Shown: piece after piece, positions 1-64,000 of the stretch
Layout: the number at the start of each line of letters is the position of its first letter
Numbering within the stretch: the stretch's first letter is position 1
NCBI RefSeq assembly: GCF_044704955.1
Contig: NC_091986.1
Coordinates: 166,408,001 to 166,472,000 of the forward strand
DNA: 64,000 nt
Direction: 5' to 3'
Source: Pristiophorus japonicus
Lineage: Eukaryota
The notes under the pieces: generated by a model
What the model was told of the DNA's origin: nothing
The model's input: only the letters and a program-made list of their open reading frames with translations
The model's database searches: none
Made by a program: the position numbers and the translations under genes

Positions 1-510
1 GTTACTTTCCGCACGGAATTAACGCCGAGATTCAATATTAACGCCCGTCCACTGTTTTTTGTCGTAAAGAGCATATTTAACCAAACTAGTGGCCATGGAG
101 ATCGCTCATCGTCAATTTCACCACCTCGCACACATATCGCCCACAATATCGCTTGCTCAAAGAACCGCCCACAAAAAGTGGAACTAACCGGGATGAATCA
201 CAGCATTATGGACACCATGTTGTAGATCACATGTCGCGCCCTTTAAAAGGCTGCTGTGCTTCAACCTTGGCGGAGTTCGGATGTACTCGACAGGTCATTG
301 GAGTTGATGTGAACATCTCTAAAAACATCTTGACCACACTGTGACCGACTGGAATTGAAGAGGTGTGTTCGTCGGGACATTCCTTGTTTGTGAGCAATCG
401 GTGGAAAACAGAGAGCTACTGCAATGGGACCTGTCCTTTCTCACCCTCTCTTGGTGACCAAATACATGCAGCAGACTTAACATCGCTGAAGGAACGCGCC
501 ACTGCATTAT

Positions 511-1607
511 GTGCCCAATGTACGAAGTGACAGACAGATGAAGAGGAACAGACATTACACCCCCCGCAAGTACAAGGAGAAGCATTCTTACTTCGACTTG
601 CCTGACATCACCTGCCTTCGGAGACTGCGCTTCCACAAAGAAGTAATCACTGAGGGCAGATCTGCAGCCTGCCAGCACCATCAGAACTGTCGAGGTCAAA
701 GTCACCACAGCACTGTCGTTCTACGGTTCGGGTTCTTTTCAGGCAATAGCTGACGACATTTGCGGACTTTCTCAGCATGCCACACATCGCTGCATTAGAC
801 AAGTCACTGAAGCCCTGTACGCACGCAGGAGGGACTTGATCAACTTCCTTATAACCAGGGAGGCAGAGTGAGAGAGCTCTAGGATTCTCCAGAATTGCAA
901 ACTTCCCCAAGGTGCAGGGAGCAATAGACTGTGCGCACATCGCGCTGCGAGCACCTTTTCAGGATGCTGAGGTTTTCAGGAACCGCAAGGGATTCCACTC
1001 CCTGAATGTCCAACTGGTTGTCGACCACCAGCAAATTATACTGGCAGTGAATGCTCAATTTCCGGGCAGCATCCATGATGCTTACATCCTGCGTGAGAGC
1101 ACTGTATCTGACTTGTTTAACAATGAGCCACAAGGTCAATGCTGGAGGCTTGGGGACAAAGGATATGGCCTTGCCACCTGGGTGATGATCCCACTGCGTG
1201 ACACCCACACCGAGGCCGAGAGGCGATACAACGAGAGCCACAGAGCAACTCGCAATATCGTGGAGAAAACCATCGGAGTGTTGAAGCAGTGCTTTAGATG
1301 CCTGGACCACTCAGGAGGCAAGCTCCAATACCACTCTAAGCAGGTAGCTCAATTCATGGTGGTGTGCTCCATGCTACACAACTTGGCTATCAAGAGGGGA
1401 CAAGAATTGCCTGATGAGTCTGACAGTCCACCTCACCAGAGAGAGGAAGAGGAGGACAAGGAAGCGGACGCTGACATCGGGCCAGACAATCAGGCTGACA
1501 CTGAAGCCATGCCCCCGTCTCCCTGTAGACCGCATGAAAGGGCCCAGGGTGGCATGATAGCTGCAAGAGCCTTGCGTCAGGAGCTCATCAATGATCGTTT
1601 TGCCTGA
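511..1607 (+). pseudogene. Harbinger DDE transposase (HARBI1-like), frameshifted
   Basis: RRLRFHKE N-terminal motif (511-753); ORF 912-1607 has AIDCAH, PGSIHDAYIL, LGDKGY, VEKTIGVLKQCFRCL; frames are broken between the two parts. Confidence 0.88.
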
Positions 1608-1810
1608 AAGAACGTTGGTGTTATTTACAAGGCTGACACACTGCTGGGTGTGCAGGTCATACATCAATGGTGGGCATCATCTTGGTGACAGTCATTATAC
1701 GCTTTGATGTTAAGGAATCACCAGCATGTAATGGTGCAGCTATCTGAGCTAATGTGCTATAAGGTTTTGTTAAATAAAAAACATTTAAACCGAACATTAG
1801 TCTGAAATCA

Positions 1811-2419
1811 TCAGTATTTGTGTACAAACCAACCCTTCCACCCCCCCGCCACCCCGCTTCTCCTCCCACCTCTACCCCTTCCCCTTCTCCTCCTGACTGC
1901 AAGCTGCCTGGCCAAGGAGGTCCTCAGGCGATGCTTCATTGGGCGGCGGGGGGGGGGGGGAGGGGGCGCTGACGGCCGAAGCGCTGCTTGGACGGATACG
2001 GGAGAGGATGGTCCCAAGGTGGGAACGTGTTCCAAGCCATAAGCAAGATGTTGCTGCTGGCTCTCATGTGTGGTTGGCAATGGGAGTGCATCATCTTGAA
2101 GTGCAGTGCGGCGCTCTGGGACCACTGGGAGCCCTCTGTCACCAGTGTTCCTGGCTACCAGCTCCAGGGCCTCCTCCATCCCTTCCATGTTATTTCTTAT
2201 TTGTTGGACAAAAACTCGGTGCCAACTATGTTCCTGGTGCTTGGAGGCTTTTTGCTGCTGGTGAATCTCCGTCGTTCCTCCCACAACAGCCAAACAAGCA
2301 CACACCACAGCCACACACGCTTTCAGTCCCTCTGCGCTCCCTTTCTCTCTGTTTCCTCTTCTGCGCATGTCATGATGACCCTTGAGCTCCTGAATTGCTG
2401 TTGCTAAGAACAGCCACAC
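1811..2419 (-). pseudogene. Remnant of Harbinger second gene (C-terminal part; no Myb domain visible)
   Basis: Convergent with the nuclease; Pro-rich and RRRRGRGRGGRR tail like the ORF2 tail at 21536-21840. Confidence 0.5.
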
Positions 2420-2814
2420 TTTACGGCAAAAGGTCAGAAAAGTTTAATGCTACCGCCCATTTGCTATCACTCGCGATAACACCCATTTTCAAAAATGTAA
2501 ACTAGGTGTTTTGAGAATGGGCGAGAAGCCGGCGATCTAAAACCCCTTTTTTCCCACGCCAGAAATAATGCCCATTTTTGGGCGATAAGCACATAAGTGG
2601 AGGTTCTAGCCCATAAGGAGGTAAATGTTTTCCCCACAAACAAAATGTTGTTTCCATTTGTTTCAGGTGTGCTGAAATTATATAGAAATTGTTTAAGTGT
2701 CTGGTATGTAATCAGCATTTTAAGTAGTTTATATTGCAGTTTATACCAAGCTCATGGTTATTTCGATGAATAGGATTATGTCTACTGCGAAGCCTTTCAC
2801 TTATATCAAACAGC

Positions 2815-3130
2815 AACAATAGTGGAAAGGAAGGACCTATTTCCCTTAGCAGAGGGGACAGTAACCAGGAGGCATAGATTGAAAGTTATTGGTAGGAGGT
2901 TTAGAGGGGATTTGAGGAGAAATGTTTTCACCCAGAGGGTGGTGGGAGTCTGGAACTCACTGCCTAAAAGGGTGGTAGAGGCAGAAACCCTCATAGCATT
3001 TAGAAAGTGCTTGGATATGCACTTGAAGTGCTATAACCGACAAGGCTACAGATGAAGAGCTGGAAAGTGGGATTAGGCTGGAAAGCTCTTTGTCGGCCAG
3101 CACAGAAATGCCTGCTCTGTGCAGTAAATT
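2815..3130 (+). mobile_element. CR1 LINE 3' fragment
   Basis: TRRHRLK...RRNVFTQRVVGVWNSLP C-terminal ORF2 motif plus 3' UTR. Confidence 0.85.
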
Positions 3131-6077
3131 TCAAAGATTCTAGGATGAAAAGTCAGGGCGTTTGTGGTTTCAATATGTAGGCAAAAATTAAAAAACAACG
3201 AATGCCATATTACCTCCTCAAAGAGTCTTAAAAATTTGAGAAGTGTGATTTTATTAATTGGTTTATCCTTTATTTGTTTTAACATTATTATTTATAGATA
3301 TTGTAGCAATTAGTCTAAGCCCAGTTTATATTTTATTACACCTAGAATAATTGCTACTTTCACCAAAGCAAGTGTTTGTGCAAATCATGTGAGGAAAACT
3401 CATAACAATGTTGAAAAGGTTCTGAAAACATTCTGTGATGTTCTTTTACAGAATTTAACCCACATATATGGCCCATTCATGTGAAAATACTCGTACCCAA
3501 CTGTCATATTTGTACAGTAATGGTCAAAATAAAAAATGAGCTTAGCTGTATAATTGGCTTTGGGAAGACACTCCTACTGTCAATATTTGCAAAGGGGTTA
3601 AATCTTACCCCCTTTATTTTGACACAAGCTTCATTAAAGGGTCACTGCTTGAAAATACATTGCAGTTTATCAACTTGTCTGTCACCAAGCGACCATCAGG
3701 AGCCTACCCTGTGGTGACCTACACCCGACTATGTTTAATCACAAAAAAGTAGTCTCAAAGAAGGCTGAGAAAAACACAGAAATGTGGGAGCCACATAAAA
3801 TAAACTGCAATATTAGTTCCCCTTTTTAAATAACTTCCATGGGTATATTAACCCTTCACTACTCAGTAAATGTTTTTAGCGTACACTCAAATAATACAAT
3901 AGTCCTCTCAAAATGAAAATGGTAGGGAATATTAGTGCAGCAACATAAAAACCATGTGTCCACACGATTTGAGGGGGTGGCTGATTGTGATGGTGGACAG
4001 CTAGCTCTGGAATTATATTTAATATTACTTAATATTCAATATTATTTCATTGTAAATAAGTTCAGAGTGGTAGCAAATGTTACAATTGAACACATATATA
4101 TTCTTCTAGTGGATTATTCTTTGGAACAAAATCCATCTTGAATCAAATCATAATGCAAAACAATTCTCTTTATATCTATCTTGTCTAAAATACATTGTGC
4201 ATAGTAAACCGATACCATAAAAAACAATTGCACAATCAGTAATTTCCCTACCCAGATTCCTAGAAACATTGGATAAATGCTTATTACTGATTTATCTGTC
4301 TGATTTTTAACAGACATGCATTATTTAGCAGTGAATCATTTCTAACACATTCACTTAAGTCTACTATGTGTCACTGTAAGTAAAAGTTGTCTTTCAAATC
4401 TACAGAACAGTCTCTATCTTATCAAAATCTGTAATTTACTTTTGTGACCCACATTGATTATGACTAGAAATATGTGCAAAAAAAATGTAAATATCTTATG
4501 AGCAGTACTGACATTATTTGGTACATTTTACTTATTTATTTATACCCTGATATTACATTAATAAGTAAAAACAACCGATTAAGTTACAGAAATGCACTTT
4601 TGTCAAAAATTCACATGGCAAATTTTGCAATTGTATGGCATGTGAGATACTGATGTTTTGTCAATCAATGGATTTTAAATTAAAGTAGTTTTAATAGAAG
4701 ACAAATTTAATTCACTTTAACAAATCATGGTATGTACAGAGCCCCTGACCTTTAAGATCTAAATAGCCATCGGCTTGTAATAAAGTTATCAATCATGCAG
4801 CAATGGTTTTGCACAGTGGTCCTTCTGCATACATTTCAAGCCTCATTAGCCATTTTCTCATGCATTGTCTCCTATATTGTTAAATATAAATCCTTCTGTA
4901 ATCATAAAGGTGAAAAGCCATCAGAGTTCAATTGCTGAAGAAATAAATGGTGGCTACATTGAATCTTAAAATTACATAAATCAGAAGGCACACAGGTGTG
5001 TATTCATTATAGGCTGTGCTACCGAAATATGTTTAAAAAAAGTATTTAGATACATTAGTGTAGCTAGCTCTCTGAGAACCCCTGTAGCTTTAGCTCAAAG
5101 CTGTGCAATGGAGTAAAATAAATCCTTCTAAACTCCAGAGGAGGTATAAAGGAAAGTCCTGAGGTCTGAGACCAGAACAATCACTAGTGAAAAGCAATGA
5201 CATACATTGACATACTAGAAAGGCCCTTTCACCATACTGTGCAGTTTTTGGATGCAGTGACCTCTAATTTAGGATAAATGGAGATCAGTTCCAACAAAAT
5301 GTTGCAGTCCTATTTTCAGCAAAGCAAAAAATAGGACACACAAATTATTAAAGGCTTTCACTCACACCACACTTTAATACAGTATCTAGCATGCAGTAAA
5401 ATGCTGAAAGGAAGATAAACTAAACTCTGGGTACATATTAAGAATGTCAATTTTAAATGAGCTTATTTGTTGTTTAATCAGCATGGAACCAGTTGTTTTA
5501 CTTAATCTGTTTGCCTGGGTCCACTTGGTTACTACAATGGAACTGAGAAAGAGTGAAATTGCATTTAATTGTTGTTGTGACTGTGCTGATCAGTCACTCA
5601 TTAATTTACCAAGATTTCATTCTTGGGCTACTAAACAATACTCCTGCTGAGTGTGTGCTTCGAAATGGGGACTGTGGCTCCACATTTCCTGATTCCAAAG
5701 TAAAGTTTCTTCTTTCCTTTTGCTAAAGATCATTATGGCATTATACATTTTAAACTGAATGGTGGACATGCCACTGTACCAAAGGTGATTCGGAAATTAC
5801 AAACTTACAGCTTTTATTTGAATATTGTCCAGGTCTCCTTTAATCCAGTAATACAACTTAAAAGCTGATAAAGCAAACTTAGCAAAGCCGAACTTTCAAA
5901 TTACCACAGGCAAACCATAGTTTTAGCACGTTGGCAATTTCTATATGAACAATCCCAAGAAGCGATTTAAAATATATGCTTCTGTTGTAGAGGACAATGC
6001 CCCATCGAAAAATGTTAGATATACAAAAAAAATCTAGTTTTCTCTTTCATGTTCTGCACTATTTGCCCTTTCTTAGT

Positions 6078-8846
6078 TACATAAGAACATAAGAAATAGG
6101 AGCAGGAGTAGGCCATTTGGCCCCTCAAGCTTGCTCCGTCATTTAATAAGATCATGGCTGATCTGATCATGGACTCAGCTCCACTTCCCTGCCTGCTCCC
6201 CATAACCCTTTATTGCTCAAAGATTTGTCTATCTCTGCCTTAAATATATTCAGTGACCGAGCCTCCACAGCACTCTGGGGCAGAGAATTCTATAGATTTG
6301 CAACCCTCCGAGAGAAGAAATTCCTCCTCATCTCAGTGTTAAATGGACGGACCCTTATTCTGAGACTATGACCCCTAGTTTTAGTTTCCACTATGAGTGG
6401 AAATATCCTCTCTGCATCCACCTTGTCGAGCCCCCTCATTATCTTATATGTTTCGATAAGATCACCTCTCATTCTTCGGAATTCCAATGAGTATAGGCCC
6501 AACCTACTCAATCTATCTTCATAAGTCAACCCCCTCATCTCTGGAATCAACCTAGTGAACCTTCTCTGAACAGCCTCCAATGCAAGTATATCCTTCCTTA
6601 AATACGGAGACCAAAACTATACGCAATACTCCAAGTGTGTCCTCACCAATACCCTGTACAGTTGTAGCAGGACTTCCCTGCTTTTATACTCTATCCCCCT
6701 TGCAATAAAGCCTAACACTCCATTTGCCTTCCTGTTTACTTGCTGTACCTGCATACTAACTTTTTGTGTTTCATGCACAAGGTCCCCCAGGTCCCTCTGT
6801 AGCATTTTGCTATTTTTTTCCATTTAAATTATAATTTGCTTTTCTATTTTTTTCTGCCAAAGTGGATAACCTCACATTTTCCCACATTATACTCCATCTG
6901 CCAAATGTTCGCCCACTCACTTAACCTGTCTATATCCCTTTGCAGATTTTTTCTGTCCTCCTCACAATTTGCTTTCCCACCCATCTTTGTATCATCAGCA
7001 AATTTGGCTACATTATACTCAGTCCCTTCATCCAAGTCATTAATATAGATTGTAAATAGTTGAGTCCCCTGCACCGATCCCTGCGGCATCCCACTAGTTA
7101 CTATTTGCCAACCGAAAAATGACCCATTTATCCCGACTCTCTGTTTTCTGGTAGTTAGCCAATCCTCTATCCATGCTAATATATTACCCTCAACCCTGTG
7201 AGCTTTTATCTTGTGCACTAACCTTTTATGTGGCACCTTATCGAATGCCTTCTGGAAATCCAAATACACCACATCCACTGGTTCCCCCTTATCCACCCTG
7301 CTCGTTACATCCTCAAAGAACTCCAGCACATTTGTCAAACATGATTTCCCTTTCATAAAACCATGCTGACTCTGCTTGATTGAATTATGCTTTTCCAAAT
7401 GTCCTGCTACTGCTTCCTTAATAATGGACTCCAGCATTTTCCCAACGACAGATGTTAGGCTAACTGTTGTATAGTATCCTGTTTTTTGTCTGCCTCCTTT
7501 TTTAAATAGGGACATTACATTTGCGGTTTTCCAATCCGGTGGGACTGCCCCAGAATCCAGGGAATTTTGGTAGATTACAACCAATGCATCTACTATCTCT
7601 GCAGCCACTTCTTTTAAGAACCTAGGATGTAAGCCATCAGGTCCAGGGGACTTGTCCACCTTTAGTCCCATTATTTTACCGAGTACTACTTCTTTAGTGA
7701 TAATGATTGTATTAAGTTCCTCCCTCCCTATAGCCCCTTCATTATCCACTATAGGGATGTTTTTAGTGTCTTCTACTATGAAGACCGATACAAAATATTT
7801 GTTCAACGTCTCTGCCGTTTCCCTGTTCTCCATTATTAATTCCCCAGTCTCATCCTCTAGGGGACCAACATTTACTTTAGCCACTCTTTTCCTTTTTATG
7901 TACCTGTAGATACTCCTACTATCTGTTTTTATATTTTGTGCTAGTTTACTTTCTTAATCTATCTTTCCACTCTTTATCATTTTTGTAGTCGTTCTTTGCT
8001 GGCTTTTAAAAGTTTCACAATCCTCTGGCCTCCCACTAGTCTTGGCCACATTGTATGCCCTTGTTTTCAATTTGATACCATCCCTTGTTTCCTTAGTTAG
8101 CCACGGATGGTTATCCCTTCTCTCATTGGGATATATTTTTGTTGCGAGTTATGAAGTACCTCCTTAAATGTCTGCCACTGCTCATCAACCGTCCCATACT
8201 TTAATCTATTTTCCCAGTCCACTTTAGCCAACTTTGCCTTCATACCTTTGTAGTCTCCTTTATTTAAGCTTAGGACACTGGTTTGAGATCCAATTTTCTC
8301 ACTCTCCAACTGAATTTGAAATTCAACCATGTTATAGTCATTCATTCCTCGAGGATCCTTTACTAGGAGATCATTTATTAATCCTGTCTCATTACACAAT
8401 GCCAGATCTAAGATAGCCTGCTCCCTGGTTGGTTGCACCATGTATTGTTCAAGGAAACTATCCTGGCTATACTCTATGAACTCTTCCTCAAGGCTACCCT
8501 GGCCAATTTGCTTTGTCCAATCAATATGAAGGTTAAAATTGCCCATGATTATTGCCGTTCCTTTTTTACAAGCCTCCTTTATTTCTTGATTTATACTCCG
8601 TCCAATAGTGTAGCTACTGTTAGGGGACCTATAGACTACACCCACCAGCGACTTTTCCCCTTATTATTCCTTATCTCCACCCAAACTGATTCAACATCTT
8701 GATCTTCTGAGCCAATATCGTTTCTCACTAATGCACTGATCTCATCCTTTATTAACAGTGCTATCCCACCTCCTTTTTCCTTTCTGTCTGTCCTTCCGAA
8801 TTGTCAAATACCCCTGAATATTTAGTTCCCAGTCCTGGTCACCTTG
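6078..8846 (-). mobile_element. CR1 LINE, 5'-truncated (APE+RT remnants)
   Basis: ORFs 8097-8645 (VYRSPN, endonuclease), 6844-7884 (YLDFQKAFDKVPH, KFADDTK), 6290-6580; (TTCTTATG)-type 3' tail near 6080. Confidence 0.93.
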
Positions 8847-10444
8847 GTGTGATATAGTATTATATTGTTACCAGTGCATTGCATGAAATAGCAATGAAAA
8901 TGTATTATTTAATGTAAGGCAGTTGATATTTCTGAAATATAGATGTTCAATTAGTATCCGACCTGCCTTCATTTTTTGGATGCAGTTATACAACCGCTTT
9001 TGCATTCTTGCCCAACAGTTGTTGGAGGAAGCTGTCTCACACAGGCCCTCTTGAGGAGATTATTTCACACTGTCTGGGGTTGAAACCAAGTATAACTCCA
9101 CTGGTTTAAAATGCTCAGGGAGCCCCTTAAATTTCTAAACACTTCAGAAAATCGTATGCAGAATAGTTTTGAGAGTGTATGCACAGAACTCGCTGCTGGT
9201 CGTGAGATCAACTCACACCAAAGCAGCACAAACCAGATTCTGCCAGGCTAGAATGGATTCTATAGCTACTGGTCTCAGACTGATAGCTACACTACAAAAC
9301 GAGCACTCTACGCACACCAAAAATTGTTGAATGCTGCTAGATACTATTATGAGAAATCACTGAGGCACGTCCATCAGTGAACACGATTTATCTCTGGTGT
9401 GGAAAAACACACCTCTGGCCGAGGGGAATGGACACAGGATGGAACGATGGCTTCATCATCCAGTTTCGTTATTGAAGCACTAATGTGTCATGTGCCTGAA
9501 ATTGCATTTTAATGAATGTTGGTTCATTACTGACCCCTGGACTTCGTGCCTATGCTAATCATCATCATACTCTACCCACATATAGAAAACTAAAAGTAAC
9601 ATTCACGCCGCTCCCCGTTTAAATTACCGGCGAATTTGATAACGTTCCATTTATTCTGTTCTTTATTAGTTTGTGGTAATTGATTTAACTCAGTTCTACT
9701 TAGTTATAGTACAATACAAAAAAAGTAAATGTGGATTTAATTGGTATTGGTGCATTTACTATTCTATCCCTGGGCTAAATAAAATCGATCGGGAGGAGGC
9801 GAGGTACTAAATTTAACTCTCTTAATTCTCTATTCGGAGCTGGCTGATCACTATAATAATCTATTGCATTTTACTTACATGAGGGATTAGAACTTTACAT
9901 ATCATTGTTGAATCTTACACATAACTAAAATGTTAATCTACTACTGAATTACAATTAAAACTGATACATAAAAAGCACATTCTAACTACTTTCTGTCTAG
10001 TAGCGCGTGAATCATGATTGCAATTTTTTAGGTGTCCTTTACGTCGGCCTGGCGCGAAAAATATCTGCGTCAATTGATAATCGTTCATTCATTTTGATGT
10101 ATTGTCCAATGGTTGACTACATTGCACCACAGTTAATGCAGAGACCTCGCTCAAAGCAGACTACCCACACCCGCCCCAAGATGAGACTGCGGTCGGTTGA
10201 GCTTAAAACGGCCTTGGGCTGCTTGCGAGTGCGAGCTGTTGAACATCCTCCTGTCTTCGTGCCGACTCTTCACCCCACCCGCAGCGCTGAAAGAACTGCC
10301 ATGTATCCCCCCTCCTGTCCTCGTTGTTTGTGACTCTCCATGCAGAATGTTTGCGTCTTTCAATGTACTAACCATAGACCAAGCAAGAGGTCGCTTGTGC
10401 CCACATCATATTATTTATACACTCTGCGAGGCCAGTTATGTTAC

Positions 10445-10566
10445 AGAGAAATAAAACGAGAAAATGTTGGCAATACACCGAAAGTCAGGCAGCTTCTGTG
10501 GAATATTTCCAGCATTTTCTGTTTTTACATCAGATTTCCAGCATCCGGCGTATTTTGATTTTGATT
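10445..10566. repeat. Palindromic Penelope-like terminal repeat remnant
   Basis: TTTCCAGCATTTTCTGTTTTT...CAGATTTCCAGCATC shared with copies at 42150-42346 and 49090-49255. Confidence 0.55.
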
Positions 10567-11774
10567 TTATGTTACAAAGAAACCTCGGTTTGAGAAACGA
10601 TGTCTAACTGATAAAAATGATTTCTGAAAATAATTTCTACAATTTACCAATTATAAGTATCCTATGGCTCGTGTCAGAAATGAGGTTATTAATTCACCTG
10701 ACACTGATGATCTAATTACTGCAATGTAAGGACACATACTAATAGTGTAAGAACACGCACTAATAACGTATTTCCCATTATATTTACAATCCCACGTTTA
10801 CTACAATAGAAAATAACAGCGACGCGTGCAAGAGAACGTAGAACCCCGCCTTCCGAGAAAGACTGGACAAGAGCGCGTTTTATGCGCAATTTCACAATTT
10901 AGTGCATGCGAATGATAAAACGATCCCGAAGGAAAGCGGAAAGGTGCTGCCGCCCCCCACCGAGACCCCAAATCAACCCACGGCCTTTAAAAGCCAGACT
11001 GCGAATCTGGAGGTGATGCGGGTCGCGAGGTTACAAGTCTACAACCGATTTGAAGCAGCCGTGGGGTACCCACAAGGGAATCCCGGGGACAGCAATCCAG
11101 GGCCGAGTTCCTAACCACGGCACTCGATTTAAATCACTTTCAAAATCACATTTACTGCCCGCTTCGACAGTGTAGCTCCGGCGCAGTTGGGTGCACTTTG
11201 CCAGATCGCGGATACTAGCATGGCCAAATAGCCCAACACAAGGTAAAGACGCGAAAGGCGTCGAGTTTGTCTAGTTTCGCACATCCCCACTGAGGAAAGG
11301 CGCTAGATGGCAAGAATTTCAAACCAAGTATTGCGAAAGGGAGCGCACTGTGGTCCCCACTTGTTTAATTATTATACTTTAACTGTTACTTTCTTCGAAA
11401 CTAATCCTTAACTTTAAAAAATGAGGTACCGTCATAAAAAGTATGCTTTTTCCCGCAGTAGCTCGCTCCTGGTTCCAAAACTGGCCACCAACATTTGGTT
11501 TACTCGACATTTTTAAAGTATTTTGCTACCCACAACATCGAGAGCGCCTTTAGTCCCAGGAATAGCCGGCTCCTGTGAGACAGCCATTCACTGCAATTGT
11601 GGCACTGTTCCTCTGGAGATTAAAAGAGGAATAGTCCCCAGTAATTAGTATAAAGAATTCACCTTTTCAATAAATGAACAGGTGGTTAAAGTCCCGAAGG
11701 ATGAGACAATCGATTTGCAATGCATATTTCACTCAGTTTTTCCAGGATTTGTAAAACATTAAAATATTACTTAC

Positions 11775-11835
11775 GCACTGTAACTATATTTCCAATCTGA
11801 CTACAAAGTATAACTGCTATTAAAACACAAGACAT
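11775..11835 (-). CDS. FLT1: First coding exon (signal peptide MSCVLIAVILCSQIGNIVTV, phase 1), probably FLT1/VEGFR1
   Basis: ATG in caagATG context, 61 nt, hydrophobic peptide, GTAAGT donor at 11769-11774, TATA/CRE promoter upstream. Head-to-head with POMP as FLT1 is in human. No further exon recognised, so identity rests on synteny and exon/promoter architecture. Confidence 0.72.
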
Positions 11836-12184
11836 CTTGAAATGAAACAAGTTCCTTGTGTGCAAATTGAAGGATGAATGATGAACTTTTTCTTGAATGA
11901 AGATGGCTTTCCCCCGAAAGTTATTTATCGCTCCTCTGTATCAGTGCGATGAAGGTCCGTTGTAAAATAGCCACGGTATGATGTCCACTACATGTCCAAT
12001 GCGAACACCCCAGGACTATCCTAAACCTCCGCCCTTCACGTTAGCCCTGGCTTACTAGAGCACGTTTCAGAAATAACTAGATGTTAATAACAAATCTCAG
12101 GTCATAATGTATCCAATGCAGTTGCGGACAAGTTAAGATAGCATAGACTCCGGTAAATCCTACTCCGTGATCAGCATCCTGTGC

Positions 12185-12238
12185 TTTTATACCGTTCCTT
12201 CGGACTCGCCGCGGAAACGTTACACCCCAGTGACGTCG
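12185..12238 (-). promoter_or_regulatory. TATA + ETS-like + CRE core promoter of putative FLT1
   Basis: TATAAAA 12185-12191, GGAA 12195-12198, 7/8 CRE (TGACGTCG) 12231-12238, in a CpG-rich region (about 10000-12700). Confidence 0.75.
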
Positions 12239-13202
12239 CAGGAATCTTGGCAGACTTAGAAAGAGACCACCTTCACAAATGACTGTGTTCCTGCTCGCTC
12301 TTATTTCCTTCTATATATATTGATTGCAGATTAGGCAGAGAGCTTGGAAACTTCACAACTCCTTTAATTGTTCCGAAGAACTGCATTGCTAGTCAGTTAC
12401 ATACAGGACCAGCGACCTTCCTCGGACTGATTACCAACAATATTGCAGTGACATTTTAAACTTCGGCTTTAAATAAGTCACAATAGAATCGTTTCAGAAA
12501 TGCAAAGGCAGCATGATTATTTTACTTGGCCACAATTTTGTAAAACGTGTAAAACGGGACTACTACAATGGATCCAAACTGATAGGGCGGCAGTACTTCA
12601 AATTTTATATCGCGATGTATATCATGCTGTAATTTCGATAGCGATAAGTAATGGACACGTTGTGTTGCGTGTTTCCTCGTGTGTTTGATTTTTCTGTTGG
12701 AAGTCGTGCCATTCTCACGGTTGGCAGGAAGGAACCCACCTTATTTGCGTGTTGAGAAACATTTTAAATTACTCAAATGGGATGGGAGGTGTTTGAGGAA
12801 GTTGCTGCAAATATCGGAGATCTAAACCTCAAGTAATCAAAAGTTGAATCCGATTTGCCACGTATTCTTGCCAAGTGAATACCGCGTTTTTATGTTCATA
12901 AATAGCTTTTAATGCATTCGACTGCTTTTGTTTTGATGCGAACCAAATTAGAAAAGACACCTTTCAACAATTTTTGACATGAAAAGATGAGGCTGTAATT
13001 CTCTAACCAGAACTCACTGAGGTATCATTTACTGAACAGAAGCGCACCCCTAATTTTAGTCTGAAATTGAAAAGTTCCTTGCCTTTGGTGTGGAAACGGG
13101 GGCGGGGGCGTTGTGACAATAAGTCTCCAATACTGGGCTATGTTCGCAGAATTAGAGGCATTGCTTTAAAACTAGGTTTATATGGAGCATGCATTAAAAA
13201 GA

Positions 13203-13577
13203 CGCATTTATATAGCGCCTTTCACGACCACCAGATCTTCCAAAGCGCTTTACAGCCAACGGAGTACTTTTTTTTTGAAGTGTAGTTACTGTTGTAATGT
13301 AGGGAACGTGGCAGCCAATTTATCATGATGTTGATTGAGGGCTAAATATTGGCCAGGATACCTCCCCTGCTCTTCTTCGAAATAATACCATGGGATCTTT
13401 TACATTCCCGAGAGGGTAGACGGGACCTCGTTTAACATCTCATCTGAAGGACGGCACCTCCAACAGTGCAAGATTCCCTCAGTATTGTACTGAAGTGTCA
13501 GCCTAGATTTTGGAGTGGGACTTGAACCCACAACCTTCTGACTCAGAGGCGAGGGTACTACCCACTGAGCCACTGGC
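13203..13577 (-). mobile_element. tRNA-head SINE (Deu-SINE/SacSINE1-like)
   Basis: A box TGGCTCAGTGG (13562-13572), B box GGTTCAAGTCC (13518-13528), L2-like tail ...AAAGGCGCTATATAAATGC. Confidence 0.8.
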
Positions 13578-13754
13578 TGACACTCAAGTGATTAAACTGG
13601 ATCTAGATACGATTGGGATTAACAGAGTTGAGAACTTAATTTATTCTTGGTTGGAAGTTATTATATTTTGTTATCAATCGAAGTTTGATTTGGTACACTA
13701 CTAGCCCATTAATTGAAGCAAAGACATTTTATACATTTACAGAAAATTTACAAC

Positions 13755-14606
13755 GAGTAAAAGTTCTTCACACAGAGGGTAATGGAAATCTGGAAATCTC
13801 TCCCCCAAAAAGGTATTGCAGCTAGGTCAATTGAAAATTTCAGAATGGAGATTGCAAGATTTTTGTTTAGTAAGGTGTAAGGGAGAGATGGGAAGGCTTC
13901 CTCTCCCACGAGCGGGCCCACTGATATAGAGGGTCGACGCTCGCCCCAGCCCATGTAGCAATTCTCGAAGTTAGCAGACAGAGACGGATGGCAAAGTATA
14001 ACGATCTTTATTACGAACGTCCGGGAACATCTCTTATCACAGTCGCCTGTGAGTGGAGATGCTCCCCGAACAGCACAATCATACAACTTTTATACATTTC
14101 AAAACCCCTCTGTTGCCGGACAAGACCTCCCTAGATTTCTAATTGAACTACCTTATCAGTGCTACTTCTCTAATTGGACAACCTATTAGTGCTACTTTGG
14201 ATTGACAGGCTAAGACCCTCGTGACCGCTTTAGGCCGTGACTAGAATGACTTCATTAGGTCGGAATTTGTTATACATTTCCTTGGTGCCTGTGAGTCACC
14301 TCGAGCCTCTTATCAATGTCTGTTTAGGTTCTCACATCGTATCCTGTCGGAATATTATTGAATTGATAACTTCTGGAGCCTTGGTACAAGGCCGAAGAGA
14401 GGACTTTTACCTCCTTATGGGCCATTGCAGGAACCAGCACTTTAACCCTTGTCCCGCTGGTACCCCTAATGCCAAATTTCTCTTACATAAGGGTATTAAG
14501 GAATATGGAACCACGGCAGATAAATGCAATTAAGCTACAGATCAACCATGGTCTAACTGAATGGTGGAACTGGCTCGAGGCCTGAATGGCCTAATCCTGT
14601 TCCTAT
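13755..14606 (+). mobile_element. CR1 3' fragment interrupted by a solo LTR
   Basis: TTCTTCACACAGAGGGT...TGGAA and 3' UTR motifs continue on both sides of 13876-14487. Confidence 0.75.
13876..14487 (-). mobile_element. Solo LTR (612 bp)
   Basis: TGTAAGGGAGA...TCTCTTACA inverted ends, perfect 5-bp TSD TAAGG; minus-strand CCAAT 14173-14177, TATAAAA 14088-14094, AATAAA 14007-14012. Confidence 0.85.
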
Positions 14607-17267
14607 CAAGAGTGAAACTGTAATAATTACAATATATACTGCAACTATAAGTCTGGTCATTGTACATTCAATTTATTTTTCATTACTTGAGTAAACAAGA
14701 TGTAGTAAAACTGGGTTTTCTTTATCTATCTATAAATAAAATAGAAAAACTAAAAATTTTCAAAATCTGAAATAAAATTAGAAAATGTTGCCCATCTTTC
14801 ATTTTGTTTAGTCATTAATAATGCGTTTGCTTTTCTTCCAGTTTCTAGTTCAAGAGTTAATACCCAAAATGTTAACCTATCTTTTCTCTTTTTCTATGTG
14901 ACTGGGTCACTTTAGTTCAGTGACAAATAAAGTACAGTAATTTAGGACAATTAAGTATGGGAGAGGGGGAAACAAACTGTTGACACAAAGTCTTTGTTCT
15001 GTAAGATGTGACTAGGAATTGCCCAGTTCCACCTAGTCTGGAAAAAGTGCAGTGGTAAGTAACAAAAATTGTTATGGGGGTAAATTACAGGTGAAATTAA
15101 TGTGCCTGAAGACAAAAGCCTTTTGAAAGACAGAATCTTCCTGGAAGAAAGTCAGATTGGTGAGATCCAAATATTGTCACCAAGTGTTCTATGGCTGGCA
15201 CATCTCAACTCGTTCTCATTGAGGAAGCTTGAGAAGTACCATGTTTCATGTGCTTGAAATACTGAAAGGCATGGATAATGTGGATGTAATGTAGAAGCAT
15301 GAAGCTAAAACAGGCTATCTTCAGCAAAACTCAAGATTAGATGGCATTTTACCCACAGAATATACTTATGTTGATTAATTAGTCTAGATAGGAATTGGAA
15401 GGATGCCTGATTATGAAATGATTGAACTCTTCATCATATACTACATGCTGAAGAAGCTGCGATCAGGTTAGGAATCTTGTACAAATTTTCTGCATCAACT
15501 CCCCGCACCCCACCCACGATTTAACCTTACTCGTCAGCTACTCTTAAGGTCACAACTGAGATCACAGTTAATTGCAACTGACTGTACTATCTTCTATGAC
15601 TCCAAGTGGATAATGCCCTGGATTATGGTAGTGGCTGCCCTATTGGCTTGTAAGTAGTGCCAGGTGGGATAAGCAACTAGATATGAATGGCCACGCATGT
15701 TATGGACAATAAGTGAAAGAAAACAAATGCACTCTCAGGGGCCGAAATTGGTCGACATATAGTTGTCCAAAAGGGTGATTTTGGTCAGAAAACAGCTACA
15801 TACCGCTCGGCGGAATATTCATCAATGACATACCGCCAAGTGGTATGCACACCGTCCGCCATGCAGGACCGCCCGCAGACCGTCCAAAAAGTGTGAGTTT
15901 CATCACATACTGCCGACATACCACCAGAGCTGCATAATGTCCGGGAAAAGGTGGTTTTACGCGATGGTAAGTGGCCAGGGATCGGCGGAGTGCACGGAGC
16001 CCCCATTTTGGAAATCGGGACCTGTCAGCTAAAGCAGCAGCTCTGTATCTCTGAGGTGAAAAGTGATTTTAGAGTGCAAAAGTATATTTACTATTACTGA
16101 GTAAATTATTAAGATAGAAAGGCATTTTATTAATATTTTTTGGATCTCAGCCTGTATTGATGACAACCTGTCTAATGAACCAGATGTGAGGAAGTTTATT
16201 AAGCAGAGGTATAAGGCTCATGGAAAAGTTAGCAGAATGATGAGAAGGTTGTGATGTATGTAGCACTCAAATCACTGATGCCACAGTCTGGTGTTGTAGT
16301 AACTGCTGTGACCTTAGTCCTTTATTGTGTAACTCCAGAGTGCCTCTCAGGTGTGGTGGGCAGCCTTTTATACTCTGTCTTGCAGGTACTTTCAGGTCTC
16401 CCACCACAGCGCCCTCTATGGCGCACCATTGTAACCCTACATTTAATGTACCTGGACAATACATAACATCTCACTCCCCCCCCCCAGTTCCAAAAGCCAT
16501 TGCCGTTAACTTCGGCCTTGTGCGTCCTGGTTGATTTGTGAGTGTGAGTCCATGGCCATCCACTTCCCTCTTCTACCCCATGTAGAGATTATGCTTGTGA
16601 TCCGGTGCAAGCATGTGGTATTAGCAGTCCTTACATGAGTGATGAAGTACAGAAACCAGGTATACATAGACAGTACATTTGTATGGTACATATAGATGCA
16701 TTGAAGAATTATAACAAAAGGTTGCAGGTACACTGAACAGTTATTTAATCCCAGCTTCACTGGGTGAGGTACGGTGGTGGCATACAGCCCCTTTTTGCCC
16801 GAGGTAATGGGCTGCGCTGAGACAGGGTATCACAACTAGTGCGTTGCCTCTGTTCTCAGAAAGTAGTTGCCTTTGTGGCTCATCTGCAGCCGCTGAACTT
16901 GCATGAATCACATAAAATCGGAAATCACATTAATCCATTAGTCATGTTAGTCACAGATCCATTAACCCTTTTACTTGTACCTCATGGTATTAACTCTTTC
17001 CATAAATCATATCCATCATTTTAAACACAGTAATCATTTCAGCATCAAAATCTTAACTCTTGTCATAAATCACGTCATCATACAAATCACATTACTCATT
17101 TAGACTCGCTCTTGCCTTACAAAAGTCTCTTTGTGGAGACCACCAACGGTGTAAGGTCCTTTTAAGACTCCCGGGTACATTTCCCTTTTAAGACGCCATC
17201 TTGTTTTTCCCACGAGGCTTCCACTGGGCGTCGCCATTTTAGGTGTTCTGTTTGTCTTTCTCTGCAG

Positions 17268-17694
17268 AACTATGCTGCCACGAGGCTTGCCAGCATCTTG
17301 AGCTCGCTGTGCCCCTTTACATTGAAACAACTCTGCCAACAGTTGCAGCCGATTACAGAAAAGGAGGTTCCAAGCCAAAAGAAACGTAACGTACCTGAAG
17401 AAGTGGTACAGAAAAGGCATAGGTTAAATGCTCATTTTGTTGAGGAGGAGCTTCCTGCAATTACTGAACCAATTGAGGATGTGAGTGGCTTGACTGCACT
17501 GCTGAACGAGTTTGAGAAGAAAAATGTGAATCCCGTTTCTGCTCTACATCTATTTTGCAAGCGCAGAGGATGTCGTCTGCATTTCCAAGAGGTTTCTGGC
17601 ATGACATGTTACTCTCTTCGTGCAGTTGTGGATGGGGTTAAAGAAGGAATAGGTGTCAGCAAAAAAAACGGCTAAGAACAATTGTGCTGAAGCC
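17268..17694 (+). pseudogene. Antisense cargo exon with ADAD1-like dsRNA-binding domain (1-nt insertion in A8 run, C-terminal helix truncated)
   Basis: NPVSALHLFCKRRG...AVVDG...GIGVSKK/TAKNNCAEA; polypyrimidine-CAG acceptor ending 17267 is in phase 0 with the open frame. Confidence 0.75.
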
Positions 17695-17890
17695 GAAACC
17701 ACGAGACGCTTGGGTGTCATTGATCACTCGTACCTCGGAGATCTGCCGGTACCTGGAGAGAACTTCTTCCAGGGCGTCCTTGATCACTCACACCTCAGAG
17801 ATCTGCCCGTAATTGGAGAGCACTTCTTCCAGGGCCTGCTCGTCTGTGTCGAGATTTAGACCTCCGATGAACAGCTTTCCTTCTCCGGAC
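17689..17890 (-). pseudogene. CIRBP/RBM3-like RRM fragment with a 60-bp internal duplication
   Basis: [35 protein letters not shown] / ALEEVLSRYRQISEVRVINDTQASRGFGF: RNP2 LFIGGL and partial RNP1 RGFGF. Confidence 0.85.
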
Positions 17891-18177
17891 CCTTTTGCGA
17901 GGTTGGTTTGCTGGGTGTTTTCCCTGCTGAACTCTAGCCTGTTGCTGCCTACCAGTTCACTCTCGACTCTCTCTTGGGATCCACCACACTTCGACCGCAC
18001 CCAGGAGCCACAACACACCGGCCCCCACACCGCCACATCCTCCGGAGCCGGCCTCTGCCCGCGGGCCGACGGTGCCTGCTGGAGCAGCCCGTCGAAGCCC
18101 TTCTCTCTCCTCCAGCTCGGTCGGCACTGCTCTTTGGGAACCCGGGGGACAGCGGTCTGTGGAGGAATGAAGTCTTC

Positions 18178-19409
18178 CTAGCTCCCATGGACCTTCCCCA
18201 TCCACCTCCTGCCAAGTAGCGTCGGCCCATCACCTGCAATGATCCACAAAGGTAAACCGTGTGTCTCACCCCGTGAGATACCTGCACATCCGCTCTGCCA
18301 AGAACAGGTATCCGTTCCTTGGTGTAGGTGCGCAGCTTTGCCGTGTCCGGGACCAGCTTGGGTCGTGCAGCTGGGTTGATCCACAGTTTATCAAAAGTTT
18401 CCTGACTCATCAGCGACTGACCCGATCCAGTGTCCACTTCCATACTCACTGGGCCACCATTAATCTTGACTTCCAAAACCACTGGGGTCGAATCGTTGGT
18501 ACAAGTATACAGTCCAAACGCCTCATCTTCTTCTACCTGCTCCTCGCTGGATGGTGGATCATCTACCATCTCCTCAGCCACATGGTGAGTTAGGTTTCTT
18601 TTGCACATACGCTGAAGGTGGCCTTTCGTGTGGCAGGTATTGCACATATACTCTGTAAACCTGCACCAGTGAGCCCCATGGCTTCCTCCGCAGCACCAGC
18701 ATGGTGCTACTCGATTAGCCCCCCTCGGCGGACTCTGAGTTCCAGGACCCCGAGTTCCGTGCTCTCTGCCCTGGGCAGAGCCACATTCTGCAGTTTTGTC
18801 CGTGACGGGCACTATCCTGTGGACAGTGCCTGCCGGGTTCGAGACTGTGTGGGTCATCTGCTTGGTGCTGCAAATCAAGGTCATAAATACCCTGCTGATG
18901 TTGATGGCTTGCTGCAGACTGACTGCAGGTTCAGTGGCTAGCAGCTTGTGAAGGAGACCCTCATGGCCAATCCCCATAATAAAAACGTCTCGCAACGCCT
19001 CGTCAAGGTGCGTGCCAAAATCACATGGCACCGCGAGTCTCCTGATGTCTGCAGCATATTTGGTGACATCCTGGTCCTCAGGTCTGCAGTGGTGGTAGAA
19101 TTTGTGCCTGGCCGTGAGGATGCTCTCCTTCGGTTTCAGTTGGTCACGAATGAGTTCAATCAGCTCCTCATATGACTTGTCCTTGGTGCTCGCAGGTGCC
19201 AGCAAATCCCTGACGAGACAGTAAACCTCATCACCACAACTGGACAGCAATATCGCCTTACGCTTCTCTCTCAGTGCGTCCGTGTCCCCCGTCAGGTCAT
19301 TTGCTATAAAGTAGTACTCGAGCCTTTCCGTAAAGGCCTCCCAATCATTATCCACTGTAAAATCCTTTAGCGAGCCCAGAGTAGCCATGGTTGCATGAAG
19401 CTCGCCCAT
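18178..19409 (-). pseudogene. Gypsy gag + aspartic protease (one frameshift near 18270)
   Basis: DWEAFTERLEYYF, two CCHC knuckles (CWCCGGSHGAHWC, CNTCHTKGHLQRMC), VDTGS, and LLGRRW in the shifted frame. Confidence 0.92.
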
Positions 19410-19649
19410 GTCCTCGTCGCCAATGTAATGTATGTAGCACTAAGATCACTGACTCCACACAGTCTGGTGTTGTAGTAACTGCTGTGACCTTAGTCCTTTA
19501 TTGTGTAACTCCAGAGTGCCTCTCAGGTGTGGTGGGCAGCCTTTTATACTCTGTCTTGCAGGTACTTTCAGGTCTCCCACCACAACGCCCTCTGTGGCGC
19601 ACCATTGTAACCATACATTTAATGTACCTGGACAATACATAACAAAGGT

Positions 19650-20610
19650 CTTACCGCAAAGGATCTTGAGGGAGAAGTGTTCATACTTGGACCTGATCGA
19701 TCGACAGTGTGTCCAAAGGCTGCGCTTCCGAAAAGAGATCATCACACAGATTTGCCAGCTCATTAAGGCAGACCTGCAGCCCGATAGCACCAATATTACT
19801 GCACTCTGTTGAGATGAAGGTGACTGGCACTTTCCTTTTATGCATGTGGGTCTTTTCAATCATCAGCTGGGGACATATGCGCTATTTCGCAGTACGCTAC
19901 TCGTCGGTGCATTCGACAGGTAACCGAAGCACTGTATGACGATGGATGGAATTTATAAACTTCCCAATGACGAGGGAGGCTCAGAGTGACAGGGCTTTGG
20001 GATTTGCACGCATTGCTGGCTTCCCTAAGGTGCAGGGTGCTATTGACTGTACCCATATTGCCCTGCAAGCACCATTACAGGAGGCGAGCACCATTACAGG
20101 AGGCGGAGGTGTACCGAAATCGTAAGGGATTTCACTCCCTCAACATGCAGCTGGTATGCGACCATACACAGCGCATAATGGCAGTGAATGTCAACTTTCC
20201 AGGGAGCATCCATGATGCGCATATCTTACAGGAGAGTACTGTGTCTGACCTGTTGAAGTCTGCGCCACAAGGTAAATTCTGGATGCTGGCCGACAAAGGG
20301 TATAGCCTCGCTACCTGGCTTTTGCCCCCCCTAAGGAACCCTCACACAGAACCCGAGCAACGATACAATAAAAGCTATATAGCCACACATAACATAATTG
20401 AAGACAATTGGAGTGCTGAAGCAGTGCTTTCGGTGCTTGGACCACTTGGGAGGCAGGCTGCAATACTACCCTGAGCAGTTGCTAAGTTCACAATGATATG
20501 CTGCATGTTGCATAATTTAGCAATCATGTGGGGACAGGAATTGCCACAGGGAACTGAAGGACCATCTGAGGAGAGTGCAGGAGATGGAGGAGGAAGAAGA
20601 CAATGAGGGG
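19650..20610 (+). pseudogene. Harbinger DDE transposase, frameshifted; 5' part lies before 16250
   Basis: QRLRFRKEII, YRNRKGFHSLNMQLVCD, PGSIHDAHIL, LADKGY. Confidence 0.88.
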
Positions 20611-20645
20611 CAGGAGGATGACGAGGAGCTTGCAGATGAACCCAT

Positions 20646-21220
20646 ATCATCATCATAGGCAGTCCCTCGAAATGAGGATGACTTGCTTCCACACCAAAAA
20701 ATAGGATGCGTTCACAGGTGTTTCGAATGAAGAACCTGAACTACATCCTCAAGGGTGCAAGATAACTATGCGTGGATTTTTTTAACGTGTGGTGGTCGTT
20801 GCACTCCAACCACCACACAAGTTTGACAGAGCTAGGTCTTGGTCCAGTGGCAAGGATTACCCAAGACAACTGGAGACCTGCTCTGCTGCACAGACCTAGT
20901 GCGCACACAAATCGGTGTGGGCTGGCTCGTGCTGCCCTCGGGCCCCTGGCCCCGAACTCACGCCTTCCCTGGGCCCCGATCACATCCTTCCAGTCTCTCA
21001 CAGCTTCTTCGCCCCAATCTCACCGCTCCTGCTGCATCTGCCCACGCTCCAATCACTGATCTGGACCTTGCTGACGTCACTCTTCGCTGCCATTGCCCTC
21101 CTGCACCAGCTCGCGCTGTACCTTGTAGTGGTATGCCTCCACGCAGTCCAGGTTCCGCACACCACTTCTTTTATGGCCTCGACCTGCCGCTGATGGTTTC
21201 TCGCAGGTCAGGGCCTCCAT
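20646..21220 (-). mobile_element. Short RTE-tailed non-autonomous retroelement
   Basis: 3' end GGAAGCAAGTCATCCTC..GAGGGACTGCCTATGATGATG shared with the RTE LINEs at 31226 and 61629; body shared with copies at 39026 and 60125. Confidence 0.8.
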
Positions 21221-21842
21221 AGCACCACCCCCAACACCACAGCAGAGGGCACGTGGAGTGTGTGCCACTGCAAAATTCTTAAGTCAGCAGTTCATTACTG
21301 AACGCTTTGCTTGAATGTGGAGCTGCTGCATTTTGGGACCCTCATGACTGTTACCCCAAAAGTTTGACACTGTACAAGAGTGGTTAAATTCAATTCAAAC
21401 ATTTATCTAAAAATTTTAAAAAATACAATTTCCAAACTTTGTAAAAATTAACAGCTGTTTTTACAACTTTAATAAAAAATGTAACAAAACTTACAAAACT
21501 TTAACAAACATTTTATAACTTTAATAACAAACCCTTTACTTTCCCCACCCACGCCCTCTGTCCCTTCCGCGGCCGCGTGATACACCACCCTTGGAACTAT
21601 TCTCCCCTTTCTTATTGCCGTCCTTCCCTTTCACGATGCCCGTGGGCATGGACATCCCCAGGTATATACCAAGCCAGCGTCCAGCACCGCACCCCAAGTG
21701 CCATTGCTGTCGTTTGGGGGGGGGGGGGGCGGGAGAGTGAGACATTGCAGGCGCAATAACTGGTGCCTCAGGAGAAGCTCGTGAGGATGGTGAGGCTTCA
21801 GAGCTGGGAGATGATGTCAGCTCTCCATCCTCAGATGCCGTC

Positions 21843-24800
21843 TGTTGTGTATCTGTAAAGCATGCACTCCCATGTTCCGCCACCAGGGAGCTCATCCCCT
21901 GAAGTCCCAAGAGATCCCAGCATCTTCTGGCTCCGGTGAAACCCACAGATAAGTCGTATGAGGAGCTGTGTACACTGGTTCGGGAGCATCTTAATCCGAG
22001 GGAGAGCGTGCTGATGGCGATGTATCGGTTCTACACGTGCCAGCAATCTGAAGATCAGGAAATGGCGAGCTACGTCGCCGAGCTAAGGCGACTTGCAGGA
22101 CAATGTGAGTTTGATGGCTACCTGGAGCAGATGCTCAGAGACTTTTTTGTACTGGGCATTGGCCACGAGACCATCCTACGAAAACTTTTGACTGTGGAGA
22201 CACCGACCCTCAGTAAGGCCATTGCGATAACACAGGTGAATATGTCCACCAGTGATAACATCAAACAAATCTCTCAGCATTACAAGTGCTAGCAATGTTC
22301 ATAAATTAACTGGAATTGTGTTTGTGAGCCGAAATGTACAGGGCAGAAACCACGAGTCTGCAACTGCCAGCAGGCCTCAGGTGACCCAGATGACTGAGTC
22401 CGCAACAAAGGATGAATGCAAGGCAGTTCACACCTTGTTGGCGTTGTGGAGGCTTCCATTCAGCCGATTCATGCTGCTTCAAAGGGTATGTTTGCAAGAG
22501 CTGTGAAACAATGGGGCACCTCCAACGAGCTTGCAAACGAGCTGCAAGATCTGCAAAACCTGCTAACCACCACGTGGCAGAGGAAGATCGGTCCATGGTG
22601 GATCAAAGCAATTTCGAGCCTCAGAGAGGAGGCAGATGCTGAAGTACATGGGGTGCACACTTTTTCGACGAAATGTCCACCTATAATGCTAAATGTAAAA
22701 TTGAATGGCTTATCTGTACCCATGGAACTGGACACTGGCGCTAGCCAATCCATCACGAGTAAAAAGATGTTTGAGAGACTGTGGTGCAACAAGGCATTCA
22801 GACCAGCCCTGAGCCCCATCCACACGAAACTGAGAACGTACACCAAAGAGCTTATCACGGTCCTGGGCAGCGCCATGGTCAAGGTCACCTACACGTGCAC
22901 GTGCACGAACTGCCACTCTGGATTGTCCTGGGAGATGGCCCCACACTGCTTGGAAGGAGCTGGCTGGGCAAAATCCACTGGAACTGGGATGACATCCGAG
23001 CTCTATCACATGTCGATGAGGCCTCATGTACCCAGGTTCTTCACAAATTTCCTTCCGTTTTTGAGCCAGGCATTGGAAACTTTTCCGGGGCGAAGGTGCG
23101 GATCCAATTGGTCCCAGAGGCATGACCCATTCACCTCAAAGCGCGAGCGGTACCTCACATGATAAGGGAGAGAGTGGAAATCGAGCTGGACAGGCTGCAA
23201 CGCGAGGGCATCATCTCCCCAGTGGAATTCAGCCAGTGGGCCAGCCCGATTGTTCCAGTACTCAAAAGTGATGGCACGGTCAGGATTTGCGGCGATTATA
23301 AAGTAGCTATTAATCGTTTATCGCTACAGGACCAATACCTGCTACCTAAGGCAGACGACCTATTTGCGACGCTTGCAGGAGGCAAGACATTCACCAAGCT
23401 CGACCTGACTTCGGCCTACATGACGCAGGAGCTGGAGGAGTCTTCGAAGGGCCTCATCTGCATCAACACGCACAAGGGACTGTTCATCTACAACAGATGC
23501 CCATTTGGAATTCGGTCGGTTGCAGCGCTCTTCCAGAGAAACATGGAGAACCTACTCAAGTCGATACCACACACAGTGGTCTTTCTGGACGACATATTGG
23601 TCACGGGTCGGGCCCTACACGTGTAATTGCGCAAAGGTGAGAACTGGGTATGGGGAAAAAAAACAAGTAATTGCTTTTGAGAAAGCTAGAAATATTTTAT
23701 GCTCCAACAAGTTGCTTGTATTGAATAAGCCGTGTAAAAGACATGTGCTAGCATGTGACGCGTCGCCGTACGGAGTCGGGTGTGTATTACAAGCTAACAT
23801 TGCGGGGAAGTTGCAACCTGTCGCCTATGCTTCCAGGAGCTTGTCTAAGGCCGAGAGGGCCTACAGCATGATTGAGAAAGAGGCATTAGCGTGTGTGTTC
23901 GGTGTAAATAAAATGCATCAGTGCCTGTTTGGCCTCAAATTTGAGCTGGAAACCGATCACAAGCCCCTCACATCCCTGTTCGCTGAAAACAAGGGGATAA
24001 ATACTAATGCCTCAGCCCGCATACAAAGGTGGGCACTCGCGCTATCAGCTTTTAGCTATAATCATCCTCCACAGGCACCGAGAACTGTGCGGATGCTCTC
24101 AGTCGGCCACCATTGCCCACCACGGGGGTGGAAATGGCGCAGCCTGCAAACTTGTTGATGGTGGCACAGCCCGCAGACTTGTTGATGATCATGGAAGCGT
24201 TTGAAAATGATAAATCACCTGTCACGGCCCATCAGATTAGGACTTTGACCAGCCAAAATCCTCTGCTGTCCCTAATAAAAAAACTGTTCACTGCATGGGA
24301 ACTGGGCCAGCATCCCTGTTGAAATGCAAGAGCTAATCAAGCCATTCCAGCGGTGAAAGGACGAGCTGTCCATTCAGTCAGACTGCCTGTTGTGGGGTAA
24401 TCACGTAGTGCTACCAAAAAAGGGCAGGGAGACGTTCATCTCGGATCTCCACAGCACACACCCGGGTATAGTAATGATGAAAGCGATAGCCAGATCCCAC
24501 GTGTGGTGGCCCGGTATCGACTCTGACTTAGAGTCCTGTGTACGGCAATGCAGCATATGTGCTCAGTTGAGCAACGCGCCCAGAGAGGCACCACTAAGTT
24601 TGTGGTCCTGGCCCTCCAGACCATGGTCGAGGATCCATGTCGACTATGCGGGCCTGTTTCTCGGTAAAATGTTCCTGGTGGTGGTGGATGCTTTTTCAAA
24701 ATGGATTGAACGTGAAATAATGTCGGGAAGCACCGCCACCGCCACCATTGAAAGCCTGGGGGCCATGTTTGCCACCCACGGCCTGCCTGACATACTGATC

Positions 24801-25816
24801 AGTGACAACGGGCCATGTTTCACCAGTGCCGAATTTAAAGAATTCATGACCTGCAATGGGATCAAACATGTCACCTCGGCCCCGTTTAAACCAGCCTCCA
24901 ATGGGCAGGCAGAGCGGGCAGTACAAACCATCAAACAGAGCCTTAAACGAGTCACAGAAGGCTCACTCCAAACCCGCCTATCCCGAGTACTGCTCAGCTA
25001 CCGCACAATACCCCACTCGCTCACAGGGGTGCCCCCGGCTGAGCTACTCATGAAAAGGACACTTAAAACCAGACTCTCGCTGGTTCACCCCAACCTGTAT
25101 GATCAGGTAGAGAGCAGGCGGCAGCAACAAAATGTAAATGATGGTCGCGCCACTGTGTCACGGGAAATTGATCTGAATGATCCTGTGTATGTGCTAAACT
25201 ATGGACATGGTCCCAAGTGGATCGCGGGCACGGTGATAGCTAAAGAAGGGAATAAGGTGTTTGTAGTCAAACTAGACAATGGAAAAATTTGCAGAAAGCG
25301 CCTGAACCAAACGAGGCTGCGGTTTAGACTGCCCTGAACAACCCACAGCAGACACCACCTTTTTCGAGCCCACACCACACACCCAAAGAATCAACGACAC
25401 CACGTCGGACCAGGAAATCAAACCCATCCCGCCCAACAGCCCAGCAAGGCCAGGCTCACCTAGCAGCCCTGCAGGGCCAACAACATGCCAGTCCAGTGAG
25501 GGCACAGCCAACAGACCAGAACCGACATTTGTACCGAGGCGGTCCACTAGGGAAAGAAAGGCTCTCAAATGCCTCACCTTGTAAATAGTTTTCACTTTGA
25601 CTTTGCAAGGGGAGTGCTGTTGTGTATCATTCCCATGTTCCGCCACCAGGGAGCTCATCCCCTGAAGTCCCAAGGGATCCCAGCATCCCTTGGGAGCACT
25701 GTATATAAGTCGGCCCCTAAGGCCTGTTCCTCACTCTGGAGTGTCTTATTAAAGACTGCGGTCACTGTTACTTTAACCTCCCTGTGTGCAGCCTCATCTG
25801 TGTTAGGAACACAATA
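21843..25816 (+). mobile_element. Gypsy LTR retrotransposon (gag-PR-RT-RH-IN), degenerate
   Basis: TSD CCGTC; 5' LTR truncated near 21924 and joined to mid-gag; 3' LTR 25618-25816 after a PPT; LDTGA, RICGDYK, FLDD, CDAS/IEKEALA/TDHKPL, integrase HHCC + HVDYAG/SDNG/NGQAERAV. Confidence 0.93.
24390..25337 (+). CDS. Gypsy integrase domain (open 315-aa stretch of broken pol)
   Basis: HPGIVMMKAIARSHVWWPG, IHVDYAG, ISDNGPCF, SNGQAERAV. Confidence 0.88.
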   Translation: MWGNHVVLPKKGRETFISDLHSTHPGIVMMKAIARSHVWWPGIDSDLESCVRQCSICAQLSNAPREAPLSLWSWPSRPWSRIHVDYAGLFLGKMFLVVVDAFSKWIEREIMSGSTATATIESLGAMFATHGLPDILISDNGPCFTSAEFKEFMTCNGIKHVTSAPFKPASNGQAERAVQTIKQSLKRVTEGSLQTRLSRVLLSYRTIPHSLTGVPPAELLMKRTLKTRLSLVHPNLYDQVESRRQQQNVNDGRATVSREIDLNDPVYVLNYGHGPKWIAGTVIAKEGNKVFVVKLDNGKICRKRLNQTRLRFRLP

Positions 25817-27959
25817 CCGTCGACCTGACTACTATGGCACATGGGGGTTCCATGCCATGTTCCGATCCTGTCGATTGCTGCATGGCAACTCTTGACCTAT
25901 GCCGACGCTGGCCTGTGACAGACGCACCATGTCCTGGTACAGCAATCGACCTTTCCTCCACCAACCTCCGTCACTGCGGCAAAGGCGCTGCAACACTAGG
26001 GGTGCCTTGCTGCGCATGGCTTGGTCCGGCAGATTCAGAGGACCCATGGGGGAATCCCATGAATATAGACTCGGTGGTGGTGGAGGATGTTCCAGCTGTC
26101 CCACATGGAGCTGGTGCTTCCTCCTCCGTCTCCAACACTAGCTCCACCTCCACTGGCTGCTGGAGAGGGCTGGGTGACGCCAGAGGTGGAGGCAGTGGAT
26201 CTGTCGTCGGTGTCACTGTGGTCTGAATCATTGGCGTCTGGAAGTACAAAATATTTCAAAAAGCTTGGCAGCAGGGAAGGGGTGAGGGTTACATGAGCAC
26301 ATAGTACAGTGACTTATCGCAGTTTTACTTAAATATCCACCACTGCTGCAGTACTGCATTACATATCGCATACAGAATACATATATGAATTGCGTTACAT
26401 GCCCCCAACATTCCAGTACATCACATGAGGCTAACATTACAGTGCAATAAACTTACATTACATTACATCAGGCCAACATTACAGTGACATGATAGGACCG
26501 CAACACAGACTGCATTTTATTTAACTTACCATCTTGTGTGAGTGGGTGAGCTTCAATGCCACTGGTGACACGGTTGCTATCCCCAACCAGGGACAGGGCA
26601 CGGATCTTGGTATCTGTAAGTGGCTCCTGGATTGTGGGGCTGCCCCCCGGTGTGACGCTGAGAGCTGCTATTGCAGATGTCTTCCTCTGCAGAACGGGAA
26701 GTAAATTAAAAATATAAATAAATCTTCAATCCATTTAACATGGCACAGACAGACACACATACACACACACAAAGCACTGCGTTGATCCTCGTCTTTGCCT
26801 GAAAAGCATGAATACATCGCCGTAACCTTAAGATAAATATCACCCACTAAACCTACATTTACATGGTATATAACGCATGGCGGGGAGGGCGGGGCATAAA
26901 TAAAATCATTACTTACTCTTGCAACCCTCACCAGGTCGTTCCACCTCTTACGGCACCTTTCCCCAGTGTGTACCATCGTACTTTTCGTGGACACAGCCTC
27001 CCCGATCTCATCCCAAATTCGGTTGTACTCCTTTGGGAGGGGCTTTCCACTACCACCCTTGGTGAGGTCAGAGTACCTCTCTGTGATGTGCTCCAGAAGG
27101 GCAGGTAACTCCGTTTCATCGAAGGCGAGCGCCCTCAACCTCCCCTCCTTCTCGATATTCCTGTGCTTGGCGGTTTTCTTTAACATTTGCATCATTTTTT
27201 TCTGGATATTAATTTTCCCTTCTTAAATATCTGTTCTTGTGTTGAAATTGAATAATTATTAGTTGCTACCAATTTTTTACCAATGTGTTATTTATTTTTA
27301 AACTCACTGGCCTTCGACTACCTTGCTGTTCCTTCTCACTCTCTCTCTCTCTCCTCAACTCACTGCACATGCATGGGTGACCCCTGACCCCCGAAATCAT
27401 GGGTAAAACATTTGTGAAAAAAAATCGGGGAAAAAAAATTTGCACATGCGCAGTTCCGTGCCACACCGCCCATCAAACAAAGAGTTGATCTTGGTCGACT
27501 ACTAAGATGCATACCATCCGATGCAGACCACTGACACACCGCCGAAAATGTTTTCACCAATTTAACCTTCTTCAGTCTCGGCAGTATGAAACGACATATT
27601 ACCGAGAAATGGGCGGATCATCGGTATCAACCAATTTCGGCCCCTCTGTATTTTCAGCAGGAGAAAATGTTCCAGACTTGGGGGCCCCTTTCCTGCAAAG
27701 TCACATATAATGAGACTAGCTACATCAGACCTCCCAGCTTCTTTCTTCGGACACTGAGAGGATTTGAAAGTTTATTTTACATCAGGAAGTGTTATCTTTG
27801 CAATTCTTCCTCCTCTCACATAGAGTTGGCAATCGGTTCTGTATCCCCTAAGGATTGGTCTTGCTATGCTTTTTGGGAAATGACTGTTATCTTTTTTCTT
27901 CCCAGTGAACCTCAGAAAGCCTAATGTTATTTGTCACCCCATTATAGGAAGGAAATGAA

Positions 27960-28719
27960 TGGCCCGTATTTTGCAGACAGTGGTGATGGGACTGCGCTCG
28001 CCGCTGACCTTGATTAAAGCCGCCCACAAGGATTTAGCGTGCTCTAGAGCGTAGATTTCCTCTATTCCGACTTCACTTTGAACTTGGTGCCATTTATAGG
28101 GGATCTGTTGTAGTCCAGCAACAGGACAGACAGCAAGCAGGCTGATCAGCCAATCAGATTGAAGAATTCTCACAGGGACTTAAAAAAGTTGAAATATAAT
28201 TCATATTTTAATCATTGTACAGAAAGCACAATAAAGATTGGTATTAACATGGGATTAAGGTTGAAGCTGCAATATCACAAACAAACTAAGCAACAAAAAA
28301 AAAATAATTTTTATTATTTTAAAAATCATGGAACTTTTAAATGTTCTTCTGAGCGAATGAGACGCCACACCTGTAACATTAGTTTTTCAGGACCAGAGAG
28401 GTTGTTCAGCAGTAATTATGACTTAGTTTGCCATTAAACACTCATTATTGAACAAGGCTTAACATTTTCATTGTTTTTTACAGCGAGAATAGTGTGTAAA
28501 AAGTTGAAGTTCAATTCAAATAATTGATTCTGTGTTGATTACATCTGCGAAGACTGAAAAACCGCATGTTGCGGAGGAGCAGGGTATCACTGACAGCAAC
28601 TTCTGGATTTCCGGGTTTAACTGCGCATGTGCGGACGTCAGAAGTTGCTGTCAGTTTTACACAGTAATAACGGCGACGCAGGCAGTTTCACCATCAATAC
28701 AACCGCAAATTCCAGGTCA
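27960..28719. mobile_element. Degenerate MITE, possibly Harbinger-type
   Basis: Imperfect inverted ends GGCCCGTATTTTGCAG / CCGCAAATTCCAGGTC; no ORF. Confidence 0.45.
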
Positions 28720-29029
28720 TTATCTTTGACGATACAAAGCCAGGCAAATAAAGGTGGTTCCGGCTATCAGGAATTTAAGTTTATAAGGAAGAGGAGGTTC
28801 TGCATTTTTGGAAAAGAAGAAGCTACCAGGTAATTTAACTGAAACTTTCAAGAATATGAAGAGAATTCGCAAACCTAATACGGAAACATTGTTCAGTGTA
28901 ATGAAAGGTTCAAAAACCATACAAATTGAAATTATACAATTTAAAAGAAGTTAGGAATAAAAATGGTGAAACTTTTTTCATCCAAAATTGAGTTGTGGAG
29001 TAAGTTATGAGGACATGGAACAAGTGGAG

Positions 29030-30536
29030 TAAGTGCACTGAACTTAGCAAAGGCTACAGACACCAACAACATCCTGGTTTTATGATGAAGACATGTGCTC
29101 CAGAACTAGCCATGGCCGAAGCTAAGCTTTTCTAGTACAGCTACAACATTGGCATATACCTGATAATGTGGAAAGTTGGCGAGGTATGCTCTTTCCACAA
29201 AAAGGACAAATCCAACCTTGCCAATTACCACCCTCTCAGCCTACTCCCAATCATCAGCTAAATGATGGAAGGAGTCATCAACAGTGCTATCAAGCAGCAC
29301 TTGCTCATCAATAACCTGCTCAACAATACTCAGTTTAGGTTTTATCAGCACGACTCAGCTCCAGACCTCATTACAGTCATCGTTGAAACATGGACACTAG
29401 AGCTGAATTCCAAAGTGACTTCCCTTGACATCAAGGCAGCATTAAACCTAGTGTGGTACCAAGGAACCCTAGTAAGACTAAAGTCAATGAGGATCAGGGG
29501 AAAATACTCTCTAGTGGCTGGAATTATACTTGGCATAAAGGAAGATGGTTCTAGTTGTTGGAGGCCAATCATCTCAGTCCCAAGACATCACTGCAGGAGT
29601 TCTTTACAACATCCTAGGCCCAACTATCTGTAGCTGCTTCATCAATAAAGTCAGAAGTGTGGCTGTTCACTGATGATTTCAGTGTTCAGCTCCATTCACA
29701 ATTCCTCAGATAATGAAGCAGTCTATGTCCGCATGCAGAAAAGCCTGAACAAAATCCATGCTTGGCTGATGTGCCAAGTAACTTTTGTGCCAATAAGTGC
29801 CAGGCAATGACCATCTCCAACAAGAGAGAGCCCAACCACCACCCCTTGACATTCAACACTATTATCATTGGCAAGTTCCCCACCATCAACATTCTGAGAG
29901 GGGGGGTAGGGGTCACCATTGATTAGAAATTCAACTGGACCAGTCACATAAATACTGTGGATACTAGACCAGGTCAAATGCTGGATATTCTGTGGCAAGT
30001 GGCTCACGTCCTGACTCCCCAATGTCTCTCAATCACCTACAAGGCACAAGTCAGGAGTGTGATGGCATACTTTCCTGGATGGATGCAGCTATGACATCAT
30101 TCAAGAATCTCAACACCATCCACGATGAAGCAGTCCACTTGATTGCACATCATCCACTAGCCTAGACATCCATCCCATCTACAAATGACAGACTGTGGCT
30201 GCAGTGTGTACTATCTATAGGATGCAGTGTAGAAACTCATCAATGCTTCTTTGGCAGAACCTGCCAAACCCGCATCCTTCACCAATTAGAAGGCTAATGG
30301 TGTATGGAAACACCATCAGCTCCAAATCACACACCATCCTGATTTATATGTATATTGCTGTCCCTTCATCGTCGCTGGGTCAAAATCCTGGAACTCCCTA
30401 CTTGACAGCATTGTGGTAGCAACTTCACCACATAGACCACAGAGGTTCAGGAAGAAGGCCCACCATCACCTTCTCAGGAAAACTAGGGATAGGCAATAAA
30501 TGCCAGCCTTGCCAGCAATGCCCACATCCCACGAAT
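29030..30536 (+). mobile_element. Old CR1/L2-group LINE RT fragment to 3' end
   Basis: Degenerate CAPELA...NYHPLSLL...MEGVINSAIKQHLL...QF.F...LDIKAA; AATAAA-containing 3' end. Confidence 0.75.
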
Positions 30537-30842
30537 TAGCTAGCCTCCCTGATGGTACCCAGCCCTCAGTCCTAAGCATTTATTCACCTGTTTTTGGCTT
30601 CTGGACTCCCTGTTTTCCCGCAGGTTTCTAGTCCTAGCCTAAAAAAATTTTGTTCAGTAATGTTTCCACCGCCTGTTTTTGCCTTTGGCTGCGTGATCTC
30701 CCTGTCTCACTATAAGTTCAAGGTCCTTCTTCAGCCACATTGCTCCACCCTGCGTGTTTATGGTCCTTCCATGGCTGCATCTTTGGCCTCCCCTTTTTTT
30801 CTCCAGCTACTTAGCCCTCTGCACAGGTACAGTTTGGATCTC

Positions 30843-30892
30843 CTGATGAGACCAGGTGACTGAAATGTTCTTCAGTCACCTGGTCTCATCAG
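30843..30892. repeat. Perfect 22-bp inverted repeat with 6-nt loop, followed by T6
   Basis: CTGATGAGACCAGGTGACTGAA-ATGTTC-TTCAGTCACCTGGTCTCATCAG-TTTTTT. Confidence 0.95.
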
Positions 30893-31225
30893 TTTTTTCT
30901 TCGGCTGCTTGACCTTCCTGCTAGTTCCTGGTTCCACAGCTTGGAAGGAATTGATACTTGTGCCGCTGCTATTTCTAGCGCTTGGTCTTGCACCATCCAT
31001 CCACTTTCCCTCTTCACGCTGGCTCTCGGAAAGAACCAGCACTTCTGCAGCCACTATATACATTTTCGGGCTTCATTATGTTCTGGCAAGAGGGATCAGA
31101 GCAAGGCTGATTAAGAAGGCATAGGAGAAACAATAGAGGTGACAACAGGACGGGGACAGGTAGTAGGTGTGATGGAATGAGGACATAGGAGTCATGGTTA
31201 GAGGCAAGGCTGGAGGATGAGGAAG

Positions 31226-32314
31226 CATCATCATCATCATAAGCAGTCCCTTGAAATCGAGGAAGACTTGCTTCCACAGTAAAAATGACTGAACAGTCCA
31301 ATATGGGAATCACAGTCTCTGTCACAGGTGGGACAGACAGTGGTTGAAGGAAAGGGTAGGTAGGGAATCTGGTTTGCCGCACGCTCCTTCAGCTGCCTGC
31401 ACTTGTTTTCTGCATGCTCTCGGCGACGAGACTCGAGATGCTCAGCGTCCTCCCTGGATGCTCTTCCTGCACTTAGGATGGTCTTGGACCAGGAACTCCC
31501 AGGTGTCGGTGGGGATGTTGCACTTTATCAAGGAGGCTTTGAGGTTGTCCTTGAAACGTTTCCTCTGCCCACCTGGGGATTGCTTGCTATGTAGGAGTTC
31601 CGAATAGAGCGCATGCTTTGGGAGTCTCATGTCGGACATGTGGACGATGTGGCCCGCCCAACAGAGCTGGTCGTGTGTGGTCAGTGCTTCGAAGCTGGGG
31701 ATGTTGACCTGATCGAGAACATTGATGGTGCGTCTATCCTCCCAGTGGATTTGCAGGATCTTGCGGAGGCAGCGTTGGTGGTATTTCTCCAGCGCTTTGA
31801 GGGGTCTACTGTATATGGTCCACGTCTCTGAGCCATATAGGAGGGCAGATATCACTACAGCCCTGTAAACCATAAGCTTGGTGCCAGATTTGAGGTCCTG
31901 GTCTTCGAACACTCTGTCCCTCAGGCGACCGAAGGCTGCGCTGGCACACTGGAGGAGGTGTTCAACCTCGCCGTCAATGTCTGCCCTTGCTGATAGTAGG
32001 CTCCCGAGGTATGGAAAATGGTCCACGTTGTCCAAGAATGCGCCGTGGATTTTGATGACTTGGGGGCGGGGGGGGGGAGGGGCAGTGCTGTGTGGCAGGG
32101 TCAGGTTGGTGGAGGACCTTTGTCTTATGGATGTTTAGTGTAAGGCCCATGCTTTCGTCTGCCTTGGAGAAGATGTTGACGATGGCTTGGAGTTCAGCCT
32201 CTGAATGTGCGCAGACACAAACGTAGTCCGCGTACTGTAGTTCGATGACAGAGGATGGGACGACCTTGGATCTAGCCTGGAAGCGATGAAGGTTGAACAG
32301 GTTCCCATTGGTTC
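31226..32314 (-). mobile_element. RTE LINE 3' portion
   Basis: LQYAD, FPYLGS, LYGSETW, GGQRKRFKDNLKASL; (TGA)n tail; cut by the LTR at 32315. Confidence 0.9.
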
Positions 32315-34315
32315 TGTTGTGTATGCATGCCTGTTTACTGTGTGATGTCTGTAACACTGTTATGCAACACTGAATGTACCCTTACACTGTACACACCTTG
32401 CCTGTACACCACAGGGTGCTGCTGCTGGAGACCTAAGGGTTACCTGCACACTGCAGGTAACCCAGTATAAAAAGGAATACACAGCTTGTTGTCCTCACTC
32501 AGGAGCTGCAAATAAAGGACTACAGGTCCACACAGTTTAAGTATCATACCTTGCCTCGTGGAGTCATTACTAAAGGTGCCTACATACGCTACAATTGGCG
32601 ACGGGAATACGAGGTCATGAACTACACGCTCAACATGTCTAACCTCAGCAACTTTCAACAATTTACAGAGGGGAAAGATTGGGATGCTTTTGTGGAAAGA
32701 TTGGAACACTTTTTTTATAGCCAACGACCTGGACAGGGACACACCGGCTACACTACCGAACAAACGCAGGGCCATCCTGCTTAGCAGTTGTGGGCCCACC
32801 ATCTACGGTCTCATCAGGGACTTACTAGCCCCGGAGAAGACAACCATCAAGAGCTATGAGCAACTTGTAACAATCATACAGGAACAACTGAAATCGAAAG
32901 AAAGCGTCCTCACAGCCAGGCACCGGTTCTACACTTACCGGCGACCTGAGGGCCAAGAAATTGCCAAGTATGCTGCACACTTAAGAAGACTAGCTGCACC
33001 GTGTGATTTTGGCGACCACCTTAATGAAGCACTAAGGGACATATTTGTCATCGGAATCGGCCACGAAGGCCTCCTACACAAATTGCTCTCGGCTGACATC
33101 ATGGTCACCCTACAGAAAGCAAATCAAGTGAGCCAGGCCTACATGGTTTCGGCCAGCAACTCCAGGCGAATACTGACCCAGGACTCTAAACCGGCGAGCG
33201 CAGTGCACCGCATGGATACGTCTAAAGGCAGAAATGCTGCCCTGAGTCCCGCAACCCTGAGTCCGCCACAAGGGGCAAACCGGATGGCCCCGTGCTGGCA
33301 CTGTGGAGAAAACCACAGGGCCCACCAGTGCCGCTACAAAGACTATACATACAAAGGCTGCGAAGAGAAAGGGCACCTTCACAGAATGTGCAGAGAAAGC
33401 TTTACTCACCGCTGATCACCGGGGCTCTGACACAGATGAAGGTGAAGTTGCTCAACCCCTGGAAGAAGAGTATGGAACTCATATCTGCTCCACCAAAAGT
33501 TCTCCATGGGCGATGAAAGCAGACGTCGACGGGGTCCCAGTTTCTATGGAGAGCGACACAGGGGCGAGCCAATCTGTGATGAGCCAAGCGACCTTTGAAG
33601 AACTTTGGATGAATCCTGCCAATCGACCACAACGGCAGCCTGTCCAAGCGAAGCTGCTCCCAGGCCTCCGGGCTCCAGCAATCAACCTCGAACATGGATC
33701 CACCACAGCATCCGGAGGTTCCACAGTCCAGCTCGACTGGCCACAGCATCCTGGCGAAATCCCTAAGACCGAGGATCCAAACTCCACTTTCCGGGCCGGG
33801 GCAGCACTCCAAGAGGTGAACATCGATGAACGAAATGGATTCCCAACATCCAGGATCGAACCACAGCCTACCTGCAGCAAGACCAGAAAATGGCTGCAGC
33901 ACCACAAGCAGCAGAACTTGTAATCAAAATGGCCGCCACCATGCCAACAGTAAGCATGGAGGAGCATCACATGACACCGAGCGGCCAATCGGATTTGAAG
34001 GCTCCCTTAAAGGAGACCGGTAACCAAAGAAATTTAAAGGAGAAGTTTCAACTATTTGAGTACACGGACTTTAAAGCTAAAGATGCGATTAAAGGGTGCA
34101 AGTATGAAAATGTATGCAATGTAACAATGAATTGTGATGCTGGTTTAACTAATGTGACTAATGATATGAATGCAGGTGTCAGTAAGGTTAAGAACAAGTT
34201 TATTATGCTTAACAGTAATGATAGAGATTGTGAAATGCCTAATGTAACCATGTCAGTTGAAACCAGGACACCTAGTAGTGATGCAAATGCTAGAATGTAT
34301 AATGCAGGCTTGACT

Positions 34316-37155
34316 ATAGAAACATAGACATAGAAAATAGGTGCAGGAGCAGGCCATTCAGCCCTTCTAGCCTGCACCGCCATTCAATGAGTTCATGGCT
34401 GAACATGAAACTTCAGTACCCCCTTCCTGCTTTCTCGCCATAACCCTTGATCCCCCTAGTAGTAAGGACTATATCTAACTCCTTTTTGAATATATTTAGT
34501 GAATTGGCCTCAACAACTTTCTGTGGTCGAGAATTCCACAGGTTCACCACTCTCTGGGTGAAGAAGTTTCTCCTCATCTCGGTCCTAAATGGCTTACCCC
34601 TTATCCTCAGACTGTGACCCCTGGTTCTGGACTTCCCCAACATTGGGAACATTCTTCCTGCATCTAACCTGTCTAAACCCGTCAGAATTTTAAACGTTTC
34701 CATGAGGTCCCCTCTCATTCTTCTGAACTCCAGTGAATACAAGCCCAGTTGATCCAGTCTTTCTTGATAGGTCAGTCCCGCCATCCCGGGAATCAGTCTG
34801 GTGAATCTTCGCTGCACTCCCTCAATAGCAAGAATGTCCTTCCTCAAGTTAGGAGACCAAAACTGTACACAATACTCCAGGTGTGGCCTCACCAAGGCCC
34901 TGTACAACTGTAGCAACACCTCCCTGCCCCTGTACTCAAATCCCCTCGCTATGAAGGCCAACATGCCATTTGCTTTCTTAACCGCCTGCTGTACCTGCAT
35001 GCTAACCTTCAATGACTGATGTACCATGACACCCAGGTCTCGTTGCACCTTCCCTTTTCCTAATCTGTCACCATTCAGATAATAGTCTGTCTCTCTGTTT
35101 TTACCACCAAAGTGGATAACCTCACATTTATCCACATTATATTTCATCTGCCATGCATTTGCCCACTCACCTAACCTATCCAAGTCACTCTGCAGCCTAA
35201 TAGCATCCTCCTCGCAGCTCATACTGCCACCCAACTTAGTGTCATCCGCAAATTTGGAGATACTGCATTTAATCCCCTCGTCTAAATCATTAATGTACAA
35301 TGTAAACAGCTGGGGCCCCAGCACAGAACCTTGCGGCACCCCACTAGTCACTGCCTGCCATTCTGAAAAGTACCCGTTTACTCCTACTCTTTGCTTCCTG
35401 TCTGACAACCAGTTCTCAATCCACGTCAGCACACTACCCCCAATCCCATGTGCTTTAACTTTGCACATTAATCTCTTGTGTGGGACCTTGTCGAAAGCCT
35501 TCTGAAAGTCCAAATATACCACATCAACTGGTTCTCCTTTGTCCACTTTACTGGAAACATCCTCAAAAAATTCCAGAAGATTTGTCAAGCATGATTTCCC
35601 TTTCACAAATCCATGCTGACTTGGACCTATCATGTCACCATTTTCCAGATGCACTGCTATGACATCCTTAATAATTGATTCCATCATTTTACCCACTACT
35701 GAGGTCAGGCTGACCGGTCTGTAATTCCCTGTTTTCTCTCTCCATCCTTTTTTAAAAAGTGGGGTTACATTGGCTACCCTCCACTCCATAGGAACTGATC
35801 CAGAGTCAATGGAATGTTGGAAAATGACTGTCAATGCATCCGCTATTTCCAAGGCCACCTCCTTAAGTACTCTGGGATGCAGTCCATCAGGCCCTGGGGA
35901 TTTATCGGCCTTCAATCCCATCAATTTCCCCAACACAATTTCCCGACTAATAAAGATTTCCCTCAGTTCCCCCTCCTTACTAGACCCTCTGACCCCTTTT
36001 ATATCCGGAAGGTTGTTTGTATCCTCTTTAGTGAATACCGAACCAAAGTACTTGTTCAATTGGTCTGCCATTTCTTTATTCCCCGTTATGACTTCCCCTG
36101 ATTCTGACTGCAGGGGACCTACGTTTGTCTTTACTAACCTTTTTCTCTTTACATACCTATAGAAACTTTTGCAATCCGCCTTAATGTTCCCTGCAAGCTT
36201 CTTCTCGTACTCCATTTTCCCTGCCCTAATCAAACCCTTTGTCCTCCTCTGTTGAGTTCTAAATTTCTCCCAGTCCCCAGGTTCACTGCTATTTCTGGCC
36301 AATTTGTATGCCACTTCCTTGGCTTTAATACTATCCCTGATTTCCCTAGATAGCCACAGTTGAGCCACCTTCCCTTTTTTATTTTTACGCCAGACAGGAA
36401 TGTACAATTGTTGTAATTCATCCATGCGGTCTCTAAATGTCTGCCATTGCCCATCCACAGTCAACCCCCTAAGTATCATTCGCCAATCTATCCTAGCCAA
36501 TTCACGCCTCATACCTTCAAAGTTACCCTTCTTTAAGTTCTGGACCATGGTCTCTGAATTTACTGTTTCATTCTCCATCCTAATGCAGAATTCCACCATA
36601 TTATGGTCACTCTTCCCCAAGGGGCCTCGCACAATGAGATTGCTAATTAATCCTCTCTCATTACACAACACTCAGTCTAAGATGGCCTCCCCCCTAGTTG
36701 GTTCCTCAACATATTGGTCTAGAAAACCATCCCTTCTGCACTCCAGGAAATCCTCCTCCACCGTATTGCTTCCAGTTTGGCTAGCCCAATCTATGTGCAT
36801 ATTAAAGTCACCCATTATAACTGCTACACCTTTATTGCATGCACCCCTAATTTCCTATTTGATGCCCTCCCCAACATCCCTATTACTGTTTGGAGGTCTG
36901 TACACAACTCCTACTAACGTTTTTTGCCCTTTGGTGTTCTGCAGCTCTACCCATATAGATTCCACATTATCCAAGCTAATGTCTTTCCTAACTATTGCAT
37001 TAATCTCCTCTTTAACCAGCAATGCTACCCCACCTCCTTTTCCTTTTATTCTATCCTTCCTGAATGTTGAATACCCCTGAATGTTGAGTTCCCAGCCCTG
37101 ATCATCCTGGAGCCACGTCTCCGTAATCCCAATCACATCATATTTGTTAACATCT
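34316..37155 (-). mobile_element. Young CR1 LINE, near-complete ORF2
   Basis: One frame from 37136 to 34413 with only two stops (36855-36857, 36672-36674); APE (ITETW, YRPPN, GDFN, SDH) and RT (FADDTK); (TTCTATGT)-type tail. Confidence 0.96.
34413..36671 (-). CDS. CR1 ORF2 reverse transcriptase (752-aa open part)
   Basis: NYRPVSLTS, QHGF, YLDFQKAFDKVPH, GVPQGSVLGP, KFADDTKL. Confidence 0.9.
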   Translation of the reverse strand: MLCNERGLISNLIVRGPLGKSDHNMVEFCIRMENETVNSETMVQNLKKGNFEGMRRELARIDWRMILRGLTVDGQWQTFRDRMDELQQLYIPVWRKNKKGKVAQLWLSREIRDSIKAKEVAYKLARNSSEPGDWEKFRTQQRRTKGLIRAGKMEYEKKLAGNIKADCKSFYRYVKRKRLVKTNVGPLQSESGEVITGNKEMADQLNKYFGSVFTKEDTNNLPDIKGVRGSSKEGELREIFISREIVLGKLMGLKADKSPGPDGLHPRVLKEVALEIADALTVIFQHSIDSGSVPMEWRVANVTPLFKKGWREKTGNYRPVSLTSVVGKMMESIIKDVIAVHLENGDMIGPSQHGFVKGKSCLTNLLEFFEDVSSKVDKGEPVDVVYLDFQKAFDKVPHKRLMCKVKAHGIGGSVLTWIENWLSDRKQRVGVNGYFSEWQAVTSGVPQGSVLGPQLFTLYINDLDEGIKCSISKFADDTKLGGSMSCEEDAIRLQSDLDRLGEWANAWQMKYNVDKCEVIHFGGKNRETDYYLNGDRLGKGKVQRDLGVMVHQSLKVSMQVQQAVKKANGMLAFIARGFEYRGREVLLQLYRALVRPHLEYCVQFWSPNLRKDILAIEGVQRRFTRLIPGMAGLTYQERLDQLGLYSLEFRRMRGDLMETFKILTGLDRLDAGRMFPMLGKSRTRGHSLRIRGKPFRTEMRRNFFTQRVVNLWNSRPQKVVEANSLNIFKKELDIVLTTRGIKGYGEKAGRGY

Positions 37156-38284
37156 ACGTGTGATCAGAGCCAAGGTGTCAATGTATACCGGTAGGACATT
37201 GCCAAAGGACATTGGGTCCTACAGGGATCATGCTGATGCCAATGGAATCCCCCTGTGGGAGACCCCCAGATCCAGCAGGCTACCTGACCACGTAGCCTGG
37301 ACCTTTGGAACGAATGTGATGCCCCTTGCAGGACACACACACTGGCAGTGGGAGCAGACCCACTACAAGGACAGTGGTCAATGGGCAGCCCAGCCACCAC
37401 CAATGGCAACCTGCACCAGACCAGCCCTACAGTCCCTGGCCACCAGGGCCAACACCAGGAGCATGAGGCCAATACCCTCCAGCTTCCCTGGCAAACCCTG
37501 GGATGACCTGACCCTCATCCCAATTGGTGGACAAGGAGCCCACCCAGTCTTGTGGCCCTGCCCACCACCCCACAACATCAGTGGACAAGGAGGCCACCCA
37601 GTCTTGTGGCCCTGCCCACAACTACCCACATCACAGTGTATACACATCACCCACTGCTGCCGTGGCTACCCCCCCCGAGGGATCCCACAACAGTAACACC
37701 CACATGGTCTGTGTGTGAGGGAGGGGAAACGTATGAGGTCAGCCTCAAGCACAGGGGTCACACCTGGCAACCATACAACCCTCACCACAACCTCCCATAG
37801 CCCACCACTGATCACCTCCCCTGGGCATGACAATAAGGATATGAAAAATGCTTAGGGGAGAAGTGTTGTTGTGTATGCATGCCTGTTTACTGTGTGATGT
37901 CTGTAACACTGTTGTGCAACACTGAATGTACCCTTACACTGTACATGCCTTGCCTGTACACCAGAGGGTGCTGCTGCTGGAGACCTAAGGGTTACCTTCA
38001 CACTGCAGGTAACCCAGTATAAAAAGGTTTGCAGTTGATGGGACCTTTCACTTGCCTCTTGGAGCGCTAAAGTGGAAATTCCCATCAGCTGCAAACCTTT
38101 TTGAGCCTGCAATAATTTTGCACTCCCTGAAGTTATCGCCCTGCCCTGAATGGGTCGGTACACAATTTCTTGACCATGGAATTTCATTTAGATAATTCAC
38201 CTGTCTGTCATCAATTTTTATCCTGAATTTGAAAATCTGTTTTTGTAATCTTTTCTCATTGTGAAACTTCAATTTTTCCCATAT

Positions 38285-38750
38285 ATTACAGATATTCTAA
38301 GATTATGCCTCTTAGTTCTAGTCTCCCCTATGTGTGGAAATATCCTCTCTGCGTCCACCTTGTCGAGCCCCCTCATTATCTTATATGTTTCAATAAGATC
38401 ACCTCTCATTCTTCTGAACTCCAATGAGTATAGGCCCAACCTACTCAGCCTATCTTCATAAGTCAACCCCCTCATCTCCAGAATCAACCTCATGAACCTT
38501 CTCTGAACAGCCTCCAATGCAAGTACATCCTTCCTTAAATACGGAGACCAAAACTGTATGCAGTACTCCAGTTGTCGCCTCACCAATACCTTGTACAGTT
38601 GTAGCAGGACTTCTCTGCTTTTATACTCTATCCTCTTGCAATAAAGGCCAACATTTCAATTGCCTTCCTGATTACTTGCTGTACTTGCATACTAACTTTT
38701 TGTGTTTCATGCACAAGGACCCCCAGATCTGTGAACACTTTTTACGCCAC
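38285..38750 (-). mobile_element. CR1 RT C-terminal fragment
   Basis: LEYCIQFWSPYLRKD..LEAVQRRF..YSLEFRRMRGDLIE. Confidence 0.85.
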
Positions 38751-39025
38751 TTTTACAGATTTTCCACAGCTCTTCCTCCAAAGGTATAGCAGACGAGCAG
38801 GATAACACCTGCAGATATCCACCGCCAAAATTTCTGTCAATGTTACAATGTTCCTTCATTCTAATATATACCTCTAGCTCCCTCATTTTATTGCTAATAT
38901 TTTGCACATCCGCATATAAATCCTGGCACACTCCAATAGGTACACACTGTAGTTTTATCTGATTCTTTCCTTCACTATTTTTCTGCTTAACCTCTTTTCA
39001 ATCTGTCTTAAGATAGGTCTCTGCA

Positions 39026-39385
39026 CCATCATCATCATCATAGGCAGTCCCTCAAAGTGAGGATGACTTGCTTCCACACCAAAAAGGGATGAGTTCACAG
39101 GTGTTTCAATGAAGAACTTAATATTCCAGATCCCGAACTACATCATGAAGGATGTGCGTGGATTTTTTTAACGTGTGGTGGCCGTTGCACACCAGCCATC
39201 ACACGGGTTTGACAGAGCTAGGTCTTGGTCCAGTGGCAAGGATTACCCAAGACTAACTGGAGACCAGCTCTGCTGCACAGACTGAGCGTGCACACATATC
39301 GCATTGTGGGCTGGCCTGTGCTGCTCCTGGGCCCTCGCCTCTTCTGGGCCCCAGATTCACGTCTCTCCTGGGCCCCGGTCACAAC
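39026..39385 (-). mobile_element. Short RTE-tailed element, 5'-truncated copy
   Basis: Same tail and body as 20646-21220. Confidence 0.8.
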
Positions 39386-39454
39386 CCCTATATGTTATAT
39401 ATAAATATATCATTCGCCTTTGATAACTTTCGCGAGTGCTTCTCTTCCTGAAGC

Positions 39455-39633
39455 TGCCTCTGCACCTCTCGCTCCTCCTTTAAGGTGCTACTTAAAACCT
39501 ACCTCTTTGACCAAGCTTTTGATCATCTGTCCTAACGTCTCCTTCTTTAGCTCGGTGTCAATTTTAGTCTGATTACCGTCCCGTAAAGGATGTTTTACTA
39601 TGTTAGAGATGTTATATAAATGCACGATGTTGC
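39455..39633 (+). mobile_element. L2-like 3' end
   Basis: CTTAAAACCTACCTCTTTGACCAAGCTTT ... TATATAAATGCA. Confidence 0.6.
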
Positions 39634-39841
39634 GTGACACTGATCAAAATTGGCCATTTTTGAACCAAAATGAGTGACACCTCACTTGGCTGGTCTGAAT
39701 TTTTGTCAGACTAATTCTGGAATACTTTGACTTTTCTTCCGTTGGAATAATGTGTTAATTCTTAAACCACATTCGAATTGTGATTGTAGAGTCAGTTGGC
39801 CTGTTCTACTCCATCACTTGGTTCAAGGTGTTCTCAATTGA

Positions 39842-39910
39842 CCAATCAGCGCTGCGCCGGAAGTAGCTAGAGGCGCGGTCACGAGGCCGGAAGTTGTCGC
39901 TGAGCAAGCA
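39842..39910 (+). promoter_or_regulatory. POMP CpG-island promoter (CCAAT, two ETS sites, ARE-like motif)
   Basis: CCAAT 39842-39846, CCGGAAGT 39857-39864 and 39887-39894, TGAGCAAGC 39901-39909. Confidence 0.75.
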
Positions 39911-39957
39911 GCAGAGCTGTTGGAGCGGAGGCTAAGGGTGAAAATCGAGAGGTGGAG

Positions 39958-39960
39958 ATG
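39958..39960 (+). CDS. POMP: POMP coding exon 1 (ATG only)
   Basis: gagATG|GTGAGG in a CpG island; supplies the Met for phase-0 exon 2, as in mammalian POMP. Confidence 0.85.
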
Positions 39961-40534
39961 GTGAGGCGCGGAGTTTAAGGGGCCGACCAGAGCTGTCCTG
40001 TCCTGACCTGGTGGGGGGTGGGTGTGAATAGTCTGCAGCTGGCGGAAGAGATGGCGCCTGATATATGTGGGGTGCGTGCTGCTTTCATTTTGATTAGTCA
40101 CCGGGCCGGATGCAGGCTCCGGGCCTGGCCACTGTCACCGTGTTCTGGTCACCTGGCCGCCGACGCTCACCGAGCCACAGGGAGACAAGTGACCCCGAGA
40201 AAGGTTCAACGTTCTGGGGCCGGGAGGGATTCCTGCGAAATGGTTTCGGGTTTGGTTGATGATTCCTTCTGGAACCGGGAGAGCGCCTTCCGAAAGCGAA
40301 ACACTCGTTCACAGAGCCTCTTGGCCGCGTTTTTCATGAACTGGTACATTAAAGTGATGTATCAGCTGAGGATATACGTTATATGATACTACAGTATCCC
40401 GGGCAAAGCTTCATTTTATTTTACTTCAGTACCTGTTTGCTTCAGCAGTACTGTCCTGTTTTCATGGGCTGCAAGATAGGAGCTCAACAAATTGTTATCC
40501 TTTCACAACTTTTGTTGAGACAAACCAAAAGAAA

Positions 40535-40935
40535 AAGGACTTGCATTTGTATAGCGCATTTCAGGAGCTCAAGACGTTTTAAAGTGCTTTACACTTCAAA
40601 AGTATTTAATTGGCTGTAATCGTTCCTGGTAATGTAGGAAACTCGTTGATGGGCATAACAAGATCCCACAAACAGCAATGAGGTAATGACCTTGGTTGAG
40701 GAATAAATGTTGGTCAGAACTGCTCTTTGAAATAGTGCGAATGGGATTTTTTACGCCCATCTGAGAGGGCAGAAGGGACCTTGGTTTAATGTCTCATCTG
40801 AAAGTTGTCACCACCTGCAGTGCAGTGCAGCAGCACTGAGGGAGTGCTGTATTATCAGCCAAGATTTTTTGTGCTCATGTCTGGAATGAGACTTGAACTT
40901 GCTCTGATTCAGAGACGTGACTGCTACCCACAGCT
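40535..40935 (-). mobile_element. Deu-type tRNA SINE, degenerate
   Basis: Colinear with 13203-13577. Confidence 0.7.
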
Positions 40936-40957
40936 GAGGATATATATTGTACTACAC

Positions 40958-41178
40958 TCTGGGTGGTGAACCTGTGGAATTCTCTACCACAGAAGGCTGT
41001 GGAGGTCAAGTCACTGAATATATTTAAGAGGGAGATAGATTTCTAGACACAAGACATCAAGGGGTATGGGGAAAAAGCAGGTATATGGTGTTGAGATAGA
41101 GGATCAGTCATGATCATGTTGAATGGCGGTGCAAACTCAAAGGGCCAAATGGTGGCCTATTGTTCCTATTTTCTATGT
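40958..41178 (+). mobile_element. CR1 3' end
   Basis: GTGGTGAACCTGTGGAATTCTCTACC and CR1 3' UTR. Confidence 0.8.
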
Positions 41179-41999
41179 AATATGACATGGGATATCTGCT
41201 GGACATAGTGACATATTCTCTTAGAAGCAGATTCTGTTTTTTTTTGTAGGGGGAAATTATCCCAAGTACAGTTCTGAGAATTGTGATCCAAAAGATTTAA
41301 TTTAGTATGAGTATGCCAATAACTATTTTCAGTGAGTTCAAATAACAGCATTCCAGTGGCATTTTATAGGAAAGGAAGCCAAATGCATACTTTAAGATCT
41401 CTGACCGTGAATGTAATATGATAGAATGAAAGAAGTTGATGGCATAGAAGGATGACATTTGGCCTATTGTGTCTCTGCTAGCTTTCTACAAAATATTGCT
41501 GGCATTTTAATAAGTATAATTCATCATAAATTGGACTATGTAAGATTCTTTTCCTTCCAGACAGGATTTATTTTTCTATCTGACTTTCCTGAAAGTAGTA
41601 GCTTATATAATTTGATTCCATGGGAAGCAGTCTTCCAGTATTTCAGCCAGGTGATATAGTCTGTGAGAAAGTTCACCCAGCTGGGCCCAATCCTCTTCTC
41701 CCCCAGTGTCCATAAATTCACTGTGGAGATTGCTGAATAAGAATCAGAAGTGGGAACTATAGCTGTTCTATTACCTAAGATGCTAACATCAATTGCAATT
41801 ACCTAAGCTAATTTGACTCAAACCTGGGGCTTCCCTGTTCACTGTCCCATTCCCCATTGCTACTGCAGCATTGAATTTTTTTTTTTAAACTGCAAAATGA
41901 CAATCATTTGGAAGCCCTGGAAGGTAAAAGACTAAAGAATATAAGTATTTGAATTGTCAATCCAATGTAAGTCTAGTTAAAACCTTTCATGATCTCGTG

Positions 42000-43545
42000 C
42001 AGAGGTTCTCAACCTTTTGCTTCCGAGGCCCCCCTCCGTGTTACAAAAATTCCGTGGACCCCCTGTAACACAACACAAGTATTTTCTGTATAAAAATTAG
42101 TTATTAATAACTCTTGCACCTTGCGTAAATAATTTATGATGTCCTAAATTTACATAAGCAAAATAGGTGGATGCTGGAAATCTGCAACCAAAACACACAA
42201 TGCAGGACATATTCAGCAGGTCAGTGGAGAGAAAAACAGTGTTAGTGTTTCAGGTCATTGACCTTTCGTCAGACCTGAAACATTAACTCTGTTTCTCTCC
42301 ATATGTTAACTGACCTGTTGAGTATTTCCAGCATTTTCTGTTTTTATCCTAAATTTACTTTATGCGCCCATTTATTGCCCAAGATCTGCTTCACCCCATC
42401 AACCATTTGCTTAATAGGATATTAATCAGGAACAAGCAGCACATTGCTCACTATAGGCTCATTTATGCGCACGCGGCCGGACTGGACTAAAACTCCATGT
42501 CTTCCATTTCGGGAACAGAACTTCCCTCTTATTTCAAACTCCAACACAGCGGTGAAAGCCAGCGACTTGAGTTAACAGCACCAGTAAGGGCGGAGGCAGA
42601 TGGCACTTGACAGAAATGGAGAAATAAACAAGGCCCTGAGCGATGTTACCCACCCACCTTCATCGCCATAAATCCTTTAGTGACAAAGGTAGTGCCCTCT
42701 TTCCTCCTCCCCAACCCTTTCACAAATAGTCAGCGTCCAGTTTAGGCCTATCCGTCCGTCAGAGAAGCACATGACCATGAATATAAAGCTCGGAGTCTGA
42801 AGTACGAGGAAAATCTTGATAGCGCATTCAGCTATTTTATTAATTTCAATTGAAGGAGAGTGTCTCTCCGGATTCTGATTATTATGACCTTGCCACAGGC
42901 CCGAGATTGGAAAGTATCTTTCTTTCCACCCCACCGTTTCTCCCTCTAAGGATATGTGGCACGCATACTCTCTCCATTGATGGCGCCCCTCTTCATCTCA
43001 AACATCAGTTTAATCAGGGGAAAAAGGTCTCTTTTTAAAATGCGCAAGCGGTTTCCAACCAACACACGGAAACTCTGCACGAGGGGAAAGAAAAGGGTTG
43101 AAAGGAAGGCTTGTGCTACCTCGGCCCACGCAATGCCGAACTAACTCGTGAATTTTCCCACCCTCAATTCAGGTTTTACTCCCCGGAAGAGAACTCCCAC
43201 TATATTATTTAGTAATTAAAAGCCGTGAGTGCTTTATGAACGTGGAAGCGAATGGGGCTGGATCAAAAAATGAGAGATATATTGCTGTAAATGTCAGTGA
43301 CATGTAAAGGGACTTGTCTAATGATACAAATGGTGTCCAAAGGAATGAACCTGAATTGATTGCGCATGCACAGTCTTTGTATTGCTGAGACTGTTCCACT
43401 TGTCTCTATGCAGGGGAGACTACTGATGTTTATGGTATAACATCAGTAGTCCCCCTGTATATTGATGGGACAAACCAACTGGCGGACCTCTGAGAAATCT
43501 TCTCTGACCTCTAAAGGGCCATGGATCTCAGGTTGAGAACCCCTG
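42000..43545. mobile_element. Non-autonomous hAT-Charlie element in POMP intron 1
   Basis: TIRs CAGAGGTTCTCAACCT / AGGTTGAGAACCCCTG; 8-bp TSD ATCTCGTG/ATCTAGTG. Confidence 0.85.
42150..42346. repeat. Palindromic Penelope-like repeat with degenerate hammerhead core
   Basis: Inverted arms; minus strand CTGACGA-A-AGGTC-AAT-GACCT-GAAAC at 42247-42272. Confidence 0.6.
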
Positions 43546-43864
43546 ATCTAGTGCTTATGACTTTGATGTCCCTTAAGACATTCTGTGGGTTGGGGCATGA
43601 ATAGATGGAACATGATTTGCACTGCACCAAGTAGTACGAGTGCTGCTGGCTGCACTTGTTACATTGAAAACCACATTCCATTGATTTATGCTCCAAGATC
43701 TGTACATTAGGAACAAATCTAGTCTATTATAAGTGAAGGGGTTCGCCACTGGAAGATTGGTCTGTACTTGTAGCTTACAACAGGAACAGTGTAATGCTAT
43801 GCAAATATGTTATATTTTCAAATAAAGCCCACTTTTCAGGCAGTTGTAATATTGTTTGTTACAG

Positions 43865-43965
43865 AATAACAGAGGACTTCAATCCCTGCTGAAGGACAGT
43901 GTTCCTGTTGGCGAACTTGCTCCTCATGCAGGACCCTATGGTGTGCATGATACATTGCGTCACGG
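43865..43965 (+). CDS. POMP: POMP exon 2 (NNRGLQSLLKDSVPVGELAPHAGPYGVHDTLRHG)
   Basis: CAG acceptor, GTAAGT donor, 101 nt; matches POMP RGL..LKDS.PV...GP...HD.LR.G. Confidence 0.95.
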
Positions 43966-46464
43966 GTAAGTACTGTATATCTTGTATGGATATTGCTTGT
44001 CAGAATTATTGCTGAATGGTGCTAAAGTTGCTCAGAATTGCAGTGCTATATACATAGTTAAGGATTTTTGAAGCGGGTGAATTAGTGGGAAGGTAGCCCA
44101 TTTGTTAAATATCTAGATTAATTTGTTGAGGTTTTTGTACAAGTTTATATTACTGTATAGTTTGTGTTCCTGTTCTCCACTCTTTCCCACTAACTTCTGG
44201 CTTTGTGATCTTTGGGAATCTAGGGACAAAGAGTTGGTCTGTGGGATGACAAGATTTCACTGCTTATAACCAATTGTGTTTTAGTTTATACTATTATGAA
44301 ATGTCGGAATTGATGAGTATCGCTATCCGTGTCATGGAATGCTGCTGGAACCTCCACCTACTCTGCAGTCCCAAACCACTCTGCTCCCTTTGTGTTTGAA
44401 ATGAAAATTATTTGCCCTTTGGGTTAATACTATGTTGATGTGATGTATTCTAGTGCATTTTTCCAGCAGTGGCTATCGGACTTTGAGGGGGTATTGTATA
44501 GTAGAGCAAGATAAAAATTGGGATTTGATTGCTGTAATGTTTTATGGGCAGTATTGCCATTACTATAGGTCTGTTGTGTTTAGTCTGTCATTCCTTTGAT
44601 GGTCTTGTGCTTTTTCATTTGCACTTACAAAAGACTAAGTAGAGGAATAGATAGCTCTGGTGGGGAGGGGGCATTTTAGGACTGGACTGGACTGGAGTGG
44701 AATGGATTGGAGAGATAGGGAATGGCAAAAATATGGAGGAATTTAAACAATAGGACAAGAATTTTGAATTGGAGATGGAGATTGTGACCACCCATAAACA
44801 TTTATTTGTTCTTGGGGCACGGGCGATACAGGCAAAGCCACATTTTTTTTGCCTTTCCCTAGCTTTTACCAACTGAGTGTGCATGCATTTAATGTAATCT
44901 AAGAATCCGTGTGTCATCATGTCAATTATGTATTTTTTTCTTTGTAGTATTTCAGAGCTAAGATTCTTTTAAAATACAGTAATGCCCTGTACCACATGCG
45001 GTCAAGTGACTGTTTCATAGGCTACTGTATTTGTTCGTCAAACCTACTGCAGAATGCTGAAAGCGACAATGTCCTTGTGTTTTAATTGCAACTTTGTTTA
45101 TCTAATTTGTTCTATGAATGATTAATTGAGTCAAAAAAGGTTTTTGTAACTAGGTGACAAATCGATTTTTGCTTAATACAAAATTAAAGCAGGGTAGAAG
45201 GGCCATTTAGCCCAACCAATCCAATTTGCTGTTTGTTCTTCAAGTGAGCAGTAGTCCTAATTCCCATGTGTCTGCCCAGGATCACCAATCTTGATCTCTG
45301 CACTTGATTTATTTGATATATAAGCCAATAAAGAGGCCTACATTTGGAGCAATTTAGATCTGAATTACTTTTTCTAAGGTATTAAGGGAAATTAGTTACT
45401 CCCTCTTTTTAGGGAAATCTAGGCAGATAATGCATTAGTTTGGTTCTTAATGTCTAGAAAATCTATTAGAAACAGCATATTGGAATATATGATACACTAA
45501 TCCTTAATGTCACAGTTATGTTTGTCACTTATACCTTTCAGATTTTCATGTGGGCTGAATGTAGGACATGTTTTCTGTTTTAAAGAAATACACTTGTAAT
45601 TCCATAGAACAGATTTAAAATGTAATACTATAGGAAAACAAAAGTTGGACAGAAAAGGCAGTAGGTTGGGATTTCTTTTAATATGACAACATCTTGTCAA
45701 TATTTTAGTATCTTGTCTTAGCTTTTCAAAAACACAATGTGATTACATACTATAAAACAGCAAAATGGAACAGAAAAAGTAATTGTTTTAAATGTGAAAC
45801 TACCTTGTTATTTAAAGGACCATAATATTTCAGTACCTTGTCTTTCCTGGTTGTGAAGCCAAAAACATCAGTTCTGCCAAAAAAAAAACAATGAAAGGTT
45901 ATCTGGAAAATTAATTAGTGGTTTCTAGAAATGGGCTATGCAGTCAATGTCTATTTATAGTTATATGTTAAGTGGTGAAGTACTGATTGTGAAATAGATC
46001 AATTAGATATGTAGGTTTTAAACTTTTGACCTGTTAGCTTAATTGGTTTTGCTGTTCTGAACTAGTTTGTGTTTCTGATTTAGGAGCATAAGGAACAGGA
46101 GTAGGCCATTCAGTTCCTTGAGTCTGCTCCGCCATTTAATTAAATCCTGGCTGATCTGCACAACTTCTACACCAATACAAGCAAAGTTTATGCAAATTGT
46201 CCTCAATTTAACTCCATAGGCCCTAGTATTCTGGTCAATCTGCGCAAGGTTCAGTGCTCAAACATAGCACTCCAGCTGAAGTCTGTTCAAGGCTCTATAC
46301 AACACTATTAATTGTTGATCGTGATTCAGCTCCTTACAGTTTGATTGAAGAAGCCTATGGATTGTTATTACTAACCATACAGATTTTTCCTCCCGAGAGA
46401 AGGAGCTGAACCTAGACTGAAAGTTGATCAAGGACAGAGCTCAAGTATGTGAGCTACAATGTTC

Positions 46465-49040
46465 TTTTACCAAAGGGCAGAAAACGCTAGTGGGAGTTGT
46501 GTACAGACCACCAAATAGTAGTAATAAGGATGGGGACAGCAACAAACAAGAAATTAGGGATGCGTGCAATAAAGGTACAGCAGTTATCATGGGCGACTTG
46601 AATCTACATATTGACTGGGCTAACCAAACTGGTAGCAATGCGGTGGAGGAGGATTTCCAGGAGTGTATTAGGGATGGTTTTCTCGACCAATATGTCGAGG
46701 AACCAACTAGAGGGCTGGCCACCCTAGACTGGGTGATGTTAATGAAAGGACTAATTAACAATCTTGTTGTGCGAGGCCCCTTGGGGAAGAGAATTCTTTA
46801 TTCAGATGGAGAGTGACACAGTTAATTCAGAGACTAGGGTCCTGAACGTGGGGAAAGGTAACTTCGATGGTATGAGACATGAATTGGCTAGAATAGACTG
46901 GCGAGTGATATTTAAAGGGTTGACGGTGGATAGGCAATGGCAAACATTTAAAGATCACATGGATGAACTTCAACAATTGTACATCCTTGTCCGGAGTAAA
47001 AATAAAACGGGGAAGGTGGCTCAACTGTGGCTAACAAGGGAAATTAAGGATAGTGTTAAATCCAAGGAAGAGGCATATAATTTGGCCAGAGAAAGCAGCA
47101 AACCTGAGGAGTGGGAGAATTTTGTAATACAGCAGAGGAGGACAAAGGGTTTAATTCGGAGGAGGGAAATAGAGTATGAGAGGAAGCTTGCTGGGAACAT
47201 AAAAACTGACTGCAAAAGCTTCTATCGATATGTGAAGAGAAAAAGATTAGTGAAAACAAACGTAGGTCCCTTGCAGTCAGATTCAGGTGAATTTATAATG
47301 GGGAACAAAGAAATGGCGGACCAGTTAAACAAATACTTTGGTTCTGTTTTCACGAAGGAAGACACAAATAACCTTCCGGAAATATTAGGGGATCGAGGGC
47401 CTAGTGAGAAGGAGGAACGGAATGATATCCTTATAAAGCAAGAAATTGATGGGATTGAAGGCCGATAAATCCCCGGGGCCTGATAGTCTGCATCCCAGAG
47501 TACTTGAGGAAGTGGCCCTAGAAATAGTGGATGCATTGGTGATCATTTTCCAACAGTCTATCGACTTTGGATCACTTCCTATGGACTGGAGGGTAGCGAA
47601 TGTAACACCACTGTTTAAAAAAGAGGGAGAGAAAACGGGTAATTATACACCAGTATATCAGTAGTGGGGAAAATGTTGGAATCAATTATTAAAGATGAAA
47701 TAGCAGCGCATTTGGAAAGCAGTGACCGGATCGGTCCAAGTCAGCATGGATTTATGAAAGGGAAATCATGCTTGACAAATCTTCTGGAAATTTTTGAGGA
47801 TGTAACTAGTAGAGTGGACAAGGGAGAACCAGTGGATGTGGTGTATTTGGACTTTCAAAAGGCTTTTGACAAGGTCCCACACAAGAGATTGGTGTGCAAA
47901 ATGAAAGCACATGGTATTGGGGGTAATGTACTGACCTGGATATAGAACTGGTTGACAGACAGGAAGCGCAGAGTCGAGATAAATGGGTCCTTTTCAGAAT
48001 GGCAGGCAGTGACTAGTGGAGTGCCGCAGGGCTCAGTGCTGTGACCCCAGTTCTTTACAATATATATTAATGATTTGGATGAAGGAATTGAGTGTAATAT
48101 CTCCAAGTTTGCAGATTACACTAAACTGGGTGGTGGTGTGAGCTGTGAGGAGGATGCTAAGAGGCTGCAGGGTGACTTGGACAGGTTAAGTGAGTGGGCA
48201 AATGCATGGCAGATGCAGTATAATGTGGATAAATGTGAGGTTATCCACTTTGGCGGCAAAAACACACAGGCAGAATATTATCTGAATGGCGGCAGATTAG
48301 GAAAGGGGGAGGTGCAACGAGACCTGGATGTCATGGTTCATCAGTCATTGAAAGTTGGCATGCAGGTACAGCAGGCGGTGAAGAAAGCAAATGGTATGTT
48401 GGCCTTCGTAGCTAGGGGATTTGAGTATAGGAGCATGGAGGTCTTACTGCAGTTGCACAGGGCCTTGGTGAGGTCTCACCTGGAATATTGTTCAGTTTTG
48501 GTCTCCTAATCTGAGGAAGGACGTTCTTGCTATTGAGGGAGTGCAGCGAAGGTTCACCAGACTGATATCCGGGATGGCGGGACTGACATATGAGGAGAGA
48601 CTGGATCAACTGGGCCTTTATGCACTGGAGTTTAGAAGGATGAGAGGGGATCTCATAGAAGCTTGCAAGATTCTGACGGGACTGGACAGGTTAGATGTGG
48701 GAAGAATGTTCCCAATGATTGGGAAGTCCCGAACCAGGGGACACACAGTCTTGGGATAAGGAGTAGGCCATTTAGGACTGAGATGAGGAGAAACTTCTTC
48801 ACTCAGAGTTGTTAACCCATGGAATTCCCTACCGCAGAGAGTTGTTGATGCCAGTTCATTGGATATATTCAAGAAGGAGTTCGATATAGCCCTTGTGGCT
48901 AAAAGGGATCAAGGGGTATAGAGAGAAAGCGGGAAAGGGGTATTGAGGGAATGATCAGCCATGATCTTACTGAATGGTGGTGCAGGCTCAAAGGGCTGAA
49001 TGGCCTACTCCTGCACATATTTTCGATGTTTCTATGTTTC
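46465..49040 (+). mobile_element. CR1 LINE, 5'-truncated, frameshifted
   Basis: APE and RT motifs across ORFs 46424-48759; TTCTATGT tail. Confidence 0.93.
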
Positions 49041-49089
49041 GTCTGGATAAGGAAGAAATTCTCTTGAGCACAAAAGTCTATTTTTAATA

Positions 49090-49255
49090 TAAAAACAGAA
49101 ACTGCTGGAAATCTCAGCGGGTCAGGCAGTATTTGTGGAGAGAAAAACAGAGTTAGCGTTTCAGGTCGACGAAGGGTCTGCCTGACCCGCCGAGATTTCC
49201 AGCATTTTCTGTTTTTATTTCAGATTCCAGCATCCGCAGTATTTTGCTTTTGCAT
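49090..49255. repeat. Palindromic Penelope-like repeat
   Basis: AAAAACAGAAACTGCTGGAAATCTCAGCGGGTCAGGCAG ... CTGCCTGACCCGCCGAGATTTCCAGCATTTTCTGTTTTT. Confidence 0.65.
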
Positions 49256-50228
49256 TAGAATATTTTTAATGTTCCTGTATTATCTTAATGTGAAAACTGA
49301 GCGGTGATCTTTTCAGTACACTGACATATATAGTACGGTGTATTGAATTCTACCCACTGGGTAGCTTTGGGCAGAAACGGAAGAGTTTCTTGTACTCTGC
49401 AGTGTCACCTTATGGTTACGATCAGTACAGCAGTCTCTACAACTGTTAGGAGCTGACTATTACATGATCTATGATCCATTTTGTATTCTCAATAACTATG
49501 TTTAAATGTCTAGTTTGTCTGTCAATCACACTTTAGTTCGCTACGATCAAAAGACTGGTTGGGTCGAATGGATTGTTTCTGTGTTGTAACTTGTGTATTG
49601 GGGCAGACAGTATTATTGTAAAGAGAATCCCTGCTCGCCACCTTTTCTGTCATGTGGAGATAAGCCCCTGAAGGCTATTCCAGGTGCAATAGTATTGAGT
49701 TATGAAGTATTGTGTCCAAGGAGATAAACATTCAAAAATAAATATTCCATAATCAAATAAAATCTTTTGTATTCTTTTGTCGATGTTCAATTTTTAAATA
49801 ACTCAGAGTAGTTTGCACCCCTAAATAGCATTGTCTTTCATTCTTCTATCTGAAAGCCAGGAGAACATGAGATGGCTAGTATGAATCTCGGTATGTAAAT
49901 ATAGACAAATATTTTTAGATTGGTAGAATGTGAATAGTAATGTTCCCCGGTGATCTGTACTGGGAACTCTTTCATTTATATAAATAATTTGGACATAGGC
50001 ACAAGAGGAATGATACTGAGGTTTAATAATACCAAGTTCGGGAGCATGGCAGACTGTAAGAACAAACGGATTAGCACAATGTACAGTTAGGTGGCAGATG
50101 TAGTTTAAGGAGAAATATAAATTGACCTTTGGGCAATGGAAATGAACACCTTCAGGAGAGTGCGTTAGGAAGTATCTTTTCAAGGGAAGAATAGAGACTT
50201 ACATAAGTTCCATGTTTTTTTTCTCAAG

Positions 50229-50289
50229 ATTCTCCAGCGTGAAGTCTGAACTTATGCCAAGTCATCCCCTGGAAGTTTTGGAAAACAGT
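50229..50289 (+). CDS. POMP: POMP exon 3 (FSSVKSELMPSHPLEVLENS)
   Basis: AG acceptor after T-tract, GTAAGT donor, 61 nt, phase-compatible with exon 2; HPLE motif. Confidence 0.95.
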
Positions 50290-50354
50290 GTAAGTCCAGA
50301 AACATTGCATTTTTATTAAACTTATACTGCACTAAAATGTGTTTTATCTTCCTG

Positions 50355-50560
50355 CAGTGGTCCAGTGAGCAAAGGCACAGTACAGTGTGATACCGGACCA
50401 TATTGATTCTAAGCTCCTAGACTCTATGCCTTGCTTTATATTGAGTTTGCTGATCTCAGTCGGGGCAGCAGTTGGGGTACTTTGATTAGCATCAGCACCT
50501 TTGGGATTGAGAGGAAAACAGTCATGATTCCTGTTCCAGCTTTTTATTGTAATGATTTGT
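50355..50560 (+). mobile_element. LF-SINE-like element, degenerate
   Basis: TGAGTTTGCTGATCTCAGTCGGGGCAGCAGTTGGGG resembles the LF-SINE core as recalled; similar copy near 57200-57390. Confidence 0.55.
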
Positions 50561-51037
50561 GTTGAAAAGTGCATGCATGTGAACTTCATGAGGACCGGGT
50601 CAACAGTTCAATGAAAAGAAATGTGAACACTTATTTCCATGTTATTAAGGCATTTATTTGTTACAGGGTCATGTGCAGTCAAATAATCCAAGGACAAGGT
50701 TCACACATGCAGAATGGCCACTTGGTTGAGGTACCAATTGGCCTTCACATTCAAAGGTGAAAGCGGCAAACTGCAAAACAAGAAAAAATACACATACTGT
50801 ACAATATTGTAAAAACTACAGATGTTTTAAACTTCAATATAATCATCATGGGTGGCATCTCATTTGTATGATAGTTAGATATCCACTGACATTTGGTAAC
50901 CAGAGTCCTAAACTACTGATCATTACCAAAATGGTAGTTCAGTTAATTTACACAAAAAATGTGTTTTTTAATGCAGTACAGATTGGAACATTTGATTTGA
51001 CAGGTTCTATGTAGTGAGTTTCTAAAATTGACAATTT

Positions 51038-54000
51038 AACATAGAACATAGAAAGTGGGTGCAGGAGTAGGCCATTCGGCCCTTCAAGCCTGCACCACCA
51101 TTCAATATGATCATGGTTGATCATGCAAATTCAGGCATTCCTGCTTTCTCTCCATACCCCTTGATCCCTTTAGCCGTAAGGGCCACATCGAACTCCCTTT
51201 TGAATATATCTAACGAACTGGCCTCAACAACTTTCTGTGGTAGAGAATTCCACGGGTTCACAATTCTCTGAGTGAAGAAGTTTCTCCTCATCTCGGTCCT
51301 AAATGGCTTACCTCTTATCCTTAGACTGTGACCCCTGTTCTGGACTTCCCCAACATCGGGAACATTCTTCCTGCCTCTAACTTGTCCAATCCTGTCAGAA
51401 TTTTATATGTTTCTTCTAAATTCCAGTGAATATAAGCCGAGTTGATCCAGTCTTTCCTCGTATGTCAGTCCTGCCATCCCAGGAATCAGTCTGGTGAACC
51501 TTCGCTGCACTCCCTCTAACAAGAATGTCCTTCCTCAGATTAGGAGACCAAAACTGCACTCGATACTCGAGGTGTGGTCTCACCAAGGCCCTGTACAACT
51601 GCAGTAAGACCTCCCTGCTCCTATACTCAAATCCCCTCTCTATGAAGGCCAGCATGCCATTTGCCGCCTTTACTGCCTGCTGTACCTGCATGCCTACTTT
51701 CAATGACTGATGTACCATGACACTCGGGTCTCGTTGCACCTCCCCTTTTACTAATCTGCCACCATTCAGATAATCTGCCTTCCTGTTTTTGCAACCAAAG
51801 TGGATAACCTCACACTTATCCACATTATACTGCATCTGCCATGCATTTGCCCATTCACCTAACCTGTCCAAGTCCCCCTGCAACCTCTTAGCATCCTTCT
51901 CGCAGCTCGCACTGCCACCCAGCTTAGTGTCGTCTGCAAACTTGGAGATATTACACTCAATTCCTTCATCTAAATAATTGATGTATATTGTAAATAGCTG
52001 GGATCCCAGCACTGAGCCCTGCGGCACCCCACTAGTCACTGCCTGCCATTCTGAGAAGGACCCGTTTATCCCTACTCTCTGCTTCCTGTCTGCCAACCAG
52101 TTCCCTATCCACGTCAATACATTATCCCCAATATCATGTGCTTTAATTTTGCACACTAATCTCTTGTGTGGGACCTTGTCAAAAGCCTTTTGAAAGTCCA
52201 AATACACCACATCCATTGGTTCTCCCTTATCCACTCTACTAGTTACATCCTCAAAAATTTTTAGAAGATTTGTCAAGCATGATTTCCCTTTTATAAATCC
52301 ATGCTGACTTGGACCGATCCTGTCACTGCTTTCCAAATGTGCTGCTATTTCATCTTTAATAATTGGTTCCAATATTTTCCCCACTACCGATGTCAGGCTA
52401 ACCGGTCTATAATTCCCTGTTTTTTCTCTTTTTTTTTAAAATTAGCTACCCTCCAATCCATAGGAACTGAACCAGAGTCGATAGAATGTTGGAAAATGAT
52501 CACCAATGTATCCACTATTTCTAGGGCCACTGGGATGCAAACTATCAGGCCCTGGGGATTTATCGTCCTTCAGTCCCTTCATTTTCCCTAACACCATTTC
52601 CTGACCAATAAGGATTTCCCTCAGTTCCCCCTTCTCTCTAGACCCTCGGCCCCCTAGTATTTTCGGGAGGTTATTTGTGTCTTCCTTAGTGAAGACAGAA
52701 ACAAAGTATTTATTCAGTTGATCTGCCATTTCCTTGTTCCCCATGATGAATTCCATTGATTCTGACTGCAAGGGACCTACATTAGTCTTCACTAATCTTT
52801 TTCTCTTCACATATCTATAGAAGCTGTTGCTGTCAGTTTTTATGTTCCCTACAAGCTTACTCTCATACTCTATTTTCCCCCTCCTTATTAAACCCTTAGT
52901 CCTCCTCTGCTGAATTCTAAATTTCTCCCAGTCCTCTGGTTTGCTGCTTTTTTCTGGCCAATTTATATGTCAATTCCTTGGATTTAACACTTTCCCTAAT
53001 TTCCCTTGTTAGCCACGATTGAGCCACCTTCCCTTTTTTATTCTTACACCATACAGGGATGTACAATTGTAGTTCATCCATGTGATCTTTAAATGTCTGC
53101 CATTGCCTATCCACTGTCAACCCTTTAAGTATCATTTTCCAGTCTATCCTAGCCAATTCACATCCCATACCGTCGAAGTTTCCTTTCTTTAAGTTCAGGA
53201 CCCTAGTCTCTGAATTAACTGTGTCACTCTCCATCTTAATGAAGAATTCTACCATATTATGGTCACTCTTCCCCAAGATTGGGGACCAGATTGCTAATTA
53301 ATCCTCTCGTTGCACAAGACCCCGTCTTGGATGGCCTGTTCTTTTGTTGGTTCCTCGACATATTGGTCTAGAAAACCATCCCTTATACACTCCGGGAAAT
53401 CCTCCTCCATAGTATTGCTACCAGTTTGGTTAGCCCAATCTATATGCAGATTAAAGTCACCCATGATGCCTGCTGTACCCTTATTGCATGCGTCCCTAAT
53501 TTCCTGTTTGATGCCATCCCCAACCTCCCTACTACTGTTTGGTGGTCTGTAAACTAATGTTTTCTGCCCTTTGGTGTTTCGCAGCTCTACCCATATCGAT
53601 TCCACATCATCCATGCTAATGTCCTTCCTTACTATTGCGTTAATCTCCTCTTTAACCAGTAATGCTACCCCACCTCCTTTCCTTCCTGTCTGTCCTTGCT
53701 GAATATTGAATACCCCTGGATGTTGTTCCCAGTCTTGGTTACCTTGGAGCCATGTCTCCGTAATCACAATTACATCATATCCGTTAACAGCTATCTGAGC
53801 AGTCAATTCATCCACCTTATTACGATTGTTCCTCGCATTGAGACTCAGAGCCTTCAGGCTTGTTTTTTTTTTTAAACACCTTGTCCTTTTAGAATTATGT
53901 TGTAATGTGGCCCTTTTTGATTTTTGCCCTTGATTTCTCTGCCCTCCACTCTTGCTTTTCTCCTTCCTACCTTTTGCTTCTGTCCTCTTTTTACTTCCCT

Positions 54001-55312
54001 CGGCCTCCCTGCATAGTTTCCAATCTCCCTGCCATATTAGTTTAACCCCTCCCCAGCAGCATTAGCAAACACTTCCCCTAGGTCATTGGTTCTGGTCCTG
54101 CCCAGGTGCAGACTGTCCGGTTTGTACTGATCCCACCTCCCCCAGAACCGGTTCCAATGTCCCAGGAATTTGAATCCCTCCCCCTTGCACCATTCCTCAA
54201 GCCACGTATTTAGCTGAGCTATCCTGCAATTCCTGCTCTGACTAGCACGTGGCACTGGTAGCATTCCTAAAATTACTACCTTTGAGGTCCTACTTTTTAA
54301 TTTAACTCCTAGCTCCCTAAATTCAGCTGTAGGACCTCATCCTGTTTTTTTTACCTATATCGTTGGTACCTATATGTACCACGACATCTGTCTGTTCACC
54401 CTCCCCCTCCAGAATGTGCTGCAGCCGCTCCAAGACATCCTTGACCCTTGCACCAGGGAGGCAACATACCATCCTGGAGTCTCGTTTGCGGCCGCAGAAA
54501 CGCCTATCTATTCCTCTTACAATCGAATCCCCTATCATTAGCTCTCCCACTCCTTTTCCTGCCCTCCTGTGCAGCAGAGCCACCCCTGGTGCCATGGACT
54601 TGGCTGCTGCTGCCTTCCCCTGATGAGCCATCTCCCTCAACAGTACCCAAGGTAGTGTATCTGTTTTGGAGGGAGATGCCCACAGGGGACCCCTGCACTA
54701 CCTTCCTTCCACTGCTCTTACTGATGGTCACCCATTCCCTATCTGCTTGTGTAACCTTTACCTGCGGTGTGACCAACTCACTAAAAGTGCTATTCACGAC
54801 ATCCTCAGCATCGCGGATGCTCCAGGGTGAATCCATGCGCAGCTCCAGTGCCGTAATGTGGTCTGTCAGGAGCTGCAGCTGGAACTTCCTGCACATGTAG
54901 TCGCCAAGGTCACTGGCAGTGTCCCTGATTTCCCACATAGTACAGGAGGAGCATGACATGGGTATGGGCTCTCCTGCCATGACTTAACCCTTAAATTACT
55001 TAATTTGGCAACAATGCCAAAGATTACCAACTGATGATGACAAGAAAAAAGATTAAGAAAAAGAAAACTACTCTCCACGCAACCAATCACTTACCCTCTT
55101 GATTGTGACGCCACCTTTCGATTACTTTTTACTTCTTTCTTACTTGACCCTGCTGCAGCTAGCTGCTCCCGAACTGCCGCCGACCCCGGACTGGCGCTGG
55201 GCCTTTATAGGCACCGCTACTCCTCCGGCCACTGCTCCCGAACTGCCGCCGACCCCGGACTGCAGCTGGGCCTTTATTGGCCGCGACTGCTCCTCTGGCC
55301 GCTGCTCCTCCG
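51038..55312 (-). mobile_element. Apparently full-length CR1 (5' UTR, ORF1 zinc-finger/esterase, ORF2), degenerate
   Basis: ORF1 CSSCTMW (54504-54980), GDSIVR..HIGTND SGNH motifs (54323-54640), APE 53294-53815, RT 51416-52384, 3' tail. Confidence 0.92.
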
Positions 55313-55444
55313 ACGAAGGGTGTTTGCTTGAAATTCAATGATGTAAAATTCCAGTCTTATTAAATAGAAACTCTGCATTTCGTCTTTCTATCGGTGAACT
55401 TTGATCAGAATAATGTTGAGGGTGATGACTGCATGTTCATCATT

Positions 55445-57186
55445 ACATAAGAAATAGGAGCAGGAGTAGGCCATTTGGCCCCTCGAGCCTGCTCCGCCAT
55501 TCAATAAAATCATGGCTGATCTGATCCTGGCCTCAACCCCACTTCCCTGTCTGCCCCCCATAACCCTTAACTCCCTTATCATTCAAAAATCTGTCTATCT
55601 CCACCCTAAATATATTCAGTGACCCAGCCTCCACAGTGCTCTGGGGTAGAGAATGCCAAAGATTCACGACCCTCTAAGAAGAAATTCCTCCTCATCTCTG
55701 TCTTAAATGGGCGACCCCTTATTCTGAAACTATGCCCCCGAGTTCTAGATTCCACCAGAAGGGGAAACATCCTCTCAGCATCTACTCTGTCAAGCCCCCT
55801 CAGAATCTTGTATGTTTCAGTAAGATCGCCTCTCATTCTTCTAAACTCCAATGAGTATAGGGTCCAACCTGCTCAACCTTTCTTCATATGACAACCCCAT
55901 CATCTCAGGAATCAACCCTGTGAACCTTCTCTGAACTGCCTCCAATGTAAGTACATCCTTCCTTAAATGAGACCAGGTGTAGTCTTGCCAACGCCCTGTG
56001 CAGTTGGAGCAGAACTTCCCTGCTTTAATACTTCTATCCCCTTGCAATAAAGGCCAACATTCCATTTGTCGTCTTGATTATTTGCTGTACCTGCATGCTT
56101 TTTGTGTTTTATGCACAAGAACCCCCAGATCTCTCTGTACTGCAGCACTTTGCAATCTCTCGCCATTTAAATAGTAATTTGCTTTTTTATTCTTCCTACC
56201 AAAATGGATAACCTCACATTTTCCCACTCGCCGAGCCTATCTATATCCCTTTGTATTCCTTAGTCTCTTCATAACTTGCTTTCCCACCTACCTTTGTATC
56301 ATCAGCAAATTTGGCTATGTTACACTCAGTCCCTTCATCCAAACCATGAATACAAATTGTAAATAGTGGAGGCCCCAGCACTGATCCATATGGCACCCCA
56401 CTAGTTAGTTTGCCAACCTGAAAATGACCCATTTATCCTGACTGGCTAACTAATAGAAAACAATCATCTATCCACGGTAATATATTACCGTCAACCCTGT
56501 GAGCTCTTATCTTGTGCAGTAACCTTTTATGTGGCACCTTATCGAATGCTTTCTGGAAATCCAAATACACACCATCTACTGGTTCCCCTTTATCCACCCT
56601 GCTCGCTACATCCTCAAAGAACTCCAGCAAATTTGTCAAACATGATTTCCCCTTCATAAAACCATGCTGACTGCTTGACTGCATTTTGATTTTCTAAATG
56701 TCCTACTATTCCTTAATGATGGACTCTAGCATTTTCCCAATGATAGATGTTGGGCTAACTGCTTTCCGTCTCCCTCTCTTAAATAGGGGCGTTACATTTG
56801 CGGTTTTCCAGTCTGCTCGGATCTCTCCAGAATCCAGGGAATTTTGGTAGATTACAACCCATGAATCCACTATCTGCACCACTTCTCTTAAGACCCTAGG
56901 ATGCTGGCCATCAGGTCCAGGGGACTTGTCCACCTTTAGTCCCATTAGTTTGCCTAGTACTTTATCTCTGATGGTGATTGTTTTAAGTCTTCCCCACCCC
57001 CACTAATTCCTTGATTATCAGTTATTGGGATGTTTTTAGTGTCATCTACCATGAAGAGCGATACAAAATATTTGTTCAAAGTCTCCACCATTTCCCTGTT
57101 ACCCATTATTAATTCCCCAGTCTCATCCTCTTAAGGGACCAATGTTTACTTTAGCTACTCGTTTCCTTTTTATATACCTGTAGAAG
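55445..57186 (-). mobile_element. CR1 LINE RT/3' fragment
   Basis: KSPGPD, QHGF, YLDFQKAFDKVPH, KFADDTK. Confidence 0.9.
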
Positions 57187-58823
57187 ATAAGAAGTAAAGA
57201 CTGTGTCTCAGATGTACACCAGGAAGGTTCCAGATTTAATCCCTGATTAAGCTTGTTAGCTCATCTCAGTTGGGGTTGCTAGAATTGGCAGCAGTGTCCT
57301 TTTTTAGGAAAGGAAAAATCATTTATGATTTCTGCTAGAGCAATACCCTTTTTTAAAAAAAAATCCTTACTAGAAGTGTGCGTGTGTAAGAGCTGCCCAT
57401 TGTGAGAAGTTTTTAAGTATCTGAATGGCTGTTGTCTGTTACTGTCTTGATAAAAACTTCATATGTGTAAATTATATATATATATTTATATTCAGTGGGT
57501 TGCAACATTTCTTTACAAAATATATTGAAAGGTCCTGTCCTATCATGTCTGTTGGAAAATTGTCAACATTTACCTGCAGTAAATAGTGTGAATTAAAGTC
57601 AAATTAGATACAGAAAGAGAAATAAAGAGGGGGAAAGAAAGATTGGATTAAGAGTGAGAGAAAAAAAGAGACAGAAAGGAAAAGTTAGAAAACTCTAATC
57701 AAAGGTCAGCGACGGAACCTGAGAGAGGATTAAGAAACGGAATCAAGTTGTCAGAGGATGAATTAAAACATGGCTGCTGGAGAAAAGAAAATGGCTCCAA
57801 TAAAAAGATTCACAGTGAGATTAGTTTATTGGGAAGAATTCATTATGTTGGACTTGCCTTTCATCCTCAATGTGACACACTGTGCTGCCACCCAGTGGCA
57901 TTGTGATGAGACTCCATGCTGACTCCTCTGCAGGGGAAAATATGGGATGTTATTTTTGGTTAGAGTTTTGTCATCCCTGAAGAAAATCTGGAGCTGATTT
58001 TCCTCGCAGCACCGAAAGTGTCATTTTGTGGCCAAACTAACAAACCATCTGAGCCAACTAATCATGTGCATCTGAACTTGGTGTTTAAGATCGGCTCTCA
58101 TACTCGTTTGAATACCTGCCACGAATCACCAGAACATCTATTCTCACTTCCCCAGATCAGTATCTTCTACAGAACTGAAACACTGTCCTTTTGCTAGATA
58201 GGTCTCTGTGACACTCAAACACAGTCCATTGTGGAGCCTAGCTCACTAAATGCAGAAGATAGTGCAACAAACTTCTACCCCAGTCCCAGCAATTCATTGC
58301 TCGGATCAAGCTAGTCTCATTGGAATTAGCTACCTCTGCAGTGTTGCCACATGATCTGGTAGCTGGAAGAATTGTCCTAACGTCTCCCCACCTTTGAAAG
58401 AAGGTCTCTGCCTGGTGGTGGATAATAAGTTATATCCCACCCAACTAAGCAGAAATGCAAAACTTAATGGGGTGCAAAGATAAGCCTGCTCTTCTCATCT
58501 CCTGTGCCTCTTACCTGTTCACCGTTGCTCCTCCTTTGGTCCTTATGCACCTGGGTTTAATTATTCTCCTGCTTTTTAACTTTCCTTGACCTGAACACTA
58601 CACTTGGTCTTCACTACCCATGTGCAATGAGGTTGGAGACTGACTGGTATGTATGCATGTTATATGGCTTAACGGACTTTATTTCTATGTGATTAGCTTG
58701 GAAACAAAATGTAGATATGCCATATTTGCAAGCAGGAGAGAAGACAATTGGATGAATGCCATGAGTCGTGATTTTCATTTCTCAGCAGTTTCATAGAAAT
58801 TAATATATATTTTGTGTATTCAG

Positions 58824-58925
58824 TTTCAGCTTAATCAAAATAAAATGAATTTTGCTACATTGAGAAATATTCAAGGACTACATGCTCCACTAAGGTTGCA
58901 AATGGAATACAAAGCAGTGAAGCAG
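58824..58925 (+). CDS. POMP: POMP exon 4 (FQLNQNKMNFATLRNIQGLHAPLRLQMEYKAVKQ)
   Basis: CAG acceptor, GTAAGC donor, 102 nt; strong match to the POMP LRNIQGL.APL.LQME motif. Remaining exons lie beyond the window. Confidence 0.97.
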
Positions 58926-60124
58926 GTAAGCTGGTTTGTTTGGATACTTTCAGTAATAAAAAATAATTGCATTGTTAATTTTTTTTGATGTATATGAACA
59001 GTACATGGAGCGGTTAATTTGTGTATACTTTCTGCAACCATGCACATTGAAAGCGTTGTACTATATATTTTATACTGGGTATGTGCAAATTCAGCTGCAG
59101 TTTGTGTATACAAGCTTATGTGTGTATTGCTAATGATTGAGATCAGCTGCAGACCTGTTTTTACTGACTCCTGTTTCTCCAAGGTTCATATAATTGTCCA
59201 CCTTGCTAATAAGACACTTATTGGTTACTCGTGAATCTCCTATAGCTTTGCCCATGCAAAGTCAGGATAAAGTGAATTTTCCTTCATGCATTAATTAAGT
59301 TATGGGGATTTATAGTTTTTGGAGCTTATGTAGCTCCAGCTGATGCTGGTAGTGTGTATCTGCTTCATGAATGAGGAGTGTGTGATATACATAGCAAATT
59401 TAATGTAGATACGGTGTGGAGCAAATACAGAAAATACTGAACACTCAACAGATCAGTCAGCATATATGGAGAGAACAGCCGAGTTGATGTTTTGGATGTG
59501 AAACCTTCATCAGAACTGTAAACGATACAAATGAACAGTACCTTTTTAAAAGGGGAGAGAGGAAACAGTGCTTAAGTGGAAAATAGAAGGTGGTTAAATG
59601 ATTGAAGTAATATTGACAGGACAGTAGAAGGCATATGAGTGAAATAAAGACATTTACAAGACCCAGAATATGTGAATAGCGGGAGGAACCTGAAAATAGA
59701 TTCAGTAGGGAGGGGAGTAAAGCTGGAATTAGAAAGCAAAAATAAAGTGAGTTTGAAGGAGAGAGGAAATAAGCAGGAAAAAAGGGTTTAAAAAAACAAA
59801 TTTAAAGGCTCTTTGTGTAAATGCACGTAGCATTCATAACAAAATAGAAGAGTTGATGGCACAAATAGATACAAATGGGTATGATCTGTTCGCTATTAGA
59901 GATGTGGTTGCAAGGTGACCAGGACTGGGAACTAAATAGTCTGGGATATTTGATAATCTGGAAAGACAGACAAACAAAGGAAAAGGAGGTGGGGTAGCTC
60001 TGTTGATAAAGGATGGAATCACTGCAATAGTGAGAAATGATATTGGCTCAAATGATCAGGATGTTGAAACAGTTTGGGTGGAGATGAGGAATAATGGGAA
60101 AAAGTCACTGGTGGGCGTAATCTA

Positions 60125-60665
60125 TCATCCTCCTCCATAGGCAGTCCCTCGAAACGAGGATGACTTGCTTCCATGCCAAAAAAGGTAAGTTCAAATGAAG
60201 GACCTAAAGTTCCAGGTCCTGAGCTACATCCTGAAGGATGGAAGATGCTTGTGCGTGGACTTTTTTAACGTGTGGTGGCCATTGCACACTAGCCACCACA
60301 CGGGCTTGACCTTGGTCCAGTGGCAAGGATTACCCAAGATGACTGGAGACCAGCTCTGCTGCATGGACCTACTGCGCGCACACATCGCAGAGTGGGCTGT
60401 CCCTGGGCCCCTGGCCCCGGACTCACGCCTCTCCTAGACCCCGATCATGTCCCTCTACAAACTCTCGCCGCTCCTGCTGTACCTGCCCACGCTCCAATCA
60501 CTGACGTGGACCTTGATGTCACTCTTCACTGCCATCGCAGCTCGTGCTCTCCCTGAAGTGGCATGCCTCCATGCTGCTCCCAGACCGCTGCTCGTCGCTC
60601 CTTTCATGGCCCCGACCTGCCACTGGTGTTATCGTCACCAGGTCGGGGCCTCCACGCTGCTCCTA
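60125..60665 (-). mobile_element. Short RTE-tailed element inserted in CR1
   Basis: Same family as 20646-21220; imperfect TSD GCGTAATCTAT/GCGAAGTCTAT. Confidence 0.8.
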
Positions 60666-61628
60666 GGCGAAGTCTATAGGCCCCCTAACAATAACAACTC
60701 TGTCGGAGTATAAACCAGGAAATAGTGGGGGCTTCTAAAAAGGGCACAGCAATAATCATGGGTGATTTTAACCTCCACATTGCTTGGACAAATCAAATTG
60801 GTCTGGGTAGCCTTGAGGCACAGTTCATAGAGCGCATAAGGGACTGGTTCCTTGAGTGGTATGTAATAGAACCAACCAGGGGGCAGGCCATTAGATCTGG
60901 TCCTGCGCAATGAGACAGGATTAATAAACAATCTCCTAGTAAAGGATCCCCTTGGAATGAATGGTTGAATTTCAAATTCAGATGGAGGGTGAGAAAGTTG
61001 GATCTCAAACCAGCGTACTAAGCTTAAATAAAGGAAATGACAAAGGTATGAGGGCGGAGTTGGCTAAAGTGGACTGGGAAAATAGATTAAAGTGTAGGGT
61101 GGTTGGTGAACAGTGGTGTACATTTAAAGAGATATTTCACAACTCAAGAAAAATACGTTCCATTGTGGAGGAAAGGGTGTAAAAGAAAAAATAGCCATCT
61201 GTGGCTAACTAAAGAAATAAAGGACGGTATCCAATTAAAAACAAGGGCATACAAAGTGGCCAAAACTAGTGGGAGGACAGAAGATTGGGAAGCTTTTAAA
61301 AGCCAGCAAAGAATGACTCAAAAAATGATTAAGAAAGGGAAGATAGATTATGAAAGTAAACTAGCATGAAATATAAAAACAGATGGCAAGAGTTTCTATA
61401 GGTATATAAAAAAAGCAAAGAGTGGCTAAAATGAATGTTGGTTTCTTAGAGGACAAGACCAGGGAATTAGTAAAGGGGAACATGGAGATGGCCAAAACTC
61501 TGAACAAATATTTTGTATCAGTCTTTACGGTAAAGGACACTAACAATATCCCAACAGTGGATAGTCAAGGGGCTATAGGGGGGGAGGAACTTAACACGAT
61601 CACTAAGGAGGTGGTACTCCGTAAGATA

Positions 61629-62939
61629 TCATCGTCATAGGCAGTCCCTCAGAATTGAGGAAGACTTGCTTCCATTCCTGAAGTGAGTTCTTTGGTGGCT
61701 TAACAGTCCAATATGAGAGCCACAGACTTTCACATGTGGGACAGATAGTCGTTGAGGGAAGGGGTGGGTGGGACTGGTTTGCCGCTCGCTCTTTCCGCTG
61801 GCTGGGCTTGATTTCTGCATGCTCTCAGCGTTGAGACTCTGTGCTCAGCGCCCTCCTGGATGCACTTCCTCCACTTAGGGCGGTCTTTGGCCAGGGACTC
61901 CCAGGTGTCAATAGGGATCTCGCATTTTATCAGGGAGGCTTTGAGGGTGTCCTTGTAACGTTGCCGCTGCCCACCCTTGACTCATTTGCTGTGAAGGAGC
62001 TCTGAGTAGAGCACTTGCTTTGGGAGTCTCGTGTCTGGCATGCGAACTATGTGGCCTGCCCAGCAGAGCTGATCGAATGTGGTCAGTGCTTCAATGCTGG
62101 GGATGTTAGCCTGGACGAGGAAGCTGATGTTGGTGCGTCTGTCCTCCCAAGGGATTTGTAGGATCTTGCGGAGACATCGTTGGTGATATTTTTCCAGCGA
62201 CTTGAGGTGTCTGCTCTACATGGTCCATTTCTTTGAGCCATACAGGAGGGTGAGTATTATTACAGCCCTGTAGACTGAGCTTTGGCAGTTTTGAGGGCCT
62301 GGTCTTCAAACACTTTTTTTTTTTTTCCTGAGGCGGCTGAAGGCTGCACTGGTGCACTGGAGGCGGTGTTGGATCTCGTCGTCAATGCCTGCTCTTGTTG
62401 ATAGGAGGCTCCCGAGATATGGGACGTGGTCCACTGTGTCCAGGGCCGTGCCGTGGATCTTGATGACTGAGGGACAGTGCTGTGTTGCAAGGACAGACTG
62501 GTGGAGGACCTTTGTCTTACGGATATTTAGCGTAAGACCCATGCTTTCGTATGCCTCAGTAAATAAGTCGACTATATGCTGGAGTTCAGCCTCTATGTGC
62601 GTAGACGCAGGCGTCGTCTGCATACTGTAGCTCAACGACAGAGGTTGGGGTGGTCTTGGACTTGGCCTGGAAACGGCGCAGGTTGAACAGGTTCCCACTG
62701 ATTCTGTAGTTTAGTTCCACTCCAGCGGGGAGCTTGTTGACTGCGAGGTGGAGCATGGCATCGAGAAAGATTGAGAAGAGGGTTGGGGCGATAACGCAGC
62801 CCTGTTTGACCCCGGTCCGGACGTGGATTGGGTCTGTGATGGATCCGTAGGTAAGGATCACGGTCTGCATGCTGTTGTGGAGCAGGCAGAGAATGGTGAT
62901 GAACTTTTGGGGGCATCCGAAACGGAGGGTGACTCTTTG
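61629..62939 (-). mobile_element. RTE LINE, 5'-truncated, inserted in CR1
   Basis: GVKQGCVIAPTLF, LQYADD, PYLGS; 13-bp TSD ACTCCGTAAGATA/ACTCAGTAAGATA. Confidence 0.93.
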
Positions 62940-64000
62940 ACTCAGTAAGATAATGGGACTAAAGGCAGATAAATCCCCTGAACCTGATGGCTTGCATCCT
63001 CGGGTCTTAAGAGAAGTAGCGGCAGGGATAGTGGATGCATTGGTTGTAATTTACCAAAATTCCCTGGATTCTGGGTGAGGTCCCAGCAGATTGGAAAACT
63101 GCAAATGTAACGCCTCTATTTAATAAAGGAGCAAACAAAAAGCAGGAAACTATAGACCACTTAGCCTAACATCTGCGGTTGGGAAAATGTTGGAATCCAT
63201 TAAAGAAGCAGTAGCAGGACATTTGGAAAAACATAATTCAGTCAGGCAGAGTCAGCATGGATTTATGAAAGGGAAGTCATGCTTGACAAATTTGCTGAAA
63301 TTCTTTGAGGATGTAACGAACAGGGTGGATAAAGGGGAACCAGTGGATGTGGTGTATTTGGACTTCCAGAAGGCATTTGACAAGGTGCCACATAAAAGGT
63401 TACTGCACAAGATAAAAGTTCACAGGGTTGGGGTAATATATTAGCATGGATAGAGGATCAGCTAACAGAGGACTGGAGAAATTTAGAATTCAGCAGAGGA
63501 GGGCGAGGGTTTAATTCGGAGGGGGAAAATAGAGTATGAGAATAAGCTTGCAGGGGACATAAAAACTGACTGCAAAAGCTTCTATAGATATGTGAAGTGA
63601 AAGAGATTAGTGAAGACTAATGTTGGTCCCTTGCAATCAGAATCAGGTGAATTCATAATGGGGAACAAGGAACTGGCAGACCAATTGAACAAATACTTTG
63701 GTTCTGTCTTCACTAAGGAAGACACGAATAACCTCCCGAAAATACTAGGGGACTGAGGGTCTAGCGAGAAGGGAGAACTGAGGGAAATCCTTATTAGTCA
63801 GGAAATGGTGTGAAGGAAATTGAAGGGACTGAAGGCCGATAAATCCCCAGGGCCTGATAGTCTGCGTCCCAGAGTACTTAAGGAAGTGGCCCTAGAAATA
63901 GTATATGCATTGGTGGTCATTTTTCAACATTCCATTGAGTCTGGTTCAGTTCCAATAGATTGGAGGGTAGCTCATGTAACCCCACTTTTTTAAAAAAAAG

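What the first reader, a model, noticed from the sequence alone, without database searches (positions are those of the whole stretch)
16250..19644. Non-autonomous Gypsy element whose pol is replaced by two captured RNA-binding domains
Seen: every cis signal for retrotransposition (two LTRs differing by roughly 8 substitutions and one indel by eye, PBS, PPT, 5-bp TSD), gag with two zinc knuckles and protease, but no RT/RH/IN. In their place are a sense CIRBP-like RRM and an antisense ADAD1-like dsRBD, tail to tail. The paired LTRs and TSD indicate the cargo-bearing form integrated as a unit. Known: ADAD1 is germline-restricted, CIRBP is abundant in testis, and viral dsRBD proteins such as vaccinia E3 suppress dsRNA sensing. 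Inference: a capsid-encoding satellite element carrying germline RNA-binding modules, possibly to counter silencing or aid RNA packaging. I know of no description of this architecture. This copy is degraded, so function is unproven.
Basis: partly seen in the sequence, partly recalled or inferred. Interest (0 to 1): 0.85.

Follow-up and report, generated by a model that had tools for sequence, protein, structure and literature searches.

The report
Shark retrotransposon carrying a circular RNA
A shark jumping-gene family that lacks its own copying enzymes has picked up scraps of host RNA many times, and this copy holds a back-to-front, exactly once-around copy of three exons of the germline gene ADAD2, most likely taken from a circular RNA; the scraps decay like passengers, not working RNA-binding proteins.

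Summary
The element (two LTRs, tRNA-Ser PBS, PPT, 5-bp TSD, gag-pro, no pol) belongs to a family with at least 796 copies. Gag-pro was under purifying selection. The cargo is not two domains. The RRM is a 5' half of a CIRBP-like mRNA with its ATG lost. The 'ADAD1' piece comes from the ADAD2 orthologue and is circularly permuted: end of exon C, exon D, exon B, start of exon C. Exon D's donor is joined exactly to exon B's acceptor, a back-splice junction (58 exact genomic matches). It is one turn of a 396-nt circle, antisense to the element, entered at a 9-nt microhomology. Cargo-free and CIRBP-only relatives give the order of capture. Sister lineages hold other cargo in the same slot (7SL and spliced DLG antisense; a second CIRBP and NDUFA8 sense). 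Cargo substitutions are neutral, the dsRBD is frameshifted or deleted in most copies, and about half of sampled copies lack both pieces. Precedent: LTR-mediated retroposition and mouse circRFWD2 pseudogenes. New here: captured intermediates and junctions that point to a mechanism for circRNA retroposition.

The parts
16245..16249 (.). left target-site duplication AAGGT (right copy 19645-19649); the target is a decayed Harbinger-type transposase frame
   Evidence: DDE_Tnp_4 E 1.7e-20 at 19971-20474
16250..16468 (-). 3' LTR (219 nt, TG...CA)
16469..16491 (-). polypurine tract
   Evidence: sequence
16492..17312 (-). 3' non-coding region shared by all sub-lineages; no pol remnant detected; 17308-17312 is the second copy of the 5-nt duplication GCACA
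17313..17316 (-). 4 nt (AGGG) at the exit junction, found neither in the host exon nor at the pre-insertion site
17317..17364 (+). ADAD2 exon C, 3' part (host C28:21192999-21193046)
17365..17430 (+). ADAD2 exon D, whole (host C28:21221615-21221680); its end at 17430 joins the exon B start at 17431 = back-splice junction
17431..17593 (+). ADAD2 exon B (host C28:21177705-21177878); this copy has a 15-nt deletion at the B/C joint
17594..17691 (+). ADAD2 exon C, 5' part (to host 21192997); 17683-17691 is the 9-nt entry microhomology; frameshifting A-run near 17664-17671
17688..17968 (-). 5' piece of a CIRBP-like mRNA (host L116, C7:219.50 Mb): 5' UTR from 31 nt after a TATA-like box to RGFGF; ATG lost; 60-bp tandem duplication at 17712-17831, seen in few copies
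17969..18170 (-). GC-rich linker inherited from the cargo-free relatives; origin unknown
18171..19388 (-). gag (two Cys/His knuckles) and aspartic protease; this copy is broken near 18271 (frameshift) and 18180 (stop)
19411..19422 (-). primer-binding site for tRNA-Ser(GCT)
19424..19644 (-). 5' LTR (221 nt)

Best explanation
This is one decayed copy of a large pol-less Gypsy family whose internal slot holds a 5' scrap of a CIRBP-like mRNA and one antisense turn of ADAD2 exons B-C-D joined by a back-splice junction, likely copied from a circular RNA by a borrowed reverse transcriptase and likely carried along as a neutral passenger. Shown: element anatomy, copy number, donor genes, exon order, junction sequences, precursor forms, selection on gag-pro and its absence on the cargo. 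Inferred step 1: the element makes its own Gag-protease particle and borrows RT and integrase from autonomous relatives with the same PBS. Inferred step 2: during minus-strand synthesis RT switched onto a co-packaged CIRBP-like mRNA, ran to near its 5' end and switched back (sense capture). Inferred step 3: a DNA 3' end of element-sense polarity ending in TTCAGCACA, most simply the growing plus strand, annealed to the sense circle. RT copied once round, was stopped because RNase H had destroyed the template behind it, added a few bases and returned to the same spot, duplicating GCACA (antisense capture, one turn). Step 4: later masters overwrote or trimmed the slot and took up further RNAs.
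For: Permuted exon order with exact GT-AG boundaries. The junction is present in 39 of 40 copies picked by this cargo, 5 of which share flanks and are not independent; 58 exact 20-mer matches genome-wide, control 0. Each exon occurs once in 180 kb of the host locus, so there is no tandem exon duplication. The circle is 174+156+66 = 396 nt, opened between host 21192997 and 21192999. Cargo-free copies end ...CAGCAGCACAGCGAG and host CIRBP reads GGCTTCATCAC, which together predict the CIRBP-only junction seen in L159, L175, L096, L098, L103 and L110. TTCAGCACA in that junction is the only 9-mer shared with the antisense circle. The gag tree puts L159 and L175 between cargo-free and circle-bearing copies. 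Same slot, other cargo: 7SL antisense in 13 of 70 copies; DLG-type PDZ antisense with two introns removed, 38 copies among 40 scored hits; NDUFA8 sense in 1 copy; a second CIRBP paralogue in 30 of 70. Gag-pro inherited variants N/S 88:79 (p 5e-8 against neutral), singletons 1076:379 (neutral); cargo inherited 25:9. Template-switch capture by LTR elements is documented (PMC5131818).
Against: Exon E also begins CTCA, so GCTCA is shared at the D|E and A|B joints, and an RT jump on linear mRNA could give the same junction. No host-type back-splice contig was seen in the one run laid (X1): exon D appeared only in two low-depth element-type contigs, and the host mRNA there skips exon D. The polarity argument cannot tell a plus-strand switch in the particle from priming at a chromosomal nick. 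The helper element was not identified. The tree has no outgroup and weak inner support, and 4 of 6 CIRBP-only copies fall among circle-bearing ones, so they may be later losses. Cargo versus gag differs at p 0.036 with all lineages pooled but p 0.25 within the circle-bearing lineage alone. The CIRBP piece stays in frame with the protease more often than chance suggests (33 of 50; 30 of 32 in the second CIRBP lineage).
Confidence: 0.72

Rival explanations
1. The circle (and 7SL, DLG) was written into a chromosomal master copy by a LINE reverse transcriptase or by RNA-templated break repair, then amplified by ordinary LTR retrotransposition.
For: Short duplications flank the inserts (GCACA for ADAD2, about 11 nt for the H1-like piece, about 8-12 nt for 7SL) and there are 4 extra bases at the exit, as expected for nick-primed insertion (established knowledge). 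Both orientations occur. LINE frames are present in the window.
Against: No poly(A) or LINE tail at the ADAD2, 7SL or DLG junctions; these pieces are internal and begin at microhomology. At least six identified captures hit one 600-nt slot of one family, and some replace element sequence instead of duplicating it. 7SL is a known passenger of retroviral particles (title of a reference listed in PMC12789967).
Confidence: 0.2
2. No circle existed: RT entered linear ADAD2 mRNA in exon C, ran to the start of exon B, jumped via GCTCA to the D|E joint and left where it had entered.
For: A 5-nt match exists at both splice joints. No host circle was seen in run X1.
Against: 156 microhomology pairs of 5 nt or more were available between the two sides examined (436 x 314 nt), and the one used lies exactly on a donor and an acceptor. 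The route needs one extra jump. The host mRNA in X1 and protein model P0001 both skip exon D, whereas the cargo includes it.
Confidence: 0.1
3. The antisense cargo is kept because element transcripts, or piRNAs made from them, knock down ADAD2 or other germline RNAs to the element's benefit.
For: Firm antisense captures include ADAD2 and 7SL. Mouse ADAD2 acts on pachytene piRNA biogenesis (PMC10040813, passages). A 17-nt ADAD2-like motif persists in 23 of 30 copies of the derived lineage.
Against: In mouse, losing ADAD2 raises ping-pong piRNAs against LINE and IAP and leaves them silenced, which would harm an element. Circle-bearing copies are 4 of 70, and derived lineages trimmed or eroded the piece. 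No unusual fold (z 0.88).
Confidence: 0.07
4. One reading: RRM and dsRBD proteins are made and counter silencing or aid packaging.
For: The RRM piece is in frame with gag-pro in 33 of 50 copies, and the main shared indels upstream of its end are multiples of three, so a Gag-protease-tail fusion was probably translated.
Against: Half RRM; ATG absent in 57 of 57 copies; RNP1 deleted in derived lineages; 4 of 5 CIRBP-only copies are out of frame. The dsRBD is permuted, antisense, frameshifted or deleted. N/S is neutral. Pfam dsrm fails.
Confidence: 0.04

Closest known systems
Mouse circRFWD2-derived pseudogenes (Dong et al. 2016, PMC4897178; whole main text read, supplements searched)
   Same: Tens of genomic copies with a back-splice exon junction and no poly(A), associated with LTR-element sequence (MMERVK10C-int).
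   Different: There the mechanism was called mysterious and, in what I read, neither orientation nor junctions were resolved. Here the carrier is a Gypsy-type element in a cartilaginous fish, the insert is one full turn, antisense, with a 9-nt entry match, and the empty precursor survives.
LTR-mediated retroposition (Tan et al. 2016, PMC5131818; abstract, passages, section 6), including multi-gene chimeras and maize Bs1
   Same: Partial spliced RNAs captured at microsimilarities inside LTR elements, several donor genes, further rounds as a non-autonomous element.
   Different: Their model is a switch onto mRNA during cDNA synthesis from the element RNA, with cargo replacing ORF sequence; 'circular' does not occur in the main text. 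Here half of the firmly identified captures are antisense, and some duplicate the target instead of replacing it.
Mag-clade Ty3/Gypsy elements (PMC2577118, passages)
   Same: Gag with two Cys/His arrays; pol-bearing elements with a TGGCGACGAG PBS occur in this genome (nested in L102).
   Different: No RT here, so the clade cannot be set by the usual RT tree.

Membership tests
Non-autonomous Ty3/Gypsy LTR retrotransposon | paired TG...CA LTRs, PBS, PPT, 5-bp TSD | tested here: met
Non-autonomous Ty3/Gypsy LTR retrotransposon | no RT/RH/IN, yet many independent insertions | tested here: met
   distinct TSDs
Non-autonomous Ty3/Gypsy LTR retrotransposon | identified autonomous helper sharing LTR ends | tested here: inconclusive
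   pol-bearing relatives share the PBS, but their gags are only 34-46% identical and no LTR match was found among the loci held
Mag clade | two CCHC arrays in gag | tested here: met
   CWCCGGSHGAHWC and CNTCHTKGHLQRMC; clade feature from PMC2577118
Mag clade | RT/IN phylogeny | not testable with these tools
   the element has no pol
circRNA-derived retrocopy | non-colinear exon-exon junction at exact splice sites | tested here: met
   the exon B acceptor is also used by a spliced host contig in X1
circRNA-derived retrocopy | sequence confined to the circularised exons, no poly(A) | tested here: met
   only exons B, C and D match the element
circRNA-derived retrocopy | parent circle detected as RNA | tested here: inconclusive
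   one unlabelled run; junction contigs were element-type only
LTR-mediated retrocopy (template switch) | microsimilarity at fusion points, introns removed | tested here: met
   GAGAG-type and TTCA/CAC matches for CIRBP, TTCAGCACA for ADAD2; introns absent for ADAD2 and DLG
Functional captured RNA-binding gene (E3L-like suppressor) | intact domain, expressible frame, purifying selection | tested here: not met

The most novel reading that the evidence does not exclude
LTR-retrotransposon RT can jump onto co-packaged sense RNAs, circles included, during plus-strand synthesis. This is a general route for circRNA retroposition with a readable signature (antisense, exactly one turn, duplicated microhomology). 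This shark family is a fossil log of the RNAs inside germline retrotransposon particles and has seeded dozens of LTR-driven antisense templates against ADAD2, DLG and 7SL.
Probability: 0.35. Interest if true: 0.72.

Novelty: new variant of a known kind. Interest (0 to 1): 0.52.

Why it matters
How circular RNAs get back into genomes was left open when circRNA-derived pseudogenes were described (PMC4897178). This family preserves the empty site, the one-turn insert and its later erosion, so it gives a specific, testable model. It is also fossil evidence that an ADAD2 circle likely existed in the shark germline, and it shows frequent antisense capture, which the standard minus-strand model does not predict. 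It is a caution too: domain-like cargo in LTR elements can be in frame and in many copies and still be neutral.

Tried and rejected
Functional dsRBD/RRM: rejected. ADAD1 as donor: rejected by the tree of 24 proteins, last 400 residues each, picked by hand from the 120 listed. Tandem exon duplication in the host: not seen in 180 kb. Cargo replacing pol: rejected. Autonomous helper: not found among loci held; no genome-wide search was made for it. RNA runs: no RNA holder listed; one unlabelled run was laid, and it says nothing on expression of the element. The Rfam scan missed the 58-nt 7SL piece, which was then shown against host 7SL genes. A first CIRBP pattern search was badly formed and found nothing. 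H1-like identity of the L128/L166 cargo is weak (PDB E 1.1; motif recalled). The L177, L152 and L158 cargos were not identified. RNA fold of the antisense piece is unremarkable. Introns flanking the circle share only short inverted matches, 42-62 nt. No earlier scan findings. Literature: ten searches listed no paper on this family or on antisense one-turn circle capture. The library lacks most subscription papers, I saw only listings for most hits, and the supplements of PMC5131818 were not opened and may list antisense cases. Other shark genomes could not be searched.
Full report
Observation. The window holds a 3,395-bp LTR element on the minus strand (19644-16250). Its LTRs differ by 7 substitutions and 2 gapped nt, and a perfect AAGGT duplication flanks it. 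The PBS matches a genomic tRNA-Ser(GCT) over 12 nt, and a PPT abuts the 3' LTR. Gag with two Cys/His knuckles runs into a protease; no pol lies between the LTRs. RRM_1 hits the sense cargo, but dsrm does not hit the antisense cargo. This copy is decayed: a frameshift near 18271, a stop at 18180 and a 60-bp duplication in the RRM piece.

Family. The cargo query gave 1,805 first-look candidates, of which 40 were scored. An exact protease 23-mer occurs 796 times, control 0. Two-LTR copies of all sub-lineages have median LTR divergence near 0.05 (79 copies), so they spread in roughly one period. I took the first 70 of the 796 matches, all on contig C1. Of these, 34 have neither CIRBP nor ADAD2 sequence, 30 carry a second CIRBP-like paralogue, 4 carry the window's cargo and 2 carry only its CIRBP part. 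None showed pol in the sequence read after the protease; a tblastn pol test was run only on the 59 copies. The window's form is thus a minority lineage of a family that was already pol-less.

The RRM piece. It comes from an intronless CIRBP-like gene (L116, identical to P0007). It starts 31 nt after a TATA-like box and ends at RGFGF, half-way through the domain. The ATG is absent in 57 of 57 copies scored.

The dsRBD piece. The donor gene on C28 matches database protein P0001, labelled ADAD1-like from Pristiophorus japonicus. It groups with ADAD2 at 100/100. In the host the order is exon B, C, D. In the element it is the end of C, all of D, B, then the start of C. Exon D's donor (AAACG|gt) is joined to exon B's acceptor (ag|CTCATT). 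This junction is present in 39 of 40 cargo-selected copies (five of them share flanks) and has 58 exact genomic matches. The three exons total 396 nt, each is single-copy in 180 kb of the host locus, and the element's two ends meet one base apart in exon C. It is therefore one turn of a B-C-D circle, antisense to the element RNA. Contigs of run X1 join exon A to B and C to E, which confirms these boundaries and shows exon D skipped in that linear mRNA. Exon D occurred only in two low-depth element-type contigs, so the host circle itself was not seen. Exon E also starts CTCA, so a jump on linear mRNA is possible. It would have had to pick the one splice-site pair among 156 comparable matches.

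Order of events. Cargo-free copies and the host CIRBP sequence together predict the junction GGCTTCAGCACAGCGAG, and six copies have it (L159, L175, L096, L098, L103, L110). Its TTCAGCACA equals the ADAD2 antisense strand at the opening point and is the only shared antisense 9-mer. The insert enters there and leaves through AGGG plus a second GCACA. A gag tree of 104 copies places L159 and L175 between the cargo-free and circle-bearing groups. The other four CIRBP-only copies sit among or beside circle-bearing ones and may be later losses; support is weak and there is no outgroup. The lineage with the second CIRBP paralogue keeps an eroding stub of ADAD2 exon C, so it came later.

Other captures in the same slot. 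Antisense: 58 nt of 7SL RNA, about 88-95% identical to host genes, in 13 of 70 copies; a DLG-type PDZ spanning three host exons with introns removed, 38 copies among 40 scored hits; a probable histone H1 piece (L128, L166; weakly identified). Sense: the two CIRBP-like RNAs and NDUFA8 (L180, E 3e-16). One unidentified cargo has at least 40 copies.

Selection. Non-CpG gag-pro variants seen in four or more copies give N/S 88:79 against 2.64 expected (p 5e-8). Lineage-fixed differences give 20:16 and 25:23, and singletons 1076:379 are neutral. So Gag-protease was made and needed by the element's own RNA. In 54 circle-type copies the same class of variant gives 18:6 for ADAD2 and 7:3 for the RRM. 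Against gag this is p 0.036 pooled and p 0.25 within this lineage alone. The A-run in exon C has the host's length in 1 of 27 copies scored and is 8 or 9 nt in 22. A 157-nt deletion removes most of the dsRBD in 14 of 46 aligned copies. Of 20 new copies chosen by the 3' region, only 1 had the whole ADAD2 piece. One result goes the other way. The CIRBP piece is in frame with the protease in 33 of 50 copies, and in 30 of 32 in the later lineage over four length classes. The frame is random by the G-rich tail, and 4 of 5 CIRBP-only copies are out of frame. This may mean selection for an open tail after the protease, or a bias of microhomology indels towards multiples of three. It does not protect RRM residues.

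Mechanism. The element supplies Gag and protease and borrows pol. Pol-bearing relatives with the same PBS exist, but no close helper was found. Sense captures fit the known minus-strand switch (PMC5131818). A spliced RNA inserted antisense must have been copied from a DNA end of element-sense polarity, or through a cDNA intermediate. The growing plus strand is the simplest such end. RNase H removing the template behind RT would limit the copy to one turn and return RT to the same microhomology. These steps are inferred. Nick-primed insertion into a chromosomal master by a LINE RT or repair polymerase fits the same junctions and remains the main rival.

Comparison. It works like LTR-mediated retroposition and meets the sequence tests for a circRNA-derived retrocopy, except that the parent circle is unobserved. 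Mouse circRFWD2 has at least 33 such copies beside MMERVK10C sequence, with the mechanism left open (PMC4897178). My ten paper searches listed nothing on this family or on antisense one-turn capture. An anti-silencing role is unlikely: besides the neutral decay, ADAD2 loss in mouse increases ping-pong piRNAs against transposons (PMC10040813, passages).

Verdict. New variant of a known kind; interest 0.52.

Noticed in passing
family slot; window 17688-18170, L119, L123-L127, L133, L167: Most shared indels between the protease and the middle of the CIRBP piece keep the gag-pro frame (length classes 324/336 and 90/111/150/168), even as the RRM is destroyed. A basic RRPSWRR(K/E)K stretch is kept in most copies of all lineages.
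   Followed up: partly
L126:1330-2460, L145, L129: The G-rich CIRBP tail has expanded into tandem repeats of 45 and 33 nt in some copies.
   Followed up: no
G000:C7:219.41-219.77 Mb (L116-L118, L120, L121): Cluster of at least five CIRBP-like genes with intronless coding sequence; two paralogue types were captured by the element.
   Followed up: partly
G000:C14:178.09-178.21 Mb (L201): 7SL RNA genes in a tandem array with about 4-kb spacing; this type is the best match for the captured 7SL piece.
   Followed up: no
L081:2542-2760 (G000:C28:21220542-21220760): A solo LTR 85% identical to this family's lies about 850 bp upstream of ADAD2 exon D, the exon skipped in the host mRNA of run X1.
   Followed up: no
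L177:2185-2600; L152, L122, L127; L158: Further captured pieces of unknown origin; the L177 type has at least 40 copies.
   Followed up: partly
window about 21800-25850 (+) and 32315-38030 (+): A decayed gag-pol Gypsy with RT, RH and IN, and a second gag-pro element without detectable pol that is interrupted by a 2.2-kb LINE RT frame at 34416-36671.
   Followed up: partly
window about 15750-20500 and 26668-27222: The element sits inside a decayed Harbinger-type transposase; a Myb/SANT-like frame (recalled resemblance, not scanned) lies at 26668-27222.
   Followed up: no
L044, L045, L049, L050, L052 (C8:144-147 Mb, C1231): Five copies share identical flanks, so one insertion was multiplied by segmental duplication.
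   Followed up: yes
host ADAD2 exons B-D: The 396-nt circle is a multiple of three with no stop in the coding frame, so it could in principle be translated round and round.
   Followed up: no

Follow-up and report, generated by a model that had tools for sequence, protein, structure and literature searches.

Pseudogenes derived from circular RNAs (circRNAs) are already known. For instance, 33 high-confidence circRFWD2 pseudogenes have been described in mouse beside MMERVK10C-int, and the mechanism of their formation was called mysterious (Dong et al. 2016, PMC4897178). In Drosophila, LTR-mediated retroposition proceeds by template switching at microsimilarities, as set out in the available text of Tan et al. 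(2016, PMC5131818), in whose main text the word "circular" does not appear. The accessible part of PMC10437952 describes vertebrate ADAD1 and ADAD2 as having a single dsRBD and an A_deamin domain, and zebrafish adad1 as germline-specific. A search of the literature, mostly of journals without subscription, found precedent in mouse/human and reviews only, and no prior report of an ADAD-derived family like the one presented here or of a resolved capture of one lap of a circle. What is new here is an unusually complete record of such a capture.

The window, which is the whole stretch of 64,000 nucleotides that was analysed, contains nested elements at positions 16170-27222, where a Harbinger-type transposase gene is split by an LTR element. 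Further along are a Gypsy-type element that is full but broken (21865-25815) and, at 26671-27222, a Myb/SANT gene. The left flank of the insert, taken at first for part of an integrase, did not prove to be so. Since the LTR element interrupts the transposase gene, the term antisense refers here to the element, and in this sense the antisense location within a mobile element that a preliminary description of this DNA had proposed is correct. The element and its parts are as follows.

16245..16249, no strand: left copy of the 5-bp TSD (the same 5 bases are at 19645-19649).
16250..19644, minus strand: non-autonomous LTR element of about 3.4 kb (extent from the LTR coordinates).
16250..16468, minus strand: 3' LTR, 219 bp (8 differences from the 5' LTR in 219 aligned bases).
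About 16469-16485, minus strand: polypurine tract, before the 3' LTR in element sense.
16469..17312, minus strand: the element's own 3' internal region, found in empty-site and CIRBP-less copies.
17251-17267: acceptor-like motif, on the opposite strand of the element's 3' internal region.
17684..17968, minus strand: earlier capture of the 5' end of an intronless CIRBP-like mRNA, in sense (79 nt of leader and about 52 codons).
17712-17831: 60-bp tandem duplication inside the CIRBP-like capture of the window copy.
17949..19439, minus strand: remnant of gag (CCHC knuckle) and aspartyl protease.
About 19413-19423, minus strand: primer-binding-site-like word, after the 5' LTR in element sense.
19424..19644, minus strand: 5' LTR, 221 bp.
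19645..19649, no strand: right copy of the TSD.

The TG...CA LTRs, the TSD, the gag with its CCHC knuckle and the protease are Ty3/Gypsy features, and the gag is 46% identical to that of the element at 21865-25815, which has the order PR-RT-RH-IN. Neither RT, RNase H nor integrase was found in the window element, which holds only the gag/protease remnant. It is classed as a non-autonomous Ty3/Gypsy element and, its own pol being absent, this assignment leans on the relative at 21865-25815.

The segment 17317-17691 is 95.7% identical to three exons (A, B and C) of a host ADAD-family gene on contig C28. This identity bears out the ADAD-family origin given in the preliminary description, and the donor locus for which it had proposed a search is thereby located. 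The insert and its joints are arranged as follows.

17308..17312, no strand: duplicated 5-nt target word at the exit joint, with a second copy at 17683-17687 (by comparison with empty-site copies).
17313..17316, no strand: 4 bases absent from the host circle and from empty and CIRBP-less copies, presumably untemplated.
17317..17364, plus strand: 3' part of host exon B, the C-terminal half of dsRBD helix 2 (C28:21192999-21193046).
17365..17430, plus strand: whole host exon C (C28:21221615-21221680).
17430..17431, plus strand: back-splice-type joint of the donor end of exon C with the first base of the upstream exon A.
17431..17593, plus strand: host exon A (C28:21177705-21177878; the window copy lacks 15 nt across A|B).
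17594..17691, plus strand: 5' part of host exon B (C28:21192891-21192997; the window copy lacks 6 nt).
17683..17691, minus strand: entry point, a 9-nt word that exon B, read in antisense, has in common with the empty-site parent.

The order in the element (end of B, C, A, start of B) is thus permuted. The host exons, which have canonical AG/GT boundaries and are all in phase 1, measure 174 nt (A), 156 nt (B; 21192891-21193046) and 66 nt (C), and 395 of their 396 nt are present in the element insert, at positions 283-677 of the doubled lap of the circle. Compared with 200 kb of the C28 locus, the insert splits into four pieces with one host match each, and neither intron nor other sequence from outside the exons was found in it; poly(A) is also absent. 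In all of 30 loci (L001-L030), C|A follows the host boundaries without a gap; B|C is ungapped in 29 and A|B in 13, the remainder, window copy included, carrying a later deletion at A|B. An exact 18-mer across C|A occurs at no fewer than 62 dispersed places (control 0), which include a few duplicated loci, and it is absent from C28 itself. In addition, a contig of the X1 run places a single letter between the two ends of the insert, which is the arrangement of an intact host exon B.

A protein search of the genome led to two split exons on C28, about 70-80 kb upstream of an A_deamin gene. The order A-B-C is colinear in the shark orthologue P0004, and database orthologues support both the gene and the order. 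Two single-dsRBD deaminase-domain genes exist in this genome, at C28:21.17-21.27 Mb and C2:317.87-317.95 Mb. The one on C2 bears the motif that the preliminary description gave for ADAD1. Comparison of the insert with seven C2 stretches gave no significant DNA match. The donor is the C28 paralogue and not the C2 gene, and the apparent divergence therefore lies between host paralogues. The preliminary description had given ADAD1 as the closest match, which is right for the family but not for the gene, and had read the divergence as long evolution outside the host, which is contradicted by a recent copy about 94-96% identical to the C28 exons. Relatives of the C28 gene in shark and skate are labelled ADAD1 or ADAD1-like by their sources, and the atlas scores for naming it ADAD1 or ADAD2 are tied (0.96 vs 0.95). 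Going by the source labels and the motif given for ADAD1, the donor could be ADAD2 or yet another paralogue. One of the donor introns contains a solo LTR (C28:21220542-21220760) that is 85% identical to the LTR of the element family, 855 bp upstream of exon C and antisense to the gene.

The C|A back-splice joint and the presence of 395 of the 396 nt point, taken together, to one lap of a circle. Judged from sequence, the insert probably represents a circRNA, its circle deduced from the DNA copies, that entered an LTR element by reverse transcription and was afterwards multiplied with it as neutral cargo. The lap is flanked by both LTRs and a TSD and has been re-amplified as part of a non-autonomous element.

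The same joint could have been produced on a linear mRNA containing exon C, if a reverse transcriptase that had reached the start of exon A had switched to the C|D joint by way of a shared 5-nt word and had then run to the cut end at the entry site. Exons A and D share their first 4 bases, so that 5 nt of microhomology link C|A to the regular C|D joint; exon C is present in 2 of 6 proteins examined and in 2 of 4 H. perlo isoforms; the family switches templates often (the CIRBP capture, the recombinant L106); and RT is known to be able to create non-colinear joints, as PMC4897178 cautions. However, the 876-nt mRNA contains 197 shared words of 5 nt or more across the opening, 127 of which would give inserts of up to 500 nt, and only one pair corresponds to both splice sites. 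A third template switch would also be required, and we regard this explanation as unlikely. A linear RNA with repeated exons, arising from an ancestral tandem duplication of A-C or from trans-splicing and entered and left at the same exon B word, would yield the same exon order and a one-unit insert. It is less probable still, since the assembly has one copy of each exon, no repeat appears in P0003-P0005 or P0028-P0030, and a continuous template leaves the missing base and the 4 foreign exit bases unexplained.

With a circRNA as template, the joints can be followed base by base. The 9-nt entry word is exact in 14 of 15 empty copies, and the chance of such a match at a random joint is about 3e-5; shared words between the circle and the 3.1-kb parent are in themselves not rare (8-17 overlapping words). 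At the exit, the copy halts one base short of the 9-nt word, 4 bases follow, and the element resumes 5 bases back. Relative to the empty-site copies no element DNA was lost at the insert, and there is a 5-nt duplication instead. A CIRBP-less parent was considered as the source of the 4 exit bases and was rejected, as they are missing in 3 of 3 such copies. The entry site shows no unusual unpairedness in the folded circle (60th percentile), and between the introns flanking the circle a single weak match of inverted repeats was detected (62 bp, 76%).

Retroviral-type reverse transcriptases have RNase H and add untemplated bases. On balance we favour a mechanism in which a DNA end of the retrotransposon anneals to a host circRNA over a short homologous stretch and is extended by exactly one lap. 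The 3' end of element-sense DNA would pair with the circle through the 9-nt match, and the reverse transcriptase would copy one round and stop one base before its own priming site. After the addition of 4 untemplated bases, the new strand would rejoin the element five bases back, and the one-lap insert, antisense and of unit length, would then be multiplied by the element. A helper enzyme of Gypsy type, acting in the particle while the second strand is made, seems slightly preferable to target-primed copying, driven by a LINE or by repair, into a copy in the genome. In the particle version RNase H would cleave the template where the primer sits, and this cutting, together with the repeated captures at the same spot, makes the second-strand route tenable; the duplication and the absence of loss do the same for target-primed copying. 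An ordinary first-strand switch is excluded for the ADAD lap because of its antisense orientation, whereas it fits the CIRBP-like piece.

The CIRBP-like capture adjoins the ADAD insert and corresponds to half an RRM, with CIRBP as best match. Its donor is located at C7:219500641-219501075 and is 92% identical to the parent L099. A cluster of five CIRBP-like genes whose coding regions lack introns (L101-L105) occupies C7:219414960-219764735, one of them being the donor of the RRM half in the element. A pattern search for an intron-bearing CIRBP gene gave no match, because the donors are intronless in their coding part. The CIRBP-like piece replaces a CT/GA tract of the element of about 110 nt. 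The capture-free copies L115, L126 and L129 have a (CT)n(GA)n tract where later copies have this piece, self-complementary in two of the three, and the tract is a possible pause site for the reverse transcriptase. The RRM half was present in all 150 candidates scored out of 360 genome-wide, so that the branch with ADAD is smaller than the family that bears CIRBP. In the recombinant L106 (C2:4298527-4301838), the family has made a second capture of CIRBP type: another CIRBP-like paralogue is present there with its complete coding region and a portion of its 3' UTR, followed by 97 nt of ADAD exon B in antisense.

A DNA search gave 40 scored candidates, all of them 86-100% identical. The C|A 18-mer is exact in 36 of 55 known insert copies, which scales to about 95 copies in total. 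Near-identical copies about 0.6-0.9 Mb apart at C8:144.2-147.1 Mb and on C1231 (L019, L020, L022, L023, L024 and L153) are more suggestive of large segmental duplications in tandem than of independent insertions. A stand-alone retrocopy of the circle outside the element was not found, the 8 odd loci opened all lying within the element. In a sample of 76 typed copies, biased by the queries and with two loci without flank left out and three typed by hand, 3 carry neither capture, 15 the CIRBP-like piece only, 35 the lap, 22 a deleted lap, and 1 is the recombinant. This multi-copy family, the permuted exon order and the adjoining CIRBP-like capture were not part of the preliminary description.

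Of 20 loci fetched, 9 have an empty site. A tree built on the 3' flank places 11 of 15 empty copies with the 3 capture-free copies (99/86; the bootstrap had not settled and support values are rough), and a host-like 6-nt CIRBP stretch is kept by 8 empty copies vs none of 52 scorable insert copies. The empty state is therefore ancestral. The other 4 empty copies nest among insert copies in this tree and may represent later precise losses. The LTR pairs of 13 copies, each with its own TSDs, are 2.7-8.2% apart.

At this position a dsRBD exon with its own splice acceptor had been proposed. A pyrimidine/CAG motif does end at 17267, 135 codons without a stop follow from 17268 and include the motifs quoted for them, and the break of the frame at the A-run 17661-17668, which lies in the window copy of exon B, was seen as well. 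The frame is open because three phase-1 exons with lengths that are multiples of 3 give a lap without a stop in the host frame. The supposed acceptor is separated by 49 nt from the captured DNA, and 14 of 15 empty copies and 3 of 3 capture-free ones have it, so that it is older than the insert. The dsRBD itself is recognised in the sister copy L018 (27.8 bits with Pfam dsrm, curated cut-off 23 bits) but not in the window peptide, which has no dsrm match, and a protein search at near length gave no match. The alpha-beta-beta-beta-alpha order is incomplete: helix 2 is cut at the opening, and its C-terminal half (TLKQLRQQL in the host), expected behind KKxAK, stands at the front of the insert and precedes helix 1. 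A fold model of L018 built with 7 sequences had a low confidence (pLDDT 39) and no second helix.

The frame was not found to be conserved among copies either. Frameshifts affect 35 of 38 copies and stops 17, and only 3 are open through the insert; synonymous changes make up 72 of 252 distinct changes vs 67.4 expected (ratio 0.91, p=0.52). The insert frame decays neutrally, without purifying selection, and there is no sign that it makes a working dsRBD protein. A functional spliced antisense dsRBD exon that has evolved for long within the element, for instance as a dsRNA decoy, is hardly credible, for although it would account for the open codons behind the acceptor-like motif, the 3 open copies and the score of L018, it is at odds with an acceptor older than the insert, with neutral substitutions, frameshifts and stops, with a capture that cuts helix 2, with the loss of part of the insert in 22 of 76 typed copies, and with the poor fold model.

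No RNA is listed as a holder of the insert. What bears on transcription comes from X1, which is one run available as contigs only, its kind and library not being on record, and in which the alleles of host and element cannot be assigned in phase on the two sides of C|A. Host and element differ in a nearly fixed manner at C28:21193009, 21193045, 21221623, 21177776, 21177835 and 21192974. Exon C is covered in X1 only at a depth of about 10, by two element-type records, six further pieces not being shown; the missing cover by host alleles carries no weight here. These two records reach 19 letters past C|A, 31 being needed to count as bridging. A 94-nt contig is identical to the window copy and to no other of the 76 copies, a hint of low-level transcription or of DNA carry-over. 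Element-sense transcripts would contain up to 395 nt antisense to a probably germline ADAD mRNA, with a median of 71 perfect 26-mers out of 305 per full copy. It is improbable, though conceivable, that the element family feeds small RNAs against a host germline RNA regulator.

A single genome contains all stages: copies without capture, with the CIRBP-like capture, with the full lap and with a deleted lap, and the recombinant. They lead to concrete predictions, namely short-homology priming, unit length, antisense orientation, an untemplated tail and a short duplication, which are open to checking both in vitro and on the RFWD2 copies of mouse; the mechanism of circRNA-derived pseudogenes was left open by the paper that named them (PMC4897178). 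Since zebrafish adad1 is germline-specific in the accessible part of PMC10437952, germline expression is inferred for the C28 gene and, if the proposed origin is true, a germline circRNA of this ADAD gene once existed. The ADAD insert is no new protein. The 60-95 or so genomic copies of the back-splice joint will lead to false circRNA calls in RNA-seq of the animal. The phenomenon would also extend beyond the mammalian cases found in the literature search.

With one dsrm and one A_deamin domain, the C28 donor is like vertebrate ADAD1 and ADAD2, but the second such gene on C2 sets it apart from a simple match to either. As far as the available text of PMC5131818 goes, the element resembles the Drosophila cases in the position of partial host RNA between two LTRs, in joints with short similarity and some de novo bases, in chimeras of several genes and in re-amplification as a non-autonomous element. 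The CIRBP-like piece fits this retroposition well, and the joints of the ADAD lap (9 nt of microsimilarity at the entry; 4 foreign and 5 shared bases at the exit) are also of the kind described there. However, the captures in that text replace element sequence, whereas the ADAD lap interrupts a continuous element; its antisense orientation and the absence of element loss make the standard first-strand switch ill-fitting for it.

The ADAD insert shares with circRFWD2 (PMC4897178) a non-colinear exon joint at the back-splice, a content of circle exons only, the absence of poly(A), tens of copies and an LTR context. Unlike circRFWD2, it is found inside a two-LTR element with empty-site parents, and both joints are thereby resolved. 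They show one full lap less one base, antisense orientation, a 9-nt entry match, untemplated bases and a 5-nt duplication. The circle of circRFWD2 is known from RNA-seq, whereas that of ADAD is deduced from genomic joints, and in place of a mouse ERV-K the carrier is here a Gypsy-type element in a genome of cartilaginous-fish type.

Follow-up and report, generated by a model that had tools for sequence, protein, structure and literature searches.

We find that a minus-strand LTR retrotransposon in the window (the whole 64-kb stretch of DNA that was analysed) carries, between its protease gene and its non-coding 3' region, fragments of two host genes: a CIRBP-like RNA recognition motif (RRM) in sense and a piece of an ADAD-type gene in antisense. 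This cargo is restricted to a minority of the copies of the family, and a sister form exists that has RRM-derived sequence without the ADAD-type piece. The arrangement is probably best explained by LTR-mediated retroposition, in which the reverse transcriptase (RT) switched templates and the resulting chimera was subsequently amplified and decayed, with the RRM as a passenger. The coordinates of the features are collected in Table 1.

Table 1. Features of the cargo-bearing element and of its immediate surroundings (positions in the window)
Feature	Position	Strand	Evidence or remark
LTR element, 3,395 bp	16250-19644	-	LTRs, target duplication, PBS, PPT
Left target-site duplication copy, 5 bp	16245-16249		AAGGT
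Right target-site duplication copy, 5 bp	19645-19649
3' LTR, 219 bp	16250-16468	-	TG...CA ends; 95.9% identity to 19424-19644 (7 substitutions, 2 gaps)
Polypurine tract (PPT)	16469-16485	-	G-rich run immediately ahead of 3' LTR
Non-coding 3' internal region, common to the high-copy family	16486-17310	-	69-78 X1 contigs at 16522, 16757, 17157
ADAD-type gene piece, dsRBD region, 375 bp, rotated order	17317-17691	+	antisense to element; two deletions and a frameshift
CIRBP-like RRM fragment, limited to RNP2-RNP1	17683-17892	-	host start codon position altered
60-bp tandem duplication within RRM fragment	17712-17835	-	TRF, 2.1 copies, 85% matches; 55 of 64 letters alike
Stop codon in first duplicate of RRM fragment	17788-17790	-	translation
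Probable 5' UTR of source CIRBP paralogue	17893-17950	-	X5 contigs
GC-rich (67%) stretch without placement, in a minority of copies	17951-18109	-	contigs, composition; without protein match
Family's own tail behind protease	18110-18177	-	common to P0002 and P0003; many contigs cover
Stop codon private to this element copy	18178-18180	-	91 X1 contigs differ at 18179
Retropepsin protease, DTGS	18181-18473	-	frame break near 18270; 79-82% to P0002
gag, zinc-knuckle motifs	18474-19388	-	open from ATG 19388
Primer-binding site (PBS), TGGCGACG core	19413-19423	-
5' LTR, 221 bp	19424-19644	-	pairs with 3' LTR
Harbinger-type transposase remnant, right flank, outside element	19650-20474	+	DDE_Tnp_4 E=1.7e-20 at 19971-20471
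Harbinger remnant	~730-1607

The element is a non-autonomous, pol-less (gag and protease) Ty3/Gypsy LTR retrotransposon that belongs to a very high-copy family. It has direct LTRs with TG...CA ends, a short target-site duplication (TSD), a PBS, a PPT, and a gag gene followed by an aspartic protease related to Gypsy polyproteins (Pfam gag-asp_proteas, E=4e-05, which is under the curated cut-off). The RT, RNase H and integrase that an autonomous Ty3/Gypsy element bears in this order are missing, and tblastn with nine relatives, mostly RT-bearing, gave no significant match to remnants of any of the three in the region 16470-18270. The RT of one relative (P0007) has Ty3 as its best solved structure (E=2e-47), and the proteins nearest to the gag-protease product, which are 75-82% identical to it, bear the UniRef label Pristiophorus japonicus (a shark). 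Pol-less LTR elements with gag, or gag and protease, are known, for example TR-GAG of plants, which have two LTRs, a PBS and a PPT, lack RT and integrase and reach a high copy number. Our element shares all of these features, with gag and protease as its genes, but differs from the plant TR-GAG in its animal host and in having a subgroup with host-gene cargo. Six of the nine differences between its LTRs lie within the first 34 bases (16250-16283 versus 19424-19459), the remainder being nearly identical; the pair is possibly recombinant, which would blur dating. A search of Rfam returned two matches only, both far under the gathering score.

Other repeats of the window include a second gag-protease LTR element on the plus strand (32315-37997), with 131-bp repeats that are 97% alike, a PBS at 32596 and a gag 52% identical to that of the studied element. 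This second element gave no RT match of its own; a LINE RT (34413-36671, minus strand) lies inside it, and its non-coding region contains repeated AAGATGGCG-type motifs similar to those at 17190-17245. Pol-less gag-protease elements may be a common class in the host genome. A degraded Gypsy element (21865-25687, plus strand) retains remnants of gag, protease, RT, RNase H and integrase, and its protease region, being 47% identical to that of the studied element, marks it as a relative of the helper kind that a pol-less element would need. Related LINE fragments occur in both orientations (6098-8660, 34339-36905, 46091-48745, 51057-54061, 55456-57131 and 60704-63996), one of them with a match to Pfam RVT_1. 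Among the database proteins, P0023, labelled hyaluronan-binding protein 2-like, starts with the zinc-knuckle and protease sequence of the studied family and is probably a chimeric annotation that includes a copy of the element.

Copies of the family were compared by aligning to the studied DNA the contigs from four runs, of which X1 is probably DNA and the kind of X5, X6 and X7 is not on record; stretches without cover in X6 and X7 were excluded. The cargo is carried by a minority of the family copies and the family as a whole is without the RRM. In X1, a letter different from that of the studied copy is shown by 69-118 contigs at eight sites listed for the protease and the 3' region, against 2-17 at six X1-supported cargo sites, and the summed X1 depth is 150k-540k over the protease versus 0.4k-7k over 17362-18027, a roughly hundredfold difference that is a coarse sign and not a measure of copy number. 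At five of the cargo sites 11-17 X1 contigs differ, with a summed depth of 1,100-4,000. In the sister form, which both X1 and X5 contain, 17310 is connected with 17777 by letters derived from the RRM and ending at RNP1, and the RRM fragment has internal deletions. Based on the differences at cargo sites in X1 and on this differently built sister form, the cargo-bearing chimera was copied further as a non-autonomous element.

The original prediction had recognised the RRM as CIRBP-like and as only the N-terminal part of the domain, and both points hold. The fragment matches Pfam RRM_1 (E=4.6e-11), finds CIRBP and then RBM3 as its best solved structures, and is identical at 28-30 of 36 residues to CIRBP paralogues of sharks and rays. 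RNP2 (LFIGGL) and RNP1 (RGFGF) are both present, with a 20-residue duplication and a stop between them. Similarity stops at RNP1, and the ~31 host residues that follow RGFGF are missing; we take these, from the general RRM fold, to be the second helix and the last (fourth) strand. Unlike CIRBP and RBM3, the fragment thus lacks a complete RRM fold, and it also lacks the RGG tail; the sister form stops at the same point and the RRM was probably never whole. The 60-bp tandem duplication and the TGA in its first copy are likewise present as predicted, and the second duplicate has a sense codon where the first has the TGA; the contig comparison has no entry for the TGA among the best 40 of 270 difference rows. 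Between the duplicates 9 of 64 sites are different, against 7 of 219 between the LTRs (P=2e-4), and this greater divergence of the duplicates places the disruption of the RRM before the studied insertion, at a time when the element was still mobile. As to the source genes, the shark and ray gene models P0032-P0035, P0051 and P0052, in which two or three nearly identical CIRBP units are fused, point to CIRBP genes clustered in tandem in cartilaginous fishes.

The linker between the protease and the RRM (17893-18177, 63% GC overall) is a mosaic. The family and the studied copy part at ~18110 (the P0003 alignment ends at 18111 and X6 has a loose end at 18110), and beyond the family tail the protein searches found no matching protein, such blanks being weak evidence. 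At the other end of the linker, the X5 contigs that follow 17950-17893 are very abundant, run on into the RRM, unbroken on 17777-17948 across both parts, and exit the studied DNA at 17948; the summed X5 depth is 4231 at 17942 versus 153 at 18003, with a loose end behind 17948. These contigs are probably host CIRBP transcripts, X5 being presumably RNA, and 17893-17950 is probably their 5' UTR. Comparison of the linker with the upstream extensions of the shark and ray CIRBP models gave a best p of 0.026 in 24 tests, which is not significant. The family sequence just past the capture point (18100-18138) resembles the TDEQAL-coding letters of the RRM (17825-17849), a joint 17849-18100 is found in X5 and X7, and loose ends occur in X5 and X6; the resemblance is either due to chance or marks a stretch that helped two RNAs pair.

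The GC-rich stretch in the middle of the linker bears on the alternative that fares best, though we regard it as unlikely, namely that the host pieces were acquired as DNA or through read-through. An element that had inserted ahead of a CIRBP paralogue would have been fused to it by a deletion, or the pieces would have been patched in by break repair, and the product retrotransposed afterward; the GC-rich stretch would then be the promoter or an upstream exon of the CIRBP paralogue. Its GC- and CpG-rich, promoter-island-like composition next to the probable 5' UTR agrees with this, as do the extra letters that two further contigs carry between 18072 and 18106 or 18128, and DNA repair is an easier route to antisense cargo. 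However, the exit of the X5 contigs at 17948 into other letters implies that the host transcript differs upstream from the GC-rich stretch, the probable host transcripts run unbroken over the UTR and the RRM, and the rotated ADAD-type piece is not colinear with host sequence.

According to the original prediction, the RRM lies in the protease reading frame behind one TAG and about 95 open linker codons, the remaining lesions being the TGA and a frame break near 18270, and this was read as an ancestral Gag-PR-RRM fusion. The frame is borne out by translation: the C-terminal frame of the protease, LLGRRWMGKVHGS, is followed on the minus strand by TAG 18178-18180, by 98 stop-free codons and then by EGKLFIGGL (E at 17883), beyond which it is interrupted by the TGA (17788-17790) and closes with a stop (17656-17658); the ADAD-type piece now terminates this frame. 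The gag-protease ORF departs from the protease alignment near 18270, where tblastn with P0002 places residues 2-379 in one frame and 376-427 in another. Both upstream lesions are peculiar to this copy, since nearly all depth in all four runs differs from it at 18179, many contigs are without the break, and the database protein P0002 reads through both sites. As the stop and the break are absent from most sister copies, a once-continuous frame is plausible in the founder of the cargo subgroup. The register was not kept in all of its descendants, and the prediction, which had named variation of the RRM frame among copies as the observation that would speak against it, is to this extent partly contradicted: in the three listed contigs reaching across part of the linker, the net change in length is -11, -1 and -12, which in two of them is not a multiple of three. 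Such long register-breaking contigs are biased toward decayed single copies, and most cargo-bearing copies may keep the register, as there is no majority-supported linker indel among the best 12 of 48 indel rows.

The open linker is only mildly unusual. Over the whole 288 nt, 11% of 4000 dinucleotide shuffles leave the frame from the protease into the RRM open, and over the 219 nt of non-family sequence 17% do so; one plus-strand frame of the linker DNA is likewise open; with a 1-in-3 prior for the register, the joint chance of an in-register and stop-free linker is ~5%. This low value counts against our preferred explanation and speaks for a Gag-PR-RRM polyprotein kept by selection, whose captured RRM would help to package or chaperone the element RNA, as do the private nature of both upstream lesions and the amplification of the subgroup evident from the 11-17 X1 contigs at cargo sites. 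We nevertheless hold such a polyprotein to be very improbable, because an RRM that ends at RNP1, in the studied copy as in the sister form, is without its second helix and last strand, the internal duplication is old and the sister form has deletions within the fragment, the linker is a three-part mosaic that includes a probable UTR, gag already bears zinc knuckles, the register is lost in two of the three sister pieces listed, and no protein with both a protease and an RRM occurs among the 30, 17 and 3 matches of the protein searches, blanks of this type again being weak evidence. What stands of the predicted fusion is a plausible open frame in the subgroup founder. A family-wide ancestral or a working fusion finds no support, given a family that leaves the linker at ~18110, an RRM cut at RNP1 in the sister form too and a duplication older than the insertion. 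Under LTR-mediated retroposition the register would be a by-product, that of half an RRM lying behind non-coding DNA that happens to be stop-free.

The original prediction overlooked the antisense ADAD-type piece. P0048, which is ADAD1-like by its source label and has dsrm and A_deamin domains, matches 17317-17691 with 67% over 81 aa (E=7.5e-28). The piece resembles ADAD1 and ADAD2 in its dsRBD sequence but is a fragment without the deaminase domain, on the strand opposite to the element and with a broken frame. An abundant X5 contig (contig 13) departs from the piece at 4 letters over 17472-17639 and by a 15-letter gap, and further contigs have a gap of 6 letters and a shift by one letter. 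An Atlas lead given with high confidence had taken the plus-strand ORF to be poxvirus E3L-like (Z-alpha and dsRBD); the HMMER match is of the ADAD type, and the Z-alpha-like helix is the displaced end of the dsRBD. The piece is bounded by a TGTGC repeat at 17308-17312 and 17683-17687, 375 bp apart, and this 5-nt repeat sits in a 9-nt stretch over which the host and the sister-form junction agree at 8 of 9 letters. The order within the piece is rotated: in both X1 and X5, 17691 connects back to 17317, the X5 host contigs pass 17317-17362 and then enter other sequence, and this host order agrees with P0048, where the helix matching 17317-17362 comes after the dsRBD. The abundant X5 host contigs give no cover from 17363 to ~17425, and at the 17362/17363 junction the X5 depth is ~6 versus ~500 on the adjoining parts.

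We tentatively propose, as a possibility that we would not bet on, that the ADAD-type piece is one full lap of RT around a circular RNA of a germ-cell gene, copied in antisense. The RT would have left the element at the shared 9-nt stretch, crossed a back-splice junction at 17362/17363 and returned at the same stretch. A single lap with the same stretch for entry and exit would account economically for a piece that is both rotated and bounded by a repeat. The missing cover of 17363 to ~17425 by the abundant X5 contigs speaks against such a lap, and a tandem dsRBD repeat or exon duplication in the host gene, or an extra template switch, may give the same rotated order. A tandem dsRBD repeat is made less likely by the single dsRBD of P0048 and by the thin X5 depth at the junction. 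We assume that the antisense orientation requires a plus-strand switch or an antisense template. Like the circRNA-derived pseudogenes described by Dong et al. 2016 (PMC4897178), the piece has a reversed order of host segments, no poly(A) and LTR sequence on its flanks. In the available text of that study the junctions are verified exon-exon back-splices, whereas the one at 17362/17363 is a putative back-splice; the ADAD-type copy further differs in being about one period long, in starting and ending in the same short repeat and in lying inside an element with both LTRs and a TSD. The authors regard the mechanism by which circRNAs are retrotransposed as unknown and caution that reversed junctions can also arise by other routes (PMC4897178).

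The available accounts describe the ADAD genes as germ-cell genes (PMC10040813, PMC10437952) and mouse ADAD2 as acting in piRNA biogenesis (PMC10040813). An antisense piece so close to the host transcript (4 other letters in contig 13) could in principle have been kept for its RNA, with antisense RNA from the element, as transcripts or piRNAs, acting on the ADAD-type mRNA and so dampening a germ-line RNA regulator in favour of the element, but we give little credence to this, as only a small share of the copies bears the cargo, the source is labelled ADAD1-like and not ADAD2, mouse ADAD2 represses ping-pong so that the sign of any benefit is ambiguous, and abundant germ-cell RNAs are the expected passive cargo.

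The RT of LTR elements is described as jumping, at a short stretch that both templates share, onto a cellular RNA packaged alongside and then returning to the element (PMC5131818). LTR-mediated retroposition of this kind would account for our element as follows. In one sub-lineage, and probably in germ cells, where ADAD genes are expressed, the RT of a helper element may have switched onto co-packaged host RNAs and back, the only likely protein contribution of the element itself being Gag-protease. The first capture would have placed a 5' fragment of the transcript of a CIRBP paralogue (5' UTR and RRM up to RNP1) in sense just behind the protease, the GC-rich stretch being taken along with it. 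Later, the 375-bp piece of an ADAD-type transcript would have been captured in antisense at the junction between CIRBP fragment and element, via the short shared repeat. The chimera, having retained both LTRs, the PBS and the PPT, could be copied further in trans, and would then have decayed through the 60-bp duplication, deletions and stops. The structure has the marks of an LTR-mediated retrocopy, with partial host fragments between two element halves, both LTRs kept and neither poly(A) nor a TSD of the fragments' own, and microsimilarity at a switch point is seen at the ADAD-type piece, in the 5-nt repeat at its two ends and in the 8 of 9 letters shared with the sister form.

Retrocopies within LTR elements have been described by Tan et al. 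2016 (PMC5131818) as partial, derived from several parents, bounded by microsimilarity and re-amplified, and as including pieces of 5' UTRs. The present case is similar in that host RNA pieces from more than one parent gene, one of them with a 5' UTR piece, lie without poly(A) between the halves of an LTR element, with a short shared repeat at a switch point and later non-autonomous copying. It differs from the cases in the available text in its one antisense, rotated cargo, and the ADAD-type piece seems to have been inserted without replacing element sequence, whereas the fly cases always replaced part of the ORFs (PMC5131818). The species covered there are fly, mosquito, zebrafish, chicken and mammals, while the nearest named relatives of our element are from shark. 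In the mainly open-access literature, on retroelement Gag joined to a captured RRM and on LTR elements of sharks among other topics, we found no earlier account of the present case; the supplements of PMC5131818 and PMC4897178 may hold cases with CIRBP or ADAD.

On this reading the element is a further example of a known process, LTR-mediated retrocopying, and its rotated antisense ADAD-type piece is the part worth following. It would represent a staged gene capture, apparently in a cartilaginous fish, with the succession of events preserved in the sister forms and with a cargo that tells which RNAs were in one particle with the element. A host domain that follows a retroelement ORF in frame can be a passenger, and the case calls for caution on this point. 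Were the rotated ADAD-type piece to prove a back-splice product, how circRNAs are retroposed would become a directly testable question. Should the circular reading hold, the locus would preserve a direct footprint of the origin of a circRNA-derived pseudogene, with both LTRs, the TSD and a sister form free of this cargo, and small RNAs directed against a germ-line RNA regulator could arise from the amplified antisense copies.
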